This document shows positions 1 through 64,000 of a stretch of 64,000 nt of DNA, one piece after another (position 1 is the stretch's first letter; the number at the start of each line of letters is the position of its first letter). The notes under the pieces are model-generated. The model had not been told where the DNA came from, did no database searches, and worked only from the letters and a program-made list of their open reading frames with translations. Location of the stretch: positions 156,614 through 220,613 of the forward strand of contig CAKOMY010000001.1 of the NCBI GenBank assembly GCA_934096815.1, written 5' to 3'. This stretch comes from an uncultured Bacilli bacterium. GTDB lineage: Bacteria; Bacillota_I; Bacilli_A; RF39; UBA660. The position numbers and the translations under genes were made by a program.

Positions 1-1278
1 AAATTAGGACTTCTTGTTGTTGATGAGGAACAACGATTTGGTGTTAGTCAAAAAGAAAAAATTAAGGAAATGTGTACAAACATTAATGTACTAACTTTAT
101 CTGCTACGCCTATTCCTAGAACTTTAAAAATGGCAATGAGTGGACTTAGAGATTTATCAATTTTGGATACTGCACCTGTGGATAGATATCCAATTCAAAC
201 TTATGTGGCTCAAGATAATGATTTCTTGGTTAAAGAGGCTATTTATAAAGAGTTAAGTCGAAAGGGACAAGTTTACTACTTATTTAATAATGTTGAAAAG
301 ATAGAAGATGAAGTAAATAAATTACAGGGAATGGTTCCGGAAGCACGTATTTGTTTTGCTCATGGTAAGATGGATAAATCTCATTTGGAAAAGATAATTG
401 ATGATTTTGTTAACTATAAATTTGATATTTTAGTTTGTACGACAATAATTGAAACTGGTATAGATATATCGAACGTTAATACATTGATAATAAAAGATGC
501 TCAAAACTTTGGACTAAGTCAGTTATATCAAATTCGTGGTAGAGTTGGTAGAACAAATAAGATTGCTTATGCTTATTTACTTTATAATAATAGTAAAATT
601 ATAAGTGAAGTTGCTGAAAAGAGATTGAATGCGATTAAAGAGTTTACTGAACTTGGTAGTGGTTATAAAATCGCTATGAGAGATTTATCTATTAGAGGTG
701 CTGGAGATTTACTTGGCAGTGAACAGGCAGGATTCATAGAAACTGTTGGTATTGATTTATTCACTAAGATGGTGGAAGAGGCTGTATCTGAAATAAATGG
801 TAATCCGATTAAAGAAGATGACAGTGATAAATCATTGATTGATGTAAATACTCATATTGATGAGGACTATGTTCAAGATGAAAGTGTAAGAATTGAAATT
901 CATCAATTAATTAATTCGATTTCAGATAAGGAAAGTTTATTAAGAGTTAAAAGTGAATTAGAGGACCGTTTTGGCAAGTTAGATGAAAAGATAATTATTT
1001 ATATGTATGAAGAATGGTTTGAAAAATTAGCTATGAAATTAAACATTAATAAAGTTGTTCAAAATAAAAATTTTGTTGAATTATATATTCCTAGTGATAT
1101 TTCTAATAAAGTTAATGGTGAAAAATTATTTATGGTTTTATATAGTATTAATCCAAAGTTAAGTTTAAGATACTTTAATAAAGAGATAATTATTAAACTT
1201 AATTTAATTAATTTAGATAAGCATTATGTTTATTATTTAGTGCCAGTTTTAGAAGAAATAATTAATGAAATAGAATAA
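1..1278 (+). CDS. mfd: Transcription-repair coupling factor Mfd, C-terminal part (5' end lies upstream of window)
   Basis: The reading frame is open from position 1. LLVVDEEQRFGV is the DExH motif. Helicase C-terminal motifs (QLYQIRGRVGR) and the TRCF C-terminal region are present. Gene order mfd then spoVT-like matches Bacillus. Confidence 0.9.
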   Translation, partial: KLGLLVVDEEQRFGVSQKEKIKEMCTNINVLTLSATPIPRTLKMAMSGLRDLSILDTAPVDRYPIQTYVAQDNDFLVKEAIYKELSRKGQVYYLFNNVEKIEDEVNKLQGMVPEARICFAHGKMDKSHLEKIIDDFVNYKFDILVCTTIIETGIDISNVNTLIIKDAQNFGLSQLYQIRGRVGRTNKIAYAYLLYNNSKIISEVAEKRLNAIKEFTELGSGYKIAMRDLSIRGAGDLLGSEQAGFIETVGIDLFTKMVEEAVSEINGNPIKEDDSDKSLIDVNTHIDEDYVQDESVRIEIHQLINSISDKESLLRVKSELEDRFGKLDEKIIIYMYEEWFEKLAMKLNINKVVQNKNFVELYIPSDISNKVNGEKLFMVLYSINPKLSLRYFNKEIIIKLNLINLDKHYVYYLVPVLEEIINEIE

Positions 1279-1307
1279 AATTTTGAATTTATTGCAAACT
1301 AGTATTA

Positions 1308-1730
1308 GTGGTTTATGTGAATAATGAATATGTAAGAAAAATAGATGAGTTAGGTAGAATTGTTGTGCCTAAAGAATTAAGAAATAATCTTAAAATACAA
1401 GATAATGAGAATGTACTTATAACACAAAGAGATGATAATATTTGTATATCTAAATATTCTTATTTGGAAAATTATAGTAAATTTTTAAATGATATTTGTA
1501 CTCTTTTTAATTTAGTTTATGGCTATGAATTTGTAATTAAAGATAAGGATAATGTTATATATTCTAATTATAAGAATAGTAATAAAACTAGTTTAGATAG
1601 TCCTATTATTGTTAATTCGGTAAATATTGGTGTTATTTCTATTTATGGAGATAATGTTACTTTGACTGATGTGAAACTTATTTCTGGTATAATATCGATT
1701 TATTTTACATATATAAATATTAAAGGATAG
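1308..1730 (+). CDS. SpoVT/AbrB-family transcriptional regulator (AbrB N-domain plus shortened GAF-like C-domain)
   Basis: N-terminal YVRKIDELGRIVVPKELR matches the AbrB/SpoVT swapped-hairpin domain. The C-terminal ~85 aa align loosely to the SpoVT GAF region. It sits directly after mfd as in B. subtilis. The GTG start is uncertain. Confidence 0.65.
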   Translation: MVYVNNEYVRKIDELGRIVVPKELRNNLKIQDNENVLITQRDDNICISKYSYLENYSKFLNDICTLFNLVYGYEFVIKDKDNVIYSNYKNSNKTSLDSPIIVNSVNIGVISIYGDNVTLTDVKLISGIISIYFTYINIKG

Positions 1731-1789
1731 GTAAATGTTTGTGTTTACCTTTTCTTTTGTGTTATTATCTTGTTTAGGGAGATGTTCTT

Positions 1790-2536
1790 ATGTTTACTGA
1801 TACTCATTGTCATATTTTATCTGATAAATTTTATGATCCTATGAATGTGATTAATAATTTAGAAAGAGATAATATTAGGAGAATTATTATTAATGGATTT
1901 AATATTAGATCTAATTGTGAAGTAATGGATTTAATTAATAATAAAAATGTTTATGGAGCACTTGGAATTCATCCTGATAATATATATGATTTTAATGATG
2001 AAGCTAAGGACTTTATTAACGAAAATATTAATAATAAAAAGATAATTGCGATTGGAGAAATTGGATTAGATTATTTTCATAATAAGGAAAATAAAAAGGA
2101 ACAATTAGAAATGCTTGATTATTTTCTAGGGTTGGCTGAAAATAATAATTTGCCGGTGATAATACATTCTAGAGAATCTACTGGAGATTTACTTGATTTA
2201 TTAAAGAAACATAAATGTAAAGGAATAATACATTGTTTTTCTGGAAGTTTGGAAACTGCAAGAGAATATATTAAGCTTGGTTATAAACTTGGAATTGGTG
2301 GTGTTCTAACTTTTAAAAATTGTAATTTAAAAGATGTACTAAAAGAGATAGATTTAAAACATATTTTACTTGAAACAGATAGCCCTTATTTAGCGCCTGT
2401 TCCACTTAGAGGATTACCTAATGAACCGGTAAATCTTAATATAATTGCTGATTATTTATGTACAATTTATAATGTTTCGTTGGAAGAACTTGCAAATATA
2501 CTGGAAGATAATTTTAATGATGTTTTTAATATATAG
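1790..2536 (+). CDS. tatD: TatD-family metal-dependent DNase/hydrolase
   Basis: MFTDTHCHI N-terminal motif, plus the conserved His/Glu/Asp ladder typical of TatD (YabD). Confidence 0.9.
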   Translation: MFTDTHCHILSDKFYDPMNVINNLERDNIRRIIINGFNIRSNCEVMDLINNKNVYGALGIHPDNIYDFNDEAKDFINENINNKKIIAIGEIGLDYFHNKENKKEQLEMLDYFLGLAENNNLPVIIHSRESTGDLLDLLKKHKCKGIIHCFSGSLETAREYIKLGYKLGIGGVLTFKNCNLKDVLKEIDLKHILLETDSPYLAPVPLRGLPNEPVNLNIIADYLCTIYNVSLEELANILEDNFNDVFNI

Positions 2537-2597
2537 TCCTATTTTATGGACTTTTTTTAATTATTTTGTTATTATTTATTTAAGGTAGTGATATAAT

Positions 2598-3131
2598 TTG
2601 AAAAATAGATTTTTAGTAATTTTTGAAATTTACACTTTGATTATTATAGTTCTTTTAGCTTCTAGTGTTTCGACTGGTAAAAAAGAAACTAAAATTGATA
2701 ATGAAAGTATTAATAAAAATATAGATTTAATTGCGAAAGCAAAAAAAGAAGAGGAGTTTATTCAAAATGATATTTATACTCCAATTGATTATTTTAATGG
2801 ATTTTTGACAGGTTATGCTGCTAACTGTCCTTTGTGTGGTGGAACGCTTGGATGTAATGGTCAAAATGTTTTAGATGGTACAATATATTATAATGATGCA
2901 GATTATGGTGAAGTTAGAATTGTTGCATCTTCTAGCAATTTAAAATGTGGTTCAATTGTTCAATTTAATTTAGATACTGTTTCTAATAAACCAATCACGG
3001 CAATTGTGCTTGATAGAGGTGTAACTGGAACTAATTTAGATTTATTAATGGAAAGCGAAGATGCAGCCATTAGATATGTTGGTGGAAGATTAATTTCTTA
3101 TAGTGTACTTAGAAATGGTTATAACAGATAA
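2598..3131 (+). CDS. Secreted 3D/DPBB-domain protein (YabE/RlpA-like, putative cell-wall binding or lytic)
   Basis: TTG start with an AAGGTAGTG RBS. It has a signal/TM segment and a C-terminal region with conserved Asp residues (AIVLDRG). Position between tatD and rsmA matches B. subtilis yabE. Confidence 0.5.
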   Translation: MKNRFLVIFEIYTLIIIVLLASSVSTGKKETKIDNESINKNIDLIAKAKKEEEFIQNDIYTPIDYFNGFLTGYAANCPLCGGTLGCNGQNVLDGTIYYNDADYGEVRIVASSSNLKCGSIVQFNLDTVSNKPITAIVLDRGVTGTNLDLLMESEDAAIRYVGGRLISYSVLRNGYNR

Positions 3132-3147
3132 CTTTTAGGAGGTTTTT

Positions 3148-3924
3148 ATGATTGATCATAAATTTAAAAAACAATATGGTCAAAATTTTTTGATGGACAA
3201 AAATATATTGGATAAGATAAGTAGTAGTATTTGTCCAGGTCAAAATGATTTGATTATTGAAATTGGTCCTGGTAGTGGTAACTTAACTAAAAGGTTAAAA
3301 GAATACAAGGCAAATTTGGTATGTTTTGAAATTGATAAATCTTTAGATAAATATTTGAATTTATTAGAAGATGATAAGACAAAAGTTGTTTATGAAGATT
3401 TTATAAATGTGAATTTGGAAGAATTTGTTAAAAATTATAATTATGAAAATATTTATGTAATAGCTAATATTCCGTATTATATAACTACACCTATAATTGA
3501 AAAAATTACTTTTTCTAATATTAAGGTTAAATCTCTTTTGTTAATGGTTCAAAAAGAGGTTGCTGATAGATTATCAAGTACTAATGGCAGTAGAGAATAT
3601 GGTTATATAACTGTTTTACTAAATGCTTTTTATAATATTAATAAATTATTTAATGTTAATAGAAATTCTTTTTATCCGGTACCTAATGTAGATAGTGCCA
3701 TTATAAAATTAGATAGTAAAGAATGCAATTTATTAGATTTTGAAAAATTTAATAAGTTAATTAAAAATGCTTTTAGATTTAAAAGAAAAACTTTAAAAAA
3801 TAATTTGATTGGTTATGATTTGAATTTAGTTGATTCTTTATTAGGAAAATATGGTTATTCGTTATCAAATAGAGCTGAAGAAATACCAGTTGATGTTTAT
3901 ATAAATGTTGCTAATAAATTGTAA
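3148..3924 (+). CDS. rsmA: 16S rRNA (adenine1518/1519-N6) dimethyltransferase
   Basis: QNFL motif (KKQYGQNFLMD), SAM-binding EIGPGSGNLT and NIPY motif (ANIPYYITT). Confidence 0.92.
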   Translation: MIDHKFKKQYGQNFLMDKNILDKISSSICPGQNDLIIEIGPGSGNLTKRLKEYKANLVCFEIDKSLDKYLNLLEDDKTKVVYEDFINVNLEEFVKNYNYENIYVIANIPYYITTPIIEKITFSNIKVKSLLLMVQKEVADRLSSTNGSREYGYITVLLNAFYNINKLFNVNRNSFYPVPNVDSAIIKLDSKECNLLDFEKFNKLIKNAFRFKRKTLKNNLIGYDLNLVDSLLGKYGYSLSNRAEEIPVDVYINVANKL

Positions 3925-3934
3925 AAATAAAAAA

Positions 3935-4207
3935 TCAGTTTCCTGACTTTTCTTCAAATAAATGTGCTTTATTACGCTTTCTAACTGGCAATACCTTGCT
4001 GGTTTTTTGTGTTGCATCATAAAGTTTCTTTAAATCGGCAATAGATTTATTTACTTGATCAACACTTAGATGTAATTCTTCTGCTTGTTTTACTATTGTG
4101 TAACCTGCTGCACGTGTTTTAACTATATATATTTGTCTTTCGTTTAAATTTCCTTCATCAATAAATGCCTCAACAACAGCTTTTGTCCAAAAAACTTGTT
4201 TAGTCAT
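3935..4207 (-). CDS. Small HTH DNA-binding protein (sigma-70 region-4-like / phage ArpU-like fold)
   Basis: 90 aa. The segment YIVKTRAAGYTIVKQAEELHLSVDQVNKSI looks like a helix-turn-helix. No stronger family assignment is possible from sequence alone. Confidence 0.4.
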   Translation of the reverse strand: MTKQVFWTKAVVEAFIDEGNLNERQIYIVKTRAAGYTIVKQAEELHLSVDQVNKSIADLKKLYDATQKTSKVLPVRKRNKAHLFEEKSGN

Positions 4208-4305
4208 TTAATCACCTAAATTTAATTTTACTATGTAATAAATATTATTTCAATAATTTTAAATAATAGATGGACGAAAACTTTATATTTTAAATACATA
4301 GAATT

Positions 4306-4701
4306 TTAAATAATAGGTTTTTCAATTATATTTAGAAATTCTAAGATTTCTGTATTTTTAAAGGTAATAGCATAGTTTTTATATTTAGTATTTTCTGGAT
4401 TTATTAAATTTAAATCCAGATATTTATCATTTTTTATAAAATAACAATTTATTGTAAAATAATTTTTTATAAAATATAATTTTGGCGGTTTTTCATTTTT
4501 ATAGTAACTTGTTTTTAAATTATTTACTATTTTAGATAATTCATTTTTGCTAAATGACTGTCTATTTACGTGATATTCAAATTCATCATTTTTAATGGTT
4601 ATATCAACATTGCACCATACGTCATTGTTAGTTAATCCTATATCATTATTAGTTACGTTGATTTTCAAATAATATTTTGTATTTTTATAATTTAACATCA
4701 T
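4306..4701 (-). CDS. Hypothetical protein (Asn/Lys/Tyr-rich)
   Basis: A 131-aa ORF with no recognisable motif. It could be coding or a compositional artefact of the AT-rich DNA. Confidence 0.3.
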   Translation of the reverse strand: MMLNYKNTKYYLKINVTNNDIGLTNNDVWCNVDITIKNDEFEYHVNRQSFSKNELSKIVNNLKTSYYKNEKPPKLYFIKNYFTINCYFIKNDKYLDLNLINPENTKYKNYAITFKNTEILEFLNIIEKPII

Positions 4702-4816
4702 TTTATATACTCCTTTTTTAAATTACTTAAATATCATATCAAACTTATTATTTTTATTACTGTAGAAAAAGTGTAATAAAAATAAAAAAGAAAATCCTCT
4801 ATATTGAAGATTTAAT

Positions 4817-5050
4817 TTAAATGATTATGTGTTCATGTGTAGGCTCAACACTGCTTAATGATACTACGTTTTTTGCTTGTAATCCTTTATTAGTTCTTAT
4901 TAATTCAAATTCGACACTTTCTCCTTCAGCTAGTGTTTTATAGCCTTTCATATTAATTGCTGAATAATGGACAAAGATATCCTCTGTATCATTATATTCT
5001 AAGAATCCAAAACCTCTTTCATTATTAAACCACTTAACTCTACTTTTCAT
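4817..5050 (-). CDS. csp: Cold-shock protein (CspA family) with a short C-terminal extension
   Basis: VKWFNNERGFGFL contains the RNP1 motif and FVHYSAI contains RNP2. It has a long 5' leader region, as is typical of csp genes. Confidence 0.9.
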   Translation of the reverse strand: MKSRVKWFNNERGFGFLEYNDTEDIFVHYSAINMKGYKTLAEGESVEFELIRTNKGLQAKNVVSLSSVEPTHEHIII

Positions 5051-5262
5051 ATTTCATTCCTTCCCTTTGTGCTTCAGCACGATATTATTATCTCAAATAT
5101 ACTTTATTTCAACGTGTAAATTTTATTCCAAATTACTGTTTTTTTTCTTTTATAATTATTTTAAAAAAGTGTAATGAATGTGTAACTTAAAAAAATTATC
5201 CTTGCATATAAAGTATATATGTGGTATATTTTAAATTCTGTTTTGTGAAAGGAATGATAGAA

Positions 5263-5757
5263 ATGAAAGAATTTATAATTAATTTAGTAATAATATTTAT
5301 TGTTAAGGTTATAGATAATATTTTAGGAACTAGCAAGACTATTTTAATTCAAAAAAATAAGTCTTTTATTGCGTCTATTATGGTAATTATAAGTCAGATT
5401 ATATTTTATAAATTAATTAATATAGTTGATAGTAACGGTGGAGAATTAATGATTTACGTTATTGCTGTTGCTAGTGGAATTGGTACCTTACTTGCGTTAC
5501 ATATTAGTAATAGATTTTCTAAAGATCGAGTATTTGTTAATATTATACTTAACGATGATAAAAATGTTATGATGGAATTTAGAGATTGGCTTAAAGATAA
5601 TAAGATTACAAATTTAACAACAGATGGATATACAAAAGATTGGAAGAAGACGCTTGCAATAACTGCTTATGCAGAAACAAAGGAACAAAGTAAGTTAATT
5701 GATGAATATATTAAAAATAGTGATGTCAAATTTAAAAGAATAATTGAAAAACAGTAA
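5263..5757 (+). CDS. UPF0316/DUF2179 membrane protein (YebE-like)
   Basis: An N-terminal 3-TM region followed by a DUF2179-like soluble domain, similar in layout to B. subtilis YebE. The start was chosen at the ATG 10 nt after AAAGGAA; ORF-track start 5221 is also possible. Confidence 0.55.
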   Translation: MKEFIINLVIIFIVKVIDNILGTSKTILIQKNKSFIASIMVIISQIIFYKLINIVDSNGGELMIYVIAVASGIGTLLALHISNRFSKDRVFVNIILNDDKNVMMEFRDWLKDNKITNLTTDGYTKDWKKTLAITAYAETKEQSKLIDEYIKNSDVKFKRIIEKQ

Positions 5758-5772
5758 TAAATATTGTATAAT
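5744..5772 (+). promoter_or_regulatory. Sigma-A-type promoter with extended -10 (TTGAAA-N17-TGTATAAT) driving the glyQS leader
   Basis: -35 TTGAAA at 5744-5749, 17-nt spacer, TGnTATAAT at 5765-5772. Confidence 0.55.
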
Positions 5773-5778
5773 TTAAAT

Positions 5779-5900
5779 TGTTAAACGAAGACGGGTTCGG
5801 AAAGCCTATCAGTTATGAAATTAAAAGGGATTCTTATATAAGGATAAATAGAGTGGAACCGCGGGAATTACTCGTCTCTATGCTATATTAGAATTCTTTT
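5779..5900 (+). promoter_or_regulatory. T-box-like leader upstream of glyQS
   Basis: AAAUAGAGUGGAACCGCGGG at about 5846-5865 matches the T-box consensus (AnnnGGGUGGnACCGCGG). glyQS is classically T-box regulated. The leader is short (~120 nt) and I cannot fold a clean terminator. Confidence 0.45.
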
Positions 5901-5916
5901 TTTGTTAGGAGGATTT

Positions 5917-7287
5917 ATGGAAGAAATTACAATGAAAGATATTGTTAACTTATGTAAACAATATGGTTATATTTACCAAGGTAGTGAAATTTATGGAGGT
6001 CTTGCAAATACGTGGGATTATGGTCCATTAGGAAGTGTTTTAAAGGATAATGTTAAAGCAACTTGGAAAAAAAGATTTATTGAGGAAAGAGATAATGCTT
6101 ATCAGGTTGATGCATCAATTTTAATGCATCCTAGAGTTTGGGAAGCTTCTGGTCATGTTCAATCATTTAGTGATCCTTTAATTGATTGTAAGGGGTGTAA
6201 GAGTAGATATAGAGTTGATAATTTAATTGCTGATTATGATTCAAATGTTGATGTTGATGCAATGACTGAACAAGAAATGATGGATTATATTAAATCTAAT
6301 AAAGTTCCATGTCCTAAATGTGGAAAATGTGATTTTACTGATTTAAGAGATTTTAATTTGATGTTTAAGACTAATAGAGGTGTAGTTGTAGATAATCAAA
6401 GTTTAATTTATTTAAGACCTGAAAATGCTCAAGGAGAATATGTTAATTATTTAAATGTTAAGAGAACAAGTAGATGTACATTACCTTTTAGTATAGGTCA
6501 AGTTGGTAAAGCTTTTAGAAATGAGATAACTCCGGGTAATTTTACTTTTAGAACTATTGAATTTGAACAAATGGAGTATCAAACCTTTTGTAATCCGAAA
6601 GATGATCATGATTTATATTTATATTTTAAAGATTATGCAAAAAATTTTTTTGTAGATTTAGGCATTCCAAGTGATATGCTTAGATTTCATGATCATGAAA
6701 AGCTTGCTCATTATGCTAAAGAGGCTTGTGATATTGAATATAAATTCCCATTTGGTTGGGGAGAAATCAATGGTACTCATAACCGAACTAATTATGATTT
6801 GTCTAGACATCAAGAATATAGTGGCGAAAAAATGGAATATGTTGATTCTGTAACTAATGAGAAATTTATTCCTTACATTATTGAATCAACTGTTGGTGCT
6901 GATAGATTAGTTCTTGCATTACTATTTAATGGTTATAAGAGAGAAACTTTAGAAGATGGTGATGTAAGAGAGGTTATGAGTTTACATCCTGCTATTGCTC
7001 CTTATAAAGTTGCTGTGTTACCTTTAATTAAAAAATATCATAGTGAAAAAGCTAAAGAAATTTATAAAACTTTAAGAAAAGAATTTAATTGTGATTATGA
7101 TGAAGCCGGTTCTATTGGTAAAAGATATAGAAGAGAAGATATTATGGGTACTCCTTGGTGTTTAACTGTTGATGATAATACTTTAGAAAATGGTGCTGTG
7201 ACTTTAAGAAATAGAGATACTATGGAACAAATTTCTTTAAATGTTGATGAAGTAATTAAATATGTTCAAGAAAGAATAAAATTTTAG
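5917..7287 (+). CDS. glyQS: Glycine--tRNA ligase (dimeric class II GlyRS)
   Basis: AGGAGG RBS at 5906-5911 and ATG at 5917. Class II motifs, an anticodon-binding C-terminus and 457 aa are typical of glyQS. Confidence 0.95.
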   Translation: MEEITMKDIVNLCKQYGYIYQGSEIYGGLANTWDYGPLGSVLKDNVKATWKKRFIEERDNAYQVDASILMHPRVWEASGHVQSFSDPLIDCKGCKSRYRVDNLIADYDSNVDVDAMTEQEMMDYIKSNKVPCPKCGKCDFTDLRDFNLMFKTNRGVVVDNQSLIYLRPENAQGEYVNYLNVKRTSRCTLPFSIGQVGKAFRNEITPGNFTFRTIEFEQMEYQTFCNPKDDHDLYLYFKDYAKNFFVDLGIPSDMLRFHDHEKLAHYAKEACDIEYKFPFGWGEINGTHNRTNYDLSRHQEYSGEKMEYVDSVTNEKFIPYIIESTVGADRLVLALLFNGYKRETLEDGDVREVMSLHPAIAPYKVAVLPLIKKYHSEKAKEIYKTLRKEFNCDYDEAGSIGKRYRREDIMGTPWCLTVDDNTLENGAVTLRNRDTMEQISLNVDEVIKYVQERIKF

Positions 7288-7292
7288 GAATT

Positions 7293-7317
7293 AAGACCAG
7301 AAATGGTCTTTTTTTTA
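7293..7317 (+). terminator. Rho-independent terminator of glyQS
   Basis: AAGACCA-GAAA-TGGTCTT stem followed by T7. Confidence 0.8.
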
Positions 7318-7337
7318 AATTTAAAATTATTAATCAT

Positions 7338-7382
7338 GGTTTCGTGCAAAAACATGCAAAATTATTTTTGGTTTCGTGCAAA
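7338..7382. repeat. Two direct copies of GGTTTCGTGCAAA, 32 nt apart
   Basis: Exact 13-mer at 7338-7350 and 7370-7382, plus a partial copy CATGCAAA between them. They lie between the convergent glyQS and mscS genes. Confidence 0.6.
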
Positions 7383-7413
7383 TCAGTTGATTTTTATGAA
7401 AATTATGACATAT

Positions 7414-7449
7414 AAAAAACTGATAATAAATATTTATAATATCAGTTTT
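7414..7449 (-). terminator. Terminator of mscS (hairpin is bidirectional)
   Basis: AAAACTGATA / TATCAGTTTT perfect 10-bp inverted repeat flanked by A and T runs, immediately after the mscS stop. Confidence 0.7.
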
Positions 7450-7452
7450 ATA

Positions 7453-8247
7453 TTATTTTTGATGTATATCTAATTGTGGATAAGGTATTTCAATATGATT
7501 TTTATCAAACGCTGATTTAATATTTTCCATAAAATACCATTTTGCATTCCAATAATCATTTGTATTTACCCAAACTTTAACAGTATAAATTAATGAACTA
7601 TCACTCATTTGATTAAGAGCAATAATTACATTTTCCTTATCGATGACATAATCTGACTTTTCTATAATATCAGAAATTACTTTTTTTACTTTTTTAATAT
7701 CGTCATTATATGAAGTTGAAAATTCTAAATCTAATCTTCTTTTTTCATTAGCGGTATAATTTGTAATTGAACTATTTGATAAACTTCCGTTTGGTACTTC
7801 AATTAATTTATTATCTGGTGTTTGTAGTGTAGTATAGAATATATTTATACTTTTAACTGTTCCTTCATTATTTAATACTTCAATATAATCACCTTGTTTA
7901 AATGGTTTAAATATTATTAGCATTATTCCACCAGCAAAGTTTGACAAACCACCTTGAAGTGCTAGGCCTACTGCTATTCCACAAGAACCTAATATTGTAA
8001 AAAATGTTGTTGTCGGTATACCTATAATTGATGCTGCAATAACAAATATTGTAGATTTAATGATTACATTAATAATGTTTATTATAAAGTTTTTTGCAGT
8101 AGGTTCTAGTTTTAATAATTTATCTTTTTTAAGATGCTTAATATATAAATTTGTTAATTTAAATCCTATGTACATGAATATGATTGCTATTAAAAGATAA
8201 ATGCTTTTATCATATATTTTTTCTAATATTTCTTGTAATTTTTCCAT
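7453..8247 (-). CDS. mscS: Small-conductance mechanosensitive channel (MscS family)
   Basis: N-terminal TM helices, the conserved MscS pore helix region (GSCGIAVGLALQG) and a beta-domain. Confidence 0.85.
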   Translation of the reverse strand: MEKLQEILEKIYDKSIYLLIAIIFMYIGFKLTNLYIKHLKKDKLLKLEPTAKNFIINIINVIIKSTIFVIAASIIGIPTTTFFTILGSCGIAVGLALQGGLSNFAGGIMLIIFKPFKQGDYIEVLNNEGTVKSINIFYTTLQTPDNKLIEVPNGSLSNSSITNYTANEKRRLDLEFSTSYNDDIKKVKKVISDIIEKSDYVIDKENVIIALNQMSDSSLIYTVKVWVNTNDYWNAKWYFMENIKSAFDKNHIEIPYPQLDIHQK

Positions 8248-8371
8248 TTTTGATACTTCCTTTACAAATACTATTTTATCATATATTTAAATTATATTAA
8301 TAAAAAAATTACACAATATATAAATAGGTGATATTATTTTATATTTTATTTATATTTTTCTTTTATTTTCT

Positions 8372-8845
8372 ATGTTAGGTTATGTTTGGGAGGTGTTTTT
8401 GTATTTTATTAAATGTCATAGATTTATTAATAAAGGACAATTACATGGACCATGGCTACCTGTTTATGGATTTGGTGGTTTGGTAATTTGTTATTTTATT
8501 AGAAATATTACTAATAATGTTTTGTTATTGTTTTTTATAAATTTAATAGTTTGTGGCATAGTCGAATATTTTGTTTCTTTTTTAGAAGAAAAAATATGGA
8601 ATAATAGATGGTGGGATTATTCTAAAAAATTATTTAATATTAATGGACGAGTTTGTTTAGTAAGTTTATTGTTTTTTGGACTAATGGGTACTATTATTTG
8701 TTTATGGGGCAATTCTTTAATAAACTCAATTTTTTTAAATATAGATTTAACTATTGTTCTAATTTTAGGTGTTGTTTATTATGATGATTTTATTTATTCA
8801 CTTTATATACCAAATTATGGTAAATATATTTCTTTTTATTATTAA
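8372..8845 (+). CDS. Polytopic membrane protein (DUF1113 / putative ABC-transporter type IV family)
   Basis: Four predicted TM helices and a GPWLPVYGFGG motif. Family assignment is from memory. Confidence 0.4.
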   Translation: MLGYVWEVFLYFIKCHRFINKGQLHGPWLPVYGFGGLVICYFIRNITNNVLLLFFINLIVCGIVEYFVSFLEEKIWNNRWWDYSKKLFNINGRVCLVSLLFFGLMGTIICLWGNSLINSIFLNIDLTIVLILGVVYYDDFIYSLYIPNYGKYISFYY

Positions 8846-8891
8846 TTTTTTGATATTTCATGTTATGATTATTTTGGAGATGATAAAAATT

Positions 8892-9770
8892 ATGGAAAAA
8901 TCAGTAGTATATTTTACAAAAGATATTAGTCCTGAAGGATTAATTAAATTATATAAAAAGTTAGGTATTAAACTAGATGGAAAGGTTGCTGTTAAATTAC
9001 ATTCTGGAGAAGAGGGGAATCAAAATTATGTTAAACCAGAATTTGTTAAGCCAATAATTGAATTTGTTAATGGTACAGTTGTTGAGTGTAATACAGCATA
9101 TGATGGAGCAAGAAATTCGACGGAAAAACATAAAGAATTAATGGAAAGACATGGATGGAGTAAATATTTTGATGTTGATATTATGGATGCTGATGGTGAA
9201 ATAACATTGGAGGTTCCAAATGGACATATAATTAAGAAAAATTATGTTGGTAGAAATATTGAAAATTATGATTCTATGCTTGTTTTATCTCATTTTAAAG
9301 GACACCCTATGGGTGGATTTGGTGGAGCATTAAAACAGTTATCTATTGGTTGTGCTTCAAGTAATGGTAAGAGATATATTCACTGTGCAGGTAAAGAAAA
9401 TGGTAGTTTTGAAGATATGTTTAATGCTCAACAAGATAAATTTATAGAATCAATGGCTGATGCTGCCTCAAGTATTACAAACTTATTTAATGATAAAATA
9501 GCTTATATTAATATGATGGTAAATTTATCAGTAGATTGTGATTGTTGCCGTGTTGCAGAAGATCCTTGTATGAAAGATATAGGCATGCTTGCTAGCTTGG
9601 ATCCTGTTGCTATTGATCAGGCTTGTATTGATTTAATATATAATTCAAAAGATGAGGGAAGAAATCATTTTGTAGAAAGAGTAGAAAGACAACATGGTAC
9701 GCATATTTTAGATGCTGCTGCTAATTTAAATATAGGAAATAGAGAATACGAACTTATAAACATAGATTAA
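8892..9770 (+). CDS. DUF362-domain protein (putative Fe-S-associated)
   Basis: A GGAGATGA-type RBS followed by an ATG at 8892. A C-terminal cysteine cluster (CDCCRVAEDPC) and overall profile resemble DUF362. Confidence 0.55.
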   Translation: MEKSVVYFTKDISPEGLIKLYKKLGIKLDGKVAVKLHSGEEGNQNYVKPEFVKPIIEFVNGTVVECNTAYDGARNSTEKHKELMERHGWSKYFDVDIMDADGEITLEVPNGHIIKKNYVGRNIENYDSMLVLSHFKGHPMGGFGGALKQLSIGCASSNGKRYIHCAGKENGSFEDMFNAQQDKFIESMADAASSITNLFNDKIAYINMMVNLSVDCDCCRVAEDPCMKDIGMLASLDPVAIDQACIDLIYNSKDEGRNHFVERVERQHGTHILDAAANLNIGNREYELINID

Positions 9771-9883
9771 TTTCTATTTTTTTTTATTTGATTAATACAT
9801 AAGATAATTTTAAAAAATTAATTAGAATTTATCCTAAAAAAATGTTATAATAACATAGGTTTAAAAGATGAAGGAGTAATATT

Positions 9884-10357
9884 ATGTTTAAAGTTAATGA
9901 TTATGTTAAATATAAGAATGATGTGTGTGTGATATCAAATATTAAGGAAATTAGAGGTTTTAATTATTATACACTTGCTCCAATTCAAGATACTTCATTA
10001 ATAGTTAATTTGCCTGTGGATACTAATTTGGTTAAGCCATTAATAGAATATAATGATGCAATTAAAATGATAGATGATTTACCTAATTTAAGTGTACTTA
10101 ATATGACTAATGATAAGGCTTTAGAACAAACCTATAGAAAACTTTTATTATCAGATGAAACTATAGATTTATTTACAATTGTTAAAACTGCATTTTTAAG
10201 AAATAAAAAAAGAAATGATTCAGGTCGAAAATTGGGGTCTGTTGATTCCCATTACTATGAAGAAGCAAGTAAAAAATTATTACTCGAGTTATCAATTGTA
10301 ATGCATCTTGATGAAGATAAGATAGAAAATATATTAATTGAGCAAATAACTAAATAA
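9884..10357 (+). CDS. CarD/CdnL-family RNA polymerase-binding regulator
   Basis: N-terminus MFKVNDYVKYKNDVCVISNI matches the CarD_CdnL_TRCF Tudor-like domain. 157 aa is a typical CdnL size. Confidence 0.6.
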   Translation: MFKVNDYVKYKNDVCVISNIKEIRGFNYYTLAPIQDTSLIVNLPVDTNLVKPLIEYNDAIKMIDDLPNLSVLNMTNDKALEQTYRKLLLSDETIDLFTIVKTAFLRNKKRNDSGRKLGSVDSHYYEEASKKLLLELSIVMHLDEDKIENILIEQITK

Positions 10358-10392
10358 AAAATTTAATTTAGACAATAATATAAATAAGGTGT

Positions 10393-10734
10393 ATGATGAA
10401 GAAGTATTTAATTATTATATTATTGTTTTTTGTTTTTTTTATTGTTTTATTTAATAAAAGAAGTTATGCATATGTTGATTGTAGTAATGTGATTGTTAAG
10501 CCAGAAGGAGTAACAACTCTTAATTTAAAAAATTATTTAAATAAATTTGAATATAAGGAAATTTATTATGTTTGTTCTTATGATTGTTGCTATAATGTTA
10601 AAAATGGTGATAAAGATGATATTGTTAATAATTTAACTAAAATATTAGATAAAACTACTAATGAGGATGATAAGTTGTTTACTAATGTTAATGGATATAA
10701 TGTTACTAGTATAGGAGTTAATTTGTGTAAATAA
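10393..10734 (+). CDS. Small secreted cysteine-rich protein
   Basis: Signal peptide and six Cys residues in 113 aa. Confidence 0.4.
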   Translation: MMKKYLIIILLFFVFFIVLFNKRSYAYVDCSNVIVKPEGVTTLNLKNYLNKFEYKEIYYVCSYDCCYNVKNGDKDDIVNNLTKILDKTTNEDDKLFTNVNGYNVTSIGVNLCK

Positions 10735-10738
10735 TTTA

Positions 10739-12085
10739 TTATAAGTTTAGATATTCAATATATTTTTTATAGTTTCTCATTAATTCTTTAACGAATATTG
10801 AATAATTTGTTGTGGGGACTAGGAGGTAGATATTATTTCTTGTTCTAGTTAAGGCAACATAGAATAATCTTCTTTCTTCTTCATATGGATAATAATCTGT
10901 TTTAACTATTTTGTTAATTATTTTATGATTTTTAAGTTTAGATGGTAAAGAATTGTTGTTGTTTGTTAAATTTATTAAAATAATGTTATCTTCTTCTAAG
11001 CCTTTGGATTTATGAATGGTTAGAAATGGTTTATCTTGTACACTAAAAATATCTTTATCTTTGTTGTTACGACCTAGAATTAGATATTTTTTGTCTATAA
11101 ATTTTACAACTTTTTCGATAGCAGTTTTTTCATTTTTGTAAAAGCATATTTTAATTGGTTTATTGATATTTTTTAAACAGATTGTTTCTTTTTTTATTTG
11201 ACTTTTATTTTGCATGATAAATGAGTTAGCTACATCTATGATTTCTTTGGGGTTACGATAATTATAATCTAAATTTATTACATTAAGATTATTTACTAAT
11301 TTGTTGAAATTTAAAAAGATATCTAGATTACAACCTGAAAAACGATATATAGATTGATAGTCATCTCCAACAACAAATATTTTGGCGTTATTTTGTTTAA
11401 TGATTGCATCTATAAGTTTAAATCTATTTAGAGATGTATCTTGAAATTCATCAATAATTATGTATTTGTAATTTGTTCTAATTTGATTATTATTTATGTT
11501 ATCAGTTGCAATTTTAATCATATCGTTAAAGTCATATAGATTACTTGATTCTAATTCTTGATTATATATATGATATATTTCTAATATTATTCTAAAATAA
11601 ATTTTGTTTATAAAGTGGCTTTTTTGATATAGATTAAATAAGTAATTGATATTGTTGTAATTAGATTTATAGAGATTAATAAAGGTAAAGATTAGTTTTT
11701 TTAAGTTATTTATATCTATTTCATTCAGGATTCTTTTTATTAATTTGTTATTTTTTTTGTTATATTTACCATAGGAACTAAAGTATTCATTGATAATAAA
11801 TTTTAGATAATATTCATTTGATATTTTCATATTTGGATTATTTATTAGGGTTATTGCTAATTTATGGAATGTCATGATATCAAGATTGTAGTCTATTTTT
11901 CTTTTTAGATCATTAACTGATTCGTTGGTAAAGGAGATTACTAAAAGTTCATTTTCTTTGTATATGTTATTATCAAGTAAATATTTGATTTTATTTACTA
12001 TGGTAAATGTTTTTCCTGAGCCTGCACCGGCAACTACTAATGTATTTTCTAATGATTTTACTGCTTCTAATTGTTTTTCGTTCAT
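10739..12085 (-). CDS. Compact UvrD/PcrA-family SF1 helicase (448 aa)
   Basis: Walker A GAGSGKT, motif II IIDEFQDTS, motif III VGDDYQSIYRFSG and motif VI YVALTRTRNN are present. The protein is about 250 aa shorter than PcrA/UvrD, so the 1B/2B insertions are reduced. Confidence 0.7.
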   Translation of the reverse strand: MNEKQLEAVKSLENTLVVAGAGSGKTFTIVNKIKYLLDNNIYKENELLVISFTNESVNDLKRKIDYNLDIMTFHKLAITLINNPNMKISNEYYLKFIINEYFSSYGKYNKKNNKLIKRILNEIDINNLKKLIFTFINLYKSNYNNINYLFNLYQKSHFINKIYFRIILEIYHIYNQELESSNLYDFNDMIKIATDNINNNQIRTNYKYIIIDEFQDTSLNRFKLIDAIIKQNNAKIFVVGDDYQSIYRFSGCNLDIFLNFNKLVNNLNVINLDYNYRNPKEIIDVANSFIMQNKSQIKKETICLKNINKPIKICFYKNEKTAIEKVVKFIDKKYLILGRNNKDKDIFSVQDKPFLTIHKSKGLEEDNIILINLTNNNNSLPSKLKNHKIINKIVKTDYYPYEEERRLFYVALTRTRNNIYLLVPTTNYSIFVKELMRNYKKYIEYLNL

Positions 12086-12186
12086 GTTAAATAGAATATA
12101 TAATTATTAGATGATTGTCAATGGTTTTAAATATGCTGGAATATATATTTTGTATAAAATTTAATTGGTAATAGTGTAAAAACCTT

Positions 12187-12235
12187 AGTTATCGAGATTA
12201 TTTGATTGTTATAGTGCCATTTTATGTCGATAACT
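12187..12235. repeat. Palindromic element, copy A (AGTTATCGA-N31-TCGATAACT)
   Basis: Perfect 9-bp arms with a 31-nt spacer. It lies about 100 nt upstream of the compact helicase gene. A second copy is at 39492-39540. Confidence 0.7.
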
Positions 12236-12292
12236 TAGCATTTCAAAGATATTTAAAAAAACTTATTGATAAAAAATAATTATTTTAATAAA

Positions 12293-12331
12293 TAAAAAAA
12301 GAACTTTGATAAGAAAATTTCAAGTTCTTTT
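12293..12331 (-). terminator. Terminator of addA
   Basis: On the minus strand: AAAGAACTT-loop-AAGTTCTTT followed by a U-run, immediately after the addA stop. Confidence 0.75.
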
Positions 12332-15300
12332 TTAATCTAATTTGAATAATTTTTTATCTAAAATTGAGTATAAATAGGTATTAACAGGTTTATTAGTTAA
12401 ATTATAGATGTAATTTTTATAACCATTTAACTGATTTGTATAGGCTTTATCATCTATATGTTTTAATTTATAATCAATAATATCAATATGATCTTGGTAT
12501 TCAAGCATTAAATCTATTATACCAGTTTTAGTTTCGTTATCAGTTTCTTCAATAAATTCGTATTCTTTAAAGATATTAGCTTCTTTGATATTTTTAAATA
12601 ACTCATTATTAAGTAAACTTTTGATTATATCAATTTCATTATTTGTTAGATTATCATAATTTGGATTAATAAAATCAGTTATTTCTAAAAGATAGTGGAT
12701 GTTAGTACCATACTCCATATTATTTTTTTCTTCTTTAGTAAATAATTTATTTGTAGTTTTAGAAAAATGATTTTCTTCAATTTCTTCTATATTATAGTTA
12801 TGTTCTATAATTTCAATTTTATCTGATGTTTCTGGTGCAATACTTATATTTTTGTTTATTTTGTAGGAGTTATCTATAATAGGTGTTTCAATATTGGTAA
12901 TGTAATTAGTTATATGAGGATATATTGAATTTAATATATCTTCAAAACTATTATATTTACTTCTTTTGTAGTTATTTACAACTATTTCACTTGAACCTAT
13001 TCCTTCATCTTCCTTAAGAGAATCAACAATAATCATTTTTTCTTTACATCTTGTTAAGGCAACATATAATAATCTAATTTTTTCAGATATATCTTCGATT
13101 TTAAAATTGTCTTTACTTAATTTTGAGATAAAAGTTTCAATAAATGTTCCATCATAATCGGGAAATATTATTCCATATTTATTATCATATCTTATTTTTG
13201 GTTTGATATCTTCGGTACTAAATTTTTTGTAATATCCAGCAAAGTAGCATATTTTATATTCTAAACCTTTAGATTTGTGAATATTTGTTAATGTTACGGA
13301 ATCGATAGCAATGTGACTGGCACTTATTTTTATTTTATCTTTATTTTCAATTAGATTGTTAAGATAATCATTAACTCCATAAATATCAATACCTATATTA
13401 TTTAGTTCTTCAAATTTAGTAATTAAATTATTTAGGATAATACTTTTTTCATTAATGTCTCCAACTAATGTTAATTTTTCGTAAATATTTAATTTATCAA
13501 TAATTTTTATTAAAACATCTTTATTTGATAAATAGTCTAAATCTTTGGCTATAGGTAAAAGTGTTTCATAGATAATGTTTGATTTAATATTATGATTTTT
13601 TATTGTTTGATATATTTCATTATCTTTTTGTTCAAATAAATAACTACGAGCAATACTTGCATAATAAAAGTTAGTTTCTGTATCAAATATATTGTTTTTT
13701 ATTTTAATTAGAAAACCGATTATATTATTTATTAATAAAGTTTCTGAAGAAAATAGAATATCTTCATCTTGATAAATGTGAAGTGGTATTCCAAGATAAT
13801 CAAATACTTTTTTATAAGTGTTAAAAGCTGATCCACGGTCTAAAAGAATACAAAAGTCACTATATTTACAGTTTCTTATTTGTTTATCAAATACTTCATA
13901 ATGATTATTTATTTTGTTTTTTATGTCATTTCCAATAATAAAGGCTTCAATTTCTTCTCTAGTATTAGTATTATTTTTTTCATAATTATAGATTTCTAAA
14001 TCATTATTGTTGTTATTTTTTCCTTCAATATTGAATGTTTGATTTCCAAAAATAAGGTTATGTTCATCTTTATAATTGGCGTTACCTATTTTATTATCCA
14101 TAATATAATTAAAGATATTGTTAATACTTGATAGTACTTCTTCACGAGATCTAAAGTTTTTATTTAAGTCAATTCTTATTCCTTTGGTGCCATCTTTATA
14201 TAAATCGTATTTATCTTTAAAAATATTTGGATTGGCGTTTCTAAAGCGATAGATAGATTGTTTAATATCTCCAACCATGTAAACATTGTCATTTTCAATT
14301 AAATTAATAAATTCTTCTTCAATATCAGAGGTATCTTGATATTCATCAATCATTATTTCTTTGTAGTGATATTTTAATTCATTTTTAATATTTTCATTTT
14401 CTTTAATTAGATTAATTGCAAATTTGCTGATATCATTAAATTCATACGAAGAATTTTCATTTTTGAATGCAGTAATTTTATTTGTTAATTCAATTATGAT
14501 ATTAATAATTATTTCGACATTGTCTTTAGTGTTAATCACTTGATTTATTAAGGCTTCTTTAGAAAATATTGTAGCTTCTTTTATTTCTTTGATGATGCTT
14601 GAAATATTTGCCTTTAATTCTTTTCCAAGGGGAGTAGAATTACGATTTATAGTTTTGGGTATATCTAAAGATGACTTGATTTCTTCATAAGTTTTTGCAT
14701 TTAAAAGTGGTAGTAATCCATTATAATATTTTTCATAGAATGATGAGTCTGTTTCATACTGAATATCTTCTAATAAGCCTTTAATAGTGTTTATTTTATC
14801 TAATAAGTTATTTGTATACTCATTAAATAATTTATTTAAATTTTCTTTGCTATAATAGTTATTAACATAGCTTTTTAGATATTCTTCTTTATTAGATAAT
14901 AGTTCTAATTTGCTGTCTAATGAAAGAATTATATTTTTAATTTGTTTGTCATTTTTATTACAGAAAGAGGTTATTAAATTATTAAATTTTTCATTATTTT
15001 CTTGATATTTATGATCAAATATATTGTTTAGAATATCTTTTTTTAATTTGTTAATTATACTAGAATCGATAATAGTTAGATTTGCGTCTAAATTAAGCAT
15101 GTAGTGATATTTTTTTACTAATGCAAGGGTATAAGCATCAAAGTTAGTGATATCAGCAGAATCGATTAATTTTAATTCGTCTTTTATTTCATCATGCATT
15201 TTAATTTTCTTTTTAATTCTTTCTTTCATTTCAAAAGCAGCGTTTTTGGTAAATGTTAGAATAAGCATTTCATCTATATGTATGTTGTTGTTCATTAAAT

Positions 15301-15418
15301 TATGAATAACTCTTTCAGATAAAACTTCGGTTTTACCAGAACCGGCACCAGCTGATACTATAATATTTTTGCCTCTAGTTGTAATTGCTGATAATTGTTC
15401 TTTAGTCCAATTCGGCAT
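12332..15418 (-). CDS. addA: ATP-dependent helicase/nuclease subunit A (AddA/RexA)
   Basis: N-terminal UvrD-like helicase (AGAGSGKTEVL, MIDEYQDTS, VGDIKQSIYRFR). C-terminal RecB-type PD-(D/E)xK nuclease (GIIDLML...DYK). The start was set at the third ATG (MPNW), 9 nt after AAAGGAG. Confidence 0.9.
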   Translation of the reverse strand: MPNWTKEQLSAITTRGKNIIVSAGAGSGKTEVLSERVIHNLMNNNIHIDEMLILTFTKNAAFEMKERIKKKIKMHDEIKDELKLIDSADITNFDAYTLALVKKYHYMLNLDANLTIIDSSIINKLKKDILNNIFDHKYQENNEKFNNLITSFCNKNDKQIKNIILSLDSKLELLSNKEEYLKSYVNNYYSKENLNKLFNEYTNNLLDKINTIKGLLEDIQYETDSSFYEKYYNGLLPLLNAKTYEEIKSSLDIPKTINRNSTPLGKELKANISSIIKEIKEATIFSKEALINQVINTKDNVEIIINIIIELTNKITAFKNENSSYEFNDISKFAINLIKENENIKNELKYHYKEIMIDEYQDTSDIEEEFINLIENDNVYMVGDIKQSIYRFRNANPNIFKDKYDLYKDGTKGIRIDLNKNFRSREEVLSSINNIFNYIMDNKIGNANYKDEHNLIFGNQTFNIEGKNNNNNDLEIYNYEKNNTNTREEIEAFIIGNDIKNKINNHYEVFDKQIRNCKYSDFCILLDRGSAFNTYKKVFDYLGIPLHIYQDEDILFSSETLLINNIIGFLIKIKNNIFDTETNFYYASIARSYLFEQKDNEIYQTIKNHNIKSNIIYETLLPIAKDLDYLSNKDVLIKIIDKLNIYEKLTLVGDINEKSIILNNLITKFEELNNIGIDIYGVNDYLNNLIENKDKIKISASHIAIDSVTLTNIHKSKGLEYKICYFAGYYKKFSTEDIKPKIRYDNKYGIIFPDYDGTFIETFISKLSKDNFKIEDISEKIRLLYVALTRCKEKMIIVDSLKEDEGIGSSEIVVNNYKRSKYNSFEDILNSIYPHITNYITNIETPIIDNSYKINKNISIAPETSDKIEIIEHNYNIEEIEENHFSKTTNKLFTKEEKNNMEYGTNIHYLLEITDFINPNYDNLTNNEIDIIKSLLNNELFKNIKEANIFKEYEFIEETDNETKTGIIDLMLEYQDHIDIIDYKLKHIDDKAYTNQLNGYKNYIYNLTNKPVNTYLYSILDKKLFKLD

Positions 15419-17696
15419 TTTCATCATCTCCTTTTGTATCTATGTAAACATTATCTTTTTCCGTATGAAAACAAATAGATGCATATTTACAATTTGGACA
15501 GCTTTTATTTGTTTGGTTTAGTATAATTGGTTTTATATCAAAGTTGTTATTCTTTATTTCAGTTATACAATTATTTATTTTTTCAGTTACTAATTTTTCT
15601 AATTCTTCAAATTCCTCATTAGACAATATTTTAGCATACTTATAAAAGCCATCACTTTTCTTTTTAATTCCTTTAATATACATACTGTTTTCGTAGGTGC
15701 TATCTATTTCTTCTAATATTTCTTCATTAGATGTAGAGTATCCTTCTAATTTTAGTGAATTTTCAAATGATTCGTTATTGCTTTTATCCATATTAAAATT
15801 AAATTTTGGTTTTAGAATATGTTCTAGATAAACACCTACTATTTGAGAATCTGGATAAATAGTTTTTACTAAATAAATATAAGTTGGTAATTGTAAATTA
15901 AAACCGTATTGACATTCTTTTAGATTTATTTTGGGATTTCCTGTTTTATAATCTATTAAGATAATTTTTTTCTGGTATTTTTGAATTTTATCGATGATTC
16001 CTACAAATTTAGTTTTATTTATGGTTGTTTCAATTTTTCTTTCACATTCTATTTCATTAAATTTAGTAACATTTTGCATACTTAAAATATAAGATATTGC
16101 AGTTTTTAATTCTTCTAATATTTTATTTTGAAATAATAAATTTTCATTTGTTACTTGATAACTGTTTGTTTCTAAAAATTCCTTTTTAGTTGCATCAAAA
16201 TCAAAGTTATCCGTATAGATTTTTGATAATATATAATGACATAATGAACCAATATAAGTATCAAATGTATCTTCGTATGAATTTAGTTTTAATATGTTAT
16301 CACAATAGTATTTAAATGGGCATTCATAGAAACTATTCATTTTTGAATAAGACAAATTAAATTCTTCAGTTGCTTCAGTTTTGGTGTAAGTATTATTATA
16401 ATCTTTGTATCTTATATCTGGATAAGTATTTAAAAGAATATCTTGATTATCGTTTTTATTATTGTATTTTAAATAGTTATCTAGCATATTAGTAAGATTA
16501 TATTTATTAATTTTGTTAGAATATTTACTTATTTCGTTTTCTTTGTAAATAATTTCATAATCATGATCAGTTGCAATAGTTGAGATATTTAGTTGTCCAT
16601 TATAATTATTTTGACTTACTGTAATTGTTAAATTATTAATATTTCGAATTACTTTATTTATTATTTCTTTATTTATGTTATTTAATTCAGTTGACGTTTC
16701 TAAAAATGCTGGTTTTTCATTATCTGAGATATAATCAACATCTTTATTAATTACAGGAATATATTCACTATTAAAATTTATTATATAAACATTATCATCT
16801 TTTTCGATTACATTATTTATGATATCAATTTCATTTATTGCGTTACGTATTTTAGTATTGTTAATTTTAGTTTGTTTTAATTCTTCCTTGATAACATTGT
16901 TAATATCTTGATAGTTATCCACAAAATAATATTTATTTAATATGTTGATAATTGCTTTTTTAATTTTATCATCTTTTATTTTAGATAAAAATTCATCAAT
17001 ATTATTTAAGTTATTTAATAATTCTTTTCCTATAAATGTATTATAAAGGGTATTATCGTAATTTAAGTTAATAGGTATACCATAACTTTTAAATATGCGG
17101 TCTATTATTAATTTATTATCGTTGTTAATTCCGTAAATATAAGTTTTAGATAAATCTAAATTTTTGGATACTATATCTTCTGCTATATATTCTATTTCAC
17201 ATGAAACATTATCAAATAAGTAAACTTTTGGGTTTATATTTTGATATTCTTTTTCTATAATATTTACTTTTAATTTGTTGTCTTCAATAAGCTTTTTTAT
17301 AAATTTATTAATATAATCAAAACCATAAAATATTATTTCTTTATCTTTAATAAAAGGTAAAAAGCGATTATTTATTATTAGTAATTTTTTTTCTAATAAA
17401 TCTTTTTTGATATTTATTAATTCTTGTACTTTAGAAGAATCATTATTATCATTGGTAGTATATTTTAAATTTTTTAATATTTCTTTTGCATTTTGATAGC
17501 TTAAGTTTTTGTTGTTCATTAAATATATTATTGATTTTTCATTATAATCGATAGTTAGATTAGTAATAAATTCTTGATCTGTTAATATTTTAACGTTAGA
17601 TAATTTTGGCAAATTATTAATATATTTAACTACTTTTGTTTTGATATTATTTGGTATTATTAAAATTTTATTATTTAAATCAATGTTTATGTTCAT
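15402..17696 (-). CDS. addB: ATP-dependent helicase/nuclease subunit B (AddB/RexB), short form
   Basis: C-terminal nuclease with an iron-staple cysteine arrangement (CPFKYYC ... CPNCKYASIC) and IIDYKTG. No N-terminal Walker A, as in RexB-type subunits. It lies upstream of and adjacent to addA. Confidence 0.85.
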   Translation of the reverse strand: MNINIDLNNKILIIPNNIKTKVVKYINNLPKLSNVKILTDQEFITNLTIDYNEKSIIYLMNNKNLSYQNAKEILKNLKYTTNDNNDSSKVQELINIKKDLLEKKLLIINNRFLPFIKDKEIIFYGFDYINKFIKKLIEDNKLKVNIIEKEYQNINPKVYLFDNVSCEIEYIAEDIVSKNLDLSKTYIYGINNDNKLIIDRIFKSYGIPINLNYDNTLYNTFIGKELLNNLNNIDEFLSKIKDDKIKKAIINILNKYYFVDNYQDINNVIKEELKQTKINNTKIRNAINEIDIINNVIEKDDNVYIINFNSEYIPVINKDVDYISDNEKPAFLETSTELNNINKEIINKVIRNINNLTITVSQNNYNGQLNISTIATDHDYEIIYKENEISKYSNKINKYNLTNMLDNYLKYNNKNDNQDILLNTYPDIRYKDYNNTYTKTEATEEFNLSYSKMNSFYECPFKYYCDNILKLNSYEDTFDTYIGSLCHYILSKIYTDNFDFDATKKEFLETNSYQVTNENLLFQNKILEELKTAISYILSMQNVTKFNEIECERKIETTINKTKFVGIIDKIQKYQKKIILIDYKTGNPKINLKECQYGFNLQLPTYIYLVKTIYPDSQIVGVYLEHILKPKFNFNMDKSNNESFENSLKLEGYSTSNEEILEEIDSTYENSMYIKGIKKKSDGFYKYAKILSNEEFEELEKLVTEKINNCITEIKNNNFDIKPIILNQTNKSCPNCKYASICFHTEKDNVYIDTKGDDENAELD

Positions 17697-17844
17697 ATTA
17701 TTCCTTTCATGTCTTAATTATATTTTATCATACATTTATATTGATAGTAATTTGTTTATTAAATATTAACTATTTATTTTTTTAATAATTTTAGTTATTT
17801 AGTTTGCTTTAAGAAAATTATAGAGGATGTAGAAAAGGTGAATT

Positions 17845-18171
17845 ATGGTAACTGAATTAGGTGTTAAAGTTAAAATTCTAAGAAAAAATAATGGTGTTAA
17901 ACAAGAAGTATTAGCAAAATTTTTTGGGCTTAGTAAAGGGCAAATGTGTAATTTGGAAAGTGGTAAAAGAAATTTTAGTTTAGGACAATTGGAAAAAATT
18001 TGTGAATATTTTAATATTGATTTATCATATTTCTTTTTATTGGAAAATAATGATTCATGTTTGAACATTGCTTCTAAAGTTAAATTGTTATTTGAAAGTA
18101 ATGAATTAACTCAAAGTGAAAAAGATGAATTTTTTTTAGCAATAATGAAAGCTTATTTGGAATCTAAATAA
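17845..18171 (+). CDS. XRE-family HTH transcriptional regulator
   Basis: ILRKNNGVKQEVLAKFFGLSKGQMCNLESG is the Cro/C1 HTH. AAAGGTG RBS. Confidence 0.8.
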   Translation: MVTELGVKVKILRKNNGVKQEVLAKFFGLSKGQMCNLESGKRNFSLGQLEKICEYFNIDLSYFFLLENNDSCLNIASKVKLLFESNELTQSEKDEFFLAIMKAYLESK

Positions 18172-18209
18172 TAATTAATTTTAATTACTACTACTTAGAA
18201 AGGACTTTT

Positions 18210-18635
18210 ATGAAATTAAATTATAGAGATGTAACAAGGGAATGGCTAAAAAATTCTTGTCCTAATTCTCATCAGTTAAAAACAAGAAATTATTATGAAC
18301 ATGATGGGATTAGATATTTTGTTGGTGGTAAAAAAGTTGTATTTGATTATACAAATTATGAGAAAGATATTGCTGTATGTCTTGAAAATTCATTTGGTGG
18401 AGAAATATATTTATTACCTAAAGTAAATGAGCTTAAAGGTGTAAAAACAGCTGATTATTTATTCCGTAATGAATATTGTGATTTAAAAAAGATTGGTTGT
18501 AATGTGATAAGTGAGAAGAGAGCTGTGGATAATGTTGTAAAAAAATCAAAATTTCAAACTGAAAATATAATTTTGGATATAACAGATTCAATATTGAATG
18601 AAAATATAATTTTACAACAAGTTAAAAGATTATAA
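18210..18635 (+). CDS. Hypothetical protein, possible PD-(D/E)xK-like nuclease fold
   Basis: 141 aa, co-oriented 38 nt after the XRE gene. The segment TADYLFRNEYCDLKK could supply D...(D/E)xK residues. This is a weak motif-level inference. Confidence 0.35.
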   Translation: MKLNYRDVTREWLKNSCPNSHQLKTRNYYEHDGIRYFVGGKKVVFDYTNYEKDIAVCLENSFGGEIYLLPKVNELKGVKTADYLFRNEYCDLKKIGCNVISEKRAVDNVVKKSKFQTENIILDITDSILNENIILQQVKRL

Positions 18636-18709
18636 AGTACTAGTGGAAGAGAGTGGATTAAGCATGTACTAATCGTTAAAAATTTTAATCTAATTAAAGT
18701 TTTTATAAG

Positions 18710-18759
18710 AAAATAAAAAATGAGGCCGTCCCTCTCCAAATGGAATGGGAAAAGCCTCA
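18710..18759 (-). terminator. GC-rich hairpin terminator for the minus-strand operon 18838-21096
   Basis: TGAGGC...GCCTCA stem enclosing CCC/GGG, followed on the minus strand by TTTTTTATTTT. It is a striking GC island in AT-rich DNA. Confidence 0.5.
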
Positions 18760-18837
18760 AATGTAATTACAATTACCTTCTATTACATTTTATGAAATTA
18801 TGTCAAGTATTATTCGTTTAATCTAATTATATGAATT

Positions 18838-19110
18838 TTAAATACTTTTTCCTTGTTTTAATGTTTGTCTTTGCAATTGTTTAGCGACTCTCAAAATCAT
18901 TGTATCATCAAAATGCCTTGCTAAGATTTCTGGGTTAACTTCGGATCTTGATGATAAATCTAATAAAGACTCAGCTATTACATCATCTGCATTACTTGTA
19001 ACTTGTAATTTAAACCATTCTTTTTTATCTTCGATTCCACTATTAATTGCGTTTTGGGTATCAAACTTTTGTAATGCATTTATTTCTAATTTAATGTCGT
19101 CTATATTCAT
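18838..19110 (-). CDS. Hypothetical 90-aa protein
   Basis: Distal gene of the VanY-like operon. No recognisable motif. Confidence 0.35.
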   Translation of the reverse strand: MNIDDIKLEINALQKFDTQNAINSGIEDKKEWFKLQVTSNADDVIAESLLDLSSRSEVNPEILARHFDDTMILRVAKQLQRQTLKQGKSI

Positions 19111-19122
19111 ATTGTTTTTCTC

Positions 19123-20097
19123 CTAATCATTATATTTTGAATCTATACCAAAATAACTTTCCATAGTAATCCAGTTACCATTATTGTAAAGTTCTTTTGC
19201 TAATTCTTTTCCAACATATCTAATGTGCCATGGTTCATAAATGTATCCTGTTTCGTTTGTTTTGCCTTCTGGATATCTTAATATGTATCCATAAATGTAT
19301 GCGTTTTTAGCTATCCATTTTCCTTCTGCTGTATCTTTAAATGAATTTGATATAGTATTTAAGTCAAAAGCAAGTCCGGTTTGATGTTCTGATGCTCCTG
19401 GTCTTGCAGAAAATGTATCTGCTGCTTTTTTACCATTTCTTTTAATATAGCCGTTATATAAATCATTTTGATAATCGTAAGAACGATAACCACTTTGGGC
19501 CCATAAATTTAAACCTAGACTAGCTGCATCACTTTTCATTAGTTTCCATGCTTCATATGCGTCTTTATCAAGTGGGTTTCGATCAAAACCATCTGATGGT
19601 ACTGTTTTGTATGGATTAACTGGTTTCCAATCTTTAGTTAATTTATATGTTTTATTTACTACTAAAATATTATTTATATAATATGCACCATTTCGGTATT
19701 CAATTGTGTATCCTTTAGATGTTTTATTTGAAATGCTGCTATTTTGATTTTGTTTACTTGTTGTTTTAATCGTAGTAGTTGTAGTTGTTGCACTTGGTTT
19801 TGTAGTTGTCGTTGAAGAAGTTGTTGTACTTGTGATTGTGGTAGTAGATTCTGTCTTTTCTTCATTTTCATCTTCAAATGGTTCCTTATTTTTTTCTTCT
19901 TGTTTATTATTATCATTTTTGTTATTACAGCATAAGTAAGTGCTTATGCCAATAAGCAAAATATCAATTAGTAAAATTATTATTAATACACTCTTACGAT
20001 ATTTTTTCTTTACTTTTTTTCTATTTTTTATAAAGTAGTAATTTAACACTAATAAAATAAGTAAGATTATAAAAAACATAACTAATTTTATATCCAT
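19123..20097 (-). CDS. Membrane-anchored D-Ala-D-Ala carboxypeptidase (peptidase M15B / VanY-like) with a Thr/Ser-rich linker
   Basis: N-terminal TM, a Thr-rich low-complexity linker (TTTITSTTTSSTTTTKPSATTTTTT), then the M15 motifs SEHQTGLAFDL and EPWHIRYVG. Confidence 0.8.
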   Translation of the reverse strand: MDIKLVMFFIILLILLVLNYYFIKNRKKVKKKYRKSVLIIILLIDILLIGISTYLCCNNKNDNNKQEEKNKEPFEDENEEKTESTTTITSTTTSSTTTTKPSATTTTTTIKTTSKQNQNSSISNKTSKGYTIEYRNGAYYINNILVVNKTYKLTKDWKPVNPYKTVPSDGFDRNPLDKDAYEAWKLMKSDAASLGLNLWAQSGYRSYDYQNDLYNGYIKRNGKKAADTFSARPGASEHQTGLAFDLNTISNSFKDTAEGKWIAKNAYIYGYILRYPEGKTNETGYIYEPWHIRYVGKELAKELYNNGNWITMESYFGIDSKYND

Positions 20098-20099
20098 TT

Positions 20100-20903
20100 T
20101 TATTCTCCATATTCCACATTATTTTCTTTAAGAAAATTAATAATATCGGTACTATTTATAACTATTCCAACTCTTTTAATTAATTCATTATTAACATAAA
20201 TGTTTTTATTTGATGATAGCATTCCTAGAATTTTTCCTTCTTTATTTAAAACTGGACCACCATTCATTCCAATGTATATTTCATTACTTATTTCAAATTC
20301 AGAAATATTTCCATTTTCATCTATTAAATTTCTTGTTACTATTCCTGTTATTGGATATGATGGAAAATTCATTTTCTTATAGGTTAACTCTATGTCATTA
20401 TTTTCTTTGTTATAAATAAAAGTTTCATATTCTGGGAAAGCAAATCCAATTCCAACAAAATCTTGTCCTTGCGTAATTTTACTATTTTCAAATTTAGGAA
20501 ATTTACTAATTAATAAATTATTATTTGTATTTTTTATTAATGCTAAATTTAAGTATTTGTGAAAAACGATTTCAATATTTGTTATACTTTCAGCTACATC
20601 GACAATTTGTATACAGATATTTGTGATGGTTTTATCATTTAAATCATATTTCTTTTCTATCTTTTTAATTTGTTTAGAATTTTTATTTTGCATTTCGGCA
20701 AATATAGGGGTAAAAACATCTTTTGTATCAACTGATAAGATAATATTTTCAGCTATTTCTTTAGTTGTAATCATGTCTCCATTTTGATTTACAACTATAA
20801 TGGTTCCTATATCATTTAAAATATCGTTTACGCCATAATATTTCTTACCAATTATCATTGGTCTAATAAAATTTAAGGCCTCTTTACAAGCTTTTTTGTA
20901 CAT
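20100..20903 (-). CDS. Hypothetical protein with degenerate trypsin-like (S1) signature
   Basis: IGMNGGPVLNKEGKILGM resembles the GNSGGP catalytic-Ser motif, but with Asn at the Ser position. No clear His/Asp partners were identified. Confidence 0.35.
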   Translation of the reverse strand: MYKKACKEALNFIRPMIIGKKYYGVNDILNDIGTIIVVNQNGDMITTKEIAENIILSVDTKDVFTPIFAEMQNKNSKQIKKIEKKYDLNDKTITNICIQIVDVAESITNIEIVFHKYLNLALIKNTNNNLLISKFPKFENSKITQGQDFVGIGFAFPEYETFIYNKENNDIELTYKKMNFPSYPITGIVTRNLIDENGNISEFEISNEIYIGMNGGPVLNKEGKILGMLSSNKNIYVNNELIKRVGIVINSTDIINFLKENNVEYGE

Positions 20904-20913
20904 AATTAACCTG

Positions 20914-21096
20914 TTAATAATTTTTATCTTTAATTATTAGAACTAATCCGTAAAGTTCTAATAAAATAGATAAGACCATTAAAATAATGATATAAATATC
21001 ACTTATATCTACATATTTATTTATAAATAAAGTTATTAGTAAACCTATTAAACCTTCAAATATTCTAATTAAACCAATTGGCATTTTTCTTTTCAT
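20914..21096 (-). CDS. Small membrane protein (60 aa)
   Basis: Two TM helices. AAGGTGG RBS 5 nt before the ATG. First gene of the minus-strand operon. Confidence 0.4.
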   Translation of the reverse strand: MKRKMPIGLIRIFEGLIGLLITLFINKYVDISDIYIIILMVLSILLELYGLVLIIKDKNY

Positions 21097-21221
21097 TTTC
21101 CCCACCTTAGTAAATTATATCATTAGGAAGCTTAGTTTGTATAGTTAATTATTAATTTTTCGTCAATTTTTTAAATTTGTAAAATTAATTTTTGATTAAA
21201 TATTACATATACTTATATTAG

Positions 21222-21740
21222 GTGATTTTTATGGTTTTAAATTATTTTATATTAAATTTTTTAATAATTTCGACATTGGGAACATTAAATCATTTTTTGT
21301 ATGCTTGGTTTGGTAAATTAAAGATATTAAAGTTATTTTTTGCTTCTAGTGAAAGTATATTTGAACATATGAAATTAGTGCTTTATCCAAGTATATTAGG
21401 TATGTTTTTTTCAATGATATTTTTTAATTATAATAATATTATTTTTTCTTGTAGTGTTGGATTACTTGTTTCAATATTTTTAATTCCTGTTTTATATTAT
21501 ATAAGTTTATTTGTTTTTAAGAAAAATATTGGATTTATTAATATATTAATATTTTTTGTTTCAGTTTTTCTAGGATGTATTAGTAATATATTTATTATTG
21601 AAAATAATATTACTTGTAACTTAAATCTAGTTGGTATAATAATTTATTTGATAATGATAATTTATTTTGCATATTATAGTTTTTATCCAAAAAAATATGG
21701 TATTTATAAAGAACCATTAAAAAAGAACTCTACTTATTAG
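21222..21740 (+). CDS. Polytopic membrane protein, hypothetical
   Basis: 172 aa with 4-5 hydrophobic segments. Confidence 0.35.
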   Translation: MIFMVLNYFILNFLIISTLGTLNHFLYAWFGKLKILKLFFASSESIFEHMKLVLYPSILGMFFSMIFFNYNNIIFSCSVGLLVSIFLIPVLYYISLFVFKKNIGFINILIFFVSVFLGCISNIFIIENNITCNLNLVGIIIYLIMIIYFAYYSFYPKKYGIYKEPLKKNSTY

Positions 21741-21990
21741 TGTTCTCATAATAGTTACGTTCAGCTAGTTCTCTTATAACTTCATCTAAATCATCATAGT
21801 CATCTTCTTCTAATATTTCTTCTCCTAGAAAGATAATTGATGATAGGTTTAAATTTTGAAAATCTATTTCATATTTATTAAGAACTTCAATTTGATAATT
21901 TGTTAAATATAATTTTTCATTAACTTTAACTAACTTATTTTTATTAAAATCTATATCATTTAATAATTCATTTATGTTATATTCTTTCAT
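21730..21990 (-). CDS. Hypothetical acidic 86-aa protein
   Basis: Its ATG overlaps the TGA stop of the upstream small ORF (ATGA), suggesting translational coupling. Confidence 0.4.
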   Translation of the reverse strand: MKEYNINELLNDIDFNKNKLVKVNEKLYLTNYQIEVLNKYEIDFQNLNLSSIIFLGEEILEEDDYDDLDEVIRELAERNYYENTNK

Positions 21991-22163
21991 TCAAATAACT
22001 TAGTTATGTCTATTATTCCTTTTGTTTGTAGATAATAGATTATGCCTCCGATAATTGCTAAAATTAGGGTGCAAACTAGAAAACCAACGAATGTATTTCC
22101 TTGGTAAGGTTTATTTTCTCCTGGAACTATTTCTAATTTTTTATTTAATCTATTATTATCCAT
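21987..22163 (-). CDS. Small membrane protein (58 aa), absent from the ORF track
   Basis: AAGGAGA RBS 7 nt before the ATG at 22163. Single TM helix (FVGFLVCTLILAIIGGIIYYL). The TGA stop overlaps the start of the next gene. Confidence 0.4.
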   Translation of the reverse strand: MDNNRLNKKLEIVPGENKPYQGNTFVGFLVCTLILAIIGGIIYYLQTKGIIDITKLFE

Positions 22164-22314
22164 AACTTTTCTCCTTAAGTTAATTATATATTGCTATTTT
22201 ATATTTTTCAAATATTATTTAATGTAAAAATTATTGTAAATATACAAAAAGTTTACATTTTATAAATTGATATGTTATAAAAAATATGGTAAAGTTTAGA
22301 TAGTAGGTGTTGAT

Positions 22315-23121
22315 ATGAATATATTAGAAAAATTTAGTAATTTATTATCAAGCAATAATAGTGTTAAAACTGAAATAATTAATAATATATGTAATAAATA
22401 TAGTATCGAATTTCCTTTTAGTATGGATGATTTTATTAAAATTGATAGATCAGATATTAGTAATATATTAAAAGAATATGATCAAGATAATTACAATGAA
22501 TTATTAGATGCTTTTAATATGAATATGACTGTTATTAAAATGTATAATAGTAATCCATCTAGTATGTTTTTTAAAGAAAAATATGAACAAGCAATTCTTT
22601 ATATAAATAATTTAGTTATTAATATTAATGCTTATTTTTCTAAGATAAATAGTGATATATCTAATGAGATAAAAGATAAATATAATAAAATTATAACTAA
22701 AGATGGAATAAATGATACAATTGCTAATTTAGATGAGTTAGATTCTTTATTAGATTCTTTAAATATTACTTTATATGAAAAAGGAAAGATTAAACAGGAA
22801 GTTGGTAAGTCAAATGTAAGACTGGCGATTACTAATAAAAAGATAAGTGAAGAAGATAAAAAGTTATTTGAAAAGATAGAGCAAATAATTAAAGATGAAT
22901 CTAAATTAATAAGTGGTGTATCAAAAGATATGATAGAGGATTATATAAATGGTAATTTGGAAGAAGATAATCCTGATTTAAGAATGGTTACATTAATTAC
23001 AGGAATGTATAGTGAAATGAATAAAGCTAAAAATAATTTAGGAAATAGTTCATTATATAACTATAGTATTAAACTTATAAACGAATATATTAATGCTTAT
23101 GAAAAATTAAAAGAAGAATAA
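22315..23121 (+). CDS. Hypothetical protein A of a three-gene block
   Basis: 268 aa, acidic and Asn/Lys-rich, with no TM segment or signal peptide. Confidence 0.5.
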   Translation: MNILEKFSNLLSSNNSVKTEIINNICNKYSIEFPFSMDDFIKIDRSDISNILKEYDQDNYNELLDAFNMNMTVIKMYNSNPSSMFFKEKYEQAILYINNLVININAYFSKINSDISNEIKDKYNKIITKDGINDTIANLDELDSLLDSLNITLYEKGKIKQEVGKSNVRLAITNKKISEEDKKLFEKIEQIIKDESKLISGVSKDMIEDYINGNLEEDNPDLRMVTLITGMYSEMNKAKNNLGNSSLYNYSIKLINEYINAYEKLKEE

Positions 23122-23151
23122 AAGGTAAATTAAATAGAAAGGGGAATATAT

Positions 23152-24990
23152 ATGAGTGAGAAAGAATTTATTATTTCGTTATGCAATAAATATATAGAAG
23201 ATTTAGATAATAATGATAATAATAAAAATGTATCTTATTTTAAGGATGTATTACATCAAATTAATGAAAATTCTTCTTATATGTATGATTTTATAATAGG
23301 TATTAGTGAAAATTTAATTTTGGAATTGTTTAAAGATGATGAAGATAAAAAAGAGTTTATATTAGGGTTTAATGATTTAAAGAGTAAGATTATGTCTTTT
23401 AATGGTGATAATTCGAGTATTAAATTAACTTCTGATGAAAATAAAATTATAGATAGATTTAAAGAGTTAATAGTTAGATATGTAAATTCAAGTAGTAGTG
23501 ATTCTGATACTGTTAAAGATTTTATTTTAAGATTGAATAATAATTCTAGTTTGTTAGAAAGTGATTACGACTTGGTTGAAAAATTAATATATTTATATGA
23601 AAAAGATAGTACAGATGCATTATTTGAAGAGGCTATGGATTATTTAAATAGATATAATATTTCTTTAATTAGAAAGTTTAGTAAGAAAGCAAAGACTCCT
23701 GTTAAGTATACTAAAGTTGGGGAATCTAACTCAAATGAGGATAAGGTTAATGAAGATAATAAGGCAAATCCATTTGAAAATATGGTTAGTTTTGAATATG
23801 TTCCTAAAGAAAAATCTAGAGTCAATCGTAAGAAAAAAAATGATAAGTTAAAAGAAGATGAAGGAGTAGATTTTAATAGTCTATTTAGTAAATATAATTT
23901 TAATTATGATGAATTACAAACCAATTATAAAAATAAATTAAATAGTTGTGATATAGAAAAACTTGAATCATTTTTAAAATATTTAAATGATAATACTAAA
24001 TTGAGTGGTATTAATAATAATAGTCGTATTTTAGGACTTCTTTTAACAGAATCAAGTAAAGAAGCTTTCGAATATGTTAATAATGATTTGATAAACAACT
24101 ATAGTTTTAACATAGAAGATTTAGATGATGTATTAAAAAGATATACTGCTATTTATTTAGATGGTGGATTAGATAATTTTAAGAAAAATGCTGAACTATT
24201 GACATCATGTGGTGTAAAAGAAATAGCTGCAGAAGTTATAAATAATGTTGTGTTTTTTAATAATAATTATGATGATAATTATAAAAATTATGTAATTCTT
24301 AAGGAAATGGGAATTAACGCTGATGCTATTTTAAAAGATGCTTTAAATGTATTTAGTACTGATTTTGATTTATTATGTAAAAATATAAAAGTATTGGATT
24401 CATATGGCTTTGATTTAAGAGATGAAGAAGATTTTAAAAGCTTTAGTGTATTACTAATTTTGGATTTAGCTAAAGCAATAGATATGTTTATAGAAATGGG
24501 ATATAGTGAGTATATTCATGATAAACCAGAATTAACACTTAGAAATATTAAATCTTTGATTATTAAAAGAATATTGTTTGCTTATAAGAATGGTTTAGAT
24601 ATGTGGGATAATTATAGTGAAAATTGTCCTTATAAAAAGAATGATAAGTATGAGGAAATGATTAAGAATAAGGATGTTCTTGATGAAAAAGAAATAGATT
24701 TATTAATTAAAGAGTATCCTATTTTGTCTTTACTTGATTCTGGTATGCGTATTACGACTTTTAATGATCCTTATTTTGGAAGTATTAGAAGAAAAACAGA
24801 GTTTGTTTTTGATAATAAGATTGTTTCAAGAATTAAAACGTATAGTATATTTAAATGTTTAATAACAAATGGAGTTAATGAGAAGGAAGCCTTACTTTAT
24901 GCTTTATCATATAATATGGATTTAAATATGGCTGAATATGAAATCTTAAAAAAAGTTGTTTATAGAAATAATGAGGTTAGTACATTATGA
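23152..24990 (+). CDS. Hypothetical 612-aa protein with tandem ~30-35-aa helical repeats in the C-terminal half
   Basis: Repeating L-x3-G-(I/V)-x...-L/F units, for example LLTSCGVKEIAAEVI, ILKEMGINADAILKDAL, IEMGYSEYIHDKPELTL. No enzymatic motif found. Confidence 0.5.
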   Translation: MSEKEFIISLCNKYIEDLDNNDNNKNVSYFKDVLHQINENSSYMYDFIIGISENLILELFKDDEDKKEFILGFNDLKSKIMSFNGDNSSIKLTSDENKIIDRFKELIVRYVNSSSSDSDTVKDFILRLNNNSSLLESDYDLVEKLIYLYEKDSTDALFEEAMDYLNRYNISLIRKFSKKAKTPVKYTKVGESNSNEDKVNEDNKANPFENMVSFEYVPKEKSRVNRKKKNDKLKEDEGVDFNSLFSKYNFNYDELQTNYKNKLNSCDIEKLESFLKYLNDNTKLSGINNNSRILGLLLTESSKEAFEYVNNDLINNYSFNIEDLDDVLKRYTAIYLDGGLDNFKKNAELLTSCGVKEIAAEVINNVVFFNNNYDDNYKNYVILKEMGINADAILKDALNVFSTDFDLLCKNIKVLDSYGFDLRDEEDFKSFSVLLILDLAKAIDMFIEMGYSEYIHDKPELTLRNIKSLIIKRILFAYKNGLDMWDNYSENCPYKKNDKYEEMIKNKDVLDEKEIDLLIKEYPILSLLDSGMRITTFNDPYFGSIRRKTEFVFDNKIVSRIKTYSIFKCLITNGVNEKEALLYALSYNMDLNMAEYEILKKVVYRNNEVSTL

Positions 24991-25280
24991 TAGATTATTT
25001 AGAAGAATATATTACTTTAGAAGAGTTAAAAGTTGTAAAATATAATTTTAGTAGTCAAGATAAGAATAATTTTAATTATTATGAGCAAAATATTAGAGAA
25101 GTGCTAGATTATTTGAAGAGTATTGGAGTAGTTAATTTTAAGGATATTTTGTTGTATAGAAAAGATATTTGTTTAAAGAATTTAGATATTCTTAAAGATG
25201 AGATTAATAAGATAAATAAGAATTTAATGGTTTATTTATTTAATAACGATATTTCTAATTTAATAAATTTAAATATTTAA
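24987..25280 (+). CDS. Hypothetical 97-aa protein, translationally coupled to the 612-aa gene
   Basis: ATGA start/stop overlap at 24987-24990. Confidence 0.45.
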   Translation: MIDYLEEYITLEELKVVKYNFSSQDKNNFNYYEQNIREVLDYLKSIGVVNFKDILLYRKDICLKNLDILKDEINKINKNLMVYLFNNDISNLINLNI

Positions 25281-25287
25281 AAATATT

Positions 25288-25314
25288 TTAGCACTTTTAC
25301 TTGACAAGTGCTAA
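25288..25314. promoter_or_regulatory. CIRCE-like HrcA operator overlapping the -35 of the hsp20 promoter
   Basis: TTAGCACTT-N9-AAGTGCTAA against the CIRCE consensus TTAGCACTC-N9-GAGTGCTAA, with one symmetric change per arm. TTGACA (25301-25306), a 17-nt spacer, then TATAAC. Confidence 0.7.
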
Positions 25315-25359
25315 TTAGAGTGGTATAACTATAATTGTGAAAGGAAGAGTGATTAGATT

Positions 25360-25752
25360 ATGAATATAATCCCAAGAGGTTTTTTCTTCGATGATGATTT
25401 AGATGATTTCTTTAAACCAGTTGTAAGAAAAAATGATGTAAAATGTGATATCTATGAGGAGGATGGTATGTACCATGTAGAAATGGATGTACCGGGATAC
25501 GATAAGAAAGATATTAAATTAGAAGTTAAAGATGGTTATTTAACTGTTAGTGCTTCTAAGGAGAAAGAAGAAAAAGAAACTAAGAAAAATTATATTAGAA
25601 AAGAAAGAACAATCGGTTCATTTAGTAGATCTTTTGCTTTAGGTGATATTGATGTTGATAAAATAGATGCTAAATTTGAAAATGGTATCTTAAATATTAC
25701 TATTCCTAAAGAAGAAAAAGTTGAAGCTAAGAAAACTATTGAAATTAAATAA
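25360..25752 (+). CDS. hsp20: Small heat-shock protein (Hsp20/alpha-crystallin family)
   Basis: Alpha-crystallin domain (YHVEMDVPGYDKKDIKLEVKDGYLTVSA ... FENGILNITIPK). Confidence 0.9.
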   Translation: MNIIPRGFFFDDDLDDFFKPVVRKNDVKCDIYEEDGMYHVEMDVPGYDKKDIKLEVKDGYLTVSASKEKEEKETKKNYIRKERTIGSFSRSFALGDIDVDKIDAKFENGILNITIPKEEKVEAKKTIEIK

Positions 25753-25757
25753 TTATG

Positions 25758-25783
25758 AAAGTACTCGAAAGAGTGCTTTTTTT
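25758..25783 (+). terminator. Terminator of hsp20
   Basis: AAAGTACTC-GAAA-GAGTGCTTT followed by a T-run. Confidence 0.7.
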
Positions 25784-25861
25784 AGTGAATTATTTATTGA
25801 TAAGATATTGATTATAAATTATTTTTTTGTTAAAGTTAAGATAGTAATAGAGGAGTTTGTG

Positions 25862-27166
25862 ATGAAAGAAGATTTAAATTTATTAGAAAATAATAATGAT
25901 TTTAAAGAAATTATTAATAGAAAAGGGAGTAATGCTGGTAAACTTATAGTAGTTATTATTTTATTTTTGTTGATGATTGGGCTTGGTGTTGGTGGTTATG
26001 TTTTTTACAAATTTAATAATTCACCTAAAGTTTTATTTGTTAAAACACTTAGTAAATATACTTTATTAAAGAATGATAGTAATGATTTAATTAATTTTTT
26101 ATCTAAACTTAAAGATGGTTATACGTTTTCGATTAATAATAATGTTAAAATAAAAAGTGATAAAGAAGAAATTATGAATGCATTAGTTAATATTAAATTA
26201 ACTAATAATTTTGAAAAGAAATTAGCTAATTTAGATATAAATTTTGATGATAATAATGGAAGTGTTATTAATTTTAATTCTTTAATGGAAGAAAATAGAA
26301 CATATTTAAAACTTAATGATATTTTTGATAAATATTATTACTTGGATGAAGATAATTCTTCATTGTTTGAGGATAGTGAAATTGTTGATGATAGTAAGTT
26401 AATAGAGGTTGTTTCTAATTCTTTTAGTAGTTATTTTACTGATGATAAATTTTCAAAAGAAAATGTAGATGATAATGTTAAAATAACTGTTGGCTTAAAT
26501 GATAAAGATTTTTATGATTTAATTAATTTGATTGTTAATGATTTAAAAAATAGTAAGGTGTTAGAGGTTTATGCTAGTAAAGAATTTCCTATTGAAGATA
26601 TTTATAAGGGATTGGATGATTTTCTTAGTGAACTTAAAAATGAATTAAATTTAGAAAGTAAGGATATTACATATAGCTATAGTATTTATGAAAAAAATAA
26701 TAAATTAATTAAGCAAGAACTTAGTATTAGAGATATTTTAGTAGCAATTGAAGGTGATACTAAAGGAAATATTTATGTTTATAATGAGGGAAAGATTGTT
26801 TTAACTGGAAATTATAATAAAAATTATTTTAAGTTATCCTATGAAGAAGATGGTGTAAATCTTAATTTAAGTATAGATTATAAAAATAATACTTCAGCTA
26901 GTGAATTTGATTCTAACTATAATATTGTACTAAGAATAAATGAATTAACTATAAGTGATTATGTTAAGCTAAATATTAATGATAATAAGGAGATATTAGA
27001 AATTGATAAAGAAAATTCAAAAAAGATTGATGATATAACCGCTGAGGAAGAAGAACAAATTTATAATAAGTTATTTGAAATTCCTCTTATTTCTTCTTAT
27101 ATGAATATGTATGATAATTTAAATAATTCAAATGATATAAATTATGATTTAAATACAGAAATGTAG
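25862..27166 (+). CDS. Membrane-anchored hypothetical protein (N-terminal TM, large extracytoplasmic domain)
   Basis: AGGAG RBS 6 nt before the ATG at 25862. TM segment LIVVIILFLLMIGLGVGGYVF. Confidence 0.5.
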   Translation: MKEDLNLLENNNDFKEIINRKGSNAGKLIVVIILFLLMIGLGVGGYVFYKFNNSPKVLFVKTLSKYTLLKNDSNDLINFLSKLKDGYTFSINNNVKIKSDKEEIMNALVNIKLTNNFEKKLANLDINFDDNNGSVINFNSLMEENRTYLKLNDIFDKYYYLDEDNSSLFEDSEIVDDSKLIEVVSNSFSSYFTDDKFSKENVDDNVKITVGLNDKDFYDLINLIVNDLKNSKVLEVYASKEFPIEDIYKGLDDFLSELKNELNLESKDITYSYSIYEKNNKLIKQELSIRDILVAIEGDTKGNIYVYNEGKIVLTGNYNKNYFKLSYEEDGVNLNLSIDYKNNTSASEFDSNYNIVLRINELTISDYVKLNINDNKEILEIDKENSKKIDDITAEEEEQIYNKLFEIPLISSYMNMYDNLNNSNDINYDLNTEM

Positions 27167-27254
27167 TAAAGGTTTAAACTTTTTAAAATTTTTGGTTGTA
27201 TCTACTATTATGGTTGTGATATATTAATGGTGTTATATTTTTAACATTATTAAT

Positions 27255-27330
27255 GGCCTGTTGGTGAAATGGTTAACACATAGCCCTCTCAAGGCTACAT
27301 TTATGGGTTCGAACCCCATACAGGTCACCA
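27255..27330 (+). tRNA. tRNA-Glu with anticodon CUC
   Basis: 76-nt cloverleaf: 7-bp acceptor stem with one G-U, U8, A14, TTCGAAC T-loop, G53-C61, discriminator A, and an encoded CCA. Anticodon loop CUCUCAA. Overall sequence is very close to Bacillus tRNA-Glu except that position 34 is C. Confidence 0.85.
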
Positions 27331-27346
27331 ATAAAATTGATAAAAT

Positions 27347-27368
27347 GCCTTAAGATAAGGCTTTTTTT
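27347..27368 (+). terminator. Terminator after the tRNA
   Basis: GCCTTA-AGA-TAAGGC followed by T7. Confidence 0.7.
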
Positions 27369-27429
27369 AGTTTTTAATTTAAAATTTATGATAATTTTAA
27401 AAAAGTACCCTTTAGTAGGTACTTAAATA

Positions 27430-27732
27430 TTATTTGTGTTTAATTATGTTTAAATGATCTGTATGGTTTATTTCATCTTCAGATATAGGTCTTTGCTCAT
27501 GATAAGCAAAATGATTTGATTCTGTCATGATATGATTATTGATATCAGTAATTAATTTCCATAATTCTTCTTCTTTTTGCTTATCTTCTTTACTTAGTGC
27601 TTCTTTGTATTCTAAAGCAAGTTTATTTCTTATGTCCATATATTTTTTTATTAGTTCTATTCTATATTCTTTTTCATTCATTTGTTTTTTCTCCTTTAAA
27701 CATATTTTACTATTTTTATAAGTAATAATCAC
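27430..27732 (-). CDS. Hypothetical 100-aa protein
   Basis: Charged and helical, with no motif. Confidence 0.35.
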   Translation of the reverse strand: MIITYKNSKICLKEKKQMNEKEYRIELIKKYMDIRNKLALEYKEALSKEDKQKEEELWKLITDINNHIMTESNHFAYHEQRPISEDEINHTDHLNIIKHK

Positions 27733-27834
27733 TTAAAATATAAAGGTTTTTACATTAAATTTACGCTTGTTATGCCTTGATTATAGTATTTTTGTGTAAT
27801 ATAATTAATTTGTTTATTAAGGAGGAATTGTATT

Positions 27835-29469
27835 ATGGATTATGAAAAACTTGCTAATTTATTATATCCTGATGTTAATTTAACTATTGAAGATTTAGAA
27901 AAAAGATATCCTAAAAGAAATTTAGATGAAAAAGCTGAAGTATGTAGATTTGCACCAAGTCCAACTGGTAGAATGCATATGGGAAATTTATTTGCTTCAT
28001 TTGTACCAGAGAGACTTGCTCATCAAACAAATGGTGTATTTATTTTAAGAATTGAAGATACTGATGATAAGAGAACTATTGATGATGGTATTAATTTAAT
28101 TATAAGTGATTTAAAAGAATATAATTATAGAGTTGATGAGGGACCTATTAATGGTGGAGAGTATGGACCTTATATTCAAAGTCAAAGAAAAGAAATATAT
28201 CATACAGTTGCTAAGTATTTGGTTTCTATTGGAAGAGCTTATCCTTGTTTTTGTTCAGAGGATGATTTAATTCATATGAGAGAAGAACAAGAAGCTTGTA
28301 AAGATAGAATTGGTTATTATGGAAAATATGCTAAATGTCGTAATTTAAGTTATGATGAAATAAAAGAACATATTGATAATGGTGATAAATGGGTACTTAG
28401 GTTAAAATCTATGGGTGATTTTAATAAGAAATTTACTTTTAAAGATTTGATTAAAGGTACTATTGAATTACCTGAAAATGATTTAGATCAAGTATTAATT
28501 AAGTCTGATGGAGTTCCACCTTATGCTTTTGCTCATGTTTGTGATGACCATTTTATGAGAGTTACAACTGTTACAAGAGATGATTCTTATATTTCATCAG
28601 TACCATATCATTTAGAATTATGGAAGGCTTGTGGGTTTGATGCTCCTAAGTTTGCTCACTTGTTACCACTTAATAAAAAAGATGGTGACACTGTTCGAAA
28701 ACTTAGTAAAAGAAAAGATCCTGAAGCAGCAGTTGCCTTTTATCATGAAAGAGGAATTCCAGTTGAAGCAGTTAAATTATATTTTGCTACTTTATTAAAT
28801 TCTAATTTTGATGGATGGTTTATGCAAAATCAAGATAAGAATTATAATGATTTTATGTTTACATTTAATAAGATGTGTACAAGTGGAGGATCATTATTTG
28901 ATATTGAAAAATTAATTAATATATCTAAAAATTATTTAAGTAGATTAAGTGCAAAAGAAGTATTTGATAATTTAGATAATTGGTCTAAAGAGTTTGATAA
29001 AGATTTTAATGAACTAATTAATAAATATAAAGAATATACAATTAATATTTTAAATATTGAGAGAGAACAAAAGAAGCCAAGAAAGGATTTTGCTTGTTAT
29101 AGTGAAATAAAAGATAATATTTGGTATATGTATGATGAATTATTTGATTCAAATATGGTTAAATTTGAAGTTAAAAACGTAGATGAAATTGGTGATATTT
29201 TAAACTCTTATGCTAATAAATATTATGATGAAAATGATTCTAAGGAAGAATGGTTTAATAAAATTAAATTATTATGTGATGAATTTGGTTATATAACTGA
29301 TATGAAAGTATATAAGGAAAATCCTGATTCATATAAAGGAAGTATAGCTGATATATCAAATATTATAAGAGTAGCGTTAACTACTAAAACAACTACACCT
29401 GATTTATATGAAATAATGAAATTATTAGGTAAAGATAGAGTTATGAAAAGATTAAACAATCTAAAATAG
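27835..29469 (+). CDS. gltX: Glutamate--tRNA ligase, divergent (HMGN in place of HIGG, ~30-aa N-terminal extension, 544 aa)
   Basis: RFAPSPTGRMHMGNLF is the class I HIGH region. ILRIEDTDDKR and KLSKRK (the KMSKS motif) are present. The overall match is to GluRS rather than GlnRS, judged by PSPTG. Confidence 0.8.
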   Translation: MDYEKLANLLYPDVNLTIEDLEKRYPKRNLDEKAEVCRFAPSPTGRMHMGNLFASFVPERLAHQTNGVFILRIEDTDDKRTIDDGINLIISDLKEYNYRVDEGPINGGEYGPYIQSQRKEIYHTVAKYLVSIGRAYPCFCSEDDLIHMREEQEACKDRIGYYGKYAKCRNLSYDEIKEHIDNGDKWVLRLKSMGDFNKKFTFKDLIKGTIELPENDLDQVLIKSDGVPPYAFAHVCDDHFMRVTTVTRDDSYISSVPYHLELWKACGFDAPKFAHLLPLNKKDGDTVRKLSKRKDPEAAVAFYHERGIPVEAVKLYFATLLNSNFDGWFMQNQDKNYNDFMFTFNKMCTSGGSLFDIEKLINISKNYLSRLSAKEVFDNLDNWSKEFDKDFNELINKYKEYTINILNIEREQKKPRKDFACYSEIKDNIWYMYDELFDSNMVKFEVKNVDEIGDILNSYANKYYDENDSKEEWFNKIKLLCDEFGYITDMKVYKENPDSYKGSIADISNIIRVALTTKTTTPDLYEIMKLLGKDRVMKRLNNLK

Positions 29470-29490
29470 GTTGTTTTTCTTTTGGTGTTA

Positions 29491-29574
29491 TAGTGAACAA
29501 TTTTTAATATTTATGTAAAATTGTTCAGTTAAGTGAACAAAAATGTTTACTTTTGTAAAATTGTTCACTATAAT
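29491..29574. promoter_or_regulatory. Two tandem palindromic operator-like units (GTGAACAA ... TTGTTCA) overlapping a TATAAT box
   Basis: Unit 1 is 29491-29528 and unit 2 is 29531-29568. Each has GTGAACAA and its reverse complement about 20 nt apart. TATAAT at 29569-29574, 20 nt before the AAA+ ATPase gene. Confidence 0.55.
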
Positions 29575-29593
29575 GTAATTAGGTGATGCATTT

Positions 29594-30787
29594 ATGATAA
29601 CTCGTAATCATTATATTGAACAAATTAAAGGATTTTATGATTCTGATTTGATTAAAATAATTGTAGGAATAAGAAGAAGTGGTAAGTCTATAATTTTAGA
29701 ACAAATTATGGACGACATTAAAAGTAAGACTGATAATATTATATATTTGAACTTTGAAGATGAAGCAATAACTACAAATATTTATAATGCAGAAACATTA
29801 ATTAAATATGTTAATGATAATCGTAAAGAAGGAAAATGTTATATCTTTTTAGATGAAATACAATTAATTGATAATTGGAATAATGCAGTTAAAAGTTTAA
29901 GATTACATAATAATTCTATATTTATAACTGGATCTAATTCTAAATTGTTATCTAAAGAATATACTGATGCATTTAGTGGTAGATATGTTTCATTTAGAAT
30001 TCATCCTTTTGTATATAAAGAAATACTAGAATATTCAAAAGAACTTGGAATTGAAGTCAGCCCTATTGATTATTTAATATGGGGTGGTTTTCCTAAAAGG
30101 TTTGAATTTAAAGAAAAAGATATGATTAGGTATTTAAATGATTTAAATGAAAGTATAATTGTTAAAGATTTAATATTAAGATTTAAAATTCAAAATGAAG
30201 AATTATTTAAAAGAATTGTTAATTATACTTTAATATCTAATTCTAGGATTTTTTCTGCAAGAAGTATAGAAGGTTATTTAAAAAATGAACATATAGATGC
30301 TTCTATAAATACGATTATTAAATATTTAGGATATTTAGAGGAGGCTTGTGTTATAAATCGAATTAAACCTTATTCTTCTAAGACTAAGAGTGAATTATCA
30401 TATTATTTTAAAGTTTATAATGAAGATGTTTCTTTTAACTCAATTAGATGTATGAATAATAGATATGATTTAACTCATAATTTAGAAAATATTGTTTATA
30501 ATGAATTAATTTATATGGACTATGAACTTAAGGTACTTAAAAAAGATGCTGATGATAAAGAAATAGATTTTATTGCTTATAAAGATGGAAAAAAATATTA
30601 TATTCAAGTTGCTTATAGTGTTGCTGATGATAAGGCTTATGAAAGAGAATTTGGAGCTTTTGAAAAATTAGATAATAGTAGCAAAAAGATACTAATTACT
30701 AATGATGATATAGATTATTCAACTAGTTTGGTTACACATATTAAATTTAAAGATTTTTTGTTGTTTGATTCTTTAGATGATTGTTAA
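29594..30787 (+). CDS. AAA+ ATPase of the AAA_14/DUF4143 family
   Basis: Walker A GIRRSGKS, Walker B YIFLDEIQ, and a C-terminal DUF4143-like region. Confidence 0.75.
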   Translation: MITRNHYIEQIKGFYDSDLIKIIVGIRRSGKSIILEQIMDDIKSKTDNIIYLNFEDEAITTNIYNAETLIKYVNDNRKEGKCYIFLDEIQLIDNWNNAVKSLRLHNNSIFITGSNSKLLSKEYTDAFSGRYVSFRIHPFVYKEILEYSKELGIEVSPIDYLIWGGFPKRFEFKEKDMIRYLNDLNESIIVKDLILRFKIQNEELFKRIVNYTLISNSRIFSARSIEGYLKNEHIDASINTIIKYLGYLEEACVINRIKPYSSKTKSELSYYFKVYNEDVSFNSIRCMNNRYDLTHNLENIVYNELIYMDYELKVLKKDADDKEIDFIAYKDGKKYYIQVAYSVADDKAYEREFGAFEKLDNSSKKILITNDDIDYSTSLVTHIKFKDFLLFDSLDDC

Positions 30788-30854
30788 AAATAGTATGATT
30801 TTCTTAAGAATTTTGTTAAAATATGAAATGTAATTGAGGAAGGATGGTTTTGGT

Positions 30855-31688
30855 ATGGCTTTTAAATCAAATAATATTAGAAATAGAATAAATACTAAGA
30901 AAGAATTGGTTAAATTATTAAAAAGTTATGAAGATATATTATCTATTCAAATGGTGGACTATTTAAAATCTTTAATAGATTTAGAATTTTCTGTTGTGAG
31001 GAATAATATAAGTGATAAAGACAGAGTCGTTTTATCTGAATTACAGATATATAGAAAAGTTGCAATGTATAATATTTATAATCGAGCACTTTATCTTTTT
31101 AATAAAAGTAATATTGATCTTGTTATAGATGATGATTTAGCTTTAACGATATACACTTCAATAAAAGAAAAAAATATTAAATTATTTGATTTTGATTACA
31201 ATCTTTATGCAAATAATTTTGATTTAATATTTAACTTACCTGGGGATTATAAATGTTTGTCTGTTGGTAATATATCATTATTTCAAACGTTTGATAATGA
31301 TGAACAAAGGAATCTTGAATTAAAGAATGTAATGAGTATATTAGAAAATTTATATAATAGAAAAAATCCATATTCTAGTTCTTCTGATTATGATAAGTAT
31401 AATTATTTACGTTGGAATTCTGAACATTATAAAAAAATTCATGAATATGAAGAAAAGTATAGACAATTAGATTGTAAGAAAGAATTGACTGATGAAGAAA
31501 AAAGAGAAGTAGAAATTACTAAATATTTTAATGAATTATTATTAGAAGATTATGGATTGACACGTAATAGTTTTATTGAAGAAAAGAATGGAATTAATTT
31601 TGATCCTTATAAAGTAAGTGAACTTAAAAAAACACTTGTTAAAAAAATGCCAAATTTAACTATTACTAATCATATTAAGTATTTGTAA
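30855..31688 (+). CDS. Hypothetical protein
   Basis: GAGGAAGGA RBS followed by an ATG at 30855. No motif. Confidence 0.4.
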   Translation: MAFKSNNIRNRINTKKELVKLLKSYEDILSIQMVDYLKSLIDLEFSVVRNNISDKDRVVLSELQIYRKVAMYNIYNRALYLFNKSNIDLVIDDDLALTIYTSIKEKNIKLFDFDYNLYANNFDLIFNLPGDYKCLSVGNISLFQTFDNDEQRNLELKNVMSILENLYNRKNPYSSSSDYDKYNYLRWNSEHYKKIHEYEEKYRQLDCKKELTDEEKREVEITKYFNELLLEDYGLTRNSFIEEKNGINFDPYKVSELKKTLVKKMPNLTITNHIKYL

Positions 31689-31709
31689 AATTGTATTTTA
31701 TAATTATAA

Positions 31710-31738
31710 AAGATAGCTTATTTTATAGCTATTTTTTA
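31710..31738 (+). terminator. Terminator upstream of pcrA
   Basis: ATAGCT-loop-AGCTAT followed by a T-run. Confidence 0.6.
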
Positions 31739-31836
31739 TTTAATTATTTTTTGTGAAATTTTTGTTTGTTCGATAGACACAAAATTTAATATTTGTTAAA
31801 ATTGATGTTAGTGAAAATACTTGGAGGTATTGTGTT

Positions 31837-33915
31837 ATGAATGATTTACTTAAAAATTTAAATGATGAACAAATAGAGGCTGTTAAACATAATGAAGGAC
31901 CTTGTTTAGTACTAGCTGGGGCTGGTTCTGGTAAGACAAAGGTTTTAACTAATCGTATTGCTTATTTGATAGAAAATGGCGTAAGAGATTATAATATTTT
32001 AGCTATTACATTTACAAATAAGGCTGCTAAAGAAATGAGAGATAGAGTTTATAATTTAGTTGGAGATGTTGCTTCTTTTATTGGAACTTTTCACTCATTA
32101 GGCTTGAGAATTATTAGAGAAAATTGTGGATATTTAAATTTACCTTCTAATTTTAGTATTATTGATAGTGATGATGTATTAACTGTTATTAAGAAGATTC
32201 TTAAAGATATGAATTTAGATACAAAACAATATAGTCCTTCTTATATTAGAAATAGAATATCTTTTATAAAGAATCAAATGCTTAGTGAAATGGAACTTGA
32301 TAAGTTTTTTAATACGCCTATAGATAAAATAGTTGTAGATGTATACTATAAATATAACGAAAGACTTATTGCTAGTGCGGCAGTTGACTTTGATGATTTA
32401 TTATTAATGCCTGTTAGGTTATTTGAACATAATAAAGAGATACTTGAACATTATCAAGAAAGATATAAATATATATTAATTGATGAGTATCAGGATACAA
32501 ATCCAGTTCAGTATAAGTTATCTAAATTACTTGCAAGTAAATATAAAAATATATTTGTTGTTGGTGATATGAATCAAAGTATTTATGCATTTAGACAAGC
32601 AGATTATCATAACATAGTTAATTTTGAAAAAGATTATGCTAATGCGAAAACAATTAAGTTAGAACATAATTATAGAAGTACAAATAATATTTTAAATGCG
32701 GCTAATGATGTAATAAGTCATAATAAGGAAAGAAAAGATTTAAGGTTATATTCTGATAAAGGTGATGGTCCTAAAATCACTTATTTAAGAAGTTATGATG
32801 AAAAACATGAAATATCTTTAGTTATAGATGAAATTAATAAATTATATTTAGATGGTTATGAACCTAAAGATGTAGCTATTCTATATAGAACTAATGCTCA
32901 ATCAAGAACTATTGAAGAGGTGTTTGCTTCTAAAGGTATTCCTTATAAAATTTATGGTAGTTATTATTTCTATAATAGAAAAGAAATTAAAGATTTAATA
33001 TCTTATTTAAAATTAATTTATAATGATAAAGATGAAATTAGTTTAAGAAGAATTATAAATGTACCTAAAAGAGGTATTGGAGATAGTGCTATTAAAGATA
33101 TTGAACTTAGAGCTAATTTAAATCAGTGTAGTATGTATGATGCACTTGAAAGTAAGAAAGAATTGGAGTTTAAAGATATAATTGAATCTATTAAGAAAAC
33201 TAGTGAAAATTTATCGTTAACAGAGTTGATTGATGAAGTTCTTGATAAATCAGGAATGAAGAAAGAACTTGAAGATAGTCATTTAATTGAAGATGAAACT
33301 AGATTAGAGAACCTAATGGAATTTAAAAGTATAACTGCTTCTTATGAAGAGAGAACTGGCTCTGTTAATTTAGGAGACTTTTTAGAAGAGATATCTTTAG
33401 TTTCTGATCAAGCTAATCATACGGAAGATGGCAATGTAGTTACTTTAATGACTTTACATAGTGCGAAGGGGCTTGAATTTCCAGTTGTGTTTATGGTTGG
33501 AATGGAAGAAGGTATTTTTCCTCATAATATGTCTATTATGGAAGATAATATTGAAGAAGAAAGAAGACTTTGTTATGTAGGAATAACTAGAGCTAAAGAA
33601 AAACTTTATTTAACAAACGCTAAGAGAAGAATGCTTTATGGTAAAGATCAAATGAATGTACCTTCTAGATTTATTGCAGAAATTAAAGATGATTTACTGG
33701 AAAAGAATGAAATAAATAAAGAAGAAAAGATTTTTAAAAAGGGTGAAATGTATACTAAAGATAATAGTGATATTGTTAAAGGTAGTATTATTGATCATAC
33801 AGAATATGGACTTGGGGCTGTAATTGATGTTAGTGGTAGCTTAATAACTGTGGCTTTTAAGTGTGGTGTTAAAAAATTAATGAAGAATCATAAAAGTATT
33901 ACGAAAGTTAGCTAA
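31837..33915 (+). CDS. pcrA: ATP-dependent DNA helicase PcrA
   Basis: All SF1 motifs are present (AGAGSGKTKVL, ILIDEYQDTN, VGDMNQSIYAFRQA, MTLHSAKGLEF, VGITRAKEKLYL). pcrA-ligA synteny. Confidence 0.92.
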   Translation: MNDLLKNLNDEQIEAVKHNEGPCLVLAGAGSGKTKVLTNRIAYLIENGVRDYNILAITFTNKAAKEMRDRVYNLVGDVASFIGTFHSLGLRIIRENCGYLNLPSNFSIIDSDDVLTVIKKILKDMNLDTKQYSPSYIRNRISFIKNQMLSEMELDKFFNTPIDKIVVDVYYKYNERLIASAAVDFDDLLLMPVRLFEHNKEILEHYQERYKYILIDEYQDTNPVQYKLSKLLASKYKNIFVVGDMNQSIYAFRQADYHNIVNFEKDYANAKTIKLEHNYRSTNNILNAANDVISHNKERKDLRLYSDKGDGPKITYLRSYDEKHEISLVIDEINKLYLDGYEPKDVAILYRTNAQSRTIEEVFASKGIPYKIYGSYYFYNRKEIKDLISYLKLIYNDKDEISLRRIINVPKRGIGDSAIKDIELRANLNQCSMYDALESKKELEFKDIIESIKKTSENLSLTELIDEVLDKSGMKKELEDSHLIEDETRLENLMEFKSITASYEERTGSVNLGDFLEEISLVSDQANHTEDGNVVTLMTLHSAKGLEFPVVFMVGMEEGIFPHNMSIMEDNIEEERRLCYVGITRAKEKLYLTNAKRRMLYGKDQMNVPSRFIAEIKDDLLEKNEINKEEKIFKKGEMYTKDNSDIVKGSIIDHTEYGLGAVIDVSGSLITVAFKCGVKKLMKNHKSITKVS

Positions 33916-33946
33916 ATTTGTAGTTAACTTTTTTTATTATTTTTGA

Positions 33947-35953
<2,007 letters not shown>

Positions 35954-36012
35954 CAAATTATGTAAACTAGAAATATATAATAAGATATAGTATAATGAAT
36001 TTGAGGTGTTAT

Positions 36013-36483
36013 ATGAATAATATAAAAAAGTTTTATAAAAATAACCGTATTTATTGTATTTTAATGGGAATAAGTATATTTTGTCTTGCTATTATAGCTG
36101 TACTTTGTATAATTTATTTTGTCAATCAAACTAAAAATGATAAGTATGGAGATAGATTAAATGGAATTGAATCAGTTCAAATTACTGAAGATAAGACAAA
36201 TGAGATGGTTAATTTAATTAAAGAAAATGAATTAGTAGATAATGCTAGTGTTAGTATAAAAGGAAAAATAATTTATATAACTGTTTCATTAAAAGATGGA
36301 AAAGTTACTGATGCTCAATCTATTGCGGTTAAATCATTATCTTCTTTAAGCGAAGATGAAAAAGCATTTTACGATATTAATTTTGCTTTTACTAAAAATG
36401 ATGATGATACTTTCCCTATTATGGGTTATAAAAAGAGTGATGCTACTATAATTTCTTGGTCTAGAGTTAATGGTGAAGAGTAA
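36013..36483 (+). CDS. Membrane-anchored hypothetical protein
   Basis: GAGGTG RBS. One TM helix. Its TAATG stop overlaps the start of the next gene. Confidence 0.45.
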   Translation: MNNIKKFYKNNRIYCILMGISIFCLAIIAVLCIIYFVNQTKNDKYGDRLNGIESVQITEDKTNEMVNLIKENELVDNASVSIKGKIIYITVSLKDGKVTDAQSIAVKSLSSLSEDEKAFYDINFAFTKNDDDTFPIMGYKKSDATIISWSRVNGEE

Positions 36484-38504
36484 TGAAAAAGGCTAAAAAA
36501 ATTATAATTATTATTGTATCTCTTTTATTAATAGTTGGTGTTGGATGTTTTATATATTTTAATTATTTATATGATTCTAATAAGTTAAATATTAAAGAAA
36601 AAGAGTGGATAAATAATAATGCGAATAAGGTTGTATCATTTGGAATACCTGCTAATATAAATAATTTTAGTAAAAATGGTAGTGGTGTTTTTTATGATTT
36701 TACTAGTGATTTAGAAAGTGAATATAAGTTAAATATTAATGATAATACTTATAATACTTTTGATAATAGTTTAGGCTTTTATGTAACAAATAAAGAATCT
36801 GCTAATGATTTATTATTTTATAAAGATTTTTATGTTTTAGTAAGTAAAGATGATAAGGTTATTACTAATATTAATAATATTAGATCTGAGAAGATAGGGA
36901 CGTTAAATGATTATTCTACTGTATTAACAAGTAATACTGATTTTGTTGGAACTATAAGTCTTGCTAATAATAAAGATTCTTTGTTAAGTGATTTTAATGC
37001 ATCTAATTATAGTTATATATTTATACCTTTAAATGAATATATAGATGAAATTATAAGTAATAATTATAAAGTTGTTTATCAATTTGAAAATATTCCAATT
37101 TATTATTATTTACATTTAGGAACAGATAAAACTTTTAATAGTGTTATTACTAAATTTTATAATGAATGGGGAAATAAATTAGAAGAAAATTATTATAGAC
37201 ATTTGTTTAATATATATAAAAATGAGCTTTCATTAACTGATTTAGATATTGATTCCTTTACAAAAAATGTTTATAACTTTGGATTTGTAAACAAAACTCC
37301 ATTTATTGCTGGTAATGGGAATAAAGTTGGAGGTATATTGGCTGAATATTTAAAGGAATTTAGTAAATTAACTGATAGTGAATTTAATTTTATATCATAT
37401 AAAACTGCTACTGATTTGGATAAGGGGTATAATAATGGAAAATTAGATTTAATATTTAATGATAGTAGTAATAATGATGGAGTTATTAAGACAAATATTA
37501 ATGAAAAATTCTATATTATTGGTAGTGATAAGGAAGAACTTTTTTATGCAAATTTAAATTTAATTAATGATAAAACTATATGTGTTATTGATAATAGTAA
37601 TTTAGCTAGTTATTTAGGTAATTATACTAATTTAAAATTAGAAAAAGTTAAAAATGAAGGTAAATTATCTAGATGTGCAAATAAGAATAAATTAGTTGCT
37701 GTTGATGCTATCACTTATGATTATTTTAATAATAGTAAAGTTAAAAATTATCATATAGTTTATAGTGGCTATAATAGTGTTAATTATAGTTTTAAATATA
37801 AGAATAGTGATGATGCTTTTTCTAAAGTATTTAGTTCATATATTAATACATTAGGTTTTAATAAAATGGAAATTAGAGGTATTACTTCATATAAAAGTGT
37901 TAGTGGAACTGTTAGTATTATTACAATGCTTGCTAAGTATATATTAATACTTAGTGGTGTTGGTATATTAGTTGTAGGTGTTATGGTTTATTCTAAGAAA
38001 AAAGTTAAATTAAATACTAAGATTAAAAAGGATGAAAAATTAAAATTTGTAGATATGTTGACATCTTTAAAAAATAGAAATTATTTAAATGAGAGAATTG
38101 AGATATGGAATCAAAACACTATTTATCCTCAGGCTATAATTGTTATTGATTTAAATAATATTAAATATTTAAATGATACTTTTGGTCATGAAGAGGGAGA
38201 TAAGCAAATAATGGCAGCTGCTAATGTTTTACATCAAAATCAATTAGATAATACTGAAATTATGAGAACTGATGGTAATGAATTTATGATTTATTTAGTT
38301 GGTTATAATGAGAAACAAGTTGTGAATTATATTAAAAAATTAGTTAAAGAATTTAATAATTTACCTTATGAATATGGAGCAGCAATTGGTTTTAGTATGA
38401 TTGTTGATGATTTGAAATTAATAGATGATGCTATTAATGAGGCTTCGCTTCTTATGAGGGAAAATAAAGAAATTGAGTATAGTGAAAATGAAAAACAAAG
38501 TTAA
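36483..38504 (+). CDS. Sensor protein: TM, large extracytoplasmic domain, TM, then a cytoplasmic degenerate GGDEF domain
   Basis: C-terminal region LNDTFGHEEGDK ... RTDGNEFMIYL ... AAIGFS aligns to GGDEF, with DGNEF replacing GG(D/E)EF. Confidence 0.65.
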   Translation: MKKAKKIIIIIVSLLLIVGVGCFIYFNYLYDSNKLNIKEKEWINNNANKVVSFGIPANINNFSKNGSGVFYDFTSDLESEYKLNINDNTYNTFDNSLGFYVTNKESANDLLFYKDFYVLVSKDDKVITNINNIRSEKIGTLNDYSTVLTSNTDFVGTISLANNKDSLLSDFNASNYSYIFIPLNEYIDEIISNNYKVVYQFENIPIYYYLHLGTDKTFNSVITKFYNEWGNKLEENYYRHLFNIYKNELSLTDLDIDSFTKNVYNFGFVNKTPFIAGNGNKVGGILAEYLKEFSKLTDSEFNFISYKTATDLDKGYNNGKLDLIFNDSSNNDGVIKTNINEKFYIIGSDKEELFYANLNLINDKTICVIDNSNLASYLGNYTNLKLEKVKNEGKLSRCANKNKLVAVDAITYDYFNNSKVKNYHIVYSGYNSVNYSFKYKNSDDAFSKVFSSYINTLGFNKMEIRGITSYKSVSGTVSIITMLAKYILILSGVGILVVGVMVYSKKKVKLNTKIKKDEKLKFVDMLTSLKNRNYLNERIEIWNQNTIYPQAIIVIDLNNIKYLNDTFGHEEGDKQIMAAANVLHQNQLDNTEIMRTDGNEFMIYLVGYNEKQVVNYIKKLVKEFNNLPYEYGAAIGFSMIVDDLKLIDDAINEASLLMRENKEIEYSENEKQS

Positions 38505-39348
38505 GAATGGATTTAATAATACTTTAACTAGATTTAAGCATTATATTATGAATGTAATTAAGATATTAAAAAAGCCGGAGATGGCCGTATTACCGGGACA
38601 ACTGGCTTTTTCTATAATATTATCTATTGTTCCTATTATTACACTTATAGGTTATGGAGCGTCTTATTTTAATATTTCAATGGATACTATAATTAATATG
38701 GTTAAAAGTAATTTTTCGGAAAATATAGTTAAGATGATTGTTCCTATAATTAGTGGTGATAGTATTGATTTAAATTTAATTATTATGTTGTGTTCAATGT
38801 TATATTTTGCATCAAATGGACCTAATTCAATAATTTTTGTTACGAATAGTATTTATGGATTTGAACAAACAAGTTGGATTAAAAGAAGAATTAAAGCAAT
38901 AGTTATGACTTTCTTAGTTATTGTACTTTATTTATTTATTCTTCTTGTACCGGTTTTTGGTAGTAAGATTATTGATGCAATAGATTATTTTAATATAAAG
39001 TCAGTATTAACTAGTTTACTTGGAATTATGCAAGGACCTATTTCATGGGTGATAATCTTTATTTTTATTAAAGTTATATTTACTATTGCACCTAATAAGA
39101 GTATTGATCCTGTTAGAATTAATGTTGGAGCTATATTTACTTCACTTGGTTTTATTTCTGTAACTCATTTCTATAGTTATTATGTTAGCCATTTTGCTAA
39201 GTATGATATATTTTATGCAGGACTATCTAGTGTTATGGTTCTACTTTTATGGATTTATTTTCTAAGTAATATATTAGTTATTGGAATATCACTTACGACA
39301 GAAGTTAAAGATGAAGATTTACCAAAAAGTGGAAAGTTAAATTTTTAA
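38473..39348 (+). CDS. YihY/BrkB-family membrane protein (formerly RNase BN-like)
   Basis: LPGQLAFSIILSIVP is the family signature, with 6 TM helices. The start is uncertain (38473, 38488 or 38548). Confidence 0.7.
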   Translation: MSIVKMKNKVKNGFNNTLTRFKHYIMNVIKILKKPEMAVLPGQLAFSIILSIVPIITLIGYGASYFNISMDTIINMVKSNFSENIVKMIVPIISGDSIDLNLIIMLCSMLYFASNGPNSIIFVTNSIYGFEQTSWIKRRIKAIVMTFLVIVLYLFILLVPVFGSKIIDAIDYFNIKSVLTSLLGIMQGPISWVIIFIFIKVIFTIAPNKSIDPVRINVGAIFTSLGFISVTHFYSYYVSHFAKYDIFYAGLSSVMVLLLWIYFLSNILVIGISLTTEVKDEDLPKSGKLNF

Positions 39349-39459
39349 ATTTAAGACATAATAAGAATGTGCACACGAATATTACTTAGTGCACGATTAA
39401 ATATTTTATGATATCAATCTAGTATTGTTGTACTAACGATATTGTAAAGTAATATTTGA

Positions 39460-39488
39460 GATGTACATTTAAATGTGCATCTTTTTTT
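39460..39488 (+). terminator. Rho-independent terminator
   Basis: GATGTACAT-TTAA-ATGTGCATC followed by T7. Confidence 0.6.
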
Positions 39489-39491
39489 GAT

Positions 39492-39540
39492 AGTTATCGA
39501 CCAAAATTAGTGCTCTGTATATTAAAAGTGGTCGATAACT
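39492..39540. repeat. Palindromic element, copy B (AGTTATCGACC-N27-GGTCGATAACT)
   Basis: Perfect 11-bp arms. It shares the AGTTATCGA/TCGATAACT core and overall length with copy A at 12187-12235. It lies about 70 nt upstream of gene 39611. Confidence 0.7.
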
Positions 39541-39610
39541 TTCATTTTTAATAAAATAATAGAATTTATTTAAATTATATGATAGTATTGATATTGAAGG
39601 TGGGATAATA

Positions 39611-40096
39611 ATGAAAAGTAAAAAATTAAAATCTATTAATTATGAAAGTAATGATACTAAAGAAATAAAAAGTTTAATTATTATTACTGTGGTAGTTGTT
39701 ATTATTGCTGTTGGATTATTTTTCTTAACTAATTATTTAAATAATAAGAAGACAAGTAGTAATACAAAAATTGATTATGATACTTGTATAGTTGGTAATA
39801 TGTTTAATAGACCTTATAATGAATATTATGTATTTTTATATAGTAGTACTGATAAAAATGCTTCTACATATAAAGGTTTAATTACATCATACAAAGATAA
39901 AGATGATGCTTTAAAAATATATTATGTTGATATGAATGATAAGTTTAATTCTGCATATTTAAGTGAAGCAAGTAATAAGAAACCAACTGATGTTAATGAG
40001 GTTAAAATTAAAGAATCTGCATTAATATTAATTAAAGATGGTAAAGTAGAAAAATATTATGAATCTTTAGAAGATTATAAAAACACTTTAAAATAG
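39611..40096 (+). CDS. Membrane-anchored hypothetical protein
   Basis: N-terminal TM followed by a ~120-aa extracytoplasmic domain. Confidence 0.45.
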   Translation: MKSKKLKSINYESNDTKEIKSLIIITVVVVIIAVGLFFLTNYLNNKKTSSNTKIDYDTCIVGNMFNRPYNEYYVFLYSSTDKNASTYKGLITSYKDKDDALKIYYVDMNDKFNSAYLSEASNKKPTDVNEVKIKESALILIKDGKVEKYYESLEDYKNTLK

Positions 40097-40176
40097 AACT
40101 TAGTGTAAAAACTTAAGTTTTTTTATTTGTTTTTTATAAAAATGTGATATTATGTTATTGTATAGGATATGGTAAT

Positions 40177-41358
40177 ATGAAAGAATATTTAAAGAAGACA
40201 AAATTTGAATTATGGGAAGTAATGGCAATTACATTATTTTCATCTTTGGTTATGAGTTTTTGTACTGGTTATTTAGTTTATAAGAGTTCTTGCTTACAGA
40301 TTTCGACTGGTAACGGGGATGATAATTTAGCTGAGTTATATAAAGCATATGATGAGATTAAATCCAATTATTATAGTACTGTAGATTTAGGTGCTTTAGT
40401 TGATGCTGGTATTAAAGGAATGTTTAGTTATTTAGGAGATCCTTATACTACTTATTTAGATAAAGATCAAACTGATAATTTAAATAATTCTTTAAGTGGA
40501 AGTTATCAAGGAATTGGTGTTAAAATAAGTGTTAATAATGAAGAAAATAAAATGATTATTTCTGAGGTTTATGATAATACACCAGCAAAGAGTGCTGGAC
40601 TTGCCGTAGGAGATATCATTGTAAAAGTTAATGATAATGTTGTTGCTGATATGGAGTCTGGTGAAGTAACCAAATTAATTAAAAGTAGTGATGAAGTAAA
40701 GTTAGTTGTCAATAGAGATGGTAATGATTTAGATTTTACTCTTAATACTACTAAGTTAAATAATCCTTCAGTTGATGATAAAATTATTGATGGAGATAAT
40801 GGTAATAAGATTGGTTATTTAAAAATAAGTAAATTTAATGAAACTGCTTATGAACAATTTTATGAGAAATTAAATAAGATTGAAGTGGATGGTATTAATA
40901 GTTTAATAATTGATTTAAGAGATAATACTGGTGGATATTTATCAGCAGCTACTAAAATAAGTGAGATGTTTTTACAAAAAGGAAAGGTTATTTATTCTTT
41001 AAATGAACAGTCTTCTACTAAAACAACTTATGATGAAACAGATGATGAAAGAAATTATAAGGTTTATATTTTAGTTAATGGTAATTCGGCTTCTGCATCT
41101 GAGATACTTGCTGCTGCTTTAAAAGATAGTTATGGTGCTAAATTAGTTGGCACAACAACTTATGGTAAAGGTAAAGTACAAAAAACAAGTAAATTATCTG
41201 ATGGAACTATGTATAAATATACGAGCGCTAAATGGTTAACTCCGAGTGGTGAATGTATTGATGGTGTTGGTTTAAAACCGGATATAGAGATATCTAACGG
41301 GAATGAATTATTAAAAGATTTAGTGCTTGAAAAAGCAATAGAGGAAATTCAAAAGTAA
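40177..41358 (+). CDS. ctpA: Carboxy-terminal processing peptidase (S41 family) with PDZ domain
   Basis: PDZ domain (GIGVKISV...GLAVGDIIVKVND). S41 catalytic region (IIDLRDNTGGY, GNSASASEILAAAL). Confidence 0.85.
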   Translation: MKEYLKKTKFELWEVMAITLFSSLVMSFCTGYLVYKSSCLQISTGNGDDNLAELYKAYDEIKSNYYSTVDLGALVDAGIKGMFSYLGDPYTTYLDKDQTDNLNNSLSGSYQGIGVKISVNNEENKMIISEVYDNTPAKSAGLAVGDIIVKVNDNVVADMESGEVTKLIKSSDEVKLVVNRDGNDLDFTLNTTKLNNPSVDDKIIDGDNGNKIGYLKISKFNETAYEQFYEKLNKIEVDGINSLIIDLRDNTGGYLSAATKISEMFLQKGKVIYSLNEQSSTKTTYDETDDERNYKVYILVNGNSASASEILAAALKDSYGAKLVGTTTYGKGKVQKTSKLSDGTMYKYTSAKWLTPSGECIDGVGLKPDIEISNGNELLKDLVLEKAIEEIQK

Positions 41359-41475
41359 AAGGATGCATTTGGTTGTGTTCTTTTTTTGTGATTAATATAA
41401 AATTTTATTAATTAGAATATTTTAAAATAAAAACATAAGTGATATAATAACAAACAAGAGCAAGGGTGGTTATAG

Positions 41476-42222
41476 ATGAATACATTAACTTTTAAGAATT
41501 ATGATTTAAAGCTAGAATTAGTACCGTTTACTAATATAATTGGTGGAATAGCTTCAGGTAAAACTTTTTTATTAAAGACACTTATAAATCAAAGTGATAG
41601 TAGTGATGTTTATATAGATGATAAAAATATTAATGAATATGATATAAATTTTTTAAGAAAGAATGTTGCTGCAGTGCTTAATAATTTTATATTTAACACT
41701 AATAGAGTAAAAAGTGAACTTGAATATTATCAGAAATGTTTAGGATATGATGATAAAGTAATTAGTAGTAGTATTAAAAAGTTTGTTACATTTTTTAAAT
41801 TAGATAATATTATAGATAAAGAAATTGGAGAAATTAGTAGAAGTGAAAAGGCTTTTATTAGAATATTATCTTTGTTGATTATTAATCCAAGAGTTATTGG
41901 AATTGATGATATGCTTACTTATTTAGATAATAAAGATAAATTAAAAATTGTTAAATATAGTAAAGAGAATAAGATTTCGATTCTAAATGTAACAAGTAAT
42001 AGTGAAGAACTTTTATTAGGAACTAAAATTGTTGTACTTGATAACTTTCATGCTGTTATGTATGAGGATACTTTAGAGGTTTTGTCTAATGATAAAGTTT
42101 TAAGTAAGATTGGTATGAATATGCCTTTTATTGCAGAATTATCAAATAATTTGAATTATTATGATTTATTAAAAGAAAAATATTTTGATATTAATTCTTT
42201 AATAGGTGAATTATGGAAGTAA
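41476..42222 (+). CDS. EcfA-like ABC ATPase homologue, catalytically degenerate
   Basis: Walker A-like GGIASGKT is present. The signature is ISRSEK rather than LSGGQ, Walker B is IGIDDML with no catalytic Glu, and the H-loop position reads VTSN. The C-terminal tail resembles EcfA. Confidence 0.55.
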   Translation: MNTLTFKNYDLKLELVPFTNIIGGIASGKTFLLKTLINQSDSSDVYIDDKNINEYDINFLRKNVAAVLNNFIFNTNRVKSELEYYQKCLGYDDKVISSSIKKFVTFFKLDNIIDKEIGEISRSEKAFIRILSLLIINPRVIGIDDMLTYLDNKDKLKIVKYSKENKISILNVTSNSEELLLGTKIVVLDNFHAVMYEDTLEVLSNDKVLSKIGMNMPFIAELSNNLNYYDLLKEKYFDINSLIGELWK

Positions 42223-42830
42223 TGTTTAGTAATAATCCTAATAATGGTTTTTTTGATATTAAACAATTTGTTGGTTTTTATGGAGAAATAAGTGATTTAG
42301 AAATATTGATTGATAATTTAGATAAAAAAGTTATAAATAGAAAATACAAAGTAAAGAAATATTTAAGTTATAATAAAGATTATTTTGATATTTTAGATTT
42401 AGATAAAGAATTTTTAAATAAAAAGATAGATGATTTATCTATGTGTGAATATAAATTAATGTTATTACTTATGGTAATAGAGGAAGAACCTAAGTTAATA
42501 GTTCTTAATTATTTTGATGTTGGATTTAATGGTAAATTTAAAAGAAAAATTATAAAGTTAATTAAACTTATTAGGGCCTCTTTAGGAATAAATTTTGTGG
42601 TTATTAGTAATGATGTAGTATTTGTAAATAAGGTTGTTAAACATGTTGTTGTATGTAATAAGAAAATTATTAAGTTTCAAGGAAAGGTTCTTGATGCTAT
42701 TAAGGAAGGATATATAGAGGAACCACCTATTTATGATTTTATTAAACTGGCTAATGATAAGGGTGCTAATTTGGAATATACATTGGATAGTAAAGATTTA
42801 TTAAAAGATATATATAGGAGTGTATTTTAA
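42213..42830 (+). CDS. Second EcfA-like ABC ATPase homologue, degenerate (no Walker A)
   Basis: LSMCEYK in the signature position and LIVLNYFD in Walker B. It is coupled to the previous gene and overlaps truA by TAATG. Confidence 0.5.
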   Translation: MEVMFSNNPNNGFFDIKQFVGFYGEISDLEILIDNLDKKVINRKYKVKKYLSYNKDYFDILDLDKEFLNKKIDDLSMCEYKLMLLLMVIEEEPKLIVLNYFDVGFNGKFKRKIIKLIKLIRASLGINFVVISNDVVFVNKVVKHVVVCNKKIIKFQGKVLDAIKEGYIEEPPIYDFIKLANDKGANLEYTLDSKDLLKDIYRSVF

Positions 42831-43552
42831 TGAAGTATTTTGCTAGTGTTAGTTATGATGGTTCTAAATTTTATGGATTTCAAAAATTAAATGATTATGA
42901 TACTGTTCAGAAGGAATTAGAAAGAGCACTTGGTATTATAAATAAAAGTTATGTTGCTGTAAAAGGTGCTGGAAGAACTGATAGAGGTGTTCATGCATAT
43001 AGTCAAGGTATTAGTTTTGAACTTAATGGAGGTATTCCTGCATCAAAGTTAAAGAATGTTATTAATAGAGTTTTAAATGATTATGTTCATATAAATTATG
43101 TTGAAGAAGTAAGTGATGATTTTCATCCTAGATTTGATGCTGTAAAGAAGAAATACGAATATGTTATTAATTTAGGTGAGTTTGATCCAATAATTAATGA
43201 TTATGTTTATAATTATAATAATAAATTAGACATAAGAAGGATGAGAAGGGCAAGTAAAGCATTTATTGGTTTTCATTCGTTTAAGGCTTTTACATCTGGT
43301 GCAAGAGATAATTATAATAGTGTTATTTATAGCATTAAATTTAAAAAGAAGGATGACTTTTTAACTATTACATTTGTAGGTAAAAGTTTTTATAGGTATA
43401 TGGTTAGAAATATGGTTGGGGCTTTGATACAGGCTGGTAATAATAAACTTGATAAGAATGACATAAAGATGATGTTAGATAAGGAGAAAGTAAATTGTAA
43501 GTATAATACAGCACCAGCATGTGGATTATATTTAGTTGATGTTTACTATTAA
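42830..43552 (+). CDS. truA: tRNA pseudouridine(38-40) synthase TruA
   Basis: YDGSKFYGFQ and the catalytic RTDRGVHA motif. Confidence 0.92.
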   Translation: MKYFASVSYDGSKFYGFQKLNDYDTVQKELERALGIINKSYVAVKGAGRTDRGVHAYSQGISFELNGGIPASKLKNVINRVLNDYVHINYVEEVSDDFHPRFDAVKKKYEYVINLGEFDPIINDYVYNYNNKLDIRRMRRASKAFIGFHSFKAFTSGARDNYNSVIYSIKFKKKDDFLTITFVGKSFYRYMVRNMVGALIQAGNNKLDKNDIKMMLDKEKVNCKYNTAPACGLYLVDVYY

Positions 43553-43554
43553 GT

Positions 43555-44445
43555 TTGGGTATGAATGAATTAGATTTGATGGATGGTAGTAAAAATGATT
43601 ATCAGTTGGTTACAGAACTTAGTAAAGTTGTTAGAAGTTATAAAGATAAAAATAAACCTGTTGATAAAAAATTTGTTTATAAAGTTGCAAATGTGTGTTT
43701 AATTAATAATGAAGTGGATTTAAAAAATGGTTTGATAATTGTTGGTAACTCTAAAGAAATTGAAAATGATTATGAATCTTGTTATGGTGATGATATGATT
43801 ACATATTCGTCTTTATCTTTAAGAAATTTTTATAAACGGATAGACAATTTTGGAAGTGCATATAATTTTGGCAATCATAATATGCTTTCTTATTATTCTG
43901 TAATATGTACTTTAATTCATGAAATGTCTCACGCTAGACAGGATTATATTGTAAACAATCATCCTTATTCATTTGCTGGAATTATTTATTCCTATTGTAG
44001 TAATGTTTTTGAAAGTGAGCCACTTTTTTATGATATATACTATGATTGTTTTCCAGAAGAAAGAAATGCCTTTTTAAGAGGAAATTATATTGCTAATATG
44101 GTAATTAAGCATGTTTATGGCGATAAATTATCACTTTTTTTCAAGGAATTATTTTTTCAAGAATTACTTATTAATTATGACTATGATATGTATCCATTAA
44201 AGAGATTTGGTGATGCTTGTAAGCAGTTTGGATATGACTATTTTGATAGATTAATTCCTGATGTTGAATTAACTCAAGAAAATTTTTTTGAACGTGTTTG
44301 GTGTGGTTATAGGATAACGGAAGAAGAATATAATTATTTACTTGATTTAAGTATTGGTATTTCTTATCCTAAAAATGATGTGGTAAAAGAATATTTAAAA
44401 AAATCTTCAATAAAAAGATTAATTTTAGATTTTAAAAAGAAATAA
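43555..44445 (+). CDS. Hypothetical protein with HExxH motif (putative Zn-metallopeptidase-like)
   Basis: LIHEMSHARQ, with a downstream Glu (NVFESEP) that could be a third ligand. Confidence 0.4.
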   Translation: MGMNELDLMDGSKNDYQLVTELSKVVRSYKDKNKPVDKKFVYKVANVCLINNEVDLKNGLIIVGNSKEIENDYESCYGDDMITYSSLSLRNFYKRIDNFGSAYNFGNHNMLSYYSVICTLIHEMSHARQDYIVNNHPYSFAGIIYSYCSNVFESEPLFYDIYYDCFPEERNAFLRGNYIANMVIKHVYGDKLSLFFKELFFQELLINYDYDMYPLKRFGDACKQFGYDYFDRLIPDVELTQENFFERVWCGYRITEEEYNYLLDLSIGISYPKNDVVKEYLKKSSIKRLILDFKKK

Positions 44446-44592
44446 AATTATATATTATAATATTGAAGATGATTTATTAGAATAATTATTTCGTTTATTA
44501 GATTTATTATTTCTGATATTATTTTTTAAATAGGTTTATAATATAAATAGACAATAAATTAATATTTTGATATTATTTAGGTGTGATGTAGA

Positions 44593-45627
44593 ATGAATAT
44601 ATTAATTAATGGACATAATATTTATTTAATTTTATTGGTAACTTTTATATGTTGTGTTTTATTAGTGCCGCTTGCTAAAGTTGTTGCAAAACATATTGGA
44701 GCAATAGATATGCCTAATGAGAGAAAGGTGCATAAAAAACCAATGCCTAGATTAGGGGGACTTGCAATATATTTAACATTTTTAATTGGCTATATGTTAT
44801 TTGCACCTATTAATGAACAGATGATTTCAATTCTTATTGGAGGATTTATAATTATTATTCTTGGAATATGTGATGATATTAAACCAATTAGAGCAAGATA
44901 TAAATTTTTAGTTCAGATAGTAGCTGCTTCTATTGTTGTATTTTATGGTAATATATATTTACCTAATATAAGTGCACTTGGATTATCTCTAACTTTTGGA
45001 AAATGGGGTTATCCTTTAGCTATATTCTTTATTTTGGCTATTATTAATGCAATAAATTTAATTGATGGTATAGATGGGTTAGCAACAGGTACTAGTGCAA
45101 TATTTTTTGTTACTATAACTATAATTGCACTTCTGCTAGATAGGATTTATGGTTTAGATGTTATTTTATGTGTAATTATGCTTGGTGCTTGTTTAGGATT
45201 TTTAATGTATAATAAACCGCCTGCTTCAATATTTTTAGGAGATACGGGTAGTACGTTTTTAGGTTTTATTATTGCTATAATAGCACTTTTAGGTTATAAA
45301 ACGGCTACATTTACTAGTTTAATTATTCCAATATTTATATTACTTTTACCAATACTTGATACAGTGTTTGCAATGATTAGAAGATACTTAAAGGGAGAAA
45401 ATATAGGTGAGCCTGATAAAGAACATTTACATCATCAATTACTTAAACTTAATAATAGTACTACTAAGACAGTATTAATTATGTATGGAATTGATATTCT
45501 ATGTTCTGTGATAAGTGTTTTATATGCCTTAGGATATAATTTAACTGCTATAGTTTTATATTTATTATTAATGTCATTTATATTATTTTTGATTTATAAA
45601 ACTGATATATTATTTAAACATAAGTAG
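44593..45627 (+). CDS. tagO: UDP-GlcNAc:undecaprenyl-phosphate GlcNAc-1-phosphate transferase (TagO/WecA, MraY-like)
   Basis: PNERKVHKKPMPRLGG, DDxxP and NAINLIDGIDGLA motifs, with a polytopic membrane topology. Confidence 0.88.
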   Translation: MNILINGHNIYLILLVTFICCVLLVPLAKVVAKHIGAIDMPNERKVHKKPMPRLGGLAIYLTFLIGYMLFAPINEQMISILIGGFIIIILGICDDIKPIRARYKFLVQIVAASIVVFYGNIYLPNISALGLSLTFGKWGYPLAIFFILAIINAINLIDGIDGLATGTSAIFFVTITIIALLLDRIYGLDVILCVIMLGACLGFLMYNKPPASIFLGDTGSTFLGFIIAIIALLGYKTATFTSLIIPIFILLLPILDTVFAMIRRYLKGENIGEPDKEHLHHQLLKLNNSTTKTVLIMYGIDILCSVISVLYALGYNLTAIVLYLLLMSFILFLIYKTDILFKHK

Positions 45628-45684
45628 TTAGCTATTTATGTTTTTTTGATTATTTGATAAAATTTTTTTAGAAAGAGATTTTAT

Positions 45685-46413
45685 ATGAAGAATAGTAATT
45701 GTAAATTATTAGGTTATAATGTTTGCATATTAAATAAAAATGATATTGTAGATAAAATAAATAAGAGTAAGGATAGAAATATTATATTTAATTTAAATCC
45801 GATAATTATGGTAAATTTTAATAATAATATAGAATATAAAGCGTTTATAAATAATGAGAAATATAATATACCTGATGGATATGGAACAATTCTAGGTATG
45901 AGAATTAATGGCAATAAAGGATTTAATCAGTTAACTGGAGTAGATATGTTTAATGAACTTTTATGTAATGCATGTAAATATGATAAGAAAGTTTATTTAT
46001 ATGGTGCTAAAAACGAAGTTATTGAAAAGACTGTTAAAGTATTAAAAGAGAAGTATATTAACTTAAATATATGTGGTTATATGAGTGGATATAGTAAAGA
46101 AAAAGATGTATTAAATGATATAAAAAAATGTAAACCAGATTATTTATTTGTTGGTATAGGATCACCTAAACAAGAAGAATTTATCATTAGAAATGAAAAG
46201 TTGTTTAGAAATATAAGTGTTATTATGCCTGTTGGTGGTACGTTTGATGTTGTATCTGGTTTAAAGAAAAGAGCACCAATTATTTATCAAAAACTATACT
46301 TAGAATGGTTATATAGAATGATTAAAGAGCCTAAAAGAATTAAAGATAATGTTAAGATATTAAAATATTTATATTTGGTAATATTTAAAAATGGAGGTAA
46401 AGATGAAAAATAA
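45685..46413 (+). CDS. tagA: WecB/TagA/CpsF-family glycosyltransferase (N-acetylmannosaminyltransferase-like)
   Basis: Family profile (DGYGTILGMR, YLYGAK, VGIGSPKQEEFI, LEWLYRMIKEPKR). Confidence 0.85.
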   Translation: MKNSNCKLLGYNVCILNKNDIVDKINKSKDRNIIFNLNPIIMVNFNNNIEYKAFINNEKYNIPDGYGTILGMRINGNKGFNQLTGVDMFNELLCNACKYDKKVYLYGAKNEVIEKTVKVLKEKYINLNICGYMSGYSKEKDVLNDIKKCKPDYLFVGIGSPKQEEFIIRNEKLFRNISVIMPVGGTFDVVSGLKKRAPIIYQKLYLEWLYRMIKEPKRIKDNVKILKYLYLVIFKNGGKDEK

Positions 46414-47365
46414 AAGATTATATGTAGTTATACCTTGTTATAATGAAGAAGAAGTTTTAAGAGAAACAAGTAAGAGATTAAATGTTAAGTTAAACGAATT
46501 AATTAAAGATAAAACTATTTCTAAAGATAGTAAAGTATTATTTGTTAATGATGGATCTAAAGATAAAACTTGGAATATTATATGTGAATTAAATAAAGAA
46601 AATAAATTATTTAGTGGAATTAATTTATCAAGAAATAGAGGACACCAAAATGCGTTGGTAGCAGGACTTATGACTGCTAAAGAATATGCTGATGTGGTAA
46701 TATCTATGGATGCTGACTTACAAGACGATATTAATGCGATTGATGAAATGCTTAAAGATTATTATGATGGATCAGAAGTTGTTTATGGAGTTAGATCCTC
46801 AAGGGCAAAGGATACTTTCTTTAAAAAGTTTACAGCTGAAGCATTTTACAAGTTTATGAAATTTATGGGAGCTGATGTTGTATTTAATCATGCTGATTAT
46901 AGATTAACAAGTAAAAGAGTTTTAGATAATTTTGCAAATTATAAAGAAGTTAATTTATTTTTAAGAGGAATGTTTCCTTTAATTGGATTTAAATCTAGTA
47001 TAGTATATTATGAAAGGGCTGAAAGATTTGCAGGTGAGTCTAAATATCCATTAAAGAAAATGCTTAATTTTGCATGGGATGGGATAACATCTTTTAGTGT
47101 TAAACCAATAAGAATGATTCTTGATTTAGGTATATTTATTTGTATGATAAGTTTTGTAGTACTTATTTATTGTTTAATTAGAAAGATTAGCGGTGCTACT
47201 GTGGAAGGATGGACATTTATTGCTTGTTCATTATGGTTTTTAGGTGGTATTCAAATGTTTTCACTTGGTATAATTGGAGAATATGTTGGTAAGGTTTATA
47301 GTGAAACCAAAGCAAGACCTAGATATATTATTCAAGATAATTTATTAGAAAAGAAGGAAAAATAG
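46403..47365 (+). CDS. GT2-family polyprenol-phosphate glycosyltransferase (GtrB/ArnC-like) with C-terminal TM helices
   Basis: GGAGGT RBS. VVIPCYNEE, DGSKDKT and DADLQDD (the DxD motif). Two C-terminal TM helices. Confidence 0.85.
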   Translation: MKNKRLYVVIPCYNEEEVLRETSKRLNVKLNELIKDKTISKDSKVLFVNDGSKDKTWNIICELNKENKLFSGINLSRNRGHQNALVAGLMTAKEYADVVISMDADLQDDINAIDEMLKDYYDGSEVVYGVRSSRAKDTFFKKFTAEAFYKFMKFMGADVVFNHADYRLTSKRVLDNFANYKEVNLFLRGMFPLIGFKSSIVYYERAERFAGESKYPLKKMLNFAWDGITSFSVKPIRMILDLGIFICMISFVVLIYCLIRKISGATVEGWTFIACSLWFLGGIQMFSLGIIGEYVGKVYSETKARPRYIIQDNLLEKKEK

Positions 47366-47367
47366 AT

Positions 47368-47398
47368 AAAGCATATAATTGTTATGCTTTGTTTTGTT
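47368..47398 (+). terminator. Terminator after the GT2 gene
   Basis: AAAGCATA-loop-TATGCTTT followed by a T-rich tail. Confidence 0.65.
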
Positions 47399-47483
47399 TA
47401 TTTATTTAATAAATTGTATTGATATGTTCAAAAAAAGATGATATAGTTTAATTATGAACAAATTAATTATAGGAGTTGATTAT

Positions 47484-48461
47484 ATGAAAAAGTATATGTA
47501 TTTGTTGTTTTTGCTTATTTTATTTGTTGTAACAGGTTGTTCAAAAAAAGGAGATCAAATTGTTATTTATACATCTATGGAGGAAAATCGTAATAAAGCT
47601 TTAAAAGAGCAATTAGCTGAAAAATTTCCGGATAAAAAAATTGTGGTTCAATATTTATCAACTGGGAATTGTGCTGCAAAAATAAAAAATGAAGGTATAG
47701 AAGTGGAAGCAGATATTGTCCTAGATTTAGAAACTGCACATATGGCTGAACTTGAGGATAATTTTGCTGATTTATCATCTTTTGATACAAGTATTTATCT
47801 TGATGGAGTTAATAAGTCAAATAGATATTTAACTTGGACTAAATATACCATGACGTTAGTTATTGATAAAAATTATTTTGATGAACATAATTTATCGATA
47901 CCAAAAACTTATGAAGATTTGTTAAAACCTGAATATAAAAATTTAATTGCTATCCCTGATCCTAAAACATCTGGTACTGGTTACGCTTTTTACTTAAATG
48001 TTGTTAATATAATGGGTGAAGATAATGCTATTAAGTATTTTAAAAAATTAAAAAACAATTTAAGAGAATTTACAACTTCTGGTTCTGGACCTACAAACTT
48101 ATTAAAACAAGGTGAAATAGCTATTGCAATGGGAATGACAAGTCAAGGGGTAGAAGCTATTAATGAAGGGTATAATTTTAAAATTGTTTCTTTAAAAACT
48201 GGTGCTCCATATAATACTACTAGTTTTGGTATTATTAAGGGAAGAGAAAACAAAGAAAATGTACGTGAAGTTTTTGAGTGGTTAATGAATGATTTTGGAA
48301 AATATGATAAAGAATATTTTCTACCTGATAAGATTCTTAAAAATCAAGAAGTTAAAGTGAAAAATTATCCTACAAATTTAAAAGATGCAAAAATGGATGG
48401 TATAGATAGTGTTAGCGTCAAACAAGATTTAATTAGTAAGTGGGAAAAAGTTAATGGCTAG
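47484..48461 (+). CDS. ABC substrate-binding lipoprotein, FbpA/AfuA/ThiB/PhnS (COG1840-type) family
   Basis: Lipobox VTGC. Cluster E-like SBP profile. The start is at the ATG after TAGGAG. Confidence 0.75.
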   Translation: MKKYMYLLFLLILFVVTGCSKKGDQIVIYTSMEENRNKALKEQLAEKFPDKKIVVQYLSTGNCAAKIKNEGIEVEADIVLDLETAHMAELEDNFADLSSFDTSIYLDGVNKSNRYLTWTKYTMTLVIDKNYFDEHNLSIPKTYEDLLKPEYKNLIAIPDPKTSGTGYAFYLNVVNIMGEDNAIKYFKKLKNNLREFTTSGSGPTNLLKQGEIAIAMGMTSQGVEAINEGYNFKIVSLKTGAPYNTTSFGIIKGRENKENVREVFEWLMNDFGKYDKEYFLPDKILKNQEVKVKNYPTNLKDAKMDGIDSVSVKQDLISKWEKVNG

Positions 48462-49215
48462 TATTGAGGTTAAAAATATTTCAAAAATTTTTGATAATAA
48501 ATTGGTATTAAATGATTTGAATTTTAAAGTTAATGATGGCGAATTATTATCTATTTTAGGTAAATCAGGTTGTGGTAAAACGACTTTATTAAAGATATTA
48601 ATTGGTATTGAGAGACCATCGAGTGGAAGTATTTTAAAGAATAATAAAAATATTACAAATTATGATATTTCTAAGAGAGATATGGGAATAGTATTTCAAA
48701 ATTATGCATTGTTTCCAAATATGACTGTTCTTGAAAATGTTTCATATGCTTTAAAAAATAAATTAAAAAATAAGAATGAAGCAATAAAACAGGCTATGGA
48801 TATAATTTCAATGGTGAATTTAGAGGAACATGTAAATAAATATCCTAATGAACTATCAGGAGGTCAGATGCAAAGAGTGGCAATAGCTAGAACTTTAGCT
48901 CTTAAACCTGATGTTATTTTATTTGACGAAGCATTAAGTGCATTAGATGCTGAAAATAAAATAATTCTTAGAAATAAAATTAGAGAACTTAATAAAAAAT
49001 TTAACATTACAATGATATTTATTAGTCATGATCAAGAAGAAGCATTTTCAATATCTGATCGTGTTATGATTATGAATGATGGTTCTATTGAACAAATAGA
49101 TGAACCAAGTGAGATTTTTAAACATCCTGCGTCAAAATATGTTGAAGATTTTGTAGTTAATCATTTAAAAGAAAAGGTAACTTCAATTCAAAAGTGTATT
49201 AAGGCTGATTTATGA
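48454..49215 (+). CDS. ABC transporter ATP-binding protein (FbpC/ThiQ/PotA-like)
   Basis: Walker A GKSGCGKTT, LSGGQMQR signature and ILFDEALSALD Walker B. Overlaps the SBP gene. Confidence 0.9.
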   Translation: MASIEVKNISKIFDNKLVLNDLNFKVNDGELLSILGKSGCGKTTLLKILIGIERPSSGSILKNNKNITNYDISKRDMGIVFQNYALFPNMTVLENVSYALKNKLKNKNEAIKQAMDIISMVNLEEHVNKYPNELSGGQMQRVAIARTLALKPDVILFDEALSALDAENKIILRNKIRELNKKFNITMIFISHDQEEAFSISDRVMIMNDGSIEQIDEPSEIFKHPASKYVEDFVVNHLKEKVTSIQKCIKADL

Positions 49216-50795
49216 TGAAAAAATTTAAAATTAATAAAACAGAAATATTAGTATCATTATTTTTAATTGTTTCTGTTTTGATTCCAATTTCAAAACTATT
49301 TATTTATGTTAAATGGGAAACATTAGGCAAATTAGTAACTTCCAATGCATTTAAAAATGCTTTAAATAATTCGCTTATTGTAACGTCTATTTCGACAATT
49401 CTATCAATTATAATTGCTTATGTTATTGCCTATACTTTAAATAGAGTTGATATTAAGTTTAAAAAGTTTTTTAAGTTAGTATTTGTATTTCCAATGCTCA
49501 TTCCATCTGTTTCACATGGATTAGGGTTAATTAATTTATTTGGTACTAATGGAATTATATCTAGATATTTTGATTTTAATATTATTGGACCTGTTGGAAT
49601 TATAATTGGATCAATAATGTATTCTTTTCCAGTTGCGTTTTTAATGCTAGATGATGGATTTAAATATATTGATAATAATATGTATTATGTTTCAAAGTCG
49701 CTTAATTTAAATAGTTTTCAAATTTTTAAAAATGTTACTTTGGTTTATTTGAAAAAATCTATTCTGTCTTCTATTTTTGCTGTGTTTACTATGATTTTTA
49801 CTGATTATGGTGTACCAATAGCGGTAGGTGGCAAATTTAATACTTTACCCGTATTTTTATATAAAGAAGTTATAGGTTTACTTGATTTTTCAAAGGGAAC
49901 TATGATTGCAATGTTTTTACTTATTCCTGCAATAATTTCTTTTTTAGTTGATACTTTTGTTAAGGATTATAATAATGAAAATACTGGTAATAAAAATTAT
50001 TATAGTTCTAATAAAGTTTTATCTATATTTTTAAAATCATTTGTTGTTTTGATTACTATTTTAATTTTTGTGGTACTTGGTTCATTTATTTATTATGCAT
50101 TTGTTGATAATGTTGTACTTAATAATTCGTTTTCATTAAAACATTTTGAATATGTTATTGAAAATAGTGTTGGTGATTATTTATTAAATTCATTAATCAT
50201 ATCTTTATTTGTTGCAGTTATTGGAACTTGTATTTCTTATTTTGCTGCTTATAATACGGCAAGAGTTAGAGGAAAAATGTCTAAATTAATTCATTTATTT
50301 ACGATAATTACTTTAGCTATCCCTGGTATAGTTTTGGGACTTGCTTATACGATTTGTTTTAAAGGTACTTTTATCGCTAATACATTTGTCATAATAATAA
50401 TTTGTAATATTGTACATTTTATTGCATCACCTTATTTGATGGCTTACAACGCACTTTTAAAAGTTAATAGTAATTATGAAGTTGTTGCTTCTACACTGAA
50501 TGTTGGTATTTTAAAAATTATTAAGGATGTAATTATTCCTTGTACTAAAAGTACAATTATCGAAATGTTTTCTTATTTTTTTGTTAATAGTATGATTACA
50601 ATATCAGCTGTAACATTTTTATACACTTCTTCAACAATGCCTGTTTCATTATTAATAAATAATTATGAGGGAAATATGATGTTGGGAGAGGCTGCAATTG
50701 TTTCAATAATAATTTTATTAATTAATTTATTTGTTAAAATTGTTACTAATATTTTTGTGTCAAAAGATAGAAAGAAGGTTTATATTAATGATTAA
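49212..50795 (+). CDS. Fused two-domain ABC permease (FbpB/ThiP-like, ~12 TM)
   Basis: 527 aa with two BPD_transp_1-like halves. Overlaps the ATPase gene by ATGA. Confidence 0.85.
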   Translation: MMKKFKINKTEILVSLFLIVSVLIPISKLFIYVKWETLGKLVTSNAFKNALNNSLIVTSISTILSIIIAYVIAYTLNRVDIKFKKFFKLVFVFPMLIPSVSHGLGLINLFGTNGIISRYFDFNIIGPVGIIIGSIMYSFPVAFLMLDDGFKYIDNNMYYVSKSLNLNSFQIFKNVTLVYLKKSILSSIFAVFTMIFTDYGVPIAVGGKFNTLPVFLYKEVIGLLDFSKGTMIAMFLLIPAIISFLVDTFVKDYNNENTGNKNYYSSNKVLSIFLKSFVVLITILIFVVLGSFIYYAFVDNVVLNNSFSLKHFEYVIENSVGDYLLNSLIISLFVAVIGTCISYFAAYNTARVRGKMSKLIHLFTIITLAIPGIVLGLAYTICFKGTFIANTFVIIIICNIVHFIASPYLMAYNALLKVNSNYEVVASTLNVGILKIIKDVIIPCTKSTIIEMFSYFFVNSMITISAVTFLYTSSTMPVSLLINNYEGNMMLGEAAIVSIIILLINLFVKIVTNIFVSKDRKKVYIND

Positions 50796-51678
50796 TGAAA
50801 ATGAATTTGAGGTATTAGTTTGTTTAGAAAGAGAAAAAAGATGTTGTTCACAACGTGAAGTTGCTAAATTAGCTAATTTATCTTTGGGAACAGTTAATAA
50901 AGCAATGATTTCATTAACTAAAAAGAATTTTATAAGTGAAAATGGTAATATTACTTCCGAAGGTATTAATGCTTTAGAACCATATAGAGTTAAAAGAGCG
51001 GTTTTTTTAGCAGCTGGATTTGGTTCTAGAATGGTTCCTATTACTTTGAATACACCTAAACCTTTAGTTAGAGTAAATGGTAAAAGAATTATTGAAACTT
51101 TAATAGATGCAGTCAAGAAAGCTGAAATTCCTGAAATTGTTATTGTAACAGGATATTTGCATGAACAATTTGAAGAATTATTAAGGAAATATGACAACAT
51201 TAAATTAATATACAATAAGTTTTATAATGAAATGAATAATATATCTTCTGCATATGTTGTTAAAGATTTATTAAAAAATGCTTATGTATTAGAATCTGAT
51301 TTATTACTTTATAATTCAAATATAATAAGAAAGTACGAATTTCATTCAAATTTCTTAGGAAAAAAGGTGGATGTTACAGATGATTGGTGTTTTGATGTAA
51401 AAAATGGAATTATTATAAAAGAAAGACAAGGTGGCTATGATTGTTATCAAATGTATGGTATTTCATACTATGATGAAAAAGATGGCGAAAAAATATTTTC
51501 TGATATAACTAAAGTTTTTAATATGCCAGGTGGTAAAGAAAAATATTGGGAACAAGTCATTTTGGACGTTTGTAAAAATAATTATAAAATTTATTTAAGA
51601 GAATGCTATGATGGTGATATAATAGAAATAGATTCATTTAAAGAGTTAAAAGAAATTGATAAATCTTATGATATTTAG
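50788..51678 (+). CDS. LicC-like nucleotidyltransferase (NTP_transferase) fused to an N-terminal winged-helix domain
   Basis: AVFLAAGFGSRMVPITLNTPKPLVRVNGKRIIE aligns closely to LicC CTP:phosphocholine cytidylyltransferase. It is preceded by ~75 aa with a MarR/ArsR-like wHTH (VLVCLEREKRCCSQREVAKLANLSLGTVNKAM). The start overlaps the permease stop. Confidence 0.75.
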   Translation: MINENEFEVLVCLEREKRCCSQREVAKLANLSLGTVNKAMISLTKKNFISENGNITSEGINALEPYRVKRAVFLAAGFGSRMVPITLNTPKPLVRVNGKRIIETLIDAVKKAEIPEIVIVTGYLHEQFEELLRKYDNIKLIYNKFYNEMNNISSAYVVKDLLKNAYVLESDLLLYNSNIIRKYEFHSNFLGKKVDVTDDWCFDVKNGIIIKERQGGYDCYQMYGISYYDEKDGEKIFSDITKVFNMPGGKEKYWEQVILDVCKNNYKIYLRECYDGDIIEIDSFKELKEIDKSYDI

Positions 51679-51707
51679 ATAATAATTTTTTATCAGTGGA
51701 GGTTTTT

Positions 51708-54608
51708 ATGGTAAAAGAAAATAAAATATCTTTACTTTTTGTGTTATTACCATTTCTTGATTTATTTACAGCATTATTTACAAGAAACACTATTTTTGTT
51801 ATTTCTCCTGGAATAATTTTTAAGAGTTTATTACTTTTATATTTTGTAGTATATATATTAAACTCTAAATCAAAGTTTAAAAAAGTTTTGATTTGCTATT
51901 TAATATTTATATTGCTTTATTTATTTATGTATTTCATCATTAAGAATGATCTTCTTGATTTAAATTATTTATTAACTGAACTTACTTTTTTATTTAAATT
52001 AATTTATTTTCCTATTTGTTTTATGGGATTATTGTGTTTTTTTGATGATAACAATATTAAAGAGAATACTATTACTGGTATTTTTAAATACAGTTTAATT
52101 ATTTATGTATTATTACTAATTATTCCTACAATATTTGGTATTTCTTATACTACTTATCCAATGCATTTAAAAGGATATATTGGATTATATTATGCAGGAA
52201 ATGAGATTGCTAATATAATGGTTATATTATTTCCATTTGCTTATTTATTTATTAATAAAAGTAAATATAGTTTTTTAATTATTTTTCCAATTATTCTTGT
52301 TATGATGATGATTGGAACTAAAGTCGCGACCTTTGGTTGTTTAATAATTACAATATTATCATTAATATTTAGTATAATAAAAAATAAATTTAGAATTAAT
52401 AAAGTTGTAATTAAGTGTTTTTCTATATTTGTATTTGCTTTATTTATATCTACAAATTCATATGCTGTTTATAATTATAATTATATAAAGAATAATGTTT
52501 ATAATGATGAAAGTAAAGAAATTATTATTGATGATAATAATAAAGCAAAAGTTGAGGAAATTCAAGGATATTTAAATATTTTTTATGATAAAAATAAATT
52601 AACTAAAATAATTAGACCATTAGTAAGTGGTAGGGATATACTTCTTGCTAATACGATAAGTATATATAATGATTTAGATAATGATTCTAATATATGGTTA
52701 GGAATAGGTTTTTCTAATACTAATAGCGTTAATAATACAAATGTTGCTAGGTTAATAGAAATTGATATTTGTGATTTATATTTTCATTTTGGAATTATTG
52801 GGTTATTAATTTCTTTATTTCCATTTATAATTGTTGGTTATTTATTTATTGTTAATTTTAGTAAAATTAAACTTAATAGTATATATTTATTATTTATATT
52901 ATTTCTTGTGATTGGTGTTTCAACATTTAGTGGACATATTTTATTTGCGCCAGCTGTATCAATTTATTTGGTGTTATTATTGTTATTATTTTTATATGAA
53001 TTTGATTGTTATGGGAGAAAAATTAATAAAAATAAAAAGATATCAATTTTAGCACTTCATTTAGGATATGGTGGTGTTGAAAAATCTATTATTGATCAAG
53101 CTAATATGTTAAGTGAATTTTATGATGTTGAAGTTGTGTCTTTATATAAGCTTTATGATTATATTCCTTATAAGGTTAATGATAAAGTTAAAATGAAATA
53201 TTTATCAAATTTAAAACCAAATAGGAATGAATTTAAAGATGCTGTTAAGAGAGAAAATATTAAAGATATAATTAATGAAGGCTTTAAAGCAATTAAAATA
53301 TTATATTTAAAAAGCAAGTTGATAGGTGATTATATTTATAATTGCGATTCTAATGTTGTTATTTCTTCTAGAATTGATTTTACAAAATTGTTAAATAGAT
53401 ATGGTAATAATTTAGCTGTAAAAGTAGCTGAGGAGCATGTCTATCATAATAATAGTAAAAAATATTTTAAATTGTTAAAGAAATCTATGAAAAATATAAA
53501 TTATTTAATTCCTGCAAGTAAATATTTATATGATGATTATGAAAAATTATTTAAAAATGAAAATGTGATTGTTAAATATATACCTCAAATTGTTGGTGAT
53601 ATTCCTTTAAATAAAAGTAAATGTAATAATTATAATATTGTTTCAGTTGGAAGATTATCTAAAGAAAAGGGATATGATGATTTGATTAAAGTGTTTGATT
53701 TAGTTCATAAAAAAAATAAAAAAATTAAACTTACAATTGTTGGTGATGGAGATGAAAAAGAAAATTTAGAAAATTTGGTCAGTCAATATAAGTTAAATAA
53801 GTATATAAAATTTACTGGTTTTTTAACTCAAGATAAGTTAAAAGATGTATATATTAATTCTTCATTATATGTTATGACTTCTTTAGAAGAATCTTTTGGT
53901 TTAGTTTTATTAGAAGCAATGAGTTATGGAATACCTTGTGTTGCTTTTGATTCTGCTTTAGGAGCTAAAGAAATAATTGATGATAAATCAGGTATATTGA
54001 TTAAAAATCGTAATTTAGCTGAAATGGCTGATACTATATGTAATTATTTTGATGGAAAATATAAATTCAATATTTCTGATAAGATTCAAAATTATTCATA
54101 TGATAAAGTTAAAATTGTGTGGAGAAATTTTGTTGATGATTGTTTAAATAAAAATGATAAAAAAAGATGTTTATTTGTTTCTAGTCAAGGTGGTCATTTA
54201 AATGAATTGTTGAAATTAGAAGATACTATTAATAATTATAATTCTTTAGTGATTACTGAAAGATGCAATAATAATTTAAAATATAAAACTAAATATTTGA
54301 TGGCTACAACTAGATATCAATTTAGTTATGTTTACGGTATATTTTATAATTGTTTTAAGAGCCTAAATATATTTTTGAGTTTTTCCCCTGATGTTATAAT
54401 TTCAACCGGATCTCATACCGCAATACCTTTGTGTTTAATTGGTCACTTATTTGGAAAAAAGATAGTATATATAGAATCTTTTGCAAATATTTCTACTAAA
54501 TCGTTAGCAGGAAGGATAGTTTATAATTTTGCTGATGTTTTTATAGTTCAATGGGAGAATATGCTTAAATTATATCCTAATGCGATATATATAGGAGGTT
54601 TGTATTGA
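51708..54608 (+). CDS. Tri-domain fusion: Wzy/WaaL-like polytopic membrane domain + GT4 glycosyltransferase + Alg14-like domain
   Basis: About 440 aa of TM helices with a Wzy_C-like loop (IWLGIGFSNT...LYFHFGIIGLL). A GT-B/GT4 core (VGRLSKEKGYDDL...EESFGLVLLEAMSYGIPCVAFD). The C-terminal 140 aa match Alg14/Cps14F-like (LFVSSQGGHLNE...GSHTAIP...IESFANIS). Confidence 0.7.
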   Translation: MVKENKISLLFVLLPFLDLFTALFTRNTIFVISPGIIFKSLLLLYFVVYILNSKSKFKKVLICYLIFILLYLFMYFIIKNDLLDLNYLLTELTFLFKLIYFPICFMGLLCFFDDNNIKENTITGIFKYSLIIYVLLLIIPTIFGISYTTYPMHLKGYIGLYYAGNEIANIMVILFPFAYLFINKSKYSFLIIFPIILVMMMIGTKVATFGCLIITILSLIFSIIKNKFRINKVVIKCFSIFVFALFISTNSYAVYNYNYIKNNVYNDESKEIIIDDNNKAKVEEIQGYLNIFYDKNKLTKIIRPLVSGRDILLANTISIYNDLDNDSNIWLGIGFSNTNSVNNTNVARLIEIDICDLYFHFGIIGLLISLFPFIIVGYLFIVNFSKIKLNSIYLLFILFLVIGVSTFSGHILFAPAVSIYLVLLLLLFLYEFDCYGRKINKNKKISILALHLGYGGVEKSIIDQANMLSEFYDVEVVSLYKLYDYIPYKVNDKVKMKYLSNLKPNRNEFKDAVKRENIKDIINEGFKAIKILYLKSKLIGDYIYNCDSNVVISSRIDFTKLLNRYGNNLAVKVAEEHVYHNNSKKYFKLLKKSMKNINYLIPASKYLYDDYEKLFKNENVIVKYIPQIVGDIPLNKSKCNNYNIVSVGRLSKEKGYDDLIKVFDLVHKKNKKIKLTIVGDGDEKENLENLVSQYKLNKYIKFTGFLTQDKLKDVYINSSLYVMTSLEESFGLVLLEAMSYGIPCVAFDSALGAKEIIDDKSGILIKNRNLAEMADTICNYFDGKYKFNISDKIQNYSYDKVKIVWRNFVDDCLNKNDKKRCLFVSSQGGHLNELLKLEDTINNYNSLVITERCNNNLKYKTKYLMATTRYQFSYVYGIFYNCFKSLNIFLSFSPDVIISTGSHTAIPLCLIGHLFGKKIVYIESFANISTKSLAGRIVYNFADVFIVQWENMLKLYPNAIYIGGLY

Positions 54609-55081
54609 AAATTTTTGTTACTTTAGGTAGTAGTAATCAAAATTTTAATAGATTACTAAAAAAAATAGATGAGCTTGCAAAAAATAATATTATTGATGAT
54701 GTAATTGTTCAGTCTAATTCAAGTGATTATGTTCCTAAAAACTATATAATTAAAAATCATTTAAATTTTGATGAGTATAAAAAGTATGTTGAAAACTGTG
54801 AAATTTTGATAACTCATGGTGGTGTTGGATGTATTTTTGATGGATTAATGAATAATAAAAAGATTATTGCATTTCCTAGGATGAGTGAATATCATGAAGC
54901 TGTTAATGATCATCAAAAACAAATTGTAGATAAATTTTATAGTGATGGATATATATTAACTGGTAATATTGATGATTTAGATAAATTAATCACAAATATT
55001 GATAGTTTTACTCCAAAAAAATATAAATCTAATACTAATTTATTTAATAAAAAACTTATTGACATTATCGAAAAATTATAG
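54605..55081 (+). CDS. Alg13-like glycosyltransferase catalytic subunit (Glyco_tran_28_C; Cps14G/EpsF-like)
   Basis: TTG start overlapping the upstream TGA, with an AGGAGG RBS. MKIFVTLGSS ... ITHGGVGCIF motifs. Confidence 0.75.
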   Translation: MKIFVTLGSSNQNFNRLLKKIDELAKNNIIDDVIVQSNSSDYVPKNYIIKNHLNFDEYKKYVENCEILITHGGVGCIFDGLMNNKKIIAFPRMSEYHEAVNDHQKQIVDKFYSDGYILTGNIDDLDKLITNIDSFTPKKYKSNTNLFNKKLIDIIEKL

Positions 55082-55102
55082 AGAGCCTATTTGCTCTTTT
55101 TA
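55082..55102 (+). terminator. Terminator after the Alg13-like gene
   Basis: AGAGC-loop-GCTCT followed by T5. Confidence 0.6.
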
Positions 55103-55261
55103 ATTTAAATAATTTTGATACGAATAATTGCTAATCTTGCTAGGCTTTTATTTTAAGGTATAAAAACATTGTAAAAGCAGAAACTTTTGTATTATACGTT
55201 AAAAAACTTGAAATACTATTAATTTAGTTTTTTTTTTGTTATGATTATATCGTGGTGGAAA

Positions 55262-56257
55262 ATGAAAATAGATATGTATGATTTTGATGATACCATTTAT
55301 AATGGGGATTCAACTGTTGATTTTATAAAATATTGTTATAAACATAAGTATATTAAATTTAGGGATATAATAAAGATTATAGGAGCTTTTATTAAATATT
55401 TTTTTGGGGTTATTAATATAACTCAGTTTAAAGAGGTATTATTTAGTTTTTTAAATAATGTTAATGATGGGTATTGCTTAGTAAATGATTTTTGGGATGA
55501 ACATTATAAAAATATTAAGAAATTTTATTTAGATAAAAATCATGATAATGATGTTATTAATTCTGCTAGTCCTTATTTCTTACTTAAGCCTGTTTGTGAT
55601 AAGTTAAGCGTTAAAGATTTAATTGCATCTGATGTAGATTTAAAAACTGGAAGGTTTAGAGAAAAAAATAATAGTAGAGAGGTAAAAGTAGATAATTATA
55701 AAAAAAAATATATAAATTATATTTTAGATGAATGTTATAGTGATAATCCTTTTAATGATAAATTTATATTAGAACTTGCTAATAAGCCTTATGTGGTTAA
55801 GGGAGAAAAATTAATTAATTATTATGATTATAAACCATCTTTTGTAAAATCTATTTTTAGAAAGTTATGGGGATTTTATAGAAGTCATTTAGAAGTTATA
55901 AATTATTTATTTATAGGTGGTTGTACAACTGTTATATCAATTTTAAGTTATGCTTTATTTGCTAAAGTTTGTTATCTTGATTTAGTTGTATCTAATGTGT
56001 TATCATGGATTATGGCTGTTTTATTTGCTTATTTTACTAATAGAGTTATAGTTTTTAATAGTAAAAATAAGAATTATATAAAAGAGTTTATTTCATTTAC
56101 GGGAAGTAGGGTTATAACTTTAATTCTTGATACTTTGTTAATGATTTTGTTTGTTAGGTCATTAAATATGAATGATATGATAGCTAAGTTAATTGTTCAA
56201 ATTGTTGTTATTATTGGAAATTATTTAATTAGTAAATTACTAGTGTTTAAGAAGTAG
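55262..56257 (+). CDS. HAD-superfamily hydrolase domain fused to a GtrA-like 4-TM domain
   Basis: HAD motif I DFDDT at the N-terminus. The C-terminal 120 aa match the GtrA family (LFIGGCTTVISILSYALFAKV ... ISKLLVFKK). Confidence 0.65.
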   Translation: MKIDMYDFDDTIYNGDSTVDFIKYCYKHKYIKFRDIIKIIGAFIKYFFGVINITQFKEVLFSFLNNVNDGYCLVNDFWDEHYKNIKKFYLDKNHDNDVINSASPYFLLKPVCDKLSVKDLIASDVDLKTGRFREKNNSREVKVDNYKKKYINYILDECYSDNPFNDKFILELANKPYVVKGEKLINYYDYKPSFVKSIFRKLWGFYRSHLEVINYLFIGGCTTVISILSYALFAKVCYLDLVVSNVLSWIMAVLFAYFTNRVIVFNSKNKNYIKEFISFTGSRVITLILDTLLMILFVRSLNMNDMIAKLIVQIVVIIGNYLISKLLVFKK

Positions 56258-56269
56258 GTGTGAATATAT

Positions 56270-56902
56270 ATGAAAAAGTTTATAGGTTTTTATAGGGATT
56301 GCGATTTATTAACCATGACTGGTACTTTTATGGCTCTTTTAGGGTGTATTTTATCAATTAATGGTAGTCGTGTTATACCTATATTTTGTTTAATTATATC
56401 GGGGATATGTGATGCTTTTGATGGTAAGCTTGCAAGAAGAAAACTTTGTTCTAATATGCAAAGGGTTTATGGTGTTCAATTAGATTCTTTATCTGATTTA
56501 ATTTCATTTGGTGTTTTTCCTTTAGTTTATACAATTAATATATTACCTAAGAATTATTATTTTGGATGGATTGCTTTAATATTTTATAGTCTATGTGGTA
56601 TGATTAGACTTGCTTACTTTAATACTCTTGATATATGTAAGAAAGCTGATAAAAAATGTTTTGTTGGTATGCCAATTACTTCTATTGCTATTTTTTATCC
56701 AATTGTTTTTATGTTTTTATGGGTAGTTAAATTTAAATTTTATCCGGAAATTGTTTCTGTTTTTATGATTTTAATGGGATTATCATTTATTAGTACTATT
56801 AAAATAAAGAAATTAGATGATAAGAAAAAGATTGTTCTTTCGATTGGCGGTATATTATTTATTATTTGTTTTTTAGTTTTTTATTTCTTTTGTAGAAAAT
56901 AA
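56270..56902 (+). CDS. CDP-alcohol phosphatidyltransferase, PssA-like
   Basis: DAFDGKLARRKLCSNMQRVYGVQLDSLSDLISFG fits D-G-x2-A-R-x8-G-x3-D-x3-D. The best resemblance is to B. subtilis phosphatidylserine synthase. No psd gene is adjacent. Confidence 0.7.
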   Translation: MKKFIGFYRDCDLLTMTGTFMALLGCILSINGSRVIPIFCLIISGICDAFDGKLARRKLCSNMQRVYGVQLDSLSDLISFGVFPLVYTINILPKNYYFGWIALIFYSLCGMIRLAYFNTLDICKKADKKCFVGMPITSIAIFYPIVFMFLWVVKFKFYPEIVSVFMILMGLSFISTIKIKKLDDKKKIVLSIGGILFIICFLVFYFFCRK

Positions 56903-57039
56903 TAAATTTGTATGTTATTTAATACAAATTTTTTTATTTTGTTAGACAAATTAATTAATTTTGGTAGTATATTTTATTTTTTTGTTATTTGCAAGTTAAA
57001 CTTAAGTATAATAAAATGCTTTTTGTAAGGAGAGATGTT

Positions 57040-58902
57040 ATGCTTGAACTTAGAAATATATGTAAAAAATATGATAGAGATGTTTTAAAAAAAATAAATT
57101 TAAAATTTGGTAATAGAGGTCTTATTTGTTTAGTTGGAGAATCTGGTAGTGGTAAGTCAACGCTTTTAAATATTATAGGTGGATTAGAACGGGCTGATAG
57201 TGGTAAAGTTTTAATTGATGGAGTTAACATTAATAAATTTGATAGTTCATATTATCATAACCAAGTTGTTAGTTATATTAATCAAAATTATAATTTAATT
57301 GATAATTATAGTACTTTAGATAATGCTTTATTACCAATTGATATTAGAAGAAATAGAAGTCCTAGTTTTGATAATAAAATATTTAAAATGTTAGGTATAA
57401 GTAGTTTAAAAAATAGTAAGGTATCTTCTTTAAGTGGAGGAGAAAAGCAAAGAGTTGCTATTGCTAGGTGTATAATGCAAAATACAAAAATTATTTTAGC
57501 AGATGAACCTACTGGAGCACTTGATTTAGATAATTCTTATAAGATTATGGAGATTCTTAAAAATTTATCGAAGAAAAAATTGGTTATTGTAGTTACACAT
57601 AATATGGAACTAGCTAATAAGTTTGCTGATGAGGTAATAAAACTAGTTGATGGTAAAATAGAAGAAAATGAAAAAAAACAGATTAGATCATATTTTAATT
57701 TAAGACGAAAATATGAGGTTAAATTAACAATAAGTAAATTATGTAAATATGCAGTTAAGAATATAAAAAATAAATTGTTAAGAAATATTTTAGTTGTTCT
57801 AGCATTTACTATTGGTTTATGTAGTTTAGGTTTAGTGTTATCAATTAGAAATGGTTTTAAGAAGGAATTAGATAATTTAAATGGTTCATCATTTTTTAAT
57901 TATCCAATTATTATTAGTAAAAGTAATTATGTTGATGATTTTAATAGTAAGTTAGAAAATATTAAAGGAATAAATGTGAAAAAAGGAACATTTATAAATA
58001 ATGTTATAGATGATAAGCTAATTAATATTATAAATGAGATAGATAAAAAGTATGTTAAAGCTGTTAGTTATTATAGAAATATTGATTATAATTTTAAAAG
58101 TGTGTCGTATGTAAATCCTTCAAACAATTATTTTTATATATTAGATGGTAAATGGCCGGAAAATGATAATGAGGTACTAATTCTTTATGATGAAGATAAT
58201 TCAATAAGTGAAAAAGTTTATAATTATTTGGATGTGGAAAAAAAGGGACTTATTAACAATATATTTTATGTTAATGGGAAGGAACTTAAAGTTTGTGGTG
58301 TTGTTAGATCTAATAATGATTATTTTAAGGATTTAAGTGGGATAATTTATTCTAATAATTTATTTGATAATGAGATAACGGATATCTTTATTTATTCAAG
58401 TGATTTGGAATCTAAAAATATAATTAAAGATAAATTAAAGGATTATAATATTTTAGATAATGCGGAAGATATAGTTAATAATTCGAAAAAAATAGTTGAT
58501 GGAATTAGTATTGTTTTAATATTATTTAGTGTTATTAGTTTGATTGTTTCAGTTATTATGATATTTGTTATTTCTTATATTTCAGTTATTGAGAGATATA
58601 AAGATATTGGTATTTATAAAAGTATTGGTTTTAGAAATAAAGATGTTAAAAACTTATTTTGCTTAGAAAATATATTGATAGGTGTTTGTTCATTTGTTTA
58701 TTCAAATGTGATGTTGATATTAATAGGTAATAAGATAAATTATTATGTTAGTAGTTATGTTAATATTAATAAAATTATGGTTATTAGTTTTTCTAATGTT
58801 TTAATTATTGGTTTTTTAAGTATATTTCTATGTTTTATTGCTAGTTTGATTCCTGCATGTATTGCATCTAAAAAGAAAATTATTGATGTTATGAATAATT
58901 AA
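57040..58902 (+). CDS. ABC transporter, fused ATP-binding and FtsX/MacB-type permease
   Basis: AAGGAGAG RBS. Walker A GESGSGKST, LSGGEKQR and ILADEPTGALD motifs. C-terminal 4-TM FtsX-like domain. Confidence 0.85.
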   Translation: MLELRNICKKYDRDVLKKINLKFGNRGLICLVGESGSGKSTLLNIIGGLERADSGKVLIDGVNINKFDSSYYHNQVVSYINQNYNLIDNYSTLDNALLPIDIRRNRSPSFDNKIFKMLGISSLKNSKVSSLSGGEKQRVAIARCIMQNTKIILADEPTGALDLDNSYKIMEILKNLSKKKLVIVVTHNMELANKFADEVIKLVDGKIEENEKKQIRSYFNLRRKYEVKLTISKLCKYAVKNIKNKLLRNILVVLAFTIGLCSLGLVLSIRNGFKKELDNLNGSSFFNYPIIISKSNYVDDFNSKLENIKGINVKKGTFINNVIDDKLINIINEIDKKYVKAVSYYRNIDYNFKSVSYVNPSNNYFYILDGKWPENDNEVLILYDEDNSISEKVYNYLDVEKKGLINNIFYVNGKELKVCGVVRSNNDYFKDLSGIIYSNNLFDNEITDIFIYSSDLESKNIIKDKLKDYNILDNAEDIVNNSKKIVDGISIVLILFSVISLIVSVIMIFVISYISVIERYKDIGIYKSIGFRNKDVKNLFCLENILIGVCSFVYSNVMLILIGNKINYYVSSYVNINKIMVISFSNVLIIGFLSIFLCFIASLIPACIASKKKIIDVMNN

Positions 58903-58960
58903 TTATTTCTTATTTTTATTTTAGATAGTATAATTAGTTTATATAAGAGGATGATAATAT

Positions 58961-59521
58961 ATGATTATACCAGTTGGAATTAGTAATAGACATGTACATT
59001 TAACTGAAGCTGTATGGAAAGAAATATTTGGAGATGAGGAAATTACTGTAAGAAACTATTTAAATCAACCAGGACAATTTGCTAGTAATATGACTGTTGA
59101 TATAATGGTTAATGATAATAGAATTGATCATGTTAGAGTTGTTGGACCTTTAAGAAACTATAATCAAGTTGAAATTGATGATAGTGATGCAAAAATATTA
59201 GGAGTAGTTCCGCCTAGAAAACAAAGTGGTGATTTGGATGATAGTTTATCAGTAACTGTTATTGGACCAAGGGGAAGTATTTCATTAGATAAGGGTCTTA
59301 TTAGATCTGATGCTCATATTCATATGGACCCTGAGACAGCAATTAAAATGAATTTACTAAATAAAGAAGTAGTTGGTGTATTTAAAAATGGTGTTAAACT
59401 TTTAGATGCTAAAATTAAGATTTTGGATAATTCTTATATAGAAATGCATATTGATAAAGATGAAGAAGTATTATATGACTTACATCAAGGTGATATTGTT
59501 GAATTTAAAAAGACTTTATAA
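58961..59521 (+). CDS. PduL-type phosphotransacylase-like protein
   Basis: The two PduL repeats (ISNRHVHLT... and ...SDAHIHMDPE). Confidence 0.65.
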   Translation: MIIPVGISNRHVHLTEAVWKEIFGDEEITVRNYLNQPGQFASNMTVDIMVNDNRIDHVRVVGPLRNYNQVEIDDSDAKILGVVPPRKQSGDLDDSLSVTVIGPRGSISLDKGLIRSDAHIHMDPETAIKMNLLNKEVVGVFKNGVKLLDAKIKILDNSYIEMHIDKDEEVLYDLHQGDIVEFKKTL

Positions 59522-59543
59522 TATTATAGTGTAGTGATGTTTT

Positions 59544-60524
59544 ATGAAGTGGAAAATTGGTAATGTTGAAATTAAAAATCAAATTGTTCTTGCTCCAATG
59601 GCAGGAATAAGTAATACTGCATATCGTCAAATTATTAAAGAGATGGGAGCTGGACTTATTTTTGCGGAAATGGTTAGTGATAAAGCATTAGTTTATGGAA
59701 GTGAAAAGACATTTGATTTGCTAAAAATGAATGATATGGAAAGGCCCATTGCTCAACAAATATTTGGTAGTGATGTTGATTCTTTTGTTAAGGCTGCTAA
59801 GTTAGTTGAAGATGCTATGCATCCTGATATTATAGATATTAATATGGGATGTCCGGTACCAAAGGTAGCTATTAAATCACAAGCAGGAAGTGCTCTTTTA
59901 AAAAATCCAGATAAAATAAAAGAAATAGTTAGCGCTGTTGTTAATGCTGTAAGTGTTCCGGTTACTGTTAAAATACGAAGTGGTTGGGATGAAAAAAGTA
60001 TTAATGCAGTAGAAGTTGCTAAAGTTATTGAAGAAGCTGGGGCAAGTGCTATTACAGTTCATGGAAGAACTAGAGCACAAGGTTATAGTGGAAATGCTGA
60101 TTGGAATATAATAAAACAAGTTAAAGAAACAGTAAAAATTCCTGTTATAGGTAATGGTGATGTTACAAGTGCTGAAAAAGCAAAAGAAATGCTTGATTAT
60201 ACTGGATGTGATGCAGTCATGATAGGTAGAGGAGTACTTGGAAATCCTTGGCTTATTAATGAATGTGTAACCTATTTAGAGTCAGGAATTATTCCCTCAA
60301 GACCAAGTTCAAAAGAAAAAATAGAAATGCTAAAAAGACATTATAAATTATTAGTAGAGTCGACTTCAGAAAGACAAGCAATACTTGAAATTAGAACGCA
60401 TGCATTATGGTATATAAAAGGTATGCCAAAAAGTGCGTATATAAAAAATGAAATATGTAAAACTAAAAATAGTGAAGATTTATTTAAAATCTTAGATGAT
60501 TATTTAGGAGAATTAGATGATTAA
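59544..60524 (+). CDS. dusB: tRNA-dihydrouridine synthase
   Basis: LAPMAGISN, catalytic Cys (NMGCP) and FMN-binding TIM-barrel motifs. Confidence 0.9.
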   Translation: MKWKIGNVEIKNQIVLAPMAGISNTAYRQIIKEMGAGLIFAEMVSDKALVYGSEKTFDLLKMNDMERPIAQQIFGSDVDSFVKAAKLVEDAMHPDIIDINMGCPVPKVAIKSQAGSALLKNPDKIKEIVSAVVNAVSVPVTVKIRSGWDEKSINAVEVAKVIEEAGASAITVHGRTRAQGYSGNADWNIIKQVKETVKIPVIGNGDVTSAEKAKEMLDYTGCDAVMIGRGVLGNPWLINECVTYLESGIIPSRPSSKEKIEMLKRHYKLLVESTSERQAILEIRTHALWYIKGMPKSAYIKNEICKTKNSEDLFKILDDYLGELDD

Positions 60525-61104
60525 AAATATTTTTAGTAAACAAAATTTAAAATATGCATTGTTGGAACTATTGGTGGGACTATTTTTACTTTTTAAATGA
60601 TATATTACATATTAATTATTTATTAACAAATGTGGTTACTTTTATAGTAACTGTTACTATTTTGTATTTCTTAAATAAAAAATTTGTTTATGAAGCTGAT
60701 TATAATGATAATGTAGGATTTGTAATGTTTTTTGCAAGTAGAATAGTATTGTTTTAACTTTTGGTTTAAAGATATTTATGTCTCCGAGTATGATTTCTAA
60801 ATTTATTTCTTCATCTTCAACTACTTATATAAATTATTGTGTTGGTAAATTTATTTTTAATAATAAAAATTAATATGCTTTATTGTAATATCTTTCTTTA
60901 CTGTTTTCTACGTTTTGTTTAGAAAGAATATTTTATTTTTTTCATCTTACTTCGTTTCGACCTTTTTCTATTTTAATTTATTTACTATCGTTTTGATTAT
61001 TTTATATATTTGTTTTCTACATTTTGTGCCTATTAATAGAGCAATTATAGATTGATTAATATTTTAGTTTAGTCTATAATTATATTAAGGATATGGAGGA
61101 TAAA

Positions 61105-61794
61105 ATGGAGAAAGATGATGCTAAAAAATTTATTGAAGATAGTAAAAAGTTAAAAAAGAAAACTACTAAAAAAGTTAAAGATTTAAATGAAACAGTTAAG
61201 AAAACAGTAAAGAAGGACGTTGATAAAGTTATAAAAGAGGTTAAAGATGCTGCTGTTAATGAAGTGGAAGATTTAACTAATACACAAAAATGTAAATATT
61301 GTGGAAAATATTTTGATAAGGGAATGACTATTTGTCCTAATTGTAGAAGAAGAAATAAAAGAAATTCAATAGATATATTATTCTTTGTTATGATAGGTGT
61401 TGTATTCTTATTTTTAATATTATTATTTTATTTTGTTAATACACATATTATTTCTAAAGAAACCTATGAATCATATACACAAAAATGTACTTTTGTAAGT
61501 TATGAAGATTTGGTTAGAATTCCTAAAACATATTTAGATAAAGATGTTACTGTAGTTGGACAAGTTGTTAAAGTAGAGGGATATAACGATGGACTATATA
61601 ATAATATGGATATTACACTTGATTTAAATTTATTTGAAGATGGATCAGAAAGTCTTGTGACAGTTCATTTTGAAGATAGATCTTATGAAAAAGGTTTTAT
61701 TGATGGAGATATTGTTAAAGTATACGGTGAATATTCAACAATAAGTGGAAATAAACCTGTTATAATGGCAAAATATATTGATTTAAATAATTAA
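61105..61794 (+). CDS. Membrane protein with N-terminal zinc-ribbon
   Basis: CKYCG...CPNC zinc ribbon, one TM helix, then an extracytoplasmic domain. The start was chosen at the second ATG, 4 nt after GGAGGA. Confidence 0.5.
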   Translation: MEKDDAKKFIEDSKKLKKKTTKKVKDLNETVKKTVKKDVDKVIKEVKDAAVNEVEDLTNTQKCKYCGKYFDKGMTICPNCRRRNKRNSIDILFFVMIGVVFLFLILLFYFVNTHIISKETYESYTQKCTFVSYEDLVRIPKTYLDKDVTVVGQVVKVEGYNDGLYNNMDITLDLNLFEDGSESLVTVHFEDRSYEKGFIDGDIVKVYGEYSTISGNKPVIMAKYIDLNN

Positions 61795-61870
61795 GGTAGA
61801 TTTAGTTCTATCTTTTTTTAATATTTTATAATTTTTGTGGTAAAATACTACTGAAATGAAGTGAGGTAGT

Positions 61871-64000
61871 ATGGATAAAATTGTAATAAAAGGTGCTAGA
61901 GAAAATAATTTAAAAAATATTGATTTAGAATTACCTAAAAATAAATTAATTGTTATGACTGGTGTATCTGGTTCGGGAAAGAGTAGTCTTGCTTTTGATA
62001 CTATCTATGCAGAGGGAGAAAGAAGATATATTGAATCTTTAAGTGCATATGCAAGACAGTTTTTAGGTGGATCTGATAAACCTGATGTAGATTCTATTGA
62101 AGGATTATCTCCTAGTATTTCGATTGATCAAAAAACAACTAATAATAATCCAAGAAGTACAGTTGGTACTGTAACAGAGATATATGATTATTTAAGATTG
62201 TTATTTGCAAGAGTAGGAACTCCATATTGTCCTAATCATCACGTGCCAATTACTAGTCAAAGTATTGAAGAAATGACTAATAAGATTTTAACTATGGATG
62301 AAGGAACTAAGTTAGAAATACTTGCTCCTATTGTTCATGGTGAAAAAGGTACTCATCAAGATTTGTTTGATGATTTACGAAAAAAAGGATTTACTAGAGT
62401 AAGAGTTAATGGAGAAATGCATGACTTATCAGAAAATATTGTCTTAGAAAAAAATAAGAAAGATAATATTTATTTGGTAGTTGATCGTATTGTTGTTAAT
62501 CCGGATGAAAGAAGTCGTATTTTTGAAGCAATTGAACTTAGTACAAAGATGGCAAGTGGTAAAGTATTAATACATGTAATTGATGGTGAAGAATTTATAA
62601 TGAGTGAACATTATGCTTGTCCTGAATGTAACTTTAGTTTGCCTGAATTAGAACCTAGATTATTCTCATTTAATGCCCCATATGGAGCTTGTCCTGAATG
62701 TAAAGGTTTAGGTGTTAAACAAAATATTAGTATTGATTTACTTATTCCTGATAAAAATAAATCAGTATATGAGGGAGCAATTAAAGGATTTAGTTTAGAT
62801 CAAAATATTGCTCTTACAGAACTTGAGACTGTTTGTAAATATTATAATATTGATTTAAATAAGAAAATATCTGAACTTAGTAAAAAAGAATTAGATATAA
62901 TTTTGTATGGTAGCAATGAATTATTTGATTTTGAATATGTAAGTAAGAATGGTAATAAGAGATATGTTACAGATACTTATGAAGGAATTGCTAATAATTT
63001 TCAAAGAAGATATATGGAAACTTCTAGTAAATGGATAAGAGATTGGCTTAGTTCATATATGGTTGATTTACCTTGTAAGAAATGTCATGGTGCTAGATTA
63101 TCTGATGATGTATTAGCTGTTAAGATTAATGGTTTAAGTATTTATGAAGTGTGTTTAAAAAGTATTAGAGATTTAATAGAATTTTTTGATAATTTAAAAC
63201 TTTCCAAAGAACAAGAAAATATTTCTAGTTTAATTGTTAAAGAAATTCAAAATAGATTAAGTTTTTTAAATAATGTTGGACTTGGTTATTTAACTTTAGC
63301 TAGAGAAGCAAGTACATTATCAGGTGGTGAATCACAAAGAATTCGTTTAGCTACACAAATTGGTAGTAAGTTAACTGGTGTTTTATATGTTTTAGATGAG
63401 CCTAGTATTGGTTTGCATCAAAGGGATAATGATAAATTAATTAATTCTTTGAAAGAAATGAGAGATCTTGGAAATACTTTAATTGTTGTTGAACATGATG
63501 AAGATACAATGAGAGCTGCTGATTATTTAGTTGATATTGGACCGGGACCTGGTGATCAAGGTGGAGAGGTTGTTGCAGCTGGAACGCCTGAAGAGGTAAT
63601 GCGAAATAAGAATAGTTTAACGGGAAAATATTTAACTGGTGAATTAAAAATAGATGTTCCTAAAAAACGTAGAAAAGGTAATGGAAAATTTATTGAAATA
63701 AAGGGTGCTAGTCAAAATAATTTAAAGAATATAAATGTTAAATTTCCACTTGGAACTATGACTTTGGTTACTGGTGTATCTGGATCGGGTAAATCAAGTT
63801 TGGTTACGGAAACACTTGTTAGAGCACTAAGAGCAAAAGTTTACGGAACAATGGTAATACCAGGAAAAAATAAGGGTATTAAAGGACTTGAAAACGTTGA
63901 TAAAGTAGTAGATATTTCTCAAGAGCCGATTGGTAGAACTCCTAGAAGTAATCCGGCAACTTATGTTGGAGTATTTGATGATATTCGTGATTTATTTGCT
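61871..64000 (+). CDS. uvrA: Excinuclease ABC subunit A (5' part; continues beyond window)
   Basis: GAGGTAGT RBS and ATG at 61871. Walker A GVSGSGKSSLAFDT. Zinc-finger cysteines. Second ATPase module GVSGSGKSSLV at about 63775. The frame is open to the window end. Confidence 0.93.
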   Translation, partial: MDKIVIKGARENNLKNIDLELPKNKLIVMTGVSGSGKSSLAFDTIYAEGERRYIESLSAYARQFLGGSDKPDVDSIEGLSPSISIDQKTTNNNPRSTVGTVTEIYDYLRLLFARVGTPYCPNHHVPITSQSIEEMTNKILTMDEGTKLEILAPIVHGEKGTHQDLFDDLRKKGFTRVRVNGEMHDLSENIVLEKNKKDNIYLVVDRIVVNPDERSRIFEAIELSTKMASGKVLIHVIDGEEFIMSEHYACPECNFSLPELEPRLFSFNAPYGACPECKGLGVKQNISIDLLIPDKNKSVYEGAIKGFSLDQNIALTELETVCKYYNIDLNKKISELSKKELDIILYGSNELFDFEYVSKNGNKRYVTDTYEGIANNFQRRYMETSSKWIRDWLSSYMVDLPCKKCHGARLSDDVLAVKINGLSIYEVCLKSIRDLIEFFDNLKLSKEQENISSLIVKEIQNRLSFLNNVGLGYLTLAREASTLSGGESQRIRLATQIGSKLTGVLYVLDEPSIGLHQRDNDKLINSLKEMRDLGNTLIVVEHDEDTMRAADYLVDIGPGPGDQGGEVVAAGTPEEVMRNKNSLTGKYLTGELKIDVPKKRRKGNGKFIEIKGASQNNLKNINVKFPLGTMTLVTGVSGSGKSSLVTETLVRALRAKVYGTMVIPGKNKGIKGLENVDKVVDISQEPIGRTPRSNPATYVGVFDDIRDLFA

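Follow-up and report, generated by a model that had tools for sequence, protein, structure and literature searches.

Three adjacent genes at positions 22315-25280 of a 64,000-nt stretch of DNA from an uncultured Bacilli bacterium (RF39; UBA660) raise the question of what kind of protein assembly they encode and whether they belong to the inherited chromosome or to a mobile accessory module. The stretch, hereafter "the window", covers positions 156,614 to 220,613 (forward strand) of contig CAKOMY010000001.1 in assembly GCA_934096815.1. An original prediction, made from the sequence alone, had seen here a possible defence or regulatory insertion around a helical-repeat protein reminiscent of mTERF proteins. 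Our analysis favors, with a probability of roughly 0.55, a vertically inherited, lineage-specific operon whose products form a heteromeric complex of helical-repeat proteins, with a bacterial mTERF-repeat protein at its core.

Gene order and promoter region

As predicted, the three genes are real ORFs and all lie on the plus strand: g1 (22315-23121, 268 aa), g2 (23152-24990, 612 aa) and g3 (24987-25280, 97 aa). The ATG of g3 shares 4 nt with the TGA of g2 (TACATTATGATAGAT, 24987..24990, plus strand), which agrees with the proposed translational coupling of the last two genes; across loci with called coordinates this junction varies between an overlap of 20 nt and a gap of 8 nt. In scans against Pfam and NCBIfam none of the three window proteins found a match, in keeping with the earlier statement that no similarity was recognisable. 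All three are acidic (pI ~4.8), and their maximal 19-residue Kyte-Doolittle hydropathies of only 1.0 (g1), 1.6 (g2) and 0.9 (g3) confirm that they contain no transmembrane segment; the peak in g2 is a charged, buried solenoid helix.

The window layout reads addB-vanY-trypsin-like (minus strand) / g1 g2 g3 hsp20 gltX … pcrA ligA. The upstream neighbours (21730-22163) are on the minus strand and therefore divergent from the trio, while hsp20 and the next genes are co-directional with it; the assumed placement between two convergent operons was wrong. Two neighbours were considered as additional members and rejected. The hsp20 gene has its own CIRCE-controlled promoter and is absent beside the trio in loci L022, L023, L027 and L028. 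The divergent 86-aa gene is conserved and adjoins the trio in syntenic loci; as a fourth component it was dismissed, not being found with the trio in L022, L023 and L027.

The trio has its own promoter region, as had been proposed. A promoter-like TTGATA-17-TAAAGT site with an upstream TG (22267..22295, plus strand) is followed on its 3' side by the ribosome-binding site AGTAGGTG (22303-22310, plus strand). Both are kept in relatives down to 47% protein identity, and an alignment of five loci shows little or no variation in the -35 hexamer, the TG-extended -10 element and the ribosome-binding site. Just 5' of the -35 hexamer lies a perfect palindrome, TGTAAA-N11-TTTACA (22235..22257, plus strand), which is preserved in relatives whose proteins are 93, 87 and 60% identical and is possibly an operator of the divergent promoter region. 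A match to such a pattern is expected by chance at this stringency, so that only conservation argues for its function. A regulon defined by this palindrome was rejected, since the window holds a single exact copy.

Domain architecture of g2 and of the neighbouring g1 and g3

The periodicity predicted for the C-terminal half of g2 is real. Residues 286-458 (24007..24525, plus strand) consist, according to profile and AF2 model, of degenerate mTERF-type repeats, i.e. helix triplets of ~32-37 aa. Three self-similar units (residues 321-357, 358-389 and 390-427; nt 24112-24432, plus strand) align with each other in hhalign at P 1e-4 to 1e-6, and the model shows about six triplets, among them H321-330/H332-335/H339-352, H358-364/H366-370/H373-385 and H390-396/H398-403/H405-417 (AF2 DSSP, pLDDT above 90). 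The tandem ~30-35-aa units of an mTERF solenoid, in which a short third helix follows two others, are hence present in g2. At the DNA level TRF found no tandem array of period ~100 nt.

Three other regions of g2 surround these repeats. Residues 1-176 (23152..23679, plus strand) form an acidic helical domain of eight predicted helices (pLDDT mostly above 80; net charge -14) that closes with the conserved motif M-x-Y-L-N-x-Y-N. A disordered linker follows at residues 177-240 (23680..23871, plus strand; pLDDT below 50). It carries the short motif NPFENMVSFEYVPKE (residues 206-229, nt 23767-23838, plus strand) and then a Lys/Arg-rich patch; in distant relatives the motif reads DIFNPQSFxY, and it is seen across family members despite linker lengths of 21 to 212 aa. 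The C-terminal region, residues 459-606 (24526..24969, plus strand; pLDDT about 90), is the most conserved and the sole basic part of g2 (pI 8.5). It contains, in order, LIIKRIxYAxKN, EYPIL, KRKTE, a beta-hairpin, IISRxKTY and ALLYALTYNS, with S559 and K562 invariant and R560 and K479 at 95% or more. Its profile found no relative in PDB or Pfam; by eye, no motifs matching tyrosine recombinases, PD-(D/E)xK, winged-helix or DnaD/DnaB-like proteins were seen, and it is probably none of these.

Homologues of g1 stand 5' of every g2 homologue and vary from 268 to 789 aa in length. The window protein is helical and acidic (pI 4.8), and its first ~175 residues are similar to the g2 N-terminal domain over 173 collinear columns (hhalign score 28.4; 100 column shuffles 10.2 +/- 1.5, max 14.6; reversed profile 13.2). 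This points, more weakly than the repeat evidence does for g2, to a paralogous origin of the g1 N-terminal half and the g2 N-terminal domain. The g1 profile found no relative in PDB or Pfam, and the apparently RelE-like C-terminal extensions of g1 in L021 and L022 gave no Pfam match.

The acidic g3 is modelled by AF2 at pLDDT 93.8 as nine short helices in three triplets. It aligns with the g2 repeats (hhalign P 3e-4, score 28.5; shuffles 11.9 +/- 2.0, max 17.8) and gave no match to the N-terminal and C-terminal regions of g2. It is probably a three-unit mini-mTERF, a copy of the g2 repeats and a partner of g2; here, too, the support is weaker than for the g2 repeats themselves. The link between g3 and mTERF proteins comes from three weak results, of which no single one is significant. 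In Pfam, two g3 homologues reached the mTERF family at 0.0018 and 0.023, both below threshold; the best TM-score of g3 in the PDB belongs to MTERF4 (TM 0.50), but at E 9.9; and the g3 profile found no mTERF match in the PDB. An identical g3 sequence was found on 190 contigs.

Possible function of the proposed complex and relationship to mTERF proteins

In the favored reading, g1 would pair with g2 through the N-terminal domain common to both, and g3, produced in step with g2 by translational coupling, would dock on or extend the solenoid. The scores of g1-N against g2-N and of g3 against the g2 repeats, far above their shuffled controls, support such partnerships. A comparable case is MTERF4, which works with its partner NSUN4, just as g2 appears to work with dedicated partners. 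The complex would bind RNA or DNA, chiefly with the Lys-rich linker and the basic region at the C-terminus of g2, while the acidic g2 repeats would form a scaffold. By analogy with organellar mTERFs it may have a housekeeping role in gene expression, in maturing rRNA or ribosomes or as a roadblock to transcription, and not one in defence. Binding is supported by the distribution of conserved Lys/Arg columns: C-terminal to the N-terminal domain of g2 there are twelve, and all twelve cluster in residues 467-600. The overall charge speaks against it. The proteins are acidic, and the g2 repeats, as judged from net charge and conservation only, offer no basic surface: their net charge is -15 (family median -6) and no column reaches 60% Lys/Arg, unlike in DNA- or RNA-binding mTERFs.

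The same acidity of all three proteins, and of the g2 repeats in particular, would suit a trio that acts as a protein-binding scaffold, e.g. in envelope, division or proteostasis, for which the mTERF-type fold provides only a solenoid surface and no nucleic-acid role. The conserved short aromatic motif in the g2 linker is typical of protein-protein docking, and in many loci hsp20 lies directly 3' of the trio. We nevertheless regard this reading as unlikely. The association with hsp20 is loosened by the separate promoter of that gene and its absence from the four loci named above, and the best-conserved part of g2 is precisely the basic one with its twelve Lys/Arg columns. Furthermore, every characterised mTERF, as well as bacterial pTERF1 and pTERF2, binds nucleic acid, and no characterised family member is known to act without it (PMC7826268; PMC11417379).

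Searched against the PDB, the profile of g2 residues 286-458 matched MTERF1 (4.7e-6), MTERF3 (2.1e-4), mS93 (1.5e-3) and MTERF4 (0.14), and the full-length family profile matched MTERF1 at 2.6e-5; the g2 family thus shares profile similarity with bona fide mTERF proteins, to which the ciliate mitoribosomal mS93 also belongs (PMC8998825). Foldseek with the AlphaFold model of g2 placed MTERF3 first in the PDB (prob 1.00, TM 0.47), with E-values of 0.16 or worse; the top natural matches were MTERF3, MTERF4 and MTERF1, with TAL effectors interleaved. The Pfam mTERF family (PF02536, gathering threshold 23.1 bits) was matched in 5/59 scans of g2 family members (2/39 plus 3/20, in overlapping sets), best at E 2e-5 and then 8e-4; a faint match is also listed for P0183.

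Could the repeats instead be a convergent alpha-solenoid whose mTERF likeness stems from a Leu/Ile/Asn/Lys-rich composition in a 22% GC genome? Pfam mTERF matched neither the window g2 (E up to 1) nor the family consensus sequences (E up to 0.1), a profile of the 20 most distant family members found no mTERF in the PDB, and the Foldseek E-values lie above 0.1 with TAL effectors mixed among the mTERF matches. Moreover, the g2 repeat profile gathered designed armadillo repeats at E-values similar to that of MTERF1, and generic solenoid composition therefore contributes to the mTERF scores. TAL effectors, PPR/OPR and designed armadillo repeats, nucleic-acid-binding alpha-solenoids that also build a superhelix from ~33-35-aa helical repeats, are found among the weaker Foldseek and profile matches of g2. 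The details of the matches, however, render convergence quite improbable. The first places in the profile search go to four different mTERF proteins and to no other natural family; each of the four is matched in two separate stretches or in one long one of ~80-100 residues. The armadillo scores are summed from weak matches to one short g2 segment with no single stretch passing. Foldseek, working on an independently predicted structure, ranks MTERF3 first, while its TAL effector alignments have an rmsd of 17-18 Å and a TM of ~0.2; neither TAL effectors nor armadillo repeats are the best natural match. Finally, profiles of other regions with the same composition as the g2 repeats match no mTERF. 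Profile searches and predicted structure together support the mTERF-like alpha-solenoid proposed for the 612-aa protein, and at the level of sequence they show g2 residues ~286-458 to be remote homologues of the eukaryotic mTERF repeats.

mTERF proteins are described as organellar factors of animals and plants (PMC7826268). With the eukaryotic family (human MTERF1-4, plant mTERFs, mS93) g2 shares degenerate ~30-35-aa helix-triplet motifs stacked into a solenoid, besides the profile similarity given above; members of this family are also its best structural matches, with the weak E-values already mentioned. In contrast to that family it is bacterial, chromosomal and operon-encoded, acidic and not basic, and below the Pfam threshold in its window version. 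Where the mTERF motif has its conserved proline, other residues mostly stand in g2, which adds a helical N-terminal domain resembling that of g1, a disordered motif-bearing linker and, towards the C-terminus, a basic region of novel type that includes a beta-hairpin. Among prokaryotes, the one mTERF-like family for which we found a description is pTERF, reported by Hu et al. (Nucleic Acids Res 2024) as the first of its kind: stand-alone DNA-binding tandem repeats, exemplified by pTERF1 (MBQ3414883.1) with a period of 35 and 3-11 regular units, which recognises a specific DNA motif with nM affinity and for which partner genes or extra domains are not described (PMC11417379). Both g2 and pTERF have mTERF-like three-helix repeats and come from Bacillota MAGs of animal guts. 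The g2 repeats, however, are degenerate, with only three units mutually detectable where pTERF has 3-11 regular repeats of period ~35, and without a DNA-level tandem repeat; they are also part of a larger protein, of 612 aa and several domains, that comes with two partner genes.

Inheritance and significance

The g1-g2-g3 trio is present in 28/28 related loci examined, in the same order, tightly spaced or overlapping, and often in the same synteny. The arrangement addAB…hsp20-gltX-pcrA-ligA is common around it from 99% down to about 20% identity, and the window layout is kept through to L028 and to L026, whose g2 scores no better than E 1e-8 against the profile; in the most distant g2 relatives (L022, L023 and L027) the trio is intact amid unrelated flanks. 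All three genes are under purifying selection, with dN/dS of 0.05-0.2 in close pairs (g1 0.17-0.19, g3 0.05-0.17). The trio is native in its GC content and in its synonymous codon usage (z +0.5 to +1.3 vs 36 other window ORFs), and recent horizontal transfer was therefore rejected. A PADLOC-DB 2.0 scan of the trio returned nothing better than E 0.018, and neither PHROGs nor tblastn against phage and plasmid records gave a match. The single IMG/VR match is a prophage contig (integrase, ImmA-like, HTH) with the trio genes in the host flank at its end. Viral structural relatives were rejected as well; all that BFVD yielded were tape-measure and tail proteins, poorly aligned over their whole length.

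The original suggestion of an accessory island, for defence or regulation, that was inserted between unrelated operons is hardly credible: the trio's own promoter, its unassigned function, the variable genes nearby (DUF6512, a 434-aa ORF, AAA_14/DUF4143; a prophage in L025) and the HTH, DUF4417 and PBECR1 genes beside it in the most distant locus, L023, would fit, but it is the neighbours that vary and the trio that stays constant, its composition is native, the defence, phage and plasmid searches found no match, and the sole viral-database match is host flank. Apparently, the trio is a vertically inherited, lineage-specific chromosomal operon of very low-GC, MAG-only gut Bacilli. Of the alternative that these are conserved core genes with a known function in relatives, the first part stands; no function is known in relatives.

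The organellar mTERF system is regarded as a eukaryotic invention. What the operon adds is an mTERF-type solenoid whose bacterial chromosomal context is conserved, a pair of obligate partner genes resembling detached pieces of g2, and the new conserved basic domain of g2. It is a speculative thought, and a rather improbable one, that the trio represents a second, more canonical bacterial mTERF lineage: an ancient machine of three proteins, passed on vertically, whose solenoid (g2 with the mini-mTERF g3) would be positioned by the paralogous g1. Such a machine would block the way as a bound protein or help RNA to mature in ~22% GC bacteria almost without GC-rich hairpin terminators, and would be a free-living counterpart, and a possible evolutionary source, of the organellar system. 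The analysis also assigns a fold to three families that lack Pfam, NCBIfam and source annotation and occur widely in the gut metagenomes of humans and animals. If the complex does bind RNA or DNA, it would offer a tractable bacterial model of how mTERF solenoids function together with partner proteins, as well as a clue to the origin of the mTERF family.

The gene block and its promoter region

The block comprises three ORFs on the + strand, g1 (22315-23121, 268 aa), g2 (23152-24990, 612 aa) and g3 (24987-25280, 97 aa), with the coordinates, sizes and orientation of the original prediction, whose observation was largely correct. The stop of g2 and the start of g3 share an ATGA as described there, neither Pfam nor NCBIfam recognises any of the three proteins, and no TM-like segment is found in any of them. 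The promoter region of its own that had been proposed is seen 5´ of g1 as a promoter-like TTGATA-17-TAAAGT with a TG upstream, followed by the ribosome-binding site AGTAGGTG; these elements are kept in relatives. Just 5´ of the -35 hexamer, between divergent promoters, lies a perfect palindrome, TGTAAA-N11-TTTACA (22235-22257), which is kept in relatives down to 60% protein identity and occurs as a single exact copy within the window. Some regulator may use it as an operator. The GC content is about 22-25% all along the window.

The supposed placement between convergent operons did not hold, since the two small genes upstream are transcribed divergently, and hsp20, gltX and the genes after them run in the direction of the block. 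The upstream genes encode an 86-aa acidic protein ending in ...SERNYYENTNK (21730-21990, - strand, divergent from g1), for which no Pfam family was found, and, paired with it, a 58-aa single-TM protein (21987-22163, - strand). The 86-aa protein is more strongly conserved than the trio (41-78% identity at g2 identities of 20-60%), and its gene adjoins the trio in the majority of syntenic loci, the very distant L028 among them. It is absent in the trio's other contexts (loci L022, L023 and L027) and was rejected as a member of the module. On the other side, a near-perfect CIRCE inverted repeat (HrcA operator; 25288-25314, TTAGCACTT-N9-AAGTGCTAA) overlaps the TTGACA -35 hexamer just 5´ of hsp20 (25360-25752). 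The hsp20 gene is thus a separate heat-shock transcription unit and not a fourth gene of the operon.

Conservation of the trio and its surroundings

ORFs were extracted around all g2 homologues in the window and the first 24 loci. A g1 homologue stands immediately 5´ of g2 in every one, and a g3 homologue of 94-101 aa follows g2 in all but one, where the contig ends inside g3. Where g2 meets g3 there is anything between an overlap of 10 nt and a gap of 8 nt, and the conservation of the overlap argues for co-translation of g2 and g3. According to gene calls in four further loci, L026-L028 carry the full trio, and L025, which begins at g2, keeps g2-g3. The trio also persists amid unrelated flanks: adjoining pssA and psd (L022), among HTH, DUF4417 and PBECR1 genes and a methyltransferase (L023), and after yabP-yqfD-ybeY-dgkA (L027).

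The order g1-g2-g3-hsp20-gltX is the same in loci whose g2 is 100, 87 and 60% identical, and likewise in L026. The g2 of that locus reaches no better than E 1e-8 with the family profile, and the genes upstream of its trio (addB-vanY-trypsin-like, minus strand) are those of the window. Two contigs (L014, 47%; L018, 30%) end just after g3 and keep the trio with the upstream 86-aa gene; in L028, pcrA…ligA lies directly downstream of the trio, and it is found downstream in the window also. The source is one of the uncultured gut Bacilli, and the genome records that match it are MAGs under the labels Bacilli, ‘Tenericutes UMGS1661’, ‘Bacillales UBA6331’, Erysipelotrichaceae and Clostridium sp. Among close relatives dN/dS is 0.05-0.2 for g1, g2 and g3, and the synonymous codon usage of the trio falls within the distribution of the window's 36 other ORFs (z +0.5 to +1.3). 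What varies among relatives is the surroundings (DUF6512, a 434-aa membrane ORF, an AAA_14/DUF4143 gene and one prophage). Since the trio is constant amid variable surroundings and has no match in PADLOC, PHROGs, phage records or plasmid records, the original idea of an accessory insertion, for example a defence or regulatory module, is not supported by our data: the trio genes are real and inherited.

The variable spot is the hsp20-gltX interval (window 25862-27800; L025 3160-5996). In the window it contains the 434-aa membrane ORF, absent from the 87% and 60% relatives, tRNA-Glu(CTC) (27255-27330) accompanied by terminator-like hairpins, and a small ORF on the minus strand; a mechanically called 481-aa ORF (25721-27166) overlaps hsp20 and probably starts in truth at the ATG at 25862. 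In L025 the genes of a prophage lysogeny module (integrase, ImmA/IrrE-like peptidase, HTH) come directly after hsp20. The interval from addA to the vanY cluster holds a small toxin-like pair (17845-18635), a 108-aa HTH_31/HTH_3 gene and, after it, the gene of a 141-aa protein that matches the CdiA_C toxin domain (E 2e-8); the 100% and 87% relatives have this pair, and the 60% relative lacks it. The VanY D,D-carboxypeptidase has an N-terminal TM segment and a Thr/Ser-rich linker. Its gene is followed by that of a 267-aa protein with a weak trypsin-like match (Trypsin_2 in the L026 orthologue), and the two (19123-20903, - strand) adjoin addAB throughout the clade. A match to Rfam RF03531, a Clostridioides difficile sRNA ‘included into helicase gene’ (33526-33623; 69 bits, gathering score 65), falls within a UvrD/PcrA-type helicase ORF (31837-33915) and is probably conserved coding sequence, not an sRNA.

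Some trios deviate in form. In L022 (3651-6020) and L021 (4409-6019) g1 is much longer (789 and 536 aa), with C-terminal extensions that look RelE/ParE-like by eye (e.g. KKGDFRVAYLPLNG...VYLVISAGKK) and have no Pfam match. The most divergent trio (L023, 685-7917; g2 of 874 aa) has HTH, DUF4417 and PBECR1 (barnase/EndoU/RelE-like nuclease) genes around it, and the gene of a small MTS/RsmD-like methyltransferase comes next; this single locus may reflect a mobile context or an echo of the MTERF4-NSUN4 pairing.

The g2 repeats and the mTERF family

The g2 family is small: a set of 1.8 billion representatives contains 69 clusters of it at 50% identity, none of them with a name or a Pfam domain. AlphaFold, given 39 diverse family members, yields a model (mean pLDDT 81.5) in which a helical N-terminal domain (residues 1-176) and a disordered linker (177-240) precede a long series of triplets of short helices (~241-458) and, as the fourth part, a C-terminal region including a small beta-hairpin (459-606). 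Against PDB the family profile matches human MTERF1 (E 2.6e-5) and the ciliate mitoribosomal protein mS93 (0.0028), an mTERF protein according to a review (PMC8998825). The profile of residues 286-458 matches three MTERF1 constructs (4.7e-6, 5.5e-6 and 1.2e-5), MTERF3 (2.1e-4), mS93 (1.5e-3) and MTERF4 (0.14). Profiles of the other regions, whose composition is the same, recover no mTERF. As caveats, a profile made from the most distant members, which align poorly, did not find mTERF, and the repeat profile gives good scores with designed armadillo repeats too, via summed weak matches. The Pfam mTERF model matches 2/39 and 3/20 family members (best E 2e-5), is listed as a faint match for P0183, and reaches no score with the window's g2 protein or the family consensus. 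Foldseek places MTERF3 on top in PDB (prob 1.00, TM 0.47), with MTERF4 and MTERF1 entries among the top matches, all E-values being 0.16 or worse. Periodicity, on which the original guess of an mTERF-like alpha-solenoid depended, is borne out by units 321-357, 358-389 and 390-427, which align with one another (hhalign P 1e-4 to 1e-6). We put the probability that the g2 triplets are homologous to mTERF repeats at about 0.8, in support of the originally guessed fold.

The closest natural relative of g2 is the eukaryotic mTERF family, from which it differs in staying below the Pfam threshold and in lacking the basic character and the organellar context. A literature search for prokaryotic mTERF-like proteins found only the pTERFs (Hu et al. 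2024), which are encoded in Bacillota MAGs, consist of tandem repeats and bind specific DNA with nM affinity; according to that paper, no prokaryotic mTERF homologue was known earlier (PMC11417379). By their published description, pTERFs have regular 35-aa repeats, whereas those of g2 are degenerate; g2 is further set apart by its multidomain architecture, its two obligate partner genes and its deep chromosomal synteny.

Partner proteins, charge and possible function

The first ~175 residues of g1 are collinear with the N-terminal domain of g2 (hhalign score 28.4 over 173 columns; 100 column shuffles 10.2 +/- 1.5, maximum 14.6; reversed profile 13.2). For g3 a fold of nine short helices in three triplets is predicted (pLDDT 93.8), and its profile aligns with the g2 repeats (P 3e-4, score 28.5; shuffles 11.9 +/- 2.0) and not with the N- and C-terminal regions of g2. 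Two distant g3 homologues reach Pfam mTERF at 0.0018 and 0.023, and the best TM-score of g3 in PDB, 0.50 without significance, is to MTERF4. Thus g1 and g3 resemble separate copies of two distinct portions of g2, which suggests, without proving it, that they assemble with g2 through like-with-like contacts.

Column statistics over 39 family members reveal invariant or nearly invariant residues at the repeat end (N411, Y418, D444, I447, E448) and in the C-terminal region of g2 (K479, S559, R560, K562, L570). No relative of the C-terminal region was detected in PDB or Pfam. Beyond the N-terminal domain, all 12 columns with at least 60% Lys/Arg fall within residues 467-600 and thus outside the repeats. 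The C-terminal region is the only basic part of g2 (pI 8.5). Net charge is -14 in the N-terminal domain and -15 in the repeats, and the g1, g2 and g3 proteins alike have a pI of ~4.8. Despite a length range of 21 to 212 residues, the linker retains a short aromatic motif (NPFENMVSFEYVPKE or DIFNPQSFxY) and, after it, a Lys-rich patch.

Because the repeats are acidic, which is the main argument against direct nucleic-acid binding, a role of the trio as a pure protein scaffold without nucleic-acid contact has to be considered, although we regard it as less likely. In the scenario that we prefer, g1, g2 and g3 would form a complex with the mTERF solenoid mainly as scaffold, and the basic C-terminal region of g2, aided by the Lys-rich linker, would contact RNA or DNA. 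Judged from MTERF3, MTERF4, mS93 and plant mTERFs, the complex may target rRNA or the assembly of ribosomes; judged from MTERF1 and pTERF, it may target a DNA site.

Follow-up and report, generated by a model that had tools for sequence, protein, structure and literature searches.

The Lic-1 systems of S. pneumoniae and H. influenzae (LicB, LicA, LicC and LicD) activate an exogenous head group with CMP and move it to a glycan. Phosphonyl-tailoring pathways rely on a cytidylyltransferase of the same LicC-like fold, PntC, of which Ari1348 and Tde1415 are examples (PDB 6PD1/6PD2; Rice et al. 2019, PMC6697681). Importers of 2-aminoethylphosphonate (AEP) are known from the ABC systems PhnSTUV, PhnS2T2U2, AepXVW and AepSTU, which feed phosphonate catabolism (PhnWX, PhnWAY) (PMC8316502), and among further ABC systems AfuABC imports hexose-6-phosphate and P5PAB imports pyridoxal-5'-phosphate (PMC4546632, PMC8427247).

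Here we describe a four-gene operon within a 64,000-nt stretch of DNA from an uncultured gut bacterium of the Bacilli (the window), in which an ABC importer is coupled to a LicC-like nucleotidyltransferase with an N-terminal winged helix-turn-helix (wHTH) domain. Our preferred reading, to which we give a probability of about 0.6, is that these genes form a salvage variant of the phosphonyl-tailoring (Pnt) pathway, combining AEP import, activation with CMP and self-repression.

Organisation of the operon

An earlier note on this DNA had described four genes coupled by overlapping stops and starts over positions 47484-51678, and the gene coordinates (Table 1) bear this out, with overlaps of 8, 4 and 8 nt. 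The families that it had named for a profile search (NTP_transferase, SBP_bac_6/8 and two BPD_transp_1) were all matched in Pfam, Pfam and NCBIfam agree with its AfuA/PhnS-type substrate-binding protein (SBP), ATPase and fused permease, and they also recover the tagO-tagA-GT2 neighbourhood that it had noticed upstream. For the SBP gene we prefer the start at 47484 to the ATG at 47454, because AGGAG lies 8 nt upstream of the former and the latter falls within an arm of the putative operator. The start of the enzyme gene is backed by full-length homologues opening with MINENEFE.

Table 1. Features of the operon and its surroundings (window coordinates)
Feature	Position	Strand	Evidence
TagO/WecA-like GT4-family transferase (context only)	44593-45627	+	Pfam, NCBIfam
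TagA/WecG (context only)	45685-46413	+	Pfam, NCBIfam
PgfS/ArnC-like GT2 (context only)	46391-47365	+	Pfam, NCBIfam
AT-rich hairpin AAAGCATA-TAATTG-TTATGCTTT, then T-rich tract	47369-47392	+	direct reading of sequence
Sigma-70-type operon promoter: -35 TTGATA, 17-nt spacer, extended TG -10 TATAGT	47419-47447	+	promoter scan
Putative operator, inverted repeat GTTCA-N24-TGAAC	47426-47459	+	repeat counts, window and 146 loci
Substrate-binding lipoprotein gene (SBP)	47484-48461	+	Pfam SBP_bac_1/6/8/11, lipoprotein signal LFVVTGC
ABC ATPase gene	48454-49215	+	Pfam ABC_tran 2.4e-37
Fused double permease gene	49212-50795	+	two BPD_transp_1 stretches (Pfam)
Nucleotidyltransferase gene	50788-51678	+	Pfam NTP_transferase 1.8e-12, HTH_24
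N-terminal wHTH domain, residues 1-66	50788-50985	+	HTH_24, AlphaFold model, conservation
LicC/PntC-type cytidylyltransferase domain, residues 64-296	50977-51678	+	PDB match, Foldseek, active-site residues
970-aa fusion, O-antigen-ligase-like + GT4 + Alg14/PssD (context only)	within 51696-55081	+	Pfam, NCBIfam
Separate Alg13/PssE-like partner (context only)	54605-55081	+	Pfam, NCBIfam
Terminator-like hairpin	55080-55099		scan
HAD-GtrA fusion	55241-56257	+	Pfam, NCBIfam
CDP-alcohol phosphatidyltransferase	56270-56902	+	Pfam, NCBIfam

The AT-rich hairpin behind the GT2 gene is likely its terminator and would part it from the importer operon; it was missed by our terminator scan, which is G+C-biased. 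The operon promoter showed 10/12 matches plus the TG extension in the scan, and orthologous loci have an equal layout.

Searching the whole 64-kb window by tblastn with seven kinase domains returned no choline-kinase-like gene, in line with the absence of a LicA-like kinase noticed earlier. More generally, the window and its vicinity yielded no kinase and no gene for C-P bond synthesis, and neither Ppm nor a transferase that uses AEP turned up in the window. The operon differs from Lic-1, having neither the LicA kinase nor a LicB/EamA permease and using a binding-protein ABC system for uptake, and from the PntC loci, its enzyme gene being coupled to an importer instead of to C-P bond synthesis.

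Importer and enzyme

In NCBIfam, each of the three ABC components was matched best by a putative AEP transporter family (PhnS2, PhnT2 or PhnU2), yet far below the equivalog cut-offs. For the SBP, three AEP binders lead the list, none of them reaching its cut-off (phnS2, 1.2e-47, then PRK15046 and PhnS); the ATPase matches PhnT2 (5.5e-93; 312 bits, cut-off 457.7), and the permease matches the PhnU2 profile end to end at 2.4e-107, also below cut-off. As in the AEP importers named above, the SBP is of the SBP_bac_6 family and the permeases are fused or paired. The structure prediction for the SBP had a pLDDT of 34.9. Compared with its closest solved relatives, AfuA and P5PA, it keeps the Ser/Thr and helix-dipole phosphate cradle (T60, T165, S199), but it has S220, Q221 and N244 at the head-group positions where AfuA has H205, D206 and E229 (H203 in P5PA), and so possesses neither the sugar ligands of the one nor the pyridoxal ligands of the other. 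SBPs from loci containing Ppm share an identical set of invariant residues with it. From these residues and family matches, the SBP is probably an AEP-binding member of the AfuA/PhnS/AepX family.

The core of the fourth protein had previously been aligned to LicC, and its top PDB sequence match is indeed S. pneumoniae LicC (1JYK, E = 2.6e-33, residues 64-291). Its AlphaFold model (pLDDT 90.3) retrieved LicC first in Foldseek (TM 0.88-0.90), followed by PntC-AEPT (6PD1/6PD2), which speaks against a sugar-1-phosphate enzyme. The nucleotide loop, G77-x-G79-S-R81-x8-P90-K91, corresponding to the GxG(T/S)R-x8-PK loop of PntC, is intact, with the conserved Lys and Arg in place, and conservation extends to the metal-ligand positions, D171 and LicC-216/218. 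Together with the predicted fold, this supports a catalytically competent enzyme.

The active-site signature (E169, W200, Y253-W254-E255) bears on which head group would be activated. With E169 and E255, the window enzyme has Glu in place of Asp105 and Asp192 of LicC, and thus Glu at both positions that contact the AEP amine, in agreement with AEP-specific PntCs and unlike the Asp/Asp of LicCs. In the alignment of Rice et al. (2019, PMC6697681, Supplementary Fig. 15), LicC-105 is Glu in all four PntCs and Asp in both LicCs, and LicC-192 is Glu in Tde and Bfr PntC too. Glu at LicC-105 also occurs outside phosphonate settings, in a protein whose gene neighbours encode a kinase and an EamA permease (L080) and in clusters sharing 51-54% identity with LicC. 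The window enzyme scores almost as high against S. pneumoniae LicC (119 bits) as against O. uli PntC (128 bits with an OCR-read sequence), and it shares only about 20% identity with Tde-PntC. We infer that the domain is a PntC-type CTP:2-aminoethylphosphonate cytidylyltransferase, whose product would presumably be CMP-AEP for surface decoration.

A distinctly unlikely alternative is that phosphocholine, released for instance when host or dietary sphingomyelin or phosphatidylcholine is broken down, enters through the ABC system and is turned into CDP-choline for LicD-type decoration by an enzyme that would be a genuine LicC. LicC is the top solved relative, the LicC aromatic box (W200/Y253/W254) is retained and many relatives have LicD genes downstream; however, Ari-PntC prefers AEP despite retaining this box (Rice et al. 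2019, PMC6697681), and Pnt clusters contain LicD-like transferases too. The Glu/Glu pair weighs against phosphocholine, as do the gene neighbourhoods described below.

Gene neighbourhoods in related loci

We compared 146 related loci (2.04 Mb), with a subset of 65 genome loci for adjacency. The enzyme gene stands beside an SBP-type ABC importer in 77 loci, beside an amino-acid permease (APC) in 27 and beside the AEP synthesis genes Ppm, Ppd and AEP transaminase (AEPT) in 25, but next to a choline-kinase-like gene in only three. About 42 of the 65 genome loci have the SBP, ATPase, permease and enzyme genes adjacent, permuted orders included, and in four cases (L060, L051, P0246, P0248) permease, wHTH and cytidylyltransferase are fused in frame, giving single polypeptides of 859 aa (L060) and 858 aa (P0246). 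With several gene orders and such fusions, the linkage of importer and enzyme goes far beyond chance. Together with the rarity of kinases and the phosphate-binding residues of the SBP, it strengthens the earlier proposal that a phosphorus-bearing head group is imported and activated without a kinase.

Among the candidates then considered, AEP is favoured over phosphocholine by the Ppm-Ppd-AEPT clusters, where 22 of 25 orthologues have a signature identical to that of the window enzyme. Orthologues 52-59% identical to it sit in Pfam-confirmed pntC-AEPT-(CTP_transf_like+PEP_mutase)-Ppd operons. Three loci (L058, L134, L155) combine the ABC importer with Ppm, and the APC permease occurs with AEPT and Ppm in L109-112 and with AEPT only in L148; kinase-free sister loci with an amino-acid permease are a better fit for an aminophosphonic acid than for phosphocholine or choline. 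Among eight loci fetched around other LicC-like proteins, a choline-kinase-like gene was adjacent in the five with enough flank (L077/78, L080, L081/82). These represent three distinct arrangements, and the discriminating position is D in two of them and E in one. Phosphocholine salvage finds a parallel in the paralogous subgroup L077/78, where an importer of equal type lies beside a D/D-type enzyme and a choline-kinase fusion; adjacency to a choline kinase, which if widespread would have spoken against the proposed pathway, is confined to a paralogous subgroup.

We also regard as unlikely, if less so, that a different amino-phosph(on)ate is imported and cytidylylated (phosphoethanolamine, N-methyl-AEP, 1-hydroxy-AEP or phosphonoalanine). 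The first of these is isosteric with AEP, a Glu/Glu pocket would suit any primary amine, several AEP derivatives are made by phosphonate clusters and the sub-threshold transporter matches do not fix the precise ligand. Nevertheless, the synthesis genes linked to the enzyme make up the canonical AEP trio (Ppm, Ppd and AEPT), we noticed neither an oxygenase nor a methyltransferase in the loci examined, and the three closest curated SBP families bind AEP. That the importer merely serves phosphorus or nitrogen nutrition through AEP catabolism, as PhnSTUV does, with the nucleotidyltransferase beside it by coincidence, appears very improbable: the characterised relatives PhnS, AepX and AepS do supply catabolism, but we noticed no phnW/phnX/phnA-type catabolic set among the Pfam matches or ORF clusters of the examined loci, and overlapping frames, permease-enzyme fusions and a shared operator favour a single pathway. 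Unlike the known AEP importers, the window importer thus seems wired to anabolic activation.

The winged helix and a putative operator

BirA and NadR are bifunctional enzyme-repressors that join an N-terminal (winged) HTH to a nucleotidyl-transferring salvage enzyme, and their operator is located in the promoter of uptake or biosynthesis genes. The window enzyme likewise joins an N-terminal wHTH to nucleotidyl transfer and has a putative operator in the promoter of the uptake genes, although its catalytic fold and ligands are unrelated and its DNA binding is predicted. This domain, absent from canonical LicC as the earlier note had observed, and absent likewise from PntC, matches Pfam HTH_24 over residues 3-49 above cut-off (26.8 against 21.9 bits), and is modelled with helices at 4-16, 22-28 and 33-45, a wing and a helix at 57-66 (block-mean pLDDT 92-97 across residues 1-70). 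Its best-conserved stretch across the family is SLGTVN, within the recognition helix LSLGTVNK.

The left arm of the inverted repeat abuts the -35 element and the right arm lies just past the -10. In the window the repeat has two matches, where chance would give 0.31. Across the related loci, where the conserved form is GTTCA-N24-26-TGAAC, there are 113 exact copies, 86 of them at most 160 bp upstream of the SBP (49), pntC (28), AEPT (8) or APC (1) gene. It accompanies the wHTH-enzyme gene whichever its partner (ABC, APC or AEP synthesis), in Bacilli and Clostridia, and related loci have no other conserved regulator gene. Since this promoter-overlapping repeat co-occurs with the family, the wHTH probably binds it and the enzyme probably autoregulates its operon as a repressor, which gives strong comparative support to a previously voiced idea of self-regulation.

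It is possible, though we doubt it, that the repeat is bound by a different regulator or is no operator, with the winged helix serving oligomerisation or ligand sensing. The MarR profile is below its Pfam cut-off (22.6 against 24.6), and where it is fused to the permease the wHTH would be anchored at the membrane, awkward for a purely DNA-binding role; against this, two loci (L051, L053) have a free-standing wHTH copy besides the fused one, and the HTH_24 match, the conserved recognition helix and the distribution of the repeat all argue for DNA binding.

Discussion

The evidence does not bear out, as it was stated, the proposal that transferases at 51708-56902 attach the head group. No LicD lies within the window, and the sole CDP-alcohol-using enzyme nearby, the CDP-alcohol phosphatidyltransferase, looks PssA-like (top PDB match 7POW, 2e-9). 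It could nonetheless be a CMP-AEP user; its pairing with the HAD-GtrA fusion is kept in the closest relatives only.

Under AEP salvage, the lipoprotein SBP would capture extracellular AEP via its phosphonate group and pass it to the permease and ATPase, and the wHTH-fused enzyme, acting as PntC, would join it directly with CTP to give CMP-AEP. Imported AEP already bears phosphorus, so a kinase would be unnecessary. A phosphotransferase, LicD-like or TagF-like in relatives, would then move AEP onto an acceptor, which may be a wall glycopolymer or a lipid. By binding TGTTCA-N24-TGAACA over the operon promoter, presumably in response to AEP, CTP or CMP-AEP, the winged helix would make the enzyme that activates AEP also the repressor of its acquisition.

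Operon organization and genomic setting

The four reading frames of the operon and their coupling, proposed in the earlier note from the DNA alone, were borne out, with overlaps of 8, 4 and 8 nt, and profile searches upheld each of the four gene assignments: a substrate-binding lipoprotein (SBP), an ATPase, a permease and a nucleotidyltransferase with an N-terminal winged helix (wHTH). The window has a G+C content of ~24%, and its nearest relatives are uncultured human-gut ‘Tenericutes’/Bacilli metagenome-assembled genomes, e.g. UMGS1661. According to Pfam and NCBIfam, the operon is preceded by tagO, tagA and a gene for a PgfS-like GT2, and followed by a gene for a 970-aa protein in which an O-antigen-ligase-like membrane domain is fused to GT4 and Alg14/PssD domains, its Alg13/PssE-like partner being encoded next, with a 4-nt overlap. 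An AT-rich hairpin between the upstream genes and the operon, together with a promoter (TTGATA-17-TGnTATAGT), suggests that the operon is its own transcription unit. An Rfam scan of positions 44000-58000 returned no riboswitch and no other known RNA. Just 5' of tagO lies a 296-aa ORF with an HExxH motif (LIHEMSHARQ), which has no Pfam match and is kept in the related locus L001; three further ORFs of the window match nothing in Pfam at E ≤ 0.001.

Coordinates of the operon, its control region and other features of the window
Feature	Position	Strand	Assignment
ORF	20100-20903	-	267 aa, no Pfam family
ORF	23152-24990	+	612 aa, no Pfam family
ORF	25721-27166	+	481 aa, no Pfam family
Second repeat match	42989-43022		within truA coding sequence
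HExxH ORF	43555-44445		296 aa, no Pfam match
Hairpin	47369-47392		AT-rich
Promoter	47419-47447		TTGATA-17-TGnTATAGT
Inverted repeat	47426-47459		GTTCA-N24-TGAAC, putative operator
Binding protein gene	47484-48461	+	SBP_bac_1/6/8/11 and lipoprotein signal (Pfam)
ATPase gene	48454-49215	+	ABC_tran (Pfam)
Permease gene	49212-50795	+	527 aa, two BPD_transp_1 modules in one protein (Pfam)
Nucleotidyltransferase gene	50788-51678	+	NTP_transferase/NTP_transf_3, HTH_24 N-terminal to them (Pfam)
Ligase-like fusion	51696-54608		970 aa, with GT4 and Alg14/PssD
Alg13/PssE partner	54605-55081		Alg13-like
HAD-IB/GtrA fusion	55241-56257		phosphatase-like and transmembrane parts
CDP-alcohol phosphatidyltransferase	56270-56902		PssA-like

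Fold and active site of the cytidylyltransferase

The best match of the enzyme among solved structures in the PDB is Streptococcus pneumoniae LicC (1JYK, E = 2.6e-33, residues 64-291), and the second is the PntC-AEPT fusion 6PD1, AEPT being the transaminase of 2-aminoethylphosphonate (AEP) synthesis. Foldseek searches with the AlphaFold model of the enzyme (pLDDT 90.3, pTM 0.89) placed 1JYK/1JYL on top (E ~1e-20 to 1e-21, TM 0.88-0.90), 6PD1/6PD2 next (~1e-12) and RmlA-type enzymes after these (~1e-10 and weaker); as modelled, the fold resembles LicC and PntC more than it does sugar-1-phosphate nucleotidyltransferases. The GxG(T/S)R-x8-PK signature, a consensus taken from the legend of Supplementary Fig. 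15 in Rice et al. 2019 (PMC6697681), is complete (G77-F-G79-S80-R81-(8 residues)-P90-K91) and invariant among family members. The earlier note had named a nucleotide-binding loop without its conserved Lys/Arg, or an enzyme of the sugar-1-phosphate type, as arguments against its proposal; neither applies, the loop being complete and LicC and PntC ranking above the RmlA-type enzymes by fold. The family is large, with at least 7996 proteins at E ≤ 1e-10 and 176 clusters (50% identity) at E ≤ 1e-30.

For specificity residues we used a single published PntC/LicC comparison (Rice et al. 2019, PMC6697681), in which Glu104 and Glu196 of Tde-PntC touch the AEP amine, the corresponding LicC residues being the smaller Asp105 and Asp192, and in whose alignment LicC position 105 is Glu in all four PntCs and Asp in both LicCs. 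The window enzyme has Glu at both equivalents, E169 and E255. As a decisive marker, Glu versus Asp at position 105 had to be downgraded, since Glu also occurs in L080, a locus linked to a kinase and EamA, and in clusters that share 51-54% identity with LicC; outside phosphonate contexts we found it in L080 and in the related proteins P0346 and P0365. The window enzyme keeps the aromatic box, as does the AEP-preferring Ari-PntC (PMC6697681). Sequence distance was uninformative, the enzyme being equidistant from Oul-PntC and Spn-LicC (the PntC sequences were read by OCR from the Rice et al. supplement).

Linkage of importer and enzyme

To follow the operon across relatives we compared 146 sources (2.04 Mb), namely 65 loci from species genomes, 80 from metagenomes and the window. 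In 77 of them the enzyme gene has ABC genes beside it, in three gene orders (SBP-ATP-PERM-enzyme, enzyme-SBP-ATP-PERM and ATP-PERM-enzyme-SBP), and in some cases permease, winged helix and transferase form a single polypeptide (L060, 859 aa; L051; P0246, 858 aa; P0248). This conserved adjacency in shuffled orders, together with the fusions, is strong evidence from gene organization that the cargo of the permease would be the substrate of the enzyme.

The importer itself points to a phosphonate. The best NCBIfam families of the SBP, ATPase and permease are PhnS2, PhnT2 and PhnU2, respectively, of a putative AEP transporter (TIGR03261/03265/03262), at scores below the equivalog cut-offs (162.7 versus 392.75, 312 versus 457.7 and 359.8 versus 593.25). 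The next two families for the SBP are also AEP binders, again at scores well under their equivalog cut-offs. The phosphate cradle of AfuA (S37, T150) and P5PA (T37, T149, S183), formed by Ser/Thr at helix N-termini, is kept in the SBP: T165 (in SGTGY) and S199 (in TSGSG) align directly and T60-G61 by position, and T60, T165 and S199 are invariant or nearly so among 66 orthologous SBPs. The sugar ligands of AfuA, H205, D206 and E229, are absent, the aligned residues being S220, Q221 and N244; a sugar-phosphate or PLP ligand was rejected on the absence of the head-group residues of AfuA and P5PA. The 66 orthologues, those of loci with PEP mutase (Ppm) included, share an invariant residue set with many acidic members (E33, E70, D77, E83 and E211, with Y167 and Y243), plausible partners for the ammonium group of AEP. 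A ferric or thiamine ligand seems improbable, as the corresponding families give far weaker scores or none; the SBP has no YY dipeptide and no FbpA match at E ≤ 0.01 in the PDB. Its structure prediction reached a pLDDT of 34.9, the input homologues all being ≥91% identical.

The SBP is present on hundreds of contigs, some of 1.2-1.27 Mb, and at ≥91% identity falls into >120 sequence clusters, while identity in the neighbouring enzyme drops to 74-80% within the first few matches, which suggests a recombination boundary of a variable glycan locus at or near pntC, the enzyme gene.

Choline kinase, AEP synthesis and the identity of the head group

An imported choline would need a kinase before activation. 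A tblastn search with seven divergent choline-kinase domains gave no match in the 64-kb window, and just 3 of the 146 loci contained one. For contrast, we took five other LicC-like representatives, of which four have Asp and one has Glu at the discriminating position, and examined eight loci that surround them. All five loci with enough flank have a neighbouring kinase (L077/78, L080 and L081/82), the contigs of L075, L076 and L079 being too short. The orders are ATP-PERM-SBP-LicC(D/D)-[NT+Choline_kinase] in L077/78, [NT+Choline_kinase]-LicC(D/D)-BCCT in L081/82 and kinase-LicC-EamA, with Glu, in L080. The earlier note had taken widespread occurrence of its gene order beside a choline kinase as an argument against direct activation of an imported head group; given these counts, that arrangement belongs to a paralogous subgroup (L077/78) and not to the window's own family. 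The sister transporter beside a choline-kinase fusion in L077/78 nevertheless counts as a caveat on AEP specificity.

Rice et al. 2019 (PMC6697681) define PntC operationally by its location beside ppm. We searched for Ppm with the PEP-mutase motif EDK-x5-NS, followed by Pfam, and the motif scan found no ppm in the 64-kb window. In related loci the association does exist. L041 has an orthologue (57% identical) followed by genes for a class-V aminotransferase, a CTP_transf_like+PEP_mutase fusion and a TPP-dependent decarboxylase (Pfam), by sequence the canonical AEPT, Ppm and decarboxylase (Ppd) set for AEP synthesis. Overall, 25 of the 146 loci have Ppm, Ppd or AEPT beside the enzyme, with orthologues 52-59% identical, and 22 of these 25 enzymes carry the exact signature of the window (E169, D171, W200, Y253-W254-E255). 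An ABC importer occurs together with Ppm in L058, L134 and L155. An amino-acid permease of the APC type is used in 27 loci, which lack any kinase; APC permeases accompany AEPT and Ppm in L109-112 and AEPT in L148. Since choline would need a kinase, the APC loci would fit an aminophosphonic acid and not choline.

Taken together, the gene neighbourhoods and residues favour AEP as the substrate, with a probability of roughly two thirds. We do not go higher because Glu105 also occurs outside phosphonate contexts, the enzyme lies as close to Oul-PntC as to Spn-LicC and keeps the aromatic box, and because of L077/78; phosphocholine and phosphoethanolamine-like compounds jointly share the rest.

The winged helix and a putative operator

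The N-terminus of the enzyme matches HTH_24 (26.8 bits, cut-off 21.9), with MarR below its cut-off (22.6 versus 24.6) in Pfam, and the AlphaFold model predicts with high confidence a wHTH topology of three helices, wing and linker helix. The best-conserved stretch of this domain is its recognition helix, LSLGTVNK. An inverted repeat, GTTCA-N24-TGAAC, overlaps the operon promoter, the left arm abutting the -35 element and the right arm following the -10. The window holds two matches to the repeat, against 0.31 expected; the second lies within truA, is conserved with that gene (L001:2995-3028) and is probably a chance match, not another operator. The 146 sources together contain 113 exact copies (spacers of 23-27 nt). 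Of these, 86 stand no more than 160 bp 5' of a gene for the SBP (49), the enzyme (28), AEPT (8) or an APC permease (1), and further loci have versions with one mismatch. In Bacilli the -10 element sits 11 nt into the spacer, and in Clostridia it precedes the repeat. No DNA-binding domain other than the winged helix of the enzyme itself is conserved with the repeat, and GTTCA-N24-26-TGAAC in the promoter of the salvage genes would be the cognate operator of this domain. On the simplest model, in which DNA binding, effector and sign of regulation are all presumed, the enzyme would double as a repressor that switches off the acquisition of AEP, be it import or synthesis. The logic resembles that of BirA and NadR, of which the enzyme would be the PntC counterpart.

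Variations of this layout exist. L016, in whose genome the operon is split, has promoter and operator once more in full between the SBP and ATPase genes (L016:1446-1480). In one Clostridia subgroup (L098, L100, L102-L105, L110, L113; e.g. L098:1302) the repeat stands between pntC and the AEPT-Ppm-Ppd genes, where the putative operator would control AEP synthesis rather than import. Fusions of wHTH, nucleotidyltransferase and choline kinase are widespread (P0340, P0349, P0372, P0373, P0375 and P0385, ~590 aa; L077:9008-10756; L081:6245-8014), and giant wHTH-NT-kinase-wHTH-NT proteins occur as well (P0242/P0243, ~890 aa). This kinase-fusion family has the same SLGxVN recognition helix, and L081/82 have GTTCA-N25-TGAAC at the gene start; thus, genuine choline (lic-type) loci seem to share the design of wHTH and operator.

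Possible acceptors of the activated group

The earlier note had looked for the acceptor step among the transferases downstream of the operon. The sole CDP-alcohol enzyme of the window has the catalytic motif of its family, but is not supported as the user of CMP-AEP: it matches PssA-type serine phosphatidyltransferases best, and only in the closest relatives does it accompany the operon. Directly 5' of it lies a fusion of a HAD-IB phosphatase-like and a GtrA transmembrane part, and the pair is kept in L001 and L071-L073. A lipid product is possible, since CDP-alcohol transferases, predicted makers of phosphonolipids, occur in some phosphonate clusters.

Relatives of the operon encode LicD (27 of the 146 loci) and LicD-GT4 fusions, and a trio recurs among them: a sulfatase/LtaS-like membrane protein, a ~100-aa protein without Pfam match and a fusion of YidC (60KD_IMP) with a TagF-like (Glyphos_transf) domain; LicD-like transferases are typical of Pnt clusters too. 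The trio lies beside pntC or lic genes in L002, L015, L029, L034, L037, L045-L048, L052 and L081/L082 and is a candidate machine for moving the CMP-activated group to a polymer. The 64-kb window has no LicD, LicD-GT4 fusion or trio.

In the Bacilli loci L003 (10911-12728), L006 (10895-12712) and L066-L070 (11074-12891), pntC is directly followed by a gene for a 605-aa protein joining a LicC-like nucleotidyltransferase to a CobD/HisC-like class I/II PLP enzyme, the latter matching threonine-phosphate decarboxylase at 1.7e-45; some such loci have two LicD genes. This fusion may both synthesize and activate a further head group of the amino-alcohol phosphate type.

Implications of a proposed phosphonate salvage

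PntC/LicC chemistry, SBP_bac_6 AEP importers and wHTH-enzyme fusions are already known. The literature searched gave no earlier account of a kinase-less, ABC-coupled LicC/PntC, of an HTH-fused LicC or of AEP scavenging for bacterial surfaces. Also undescribed in searchable literature are the wiring of an AEP importer to PntC without Ppm or kinase, i.e. phosphonate salvage for surface tailoring, a wHTH fusion with a family-wide putative operator that would also govern Ppm-Ppd-AEPT operons, and single permease-PntC polypeptides.

We tentatively propose, at somewhat less than even odds for the picture as a whole, that abundant, uncultured gut Bacillota with small genomes scavenge AEP that other organisms release (diet, protozoa, Bacteroides) for display on their envelope without making C-P bonds, that the acquisition regulon (ABC, APC or Ppm-Ppd-AEPT) is under a cytidylyltransferase acting as ligand-sensing repressor, and that in some lineages fusion to the permease makes uptake and activation one machine. 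The fusions suggest channelling from the ABC importer to the cytoplasmic activating enzyme. To our knowledge, predictions that a bacterium decorates its surface with phosphonates have until now relied solely on whether it has PEP mutase. If the proposal is true, ppm-based surveys would undercount phosphonate-decorated bacteria, including very abundant human-gut and rumen lineages, and AEP would be a cross-fed surface building block, beyond a source of phosphorus or nitrogen. It would also make feeding experiments a simple way to label uncultured Bacilli in their walls, and the wHTH fusion with its sharply defined operator would be a compact, testable case of an enzyme repressing its own substrate supply.

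Follow-up and report, generated by a model that had tools for sequence, protein, structure and literature searches.

How is one to read a single protein in which a ligase-like membrane domain, a complete glycosyltransferase (GT) and one half of a second glycosyltransferase are joined in one chain? The question is raised by a locus within a 64-kb stretch of DNA (hereafter the window, i.e. the whole stretch that was analysed), and it can be broken into two: whether the fusion is real, and whether its membrane domain acts as a ligase or as a polymerase.

The tri-domain gene (51708..54608, + strand; delineated by its ORF, ribosome-binding site and profile matches) starts at an ATG (51708) located 5 nt 3' of a GGAGG and runs uninterrupted to a TGA (54606-54608), encoding 966 aa that comprise a WaaL-fold membrane domain, a GT4 and a PssD/Cps14F half-glycosyltransferase. 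A reading made previously from the letters alone (the sequence-only reading) was right in seeing one intact ORF, while its length of 967 aa had included the stop codon. The following gene (54605..55081, +; ORF and profiles) encodes the 158-aa PssE/Cps14G catalytic half (Alg13-like, Glyco_tran_28_C) and begins at a TTG (54605-54607) found 6 nt 3' of a GGAGG. The overlap of this TTG with the TGA of the fusion gene, as previously proposed, is read directly from the DNA and supports translational coupling. PssE also lies directly 3' of the tri-domain gene in every such relative locus read (L004, L005, L086 and L087). In this AT-rich DNA a promoter scan carried no signal (157 sites vs 156 expected); the host, an uncultured gut bacterium entered in public records as 'Tenericutes bacterium', has low-GC DNA (23%).

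The tri-domain protein is genuine and no product of sequencing or assembly, because the identical 966-aa sequence (P0121) is recorded on 17 independent contigs (the longest of 341 kb) and the GT4/PssD junction stays in frame among homologues that are 53-89% identical to it. These homologues form approximately 26 clusters (at the 90% identity level; together ~1,375 sequences) of the same architecture, and the 6-9-residue junction was followed in 11 homologues, down to 53% identity. The existence of near-identical strains with an 814-aa gene, which stops where the PssD domain begins, could be taken to mean that two or three genes were merged here by sequencing error or misassembly; however, those strains carry other DNA beyond that point (an epimerase cassette) and no frameshifted PssD, and given the 17 contigs and the retained junction we attach practically no weight to this explanation. 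Separation into several genes by frameshifts or stops, which the sequence-only reading had raised against itself, was thus rejected by blastn against L001 and L004, by the contigs and by the junction alignment. An AF2 model of the full-length protein reached a pLDDT of 85.4 and a pTM of 0.77.

The N-terminal domain (aa 1-433; 51708..53006, +; assigned by Pfam, topology and fold) matches O-antigen_lig (PF13425) along aa 7-426 (E 6e-45; profile positions 8-453 of 462; 154-157 bits vs a cut-off of 31) and is predicted to cross the membrane by 12 TM helices, with both termini inside (positive-inside count 14 vs 2) and TM9 and TM10 joined by a 103-aa loop (aa 250-352) on the outside. The 10-12 helices and the large outside loop anticipated beforehand were therefore recovered, while the anticipated Wzy_C nature of that loop was not: in Pfam the protein matches PF13425 only and gives no match to Wzy_C (PF04932). 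A fold search found a WaaL-like fold, and together with PF13425 it disposes of the concern that the domain might have no Wzy/WaaL fold; its assignment to the WaaL/Wzy superfamily fold is supported. A structural parallel, WaaL of Cupriavidus metallidurans (PDB 7tpj), likewise has 12 TM helices, of which TM9 and TM10 are linked by a large loop on the outside, but it shares just 12% sequence identity with the window domain, with no sequence-level match, and, unlike the fusion, it is a stand-alone protein with lipid A-core as acceptor. WaaL was absent from the PDB sequence matches of the membrane domain (single-sequence search and 8-sequence profile), and no named NCBIfam family covers it.

Conservation in this domain is concentrated at the outer membrane face, which holds 21 of the 23 conserved residues, including many charged ones. 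R309, K205 and H410 are among those conserved there, and sequence alone aligns none of them to the catalytic Arg/His of WaaL. The domain could in principle be catalytically inert and serve as a mere membrane anchor for both cytoplasmic transferases, as the existence of ligase-free GT4-PssD and GT4-WecG fusions indicates that the transferases work without it; against this speak the outer-face residues and the maintenance of the domain in dozens of 50%-identity clusters, with identity falling to ~30%, which make an inert anchor very improbable.

The second domain (aa ~442-815; 53031..54152, +) is a cytoplasmic GT4 identified by Pfam, NCBIfam, its EX7E residues and Foldseek. It combines a Glycos_transf_1 match (aa 641-782, E 3e-38, 131.7 bits vs a cut-off of 26.4) with a two-Rossmann GT-B fold and an EX7E motif in which E728 and E736 are invariant. 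The nearest PDB sequences are BshA, GtfA/Gtf1, SdgB and TarM, and Foldseek ranks BshA, SdgB and TarM behind its best match, 6eji_A (TM-score 0.82 on the target), which we take to be C. jejuni PglH, an enzyme acting on an Und-PP-linked oligosaccharide. Two other assignments were discarded: a role in defence, hinted at by a PF20706 'GT4-conflict' match that merely overlaps the far stronger Glycos_transf_1 one, and the making of a glycolipid anchor, as the NCBIfam matches to Mgs and IagA/BgsA are weak and inseparable from generic GT4 similarity.

A short linker (NKND; ~6 residues in all) and the third domain together span aa 816-966 (54153..54605, +). This domain is Alg14-like, of the PssD/Cps14F type, and corresponds to the N-terminal half of a split GT-B enzyme, with an SSxGGH loop. 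It matches Alg14 in Pfam (aa 875-964, E 1e-17) and the NCBIfam PssD/Cps14F family NF041549 at full length (profile 1-151 = aa 822-965; 162 bits vs a cut-off of 110), and it is 46% identical to a free-standing PssD, residue 2 of which aligns with K819 of the fusion protein. Its partner matches Glyco_tran_28_C in Pfam (E 8.5e-13) and PssE/Cps14G in NCBIfam, the latter marginally (121.7 bits vs a cut-off of 120). The halves are adjacent, their genes overlap, each scores above its family cut-off and jointly they make up one GT-B, so that the split Alg14/Alg13-like pair postulated by the sequence-only reading is, judged from these profile scores, a probable one. Pfam and NCBIfam confirmed all four of its domain calls, and topology and model support its placement of both transferase modules in the cytoplasm. 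In having a GT-B made of two halves the window pair resembles Cps14F/Cps14G, PssD/PssE, EpsE/EpsF and the eukaryotic Alg14/Alg13, and its parts cover the two halves of the single-chain enzyme WelK (PssD domain, positions 4-151; PssE, 169-309). The difference is that the Alg14-like half of the known systems is a small free-standing protein, whereas in the window it forms the C-terminal part of a 966-aa ligase-GT4 chain. Members of the PssD/PssE type add the second sugar to a polyprenyl-PP-sugar, and WecG/GT26 enzymes act at the same step.

Concerning the origin of the fusion, we reason that it probably arose through stop loss between the overlapping neighbours LIG-GT4, PssD and PssE, because a relative with 51% identity (L090) keeps them as separate genes (LIG-GT4, 814 aa; PssD, 159 aa, with an ATGA overlap; PssE, 158 aa). 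The comparison of fused and split versions that had been suggested at the outset hence gave both, fused in the ~26 clusters and split in L090. In a scan of GTDB genomes, GT4, PssD and PssE formed an adjacent gene run in at least 28 genomes, and the full tri-domain locus was not encountered among the matches listed.

Within the species, the PssD/PssE part behaves as a swappable cassette, since strains that are 99% identical carry an epimerase cassette in its place. Compared by blastn with one such strain (L001), the window is 98.9% identical up to 54150 and 99.1% identical from 55210, and the intervening strain-variable cassette (54151..55209, +) holds the end of the GT4, the PssD domain, PssE and a terminator-like hairpin (55080-55099). 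In L001-type strains its place is taken by 2.2 kb of other DNA that supplies a stop codon and a gene for UDP-GlcNAc 2-epimerase, so that strains with ~99% identical flanking DNA encode an 814-aa LIG-GT4 followed by the epimerase. The window cassette itself is 95-100% identical to that of L004. Further fusions of this GT4 subfamily (LIG-GT4, LIG-GT4-WecG, GT4-WecG, GT4-PssD and GT2-GT4-PssD) include some in which TagA/WecG takes the position of PssD (LIG-GT4-WecG).

The neighbouring genes (all on the + strand, assigned by profiles except where stated) provide an Und-P pathway context made up of TagO, TagA, a GtrB-like GT2 and a GtrA domain. Upstream lie a TagO/WecA-like initiating transferase (44593-45627), TagA/WecG (45685-46413) and a GtrB/ArnC/PgfS-like GT2 (46391-47365) that ends in two TM helices, followed by a region (47454..51678) with an ABC importer, whose best matches are PhnS2/PhnT2/PhnU2 (2-aminoethylphosphonate type, below the family cut-offs), and a wHTH + nucleotidyltransferase gene (50788-51678). 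Downstream are a HAD+GtrA membrane protein (55241-56257), a CDP-alcohol phosphatidyltransferase (56270-56902) and a fused ABC-FtsX protein (56989-58902), an order shared with L001, L004, L086 and L087; in L087, HAD, GtrA and the CDP-alcohol transferase are fused as one 546-aa protein. The window thus keeps TagA alongside PssD/PssE, that is, two different second-step enzymes together, and has only four cytoplasmic GT activities. Near the fusion gene, the GtrA domain and the ABC-FtsX protein are the only candidates for a translocator. Profile annotation of the 64-kb window revealed no Wzx-like flippase and no Wzz or other chain-length regulator, and the window contains neither an ABC-2 exporter nor a large polymerising GT. 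Wzx and Wzz were equally missing from seven Pfam-annotated related loci (L001, L004 and L086-L090; partial genomes), three of which (L004, L089 and L090) carry ABC2_membrane with ABC_tran, as well as multi-domain GTs of 779-1057 aa near the LIG-GT4(-X) gene.

Considering that Wzx and Wzz are lacking from all eight annotated loci and that ABC-2 exporters occur in 3 of the 7 related ones, we favour (at a probability of roughly 55%) a three-module enzyme of an Und-P-based envelope-glycan pathway, namely a ligase with attached early-step transferases, over a Wzy polymerase; systems that rely on an ABC-2 exporter and a large polymerising GT need a ligase and no Wzy. In such a pathway TagO would make Und-PP-GlcNAc, the PssD/PssE pair would add the second sugar (a step that TagA/WecG would carry out in relatives where it is fused or adjacent at the PssD position) and the GT4 would add the sugar after that. 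Following translocation, the WaaL-like domain would transfer the Und-PP-linked glycan to an acceptor at the outer face. If Brucella WadA is a guide, the very acceptor or linkage unit used by the ligase domain may be made ready by the cytoplasmic transferases attached to it.

Since the window has no ABC-2 exporter or large polymerising GT, the glycan may be short in this strain, and extracellular polymerisation may take place there. These same observations, along with the four cytoplasmic GT activities, would suit a Wzy-type polymerase, in which the fused GT4 and PssD/PssE build a short Und-PP repeat unit that is channelled to polymerisation outside the cell. PF13425 and Wzy share a clan, within which ligases and polymerases are not told apart by sequence (PMC6030368), while two PF13425 genes in tandem in L010 could represent one of each. 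We nevertheless hold a polymerase to be rather unlikely: neither the 64-kb window nor any of the seven annotated related loci encodes a Wzx/MOP flippase or chain-length regulator, orthologues of the fusion gene (LIG-GT4(-X)) adjoin ABC-2 exporters and multi-domain GTs (L004, L089 and L090), such pathways running without Wzy, and its product gives no Wzy_C (PF04932) match. The channelled assembly line for a short repeat envisaged by the sequence-only reading accordingly found no specific support.

Protein O-oligosaccharyltransferases belong to the same superfamily as this WaaL/Wzy-clan membrane domain, and a PglL/PilO/WsaB-like enzyme would move the Und-PP glycan built by the fused GTs onto a surface protein. 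The neighbouring GT2 lends this some colour, as in NCBIfam it comes closest to PgfS, from the system that glycosylates proteins in S. mutans (238.7 bits, below the cut-off of 500), but the Wzy_C match present in known O-oligosaccharyltransferases is missing, no candidate S-layer or pilin substrate gene adjoins the locus, and the hypervariable sugar genes and ABC-2 exporters of the relatives resemble polymer loci; we thus judge it quite improbable.

The favoured ligase has its best-described counterpart in Brucella WadA, a bifunctional glycosyltransferase/O-antigen ligase (Servais et al. 2023, PMC9938171) in which an acceptor-completing GT is fused to a 12-TM ligase, and which was presented as the first O-antigen ligase known to be bifunctional and as having few homologues (PMC9938171). 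As described, WadA joins a cytoplasmic GT and a 12-TM ligase domain in one chain with catalytic sites on either side of the membrane, as does the window protein; its pathway uses an ABC (Wzm/Wzt) exporter, a point shared with this system, and its GT prepares the ligase substrate, a logic that we propose here too. The domain order is however reversed (GT N-terminal in WadA; ligase aa 1-433 and GTs aa 442-966 in the window protein), and, unlike in WadA, the ligase domain is a PF13425 member combined with a GT4 plus a second, split GT that needs a separate partner subunit. Moreover, the acceptor of WadA is lipid A-core, whereas the window has no LPS/lipid A-core genes and the host has TagO/TagA. 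The window protein is hence an analogue of WadA and no member of its class. Among Gram-positives, Bacillus anthracis WpaA/WpaB, which share PF13425 with the window domain, have been proposed to act on a secondary cell-wall polymer, polymerising it and/or ligating it to a linkage unit made by TagO/TagA (PMC6030368), and in pneumococcus teichoic acid is joined to its glycolipid anchor by TacL (PMC5727136). By description, these membrane proteins belong to the WaaL/Wzy clan and have Und-PP-linked wall polymers as substrates; they are single-domain in contrast to the three domains found here.

We tentatively extend the ligase reading, as a possible if rather doubtful scenario, to an invariant 'core-plus-ligase' machine made up of the tri-domain protein, PssE and HAD-GtrA/CDP-alcohol transferase, which would follow an LPS-like logic in a gut bacterium that has a wall and a small genome. 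Its two cytoplasmic transferase modules would supply the lipid-linked acceptor, either a linkage unit or a lipoglycan anchor, to which the WaaL-like domain would attach hypervariable polymers made by swappable upstream genes (with an ABC-2 exporter in some relatives), and exchange of the PssD/PssE and epimerase cassettes would alter the junction sugar, amounting to serotype switching.

As to novelty, no account of this exact three-part protein turned up in the literature searched (O-antigen ligase + Alg14, Wzy + fused GT, RF39 ligase, Cps14F/G), so the earlier claim of an undescribed architecture holds for this arrangement; it does not hold for the principle of a GT-ligase fusion, published for WadA (PMC9938171), and the LIG-GT4 core is already in databases. 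There it forms a large family, annotated only as 'O-antigen ligase family protein'. The fusion of a ligase with cytoplasmic GTs is widespread in abundant uncultured gut Bacilli, in interchangeable forms (+GT4, +GT4+TagA, +GT4+PssD), and the set of fusions offers Rosetta-stone evidence for enzymes that cooperate in an unstudied envelope-glycan pathway, linking Gram-positive-type WaaL-like proteins to early Und-PP-GlcNAc steps. The exchange of cassettes among strains with 99% identical flanks marks the locus as one for a variable surface antigen of a species prevalent in the human gut, with a bearing on phage and immune recognition. In public records, the relatives carrying this protein family are labelled either 'Bacilli' or 'Mollicutes'.

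Window positions 51708-54608 (+) hold one uninterrupted ORF of 966 aa (stop TGA at 54606-54608), with GGAGG 5 nt upstream of its ATG at 51708. Its product carries an O-antigen_lig domain (PF13425, hereafter LIG; aa 7-426, Pfam, E 6e-45, almost the entire profile), Glycos_transf_1 (GT4; aa 641-782, Pfam) and Alg14 (aa 875-964, Pfam), the last lying within a full-length NCBIfam match to PssD/Cps14F (aa 822-965, 162 bits vs a cut-off of 110). The next ORF, whose TTG start (54605-54607, GGAGG 6 nt upstream) overlaps the TGA of the fusion gene, encodes a 158-aa PssE/Cps14G protein (NCBIfam, 121.7 bits vs a cut-off of 120). The sequence-only reading had proposed a single 967-aa protein with WaaL/Wzy-type, GT4 and Alg14-like domains and an overlapping Alg13-like partner; the single chain, the domain calls and the partner are borne out, while the length had included the stop codon. 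Since the PssD and PssE pieces match two successive parts of the single-chain enzyme WelK (positions 4-151 and 169-309, respectively), together they make up one GT-B. Every sequence and fold criterion testable here places the fusion protein in PF13425, GT4 and PssD.

The fusion is a real feature, and it bears on envelope-glycan biology and surface variation in gut bacteria. There are 17 contigs, up to 341 kb long, on record with the identical protein, the three domains are common to about 26 clusters at 90 % identity (roughly 1,375 sequences, 53-89 % identical to the fusion protein), all homologues examined keep the same in-frame junction of 6-9 residues ahead of the SSxGGH loop, and a 157/158-aa PssE lies directly downstream of the fusion gene in four related loci (L004, L005, L086 and L087). 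Together these observations rule out an artefact; likewise, the uninterrupted ORF and the 17-contig record speak against several genes split by stops or frameshifts, an alternative raised earlier. Our literature search found no description of the three-part architecture, in line with the earlier impression that it was not a known one, or of the LIG-GT4 family, whose database entries bear automatic names only.

The predicted model of the N-terminal 442 residues (pLDDT 90.1, pTM 0.90) comprises 12 TM helices, TM9 and TM10 being joined by a 103-residue loop, and adopts the WaaL/Wzy fold initially proposed; lower-ranked matches in the fold search were a designed helical protein and FtsW (both 8.2), followed by RodA (7.8). 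Lysines and arginines in the short loops number 14 on the predicted inside vs 2 on the outside, and 21 of the 23 conserved residues fall in outside loops or outer helix halves (including R26, K39, E91, Y150, G203-T204-K205, R309, E351, D353 and H410). Because of this clustering, the membrane domain looks like an active enzyme with a predicted site at the outer face. In the full-length model (pLDDT 85.4, pTM 0.77) the last GT4 helix (798-815) passes straight into the first PssD strand (820-824). The GT4 domain retains the EX7E glutamates (E728, E736); its closest solved relatives are BshA, GtfA, SdgB and TarM by sequence and 6eji_A by fold (TM-score 0.82), which we take to be C. jejuni PglH, acting on Und-PP-linked oligosaccharide.

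All genes of the surrounding locus (window 44593-58902) lie on the + strand, in the order TagO/WecA-like transferase, TagA/WecG, GtrB/ArnC/PgfS-like GT2 with two C-terminal TM helices, ABC importer, wHTH-nucleotidyltransferase, fusion gene, PssE, HAD+GtrA, CDP-alcohol phosphatidyltransferase and ABC-FtsX protein, with TagA and PssD/E both present. The tri-domain relatives share a conserved 3' block (PssE, HAD-GtrA, CDP-OH transferase, ABC-FtsX, PTAC, Dus) and a hypervariable 5' block, which holds rmlABCD and DUF2142 in L087, heptose-type genes and a 1057-aa GT2-GT2-pyruvyltransferase in L086, and an ABC-2 exporter with GT2s in L004. In these relatives two products always come after PssE, a membrane protein of HAD-phosphatase + GtrA type and a PssA-like CDP-alcohol phosphatidyltransferase (window 55241-56902; L087 13453-15093; L086 13451-15470), merged into one 546-aa protein in L087. 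That phosphatase, polyprenyl-binding domain and CDP-alcohol transferase are joined suggests that a phospho-alcohol or lipid-anchor step is coupled to the glycan. The ABC importer and the winged-helix nucleotidyltransferase gene after it occupy window 47454-51678; the three importer parts best match PhnS2/PhnT2/PhnU2 (a putative 2-aminoethylphosphonate system), all below family cut-offs. Their presence within the glycan locus hints that a phospho- or phosphono-alcohol is taken up and CDP/NDP-activated to decorate the glycan or a lipid; no LicD-type transferase was seen. Directly 5' of TagO, a 296-aa ORF (window 43555-44445) without family match, conserved in the Hadza gut contig L001, may encode a metallopeptidase-like protein, judging from its HExxH-like motif (IHEMSH).

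The fusion protein thus combines a WaaL-fold outer-face domain with two cytoplasmic modules, a GT4 and a half-GT that has its partner, and its linkage to TagO-type, Und-P-based glycan genes is conserved. We reason that TagO would prime Und-P with GlcNAc-1-P, the second sugar would come from PssD/PssE (from TagA in sister architectures) and the next from GT4, and that after translocation the membrane domain would transfer the Und-PP-linked glycan. Ligation is favoured (probability of roughly 55 %), as the family is found in the company of ABC-2 exporters and of multi-domain GTs that polymerise: the related loci L089 and L090 carry ABC2_membrane and ABC_tran plus ~780-aa double enzymes (GT4/GT2), and no Wzx/MOP flippase or chain-length regulator (Wzz) was seen in the window, L001, L004 or L086-L090 (partial genomes). 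The same company makes it rather unlikely that the membrane domain polymerises Und-PP-linked units instead, although this strain's window, with neither an ABC-2 exporter nor a polymerising GT, would suit such a role. For ligation there is a precedent in Brucella WadA, in which the last core sugar, added by a cytoplasmic GT, is what a 12-TM domain goes on to ligate the O-antigen to (PMC9938171). The fusion protein likewise joins a GT and a 12-TM ligase-type domain in one chain, but the domain order is reversed, the locus has TagO/TagA without LPS genes, and the GT4 is accompanied by an additional split-GT module; it is WadA-like in its working and not a member of the WadA class. By analogy with WadA, the acceptor or linkage unit may be made by the attached GTs, a reading that likewise agrees with what has been proposed for WpaA/WpaB, the B. 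anthracis proteins of PF13425 (PMC6030368).

The window and L001 are 98.9 % identical in DNA over 43706-54150 and 99.1 % over 55210-61000. Between these stretches the two differ: the cassette in the window (54151-55209) comprises the PssD domain and PssE followed by a terminator-like hairpin, and its 2.2-kb counterpart in L001 holds a natural stop, a gene for a UDP-GlcNAc 2-epimerase and remnants without coding sequence, so that the L001 protein ends at 814 aa (...FIDDILE). Because window 52600-55300 is 95-100 % identical to L004, which is more distant elsewhere, the sequence comparison indicates that the segment was moved by recombination; alleles with and without PssD/PssE fall in one 90 % cluster. 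The hairpin (55080-55099), directly after PssE, is the sole terminator-like one of the 16.5-kb locus (a weak signal: 2 sites vs 1.7 expected) and is placed as if the cassette carried its own terminator.

The fusion joined formerly neighbouring genes. In L090 ('Bacilli bacterium'), which encodes a 51 %-identical relative, the modules sit on three genes of their own (LIG-GT4, 814 aa; PssD, 159 aa; PssE, 158 aa), the PssD ATG overlapping the LIG-GT4 TGA and residue 2 of the free PssD aligning with K819 of the fusion protein (46 % identity). Moreover, a phmmer scan of the listed loci of 80 GTDB representative genomes recovered the adjacent run GT4/PssD/PssE in at least 28 of them. The sequence-only reading had called for comparing fused and split versions, and both exist; an exhaustive search of 1.84 billion representatives returned no second 50 %-identity cluster with full three-domain coverage but dozens of LIG-GT4 clusters, hence the tri-domain protein is a young, narrow variant within an old, broad LIG-GT4 family. 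The same search yielded LIG-GT4-WecG, GT4-WecG, GT4-PssD and GT2-GT4-PssD architectures. Two unrelated kinds of enzyme occupy the slot after GT4, GT26 TagA/WecG in some architectures and the PssD/E pair in others; each adds the second sugar to polyprenyl-PP-sugar. LIG-GT4-TagA/WecG proteins of ~1079 aa occur in relatives (L010 10004-14626; L089 10001-13240), with a stand-alone second PF13425 gene immediately 5' in L010, resembling the WpaA/WpaB pair, and the related protein P0109 (1211 aa) unites GT4, WecG and Sulfatase (LtaS-like) domains. In many related uncultured Bacilli (L007-L051) PssE carries a fused membrane domain, GtrA-like and of four helices (270-324 aa for the whole protein; e.g., L015 7205-8107, L029 11558-12532), another undescribed membrane tether for a split glycosyltransferase.

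The host, a gut species with a GC content of 23 %, is very common: its LigA recurs at 99-100 % identity in hundreds of sequences, on contigs as long as 1.2 Mb. Evidence for a peptidoglycan wall comes from VanY in the window and from MurT, which a relative has. Three consecutive N-, D- and K-rich ORFs (window 22315-27166; 268, 612 and 481 aa) had no Pfam match, the 481-aa one having a hydrophobic N-terminal segment. Window 10739-17696 (-) encodes a 448-aa UvrD-type helicase, a 1031-aa UvrD-like helicase and a 764-aa PD-(D/E)XK nuclease, the latter two forming an AddA/AddB-like pair, and another PcrA/UvrD-type helicase lies at window 31837-33915 (+).

Follow-up and report, generated by a model that had tools for sequence, protein, structure and literature searches.

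Organization of the locus

The window analysed here is a stretch of 64,000 nucleotides from an uncultured low-GC gut bacterium. It contains a TagO/TagA-type wall-glycopolymer locus that begins with a WecA/TagO-like gene and is closed by two adjacent genes, one encoding a fusion of a HAD phosphatase domain to a GtrA domain (HAD-GtrA) and the other a CDP-alcohol phosphatidyltransferase (CDP-OH enzyme). The relevant features are as follows.

44593-45627, plus strand: WecA/TagO-like GT4 phosphotransferase, start of the wall-polymer locus
46391-47365, plus strand: GT2 polyprenyl-phosphate glycosyltransferase (PgfS/GtrB/ArnC-like)
47454-51678, plus strand: ABC importer (PhnS2/AfuA-like binding protein, ATPase, fused permease), then wHTH-LicC; given as context
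55080-55099, plus strand: terminator-like hairpin (7-bp stem, T-run), just past an Alg13/PssE-like gene
55262-56257, plus strand: HAD-GtrA fusion gene (the first ORF spans 55241-56257)
55262-55846, plus strand: HAD-IB phosphatase domain of the fusion, predicted cytoplasmic, with a C1-type helical cap
55889-56257, plus strand: GtrA/DPMS-type domain with four transmembrane (TM) helices, C-terminal part of the fusion
56270-56902, plus strand: CDP-OH enzyme of 210 aa, a PssA-derived paralogue of the clade referred to here as group A
60517-60867, plus strand: pseudogene of a stand-alone 127-aa GtrA (tblastn HSPs in three frames)

An ORF check of the window found both genes on the plus strand where the initial annotation had placed them, and its domain calls were right (Pfam HAD, GtrA and PF01066). 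The start at 55262 (MKIDMYDFDDT) agrees with most HAD-GtrA homologues (331 aa, beginning with MK). The pair had also been described as lying downstream of its own terminator and promoter region, of which the terminator is borne out by the hairpin at 55080-55099 (two terminator-like sites found against 0.4 expected). The promoter is not, as the scan gave 28 matches against 26.7 expected, which is the level of chance and uninformative at 23% GC. An AT-rich spacer of 160 nt separates the hairpin from the HAD-GtrA gene.

Pfam searches of 30 further ORFs of the window revealed nothing related outside 44.6-56.9 kb, and tblastn found no homologues of UbiA, sulfatase-family proteins, psd or gpsA anywhere in the 64 kb; the earlier statement that no psd is adjacent thus holds for the whole window. 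Neither YfhO, PMT_2 nor any other GT-C gene was found within it. Compared with its orthologues in the related loci L092 and L093, which are intact, the GtrA pseudogene has lost segments of 1, 13 and 19 nt (DNA alignment A5). The L093 copy was checked with Pfam, and a stand-alone GtrA of this kind accompanies the CDP-OH enzyme in relatives.

The HAD-GtrA fusion protein

The HAD domain matches PF12710 with 31.6 bits (cut-off 27; residues 13-151). Its catalytic residues are D7-F-D9-D-T11 (motif I), S101 (motif II), K142 (motif III) and S160-D161...D166 (motif IV), and D7, D9, T11, S101, K142, S160-D161 and D166 are invariant across 43 sequences, so that motifs II-IV, whose absence the initial annotation would have taken as evidence against its reading, are all present. 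An AF2 model of the whole protein (pLDDT 90.4) has a Rossmann core, a helical cap at residues 17-90 and then four TM helices. The nearest structures found by Foldseek for the HAD domain are HAD-IB/SerB-like (top 3fvv, E 3e-7), while a PDB sequence search with HAD-GtrA returned nothing significant. Motifs, cap and Pfam match place the domain in HAD subfamily IB, with a TIGR01490 score below the cut-off (33 vs 98). The HAD-UbiA fusion model NF006088 is reached by one relative (P0245, E 0.0097) and not by the HAD of the window; this relationship being marginal, the assignment as a phosphoribose phosphatase rests on gene context.

The GtrA domain scores 82.3 bits against PF04138 (cut-off 26.1; residues 222-336), with helices at residues 210-236, 241-264, 272-300 and 305-328 of the AF2 model. 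Foldseek shows that it resembles the Dol-P-binding TM domain of the Pyrococcus furiosus Dol-P-Man synthase (5mlz). A K/R-rich linker and the loop between TM2 and TM3 suggest that both termini of the domain are cytoplasmic. We propose that it is the flippase or lipid-binding part of the fusion. To our knowledge, GtrA proteins are known only with polyprenyl-phosphate sugars and not with phospholipids.

Distribution and gene context of the HAD-GtrA family

The fusion of HAD to GtrA had been considered unusual. It is not: the family comprises at least 346 protein clusters and at least 577 species-level loci, mainly in gut Firmicutes, with 903 representatives at 50% identity, and we found no description of such fusions in the literature searched. 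The homologous HAD domain also occurs stand-alone or fused to YfhO, PMT_2 or GT2, and the homologues, fused or free, adjoin genes for UbiA of the decaprenyl-phosphate phosphoribosyltransferase (DPPRS) type, GT-C transferases, free GtrA and epimerase-like proteins. UbiA lies within five genes of HAD in 18 of 75 loci, and a neighbouring UbiA passes the NCBIfam DPPRS cut-off (211.7 vs 207). The UbiA-linked HADs are scattered over the whole HAD tree, including sisters of the window clade; around the closest relatives, no UbiA was found within 8 kb on either side of the gene (L001-17 and L092-101). The neighbouring UbiA, GT-C and free GtrA genes support the earlier idea that HAD dephosphorylates a lipid-linked intermediate that is then flipped.

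HAD-GtrA also lies directly after ispD-ispF in eight Clostridia loci, and in 12 related Bacilli loci the HAD(-GtrA) gene has a WecA/TagO-like gene (wecA/tagO) as its immediate upstream neighbour, with no UbiA at these sites, so the HAD substrate may differ. These positions favour a role of the protein in carrier-lipid supply, for instance as a cytoplasmic-face polyprenyl-diphosphate or polyprenyl-phosphate phosphatase held on a polyprenyl-phosphate-binding GtrA. The fusion of HAD to several unrelated polyprenyl-phosphate users (GT2, YfhO, PMT_2, GtrA) and the binding of Dol-P by the GtrA fold in DPMS point the same way. We consider this very unlikely, however, because DPPRS-type UbiA, which makes a product with a 5-phosphate, gives the strongest and most widespread context signal, and because we know of no biochemical precedent for a HAD-IB carrier-lipid phosphatase of this kind.

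The CDP-alcohol phosphatidyltransferase

The 210-aa enzyme belongs to PF01066 (43.8 bits, cut-off 22), and its motif D48xxD51G52xxA55R56-x11-G68xxxD72xxxD76 is invariant in alignment A2. Its sole solved relative is PssA, the best match being MjPSS (E 2e-9), and its top NCBIfam matches are serine synthases. It scores below the cut-offs of the PssA equivalog TIGR00473 (70.8 bits vs 107) and of the archaetidylserine synthase model (93.3 vs 240), and matches the phosphatidylcholine synthase models weakly (E 1e-5). It shares with the type II phosphatidylserine synthases (M. jannaschii 7b1k/7pow; B. subtilis PssA) the family, the catalytic motif, serines at the positions of Ser63 and Ser65 and an arginine at Arg101; the Ser1-site residues of MjPSS are largely kept (S63 and S65 retained, A59 replaced by V). 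In contrast to these enzymes, the motif spacer is 11 residues instead of 8 and a Tyr replaces Arg104, but both features also occur in relatives linked to psd.

Its score under the PssA cut-off, an N-terminal R-x-C-D motif particular to its clade and the lack of any psd next to the gene set the enzyme apart from known type II synthases. Among relatives at up to 41% identity, psd follows within three genes in 26 distinct sequences, whereas the enzyme's own clade (about 41% identity and above) is never found beside psd. Twenty sequences have sulfatase-family, GtrA or HAD neighbours; psd accompanies 0 of these 20, so that the overlap between the two sets is 0 of 46. The psd-linked and the GtrA/sulfatase-linked enzymes differ at only five conserved positions, none in the metal or CDP motif. 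Arg9, Cys11 and Asp12 (the R-x-C-D motif) are invariant in group A, whereas the psd-linked group has a conserved Val12 and, in alignment A2, Asn in place of Arg9. The five differences are suggestive of a change in specificity, although they do not name the acceptor.

These data bear on whether the enzyme is simply the phosphatidylserine (PS) synthase of the cell, with psd elsewhere and HAD-GtrA an unrelated neighbour in a polysaccharide locus. The closest solved structure and the best NCBIfam matches are compatible with this, as is the conserved downstream synteny with housekeeping genes, and the catalytic and acceptor-side motif is nearly identical in the psd-linked relatives at 35-41% identity; given this near-identity, the enzyme may simply make PS. 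We nevertheless regard a housekeeping role as quite unlikely. The exclusion of psd is strict, the score falls below the PssA equivalog cut-off, and the clade is always inside wall-polymer loci, linked repeatedly and independently to GtrA and sulfatase-family genes, with more than 100 protein clusters in which it is fused to a sulfatase-family domain. The doubt expressed in the initial annotation about plain PS/PE synthesis is justified, and we assign the enzyme to an undescribed offshoot of phosphatidylserine synthase rather than to housekeeping PssA.

The same annotation had offered a Kennedy-type reaction, like that of Treponema Cpt, as the alternative. In such a reading, CDP-choline or CMP-AEP would come from the ABC importer and LicC, and the 210-aa enzyme would move the head group to diacylglycerol. 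A genuine LicC homologue does lie 5 kb upstream (E 3e-33 against Streptococcus pneumoniae LicC, PDB 1jyk; the second structure match is the PntC-type enzyme of T. denticola, 6pd1), it is preceded by an importer of the phospho-compound type, no LicD was seen in the locus by Pfam, and the weak match to phosphatidylcholine synthase would also fit. The substrates of phosphatidylcholine synthase (Pcs) itself, however, are CDP-DAG and choline in free form rather than CDP-choline. None of the related CDP-OH loci has LicC or the importer, their linkage to the HAD-GtrA/CDP-OH pair is not kept in relatives, and the enzyme groups with CDP-DAG-using PssA and not with the choline/ethanolamine phosphotransferases, its catalytic motif being that of these PssA enzymes and common to the psd-linked relatives. 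A Kennedy-type reaction is unsupported and, in our view, highly improbable. Two apparent licC matches, in L102 and L113, were identified by sequence inspection as HddC/GmhB-like fusions of an NTP-transferase and GmhB (heptose-type).

Partners of the group A enzymes

The partners of the clade, which the initial annotation had missed, are GtrA and LtaS/OpgB-like sulfatase-family transferases, the latter also as fusions. The arrangements seen include CDP-OH/sulfatase/GtrA, sulfatase/CDP-OH/GtrA and wecA/gpsA/CDP-OH/sulfatase, and the more than 100 fused clusters encode proteins of approximately 800 aa. A GtrA gene directly follows the fusion gene in L107, L111 and L172/L173, of which the last lie inside WecA/ABC-transporter polymer loci. 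The sulfatase-family partners are PF00884 membrane proteins, one of which resembles the phosphoglycerol transferase OpgB (E 2e-45). The L107 protein, read by eye, appears to carry ESFS, NTEFE and GDH, which we take to be the LtaS-type catalytic motifs. Synthase, GtrA and outside transferase occur together in L087, L090, L107, L111, L108 and L172. Of these components, the window has intact copies only of the synthase and, within the HAD fusion, of GtrA. No description of clusters of CDP-OH, GtrA and LtaS, or of PssA and LtaS, was found in the literature searched.

A proposed role in the decoration of a wall polymer

Most likely, the HAD-GtrA and CDP-OH genes serve the decoration of a cell-wall polymer, by making donors linked to membrane lipids that are then flipped to the outside. 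In the form that we favour, with a probability of approximately 45%, the two proteins carry out the cytoplasmic-face steps of two related routes to such donors. As we infer the substrates, the flipping and the final acceptor, the HAD-IB domain of the first route would act in the cytoplasm at the membrane surface and cleave a phosphomonoester at the end of a lipid-linked head group, the substrate being by family context most likely polyprenyl-phospho-ribose-5-phosphate or a sugar phosphate like it. Once dephosphorylated, this polyprenyl-phosphate-linked donor would be bound and flipped by the fused GtrA, for use by a transferase on the extracytoplasmic side. In the second route, the 210-aa enzyme would join CDP-diacylglycerol and a small alcohol to form a dedicated phospholipid not bound for PE. 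In relatives, a small GtrA would present this lipid outside, where the LtaS/OpgB-like transferase of the alkaline-phosphatase superfamily would move the phospho-head group onto the polymer. Within the window, both routes lack parts (no UbiA, sulfatase-family, YfhO or PMT_2 gene). Because the partners of the second route are missing from the 64 kb or broken, the fused GtrA may serve both routes, or the second route may be decaying.

An alternative is that both proteins belong to one pathway, in which the CDP-OH enzyme joins CDP-DAG to a phosphorylated alcohol such as sn-glycerol-3-phosphate, HAD dephosphorylates the PGP-like product as PgpC does, and the fused GtrA flips it, leaving transfer of the phospho-head group to the wall polymer to an LtaS/OpgB-like enzyme with its gene elsewhere. 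The 15 related loci with an enzyme of at least 65% identity all have HAD-GtrA as the next gene upstream of the CDP-OH gene, as does the window, where 12 nt separate stop and start (in L095 the genes overlap by 4 nt). Lineage gene order, however, is also kept across unrelated genes (ABC-FtsX, pduL, dusB), so adjacency alone is weak evidence. The stand-alone HAD relatives match the PgpC model TIGR01545 (E 1e-6 to 1e-7), although the window protein falls short of it, and gpsA adjoins in L081-83 and L108/109. The OpgB-like partner, the group A-specific Arg9, Cys11 and Asp12, and the loss of the dedicated GtrA in the window while the fused one is intact are also in keeping with a single pathway. 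Against it, no PgsA model matched the 210-aa enzyme among the NCBIfam results at E<0.01, and the psd-linked relatives have an identical DG..AR..G...D...D region. In at least 10 loci, as in the more than 100 fusion proteins, no HAD accompanies the group A enzyme, most HAD-GtrA loci have no CDP-OH enzyme, and in L094-L100, L003 and L005 a second GtrA comes right after the CDP-OH gene. We regard a single pathway as rather unlikely.

A broader reading, which we put forward tentatively and with the odds against it, is that group A CDP-OH enzyme, small GtrA and LtaS/OpgB-like transferase form an undescribed three-component system, and that HAD-GtrA is a portable adaptor for dephosphorylation followed by flipping. 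A dedicated, non-bulk lipid-phospho-alcohol would arise at the inner leaflet, GtrA would flip it, and outside it would serve to attach a phospho-alcohol group to a wall glycopolymer. The adaptor would plug into any synthase whose product has a phosphorylated head group, which would be the DPPRS-type UbiA for Clostridia and, for this Bacilli lineage, the CDP-OH enzyme.

Comparison with known systems

The precedent for the first route is the pentofuranose system of Citrobacter youngae, in which ORF15/14/12 encode a PPPRS (UbiA) with a HAD phosphoribose-phosphatase domain, a flippase and a GT-C, and the HAD phosphatase makes undP-Ribf (Kelly et al. 2024, PMC11127046). As in that system, a cytoplasmic HAD phosphatase is coupled here to a membrane enzyme of a polyprenyl-phosphate donor route, and homologues of the window HAD adjoin DPPRS-type UbiA, GT-C and epimerase-like genes. 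In contrast, the HAD is joined to a GtrA flippase-type domain instead of the UbiA synthase, and its similarity to the fusion model NF006088 is marginal. The published flippase is of the MATE type, whereas the window has GtrA and neither UbiA nor GT-C.

The mycobacterial decaprenyl-phospho-arabinose route follows the same logic, from synthase (Rv3806c, a DPPRS) through removal of the 5-phosphate (Rv3807c) to a GtrA-family protein (Rv3789). The UbiA neighbours of the HAD homologues pass the DPPRS model cut-off, but Rv3807c is a PAP2-type enzyme and not a HAD (PMC11127046), and the mycobacterial phosphatase and GtrA protein are separate where those of the window are fused. The GtrA domain also recalls the GtrA/GtrB/Gtr* and CsbB/GtcA/YfhO three-component glycosylation systems of O antigens and teichoic acids, since a GtrB/PgfS-like GT2 (46391-47365) is present in the locus and relatives carry HAD-YfhO and HAD-PMT_2 fusions. 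Those systems have no phosphatase step, however, and no GT-C gene was found in the window. The GT2 may be the synthase that works with the fused GtrA; homologues of the GT2 adjoin HAD-GtrA or HAD-GT-C genes in L007 and L075.

Regarding the second route, the phosphoglycerol transferases LtaS, GacH and OpgB and the phosphoethanolamine transferases EptA, OpgE and BcsG, so far as they are characterised, are known to take their donors only from bulk phospholipids (PG or PE). The partners of the CDP-OH clade resemble these enzymes in being PF00884 membrane proteins, but here each transferase comes with a head-group synthase of its own, as a neighbour or as a fusion partner, and with a GtrA, an arrangement of which no description was found in the literature searched. 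E. coli PgpC (YfhB), a phosphatidylglycerophosphatase, is likewise a membrane-tethered HAD-IB enzyme and acts on a lipid-linked phosphomonoester, as proposed here for the window HAD; the anchor of PgpC is a single TM helix, not a GtrA domain.

Gram-positive wall polymers are decorated with groups such as sugars, glycerol phosphate and phosphocholine, and these influence interactions with phages, the immune system and antibiotics. In a large family, a transferase fused to, or beside, its own PssA-like synthase and GtrA points to a dedicated donor lipid, and the same linkage suggests a flipping step for it, both of which would be new. The three-component system, if real, would extend GtrA function beyond polyprenyl-phosphate sugars. 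HAD-GtrA would supply the missing phosphatase and flippase of a polyprenyl-phospho-pentofuranose pathway in abundant uncultured gut Firmicutes, and would be a simple genomic marker for such wall decorations. At present, all the members are annotated only as "HAD-like hydrolase", "CDP-alcohol phosphatidyltransferase" and "sulfatase-like hydrolase/transferase".

Wall-glycopolymer locus

The HAD-GtrA fusion gene (gene 1) and the CDP-alcohol phosphatidyltransferase gene (gene 2; CDP-OH enzyme) proposed in the initial annotation were confirmed by Pfam domains, and lie at the end of a wall-glycopolymer locus at 44.6-56.9 kb of the window (+ strand; window GC approximately 23%). Nearly all related loci belong to MAGs of uncultured gut 'Bacilli' and Clostridia. 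We consider, with a probability of about 0.45, that both serve wall-polymer decoration outside the cell through lipid-linked donors. HAD-GtrA would remove the terminal phosphate from a polyprenyl-phosphate-linked sugar phosphate (a putative substrate) and then flip the product, and the CDP-OH enzyme, a probable PssA-derived paralogue, would make a dedicated phospholipid donor (head group putative) used by an LtaS/OpgB-like phospho-head-group transferase.

Features of the locus (window positions)
from 44593, +: WecA/TagO-like GT4, first in the locus
from 45685, +: TagA
from 46391, +: GtrB/PgfS-like GT2
47454-50795, +: PhnS2/AfuA-like ABC importer (binding protein, ATPase, fused double permease)
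from 50731, +: wHTH-LicC, a LicC orthologue with an N-terminal winged-helix domain (with importer, 47454-51678)
from 51696, +: 970-aa fusion of an O-antigen-ligase/Wzy_C-like 430-aa membrane domain, GT4 and an Alg14/PssD-like domain
from 54605, +: Alg13/PssE-like gene, its start overlapping the stop of the 970-aa fusion gene (pair, 51696-55081)
55080-55099: terminator-like hairpin, after Alg13/PssE and before gene 1
55262-56257, +: gene 1, HAD-GtrA (HAD PF12710, 31.6 bits; GtrA PF04138, 82.3 bits)
56270-56902, +: gene 2, CDP-alcohol phosphatidyltransferase (PF01066, 43.8 bits)

The spacer between the hairpin and gene 1 is 160 nt. Translation of gene 1 could also begin at an in-frame ATG (55241), but this is less probable. 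The initial annotation had used the LicC-like gene to argue for a Kennedy-type reaction by the CDP-OH enzyme. The gene is real (E 3e-33 against S. pneumoniae LicC), but among all loci examined LicC and the importer occur in the window only, the linkage to the CDP-OH gene being seen at no other locus, and such a reaction is highly improbable. The LicC product is presumably CDP-choline or CMP-AEP; the locus has neither a LicA kinase nor a LicD transferase.

Fusions of the 970-aa type are also found upstream of HAD-GtrA in relatives L003, L007 and L095. Just upstream of wecA, a 296-aa ORF (43555-44445, +) has an HExxH-like motif (IHEMSHARQ) and no Pfam or NCBIfam match; two long ORFs (23152-24990 and 25721-27166, +; 612 and 481 aa) match no Pfam family at E<0.001.

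The HAD-GtrA protein

Judged by its conserved motifs, the HAD domain is catalytically complete: the residues of motifs II-IV, whose possible absence had been raised earlier, are present, and D7, D9, T11, S101, K142, S160-D161 and D166 are invariant among 43 homologues (49-87% identity). In the AlphaFold2 model (pLDDT 90.4), a Rossmann core carrying a helical C1 cap (residues 17-90) is joined by a basic amphipathic linker to four TM helices. In a Foldseek search of the PDB, the N-terminal half matched HAD-IB/phosphoserine-phosphatase-like structures (3fvv, E 3e-7) and the C-terminal half matched the TM domain that binds Dol-P in P. furiosus Dol-P-mannose synthase. As the linker and the TM2-3 loop are K/R-rich, the positive-inside rule would place the HAD domain in the cytoplasm.

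The fusion, initially thought unusual, is common: a word-indexed search gave at least 346 clusters (90% identity), almost every one of them two-domain, and scanning a single genome for each GTDB species gave at least 577 loci; the HAD domain alone as query retrieved 903 representatives at 50% identity (exhaustive HMMER search). It occurs alone (~190 aa), with GtrA (~330 aa), with GtrA and additional membrane domains (P0242, P0266; the P0242 type has 300-570 extra residues, a membrane domain of no assigned kind), and N-terminal to YfhO (P0249; HAD part 53% identical), to a PMT_2-type GT-C protein (P0261) or to a GT2 (P0260). This Rosetta-stone variety of fusions says that the HAD probably belongs to extracytoplasmic glycosylation pathways using polyprenyl-phosphate-linked donors.

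Gene neighbourhood of the HAD

Among 75 loci with HAD(-GtrA), a UbiA-family gene lies within five genes in 18, mostly directly upstream; wecA/tagO is directly upstream in 12, ispD-ispF is upstream in eight, and an unrelated DnaJ block adjoins HAD-only proteins in 11 (Ruminococcus-type MAGs). Scored against the NCBIfam equivalog model for decaprenyl-phosphate phosphoribosyltransferase, the UbiA representative reaches 211.7 bits (cut-off 207). Its neighbours include PMT_2-type GT-C enzymes and further large polytopic proteins, besides free GtrA genes and genes resembling SDR epimerases. The same logic is found in the undP-ribofuranose pathway, where a PRPP-dependent polyprenyl-phosphate phosphoribosyltransferase leaves a 5-phosphate that a HAD 'phosphoribose phosphatase' strips before flipping and GT-C transfer (Kelly et al. 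2024; PMC11127046). Mycobacterial Rv3806c/Rv3807c/Rv3789 also match; however, the window-type HAD is only marginally homologous to the published undP-ribofuranose phosphatase domain. UbiA-linked HADs are scattered over the whole NJ tree of HAD domains, some sister to the window clade, and no UbiA gene is within reach of window-clade HAD-GtrA (L001-L017, L092-L101) or in the window.

That the HAD is a carrier-lipid phosphatase seems very unlikely. In Clostridia MAGs (L024, L029-L032, L038, L039, L069), HAD-GtrA or HAD directly follows carD-ispD-ispF, which links it to isoprenoid precursor genes and not to a polysaccharide locus.

Coupling of the two genes

HAD-GtrA is immediately 5' of the CDP-OH gene wherever the CDP-OH enzyme shares 65% identity or more with that of the window (15 loci plus the window). 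Because the downstream ABC-FtsX, pduL and dusB genes are equally syntenic, this adjacency may mirror common ancestry. Many of these loci have a second small GtrA gene, right after the CDP-OH gene (L003, L005, L094-L100) or after dusB (L092, L093). The window copy (60517-60867, +), directly after dusB, is a pseudogene: compared with the intact orthologues of L092 and L093 (127 aa) it has lost 1, 13 and 19 nt, so that its reading frame is split over three frames. The main rival is a single pathway in which HAD dephosphorylates a PGP-like CDP-OH product and the fused GtrA flips it; this would account both for how tightly the two genes are coupled and for why the window has lost its separate GtrA. 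Stand-alone HAD relatives match the PgpC (phosphatidylglycerophosphatase C) model at approximately E 1e-6; the CDP-OH enzyme had no PgsA match in the NCBIfam search. We regard this single pathway as possible, if rather doubtful.

The CDP-alcohol phosphatidyltransferase

As initially proposed, the enzyme most resembles phosphatidylserine synthase: M. jannaschii PS synthase (MjPSS; E 2e-9) is the one relative of known structure, and the best NCBIfam matches of the enzyme are serine synthases, every one below cut-off (pssA 70.8 against 107). The 11-residue spacer of the signature motif and the Tyr at the MjPSS Arg104 position are both common to psd-followed relatives (L084-86), and therefore neither counts against PS synthesis. 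The catalytic region is the same in the psd-linked and the GtrA/sulfatase-linked groups (the latter, group A, includes the window enzyme). Conserved differences between them are D12/V, M16/Y, Y67/F, S75/C and F131/Y, and Arg9-x-Cys11-Asp12 is invariant in group A. In MjPSS the cleft through which serine is proposed to enter is lined by the N-terminal helix (PMC8633023), so the group A acceptor may possibly have changed from serine.

Genomic context is the decisive evidence on the role of this enzyme. Among 62 distinct sequences (from 80 metagenome loci and look-ups), 26 have psd within three genes, each at most 41% identical to the window enzyme; 20, each approximately 41% identical or above, neighbour a PF00884 sulfatase-family gene, GtrA or HAD-GtrA, and none combines both contexts. 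A plain PssA is thus unlikely. The arrangements differ, which indicates independent linkage events:

L087: cdpoh, sulfatase, GtrA, tagA
L090: sulfatase, cdpoh, GtrA
L081: wecA, gpsA, cdpoh, sulfatase
L108: wecA, gpsA, .., sulfatase, cdpoh, tagA-fusion, GtrA
L113: wecA, sulfatase, cdpoh

No sulfatase-family gene was found within the 64-kb window; some close relatives have one (L004-L006, L097). One partner sulfatase resembles the phosphoglycerol transferase OpgB (E 2e-45). In L107 and L111, a single ORF of ~800 aa joins an N-terminal CDP-OH to a C-terminal sulfatase domain and is followed by a GtrA gene; the L107-type sulfatase domain, as judged by eye, appears to bear LtaS-like catalytic motifs. 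Uncultured Bacilli have over 100 clusters (90% identity) of such fusions (L107:757-3159; L111:447-2882; L172:7001-9427; L174:7001-9433), which share 36-56% identity with the query fusion and are labelled in the database just 'sulfatase-like hydrolase/transferase'. Two look-ups placed them within WecA/O-antigen-ligase-like/ABC-transporter polymer loci. In L172/173 a small GtrA gene overlaps the fusion gene end; in L174 there is no GtrA nearby, and a separate second CDP-OH_P_transf gene (188 aa, 9503-10069) directly follows.

In wall-polymer loci L081-83 and L108/109, gpsA, for NAD(P)H-dependent glycerol-3-phosphate dehydrogenase (L081:5883-6854), lies between wecA and the CDP-OH/sulfatase genes, a position that hints at an involvement of glycerol phosphate.
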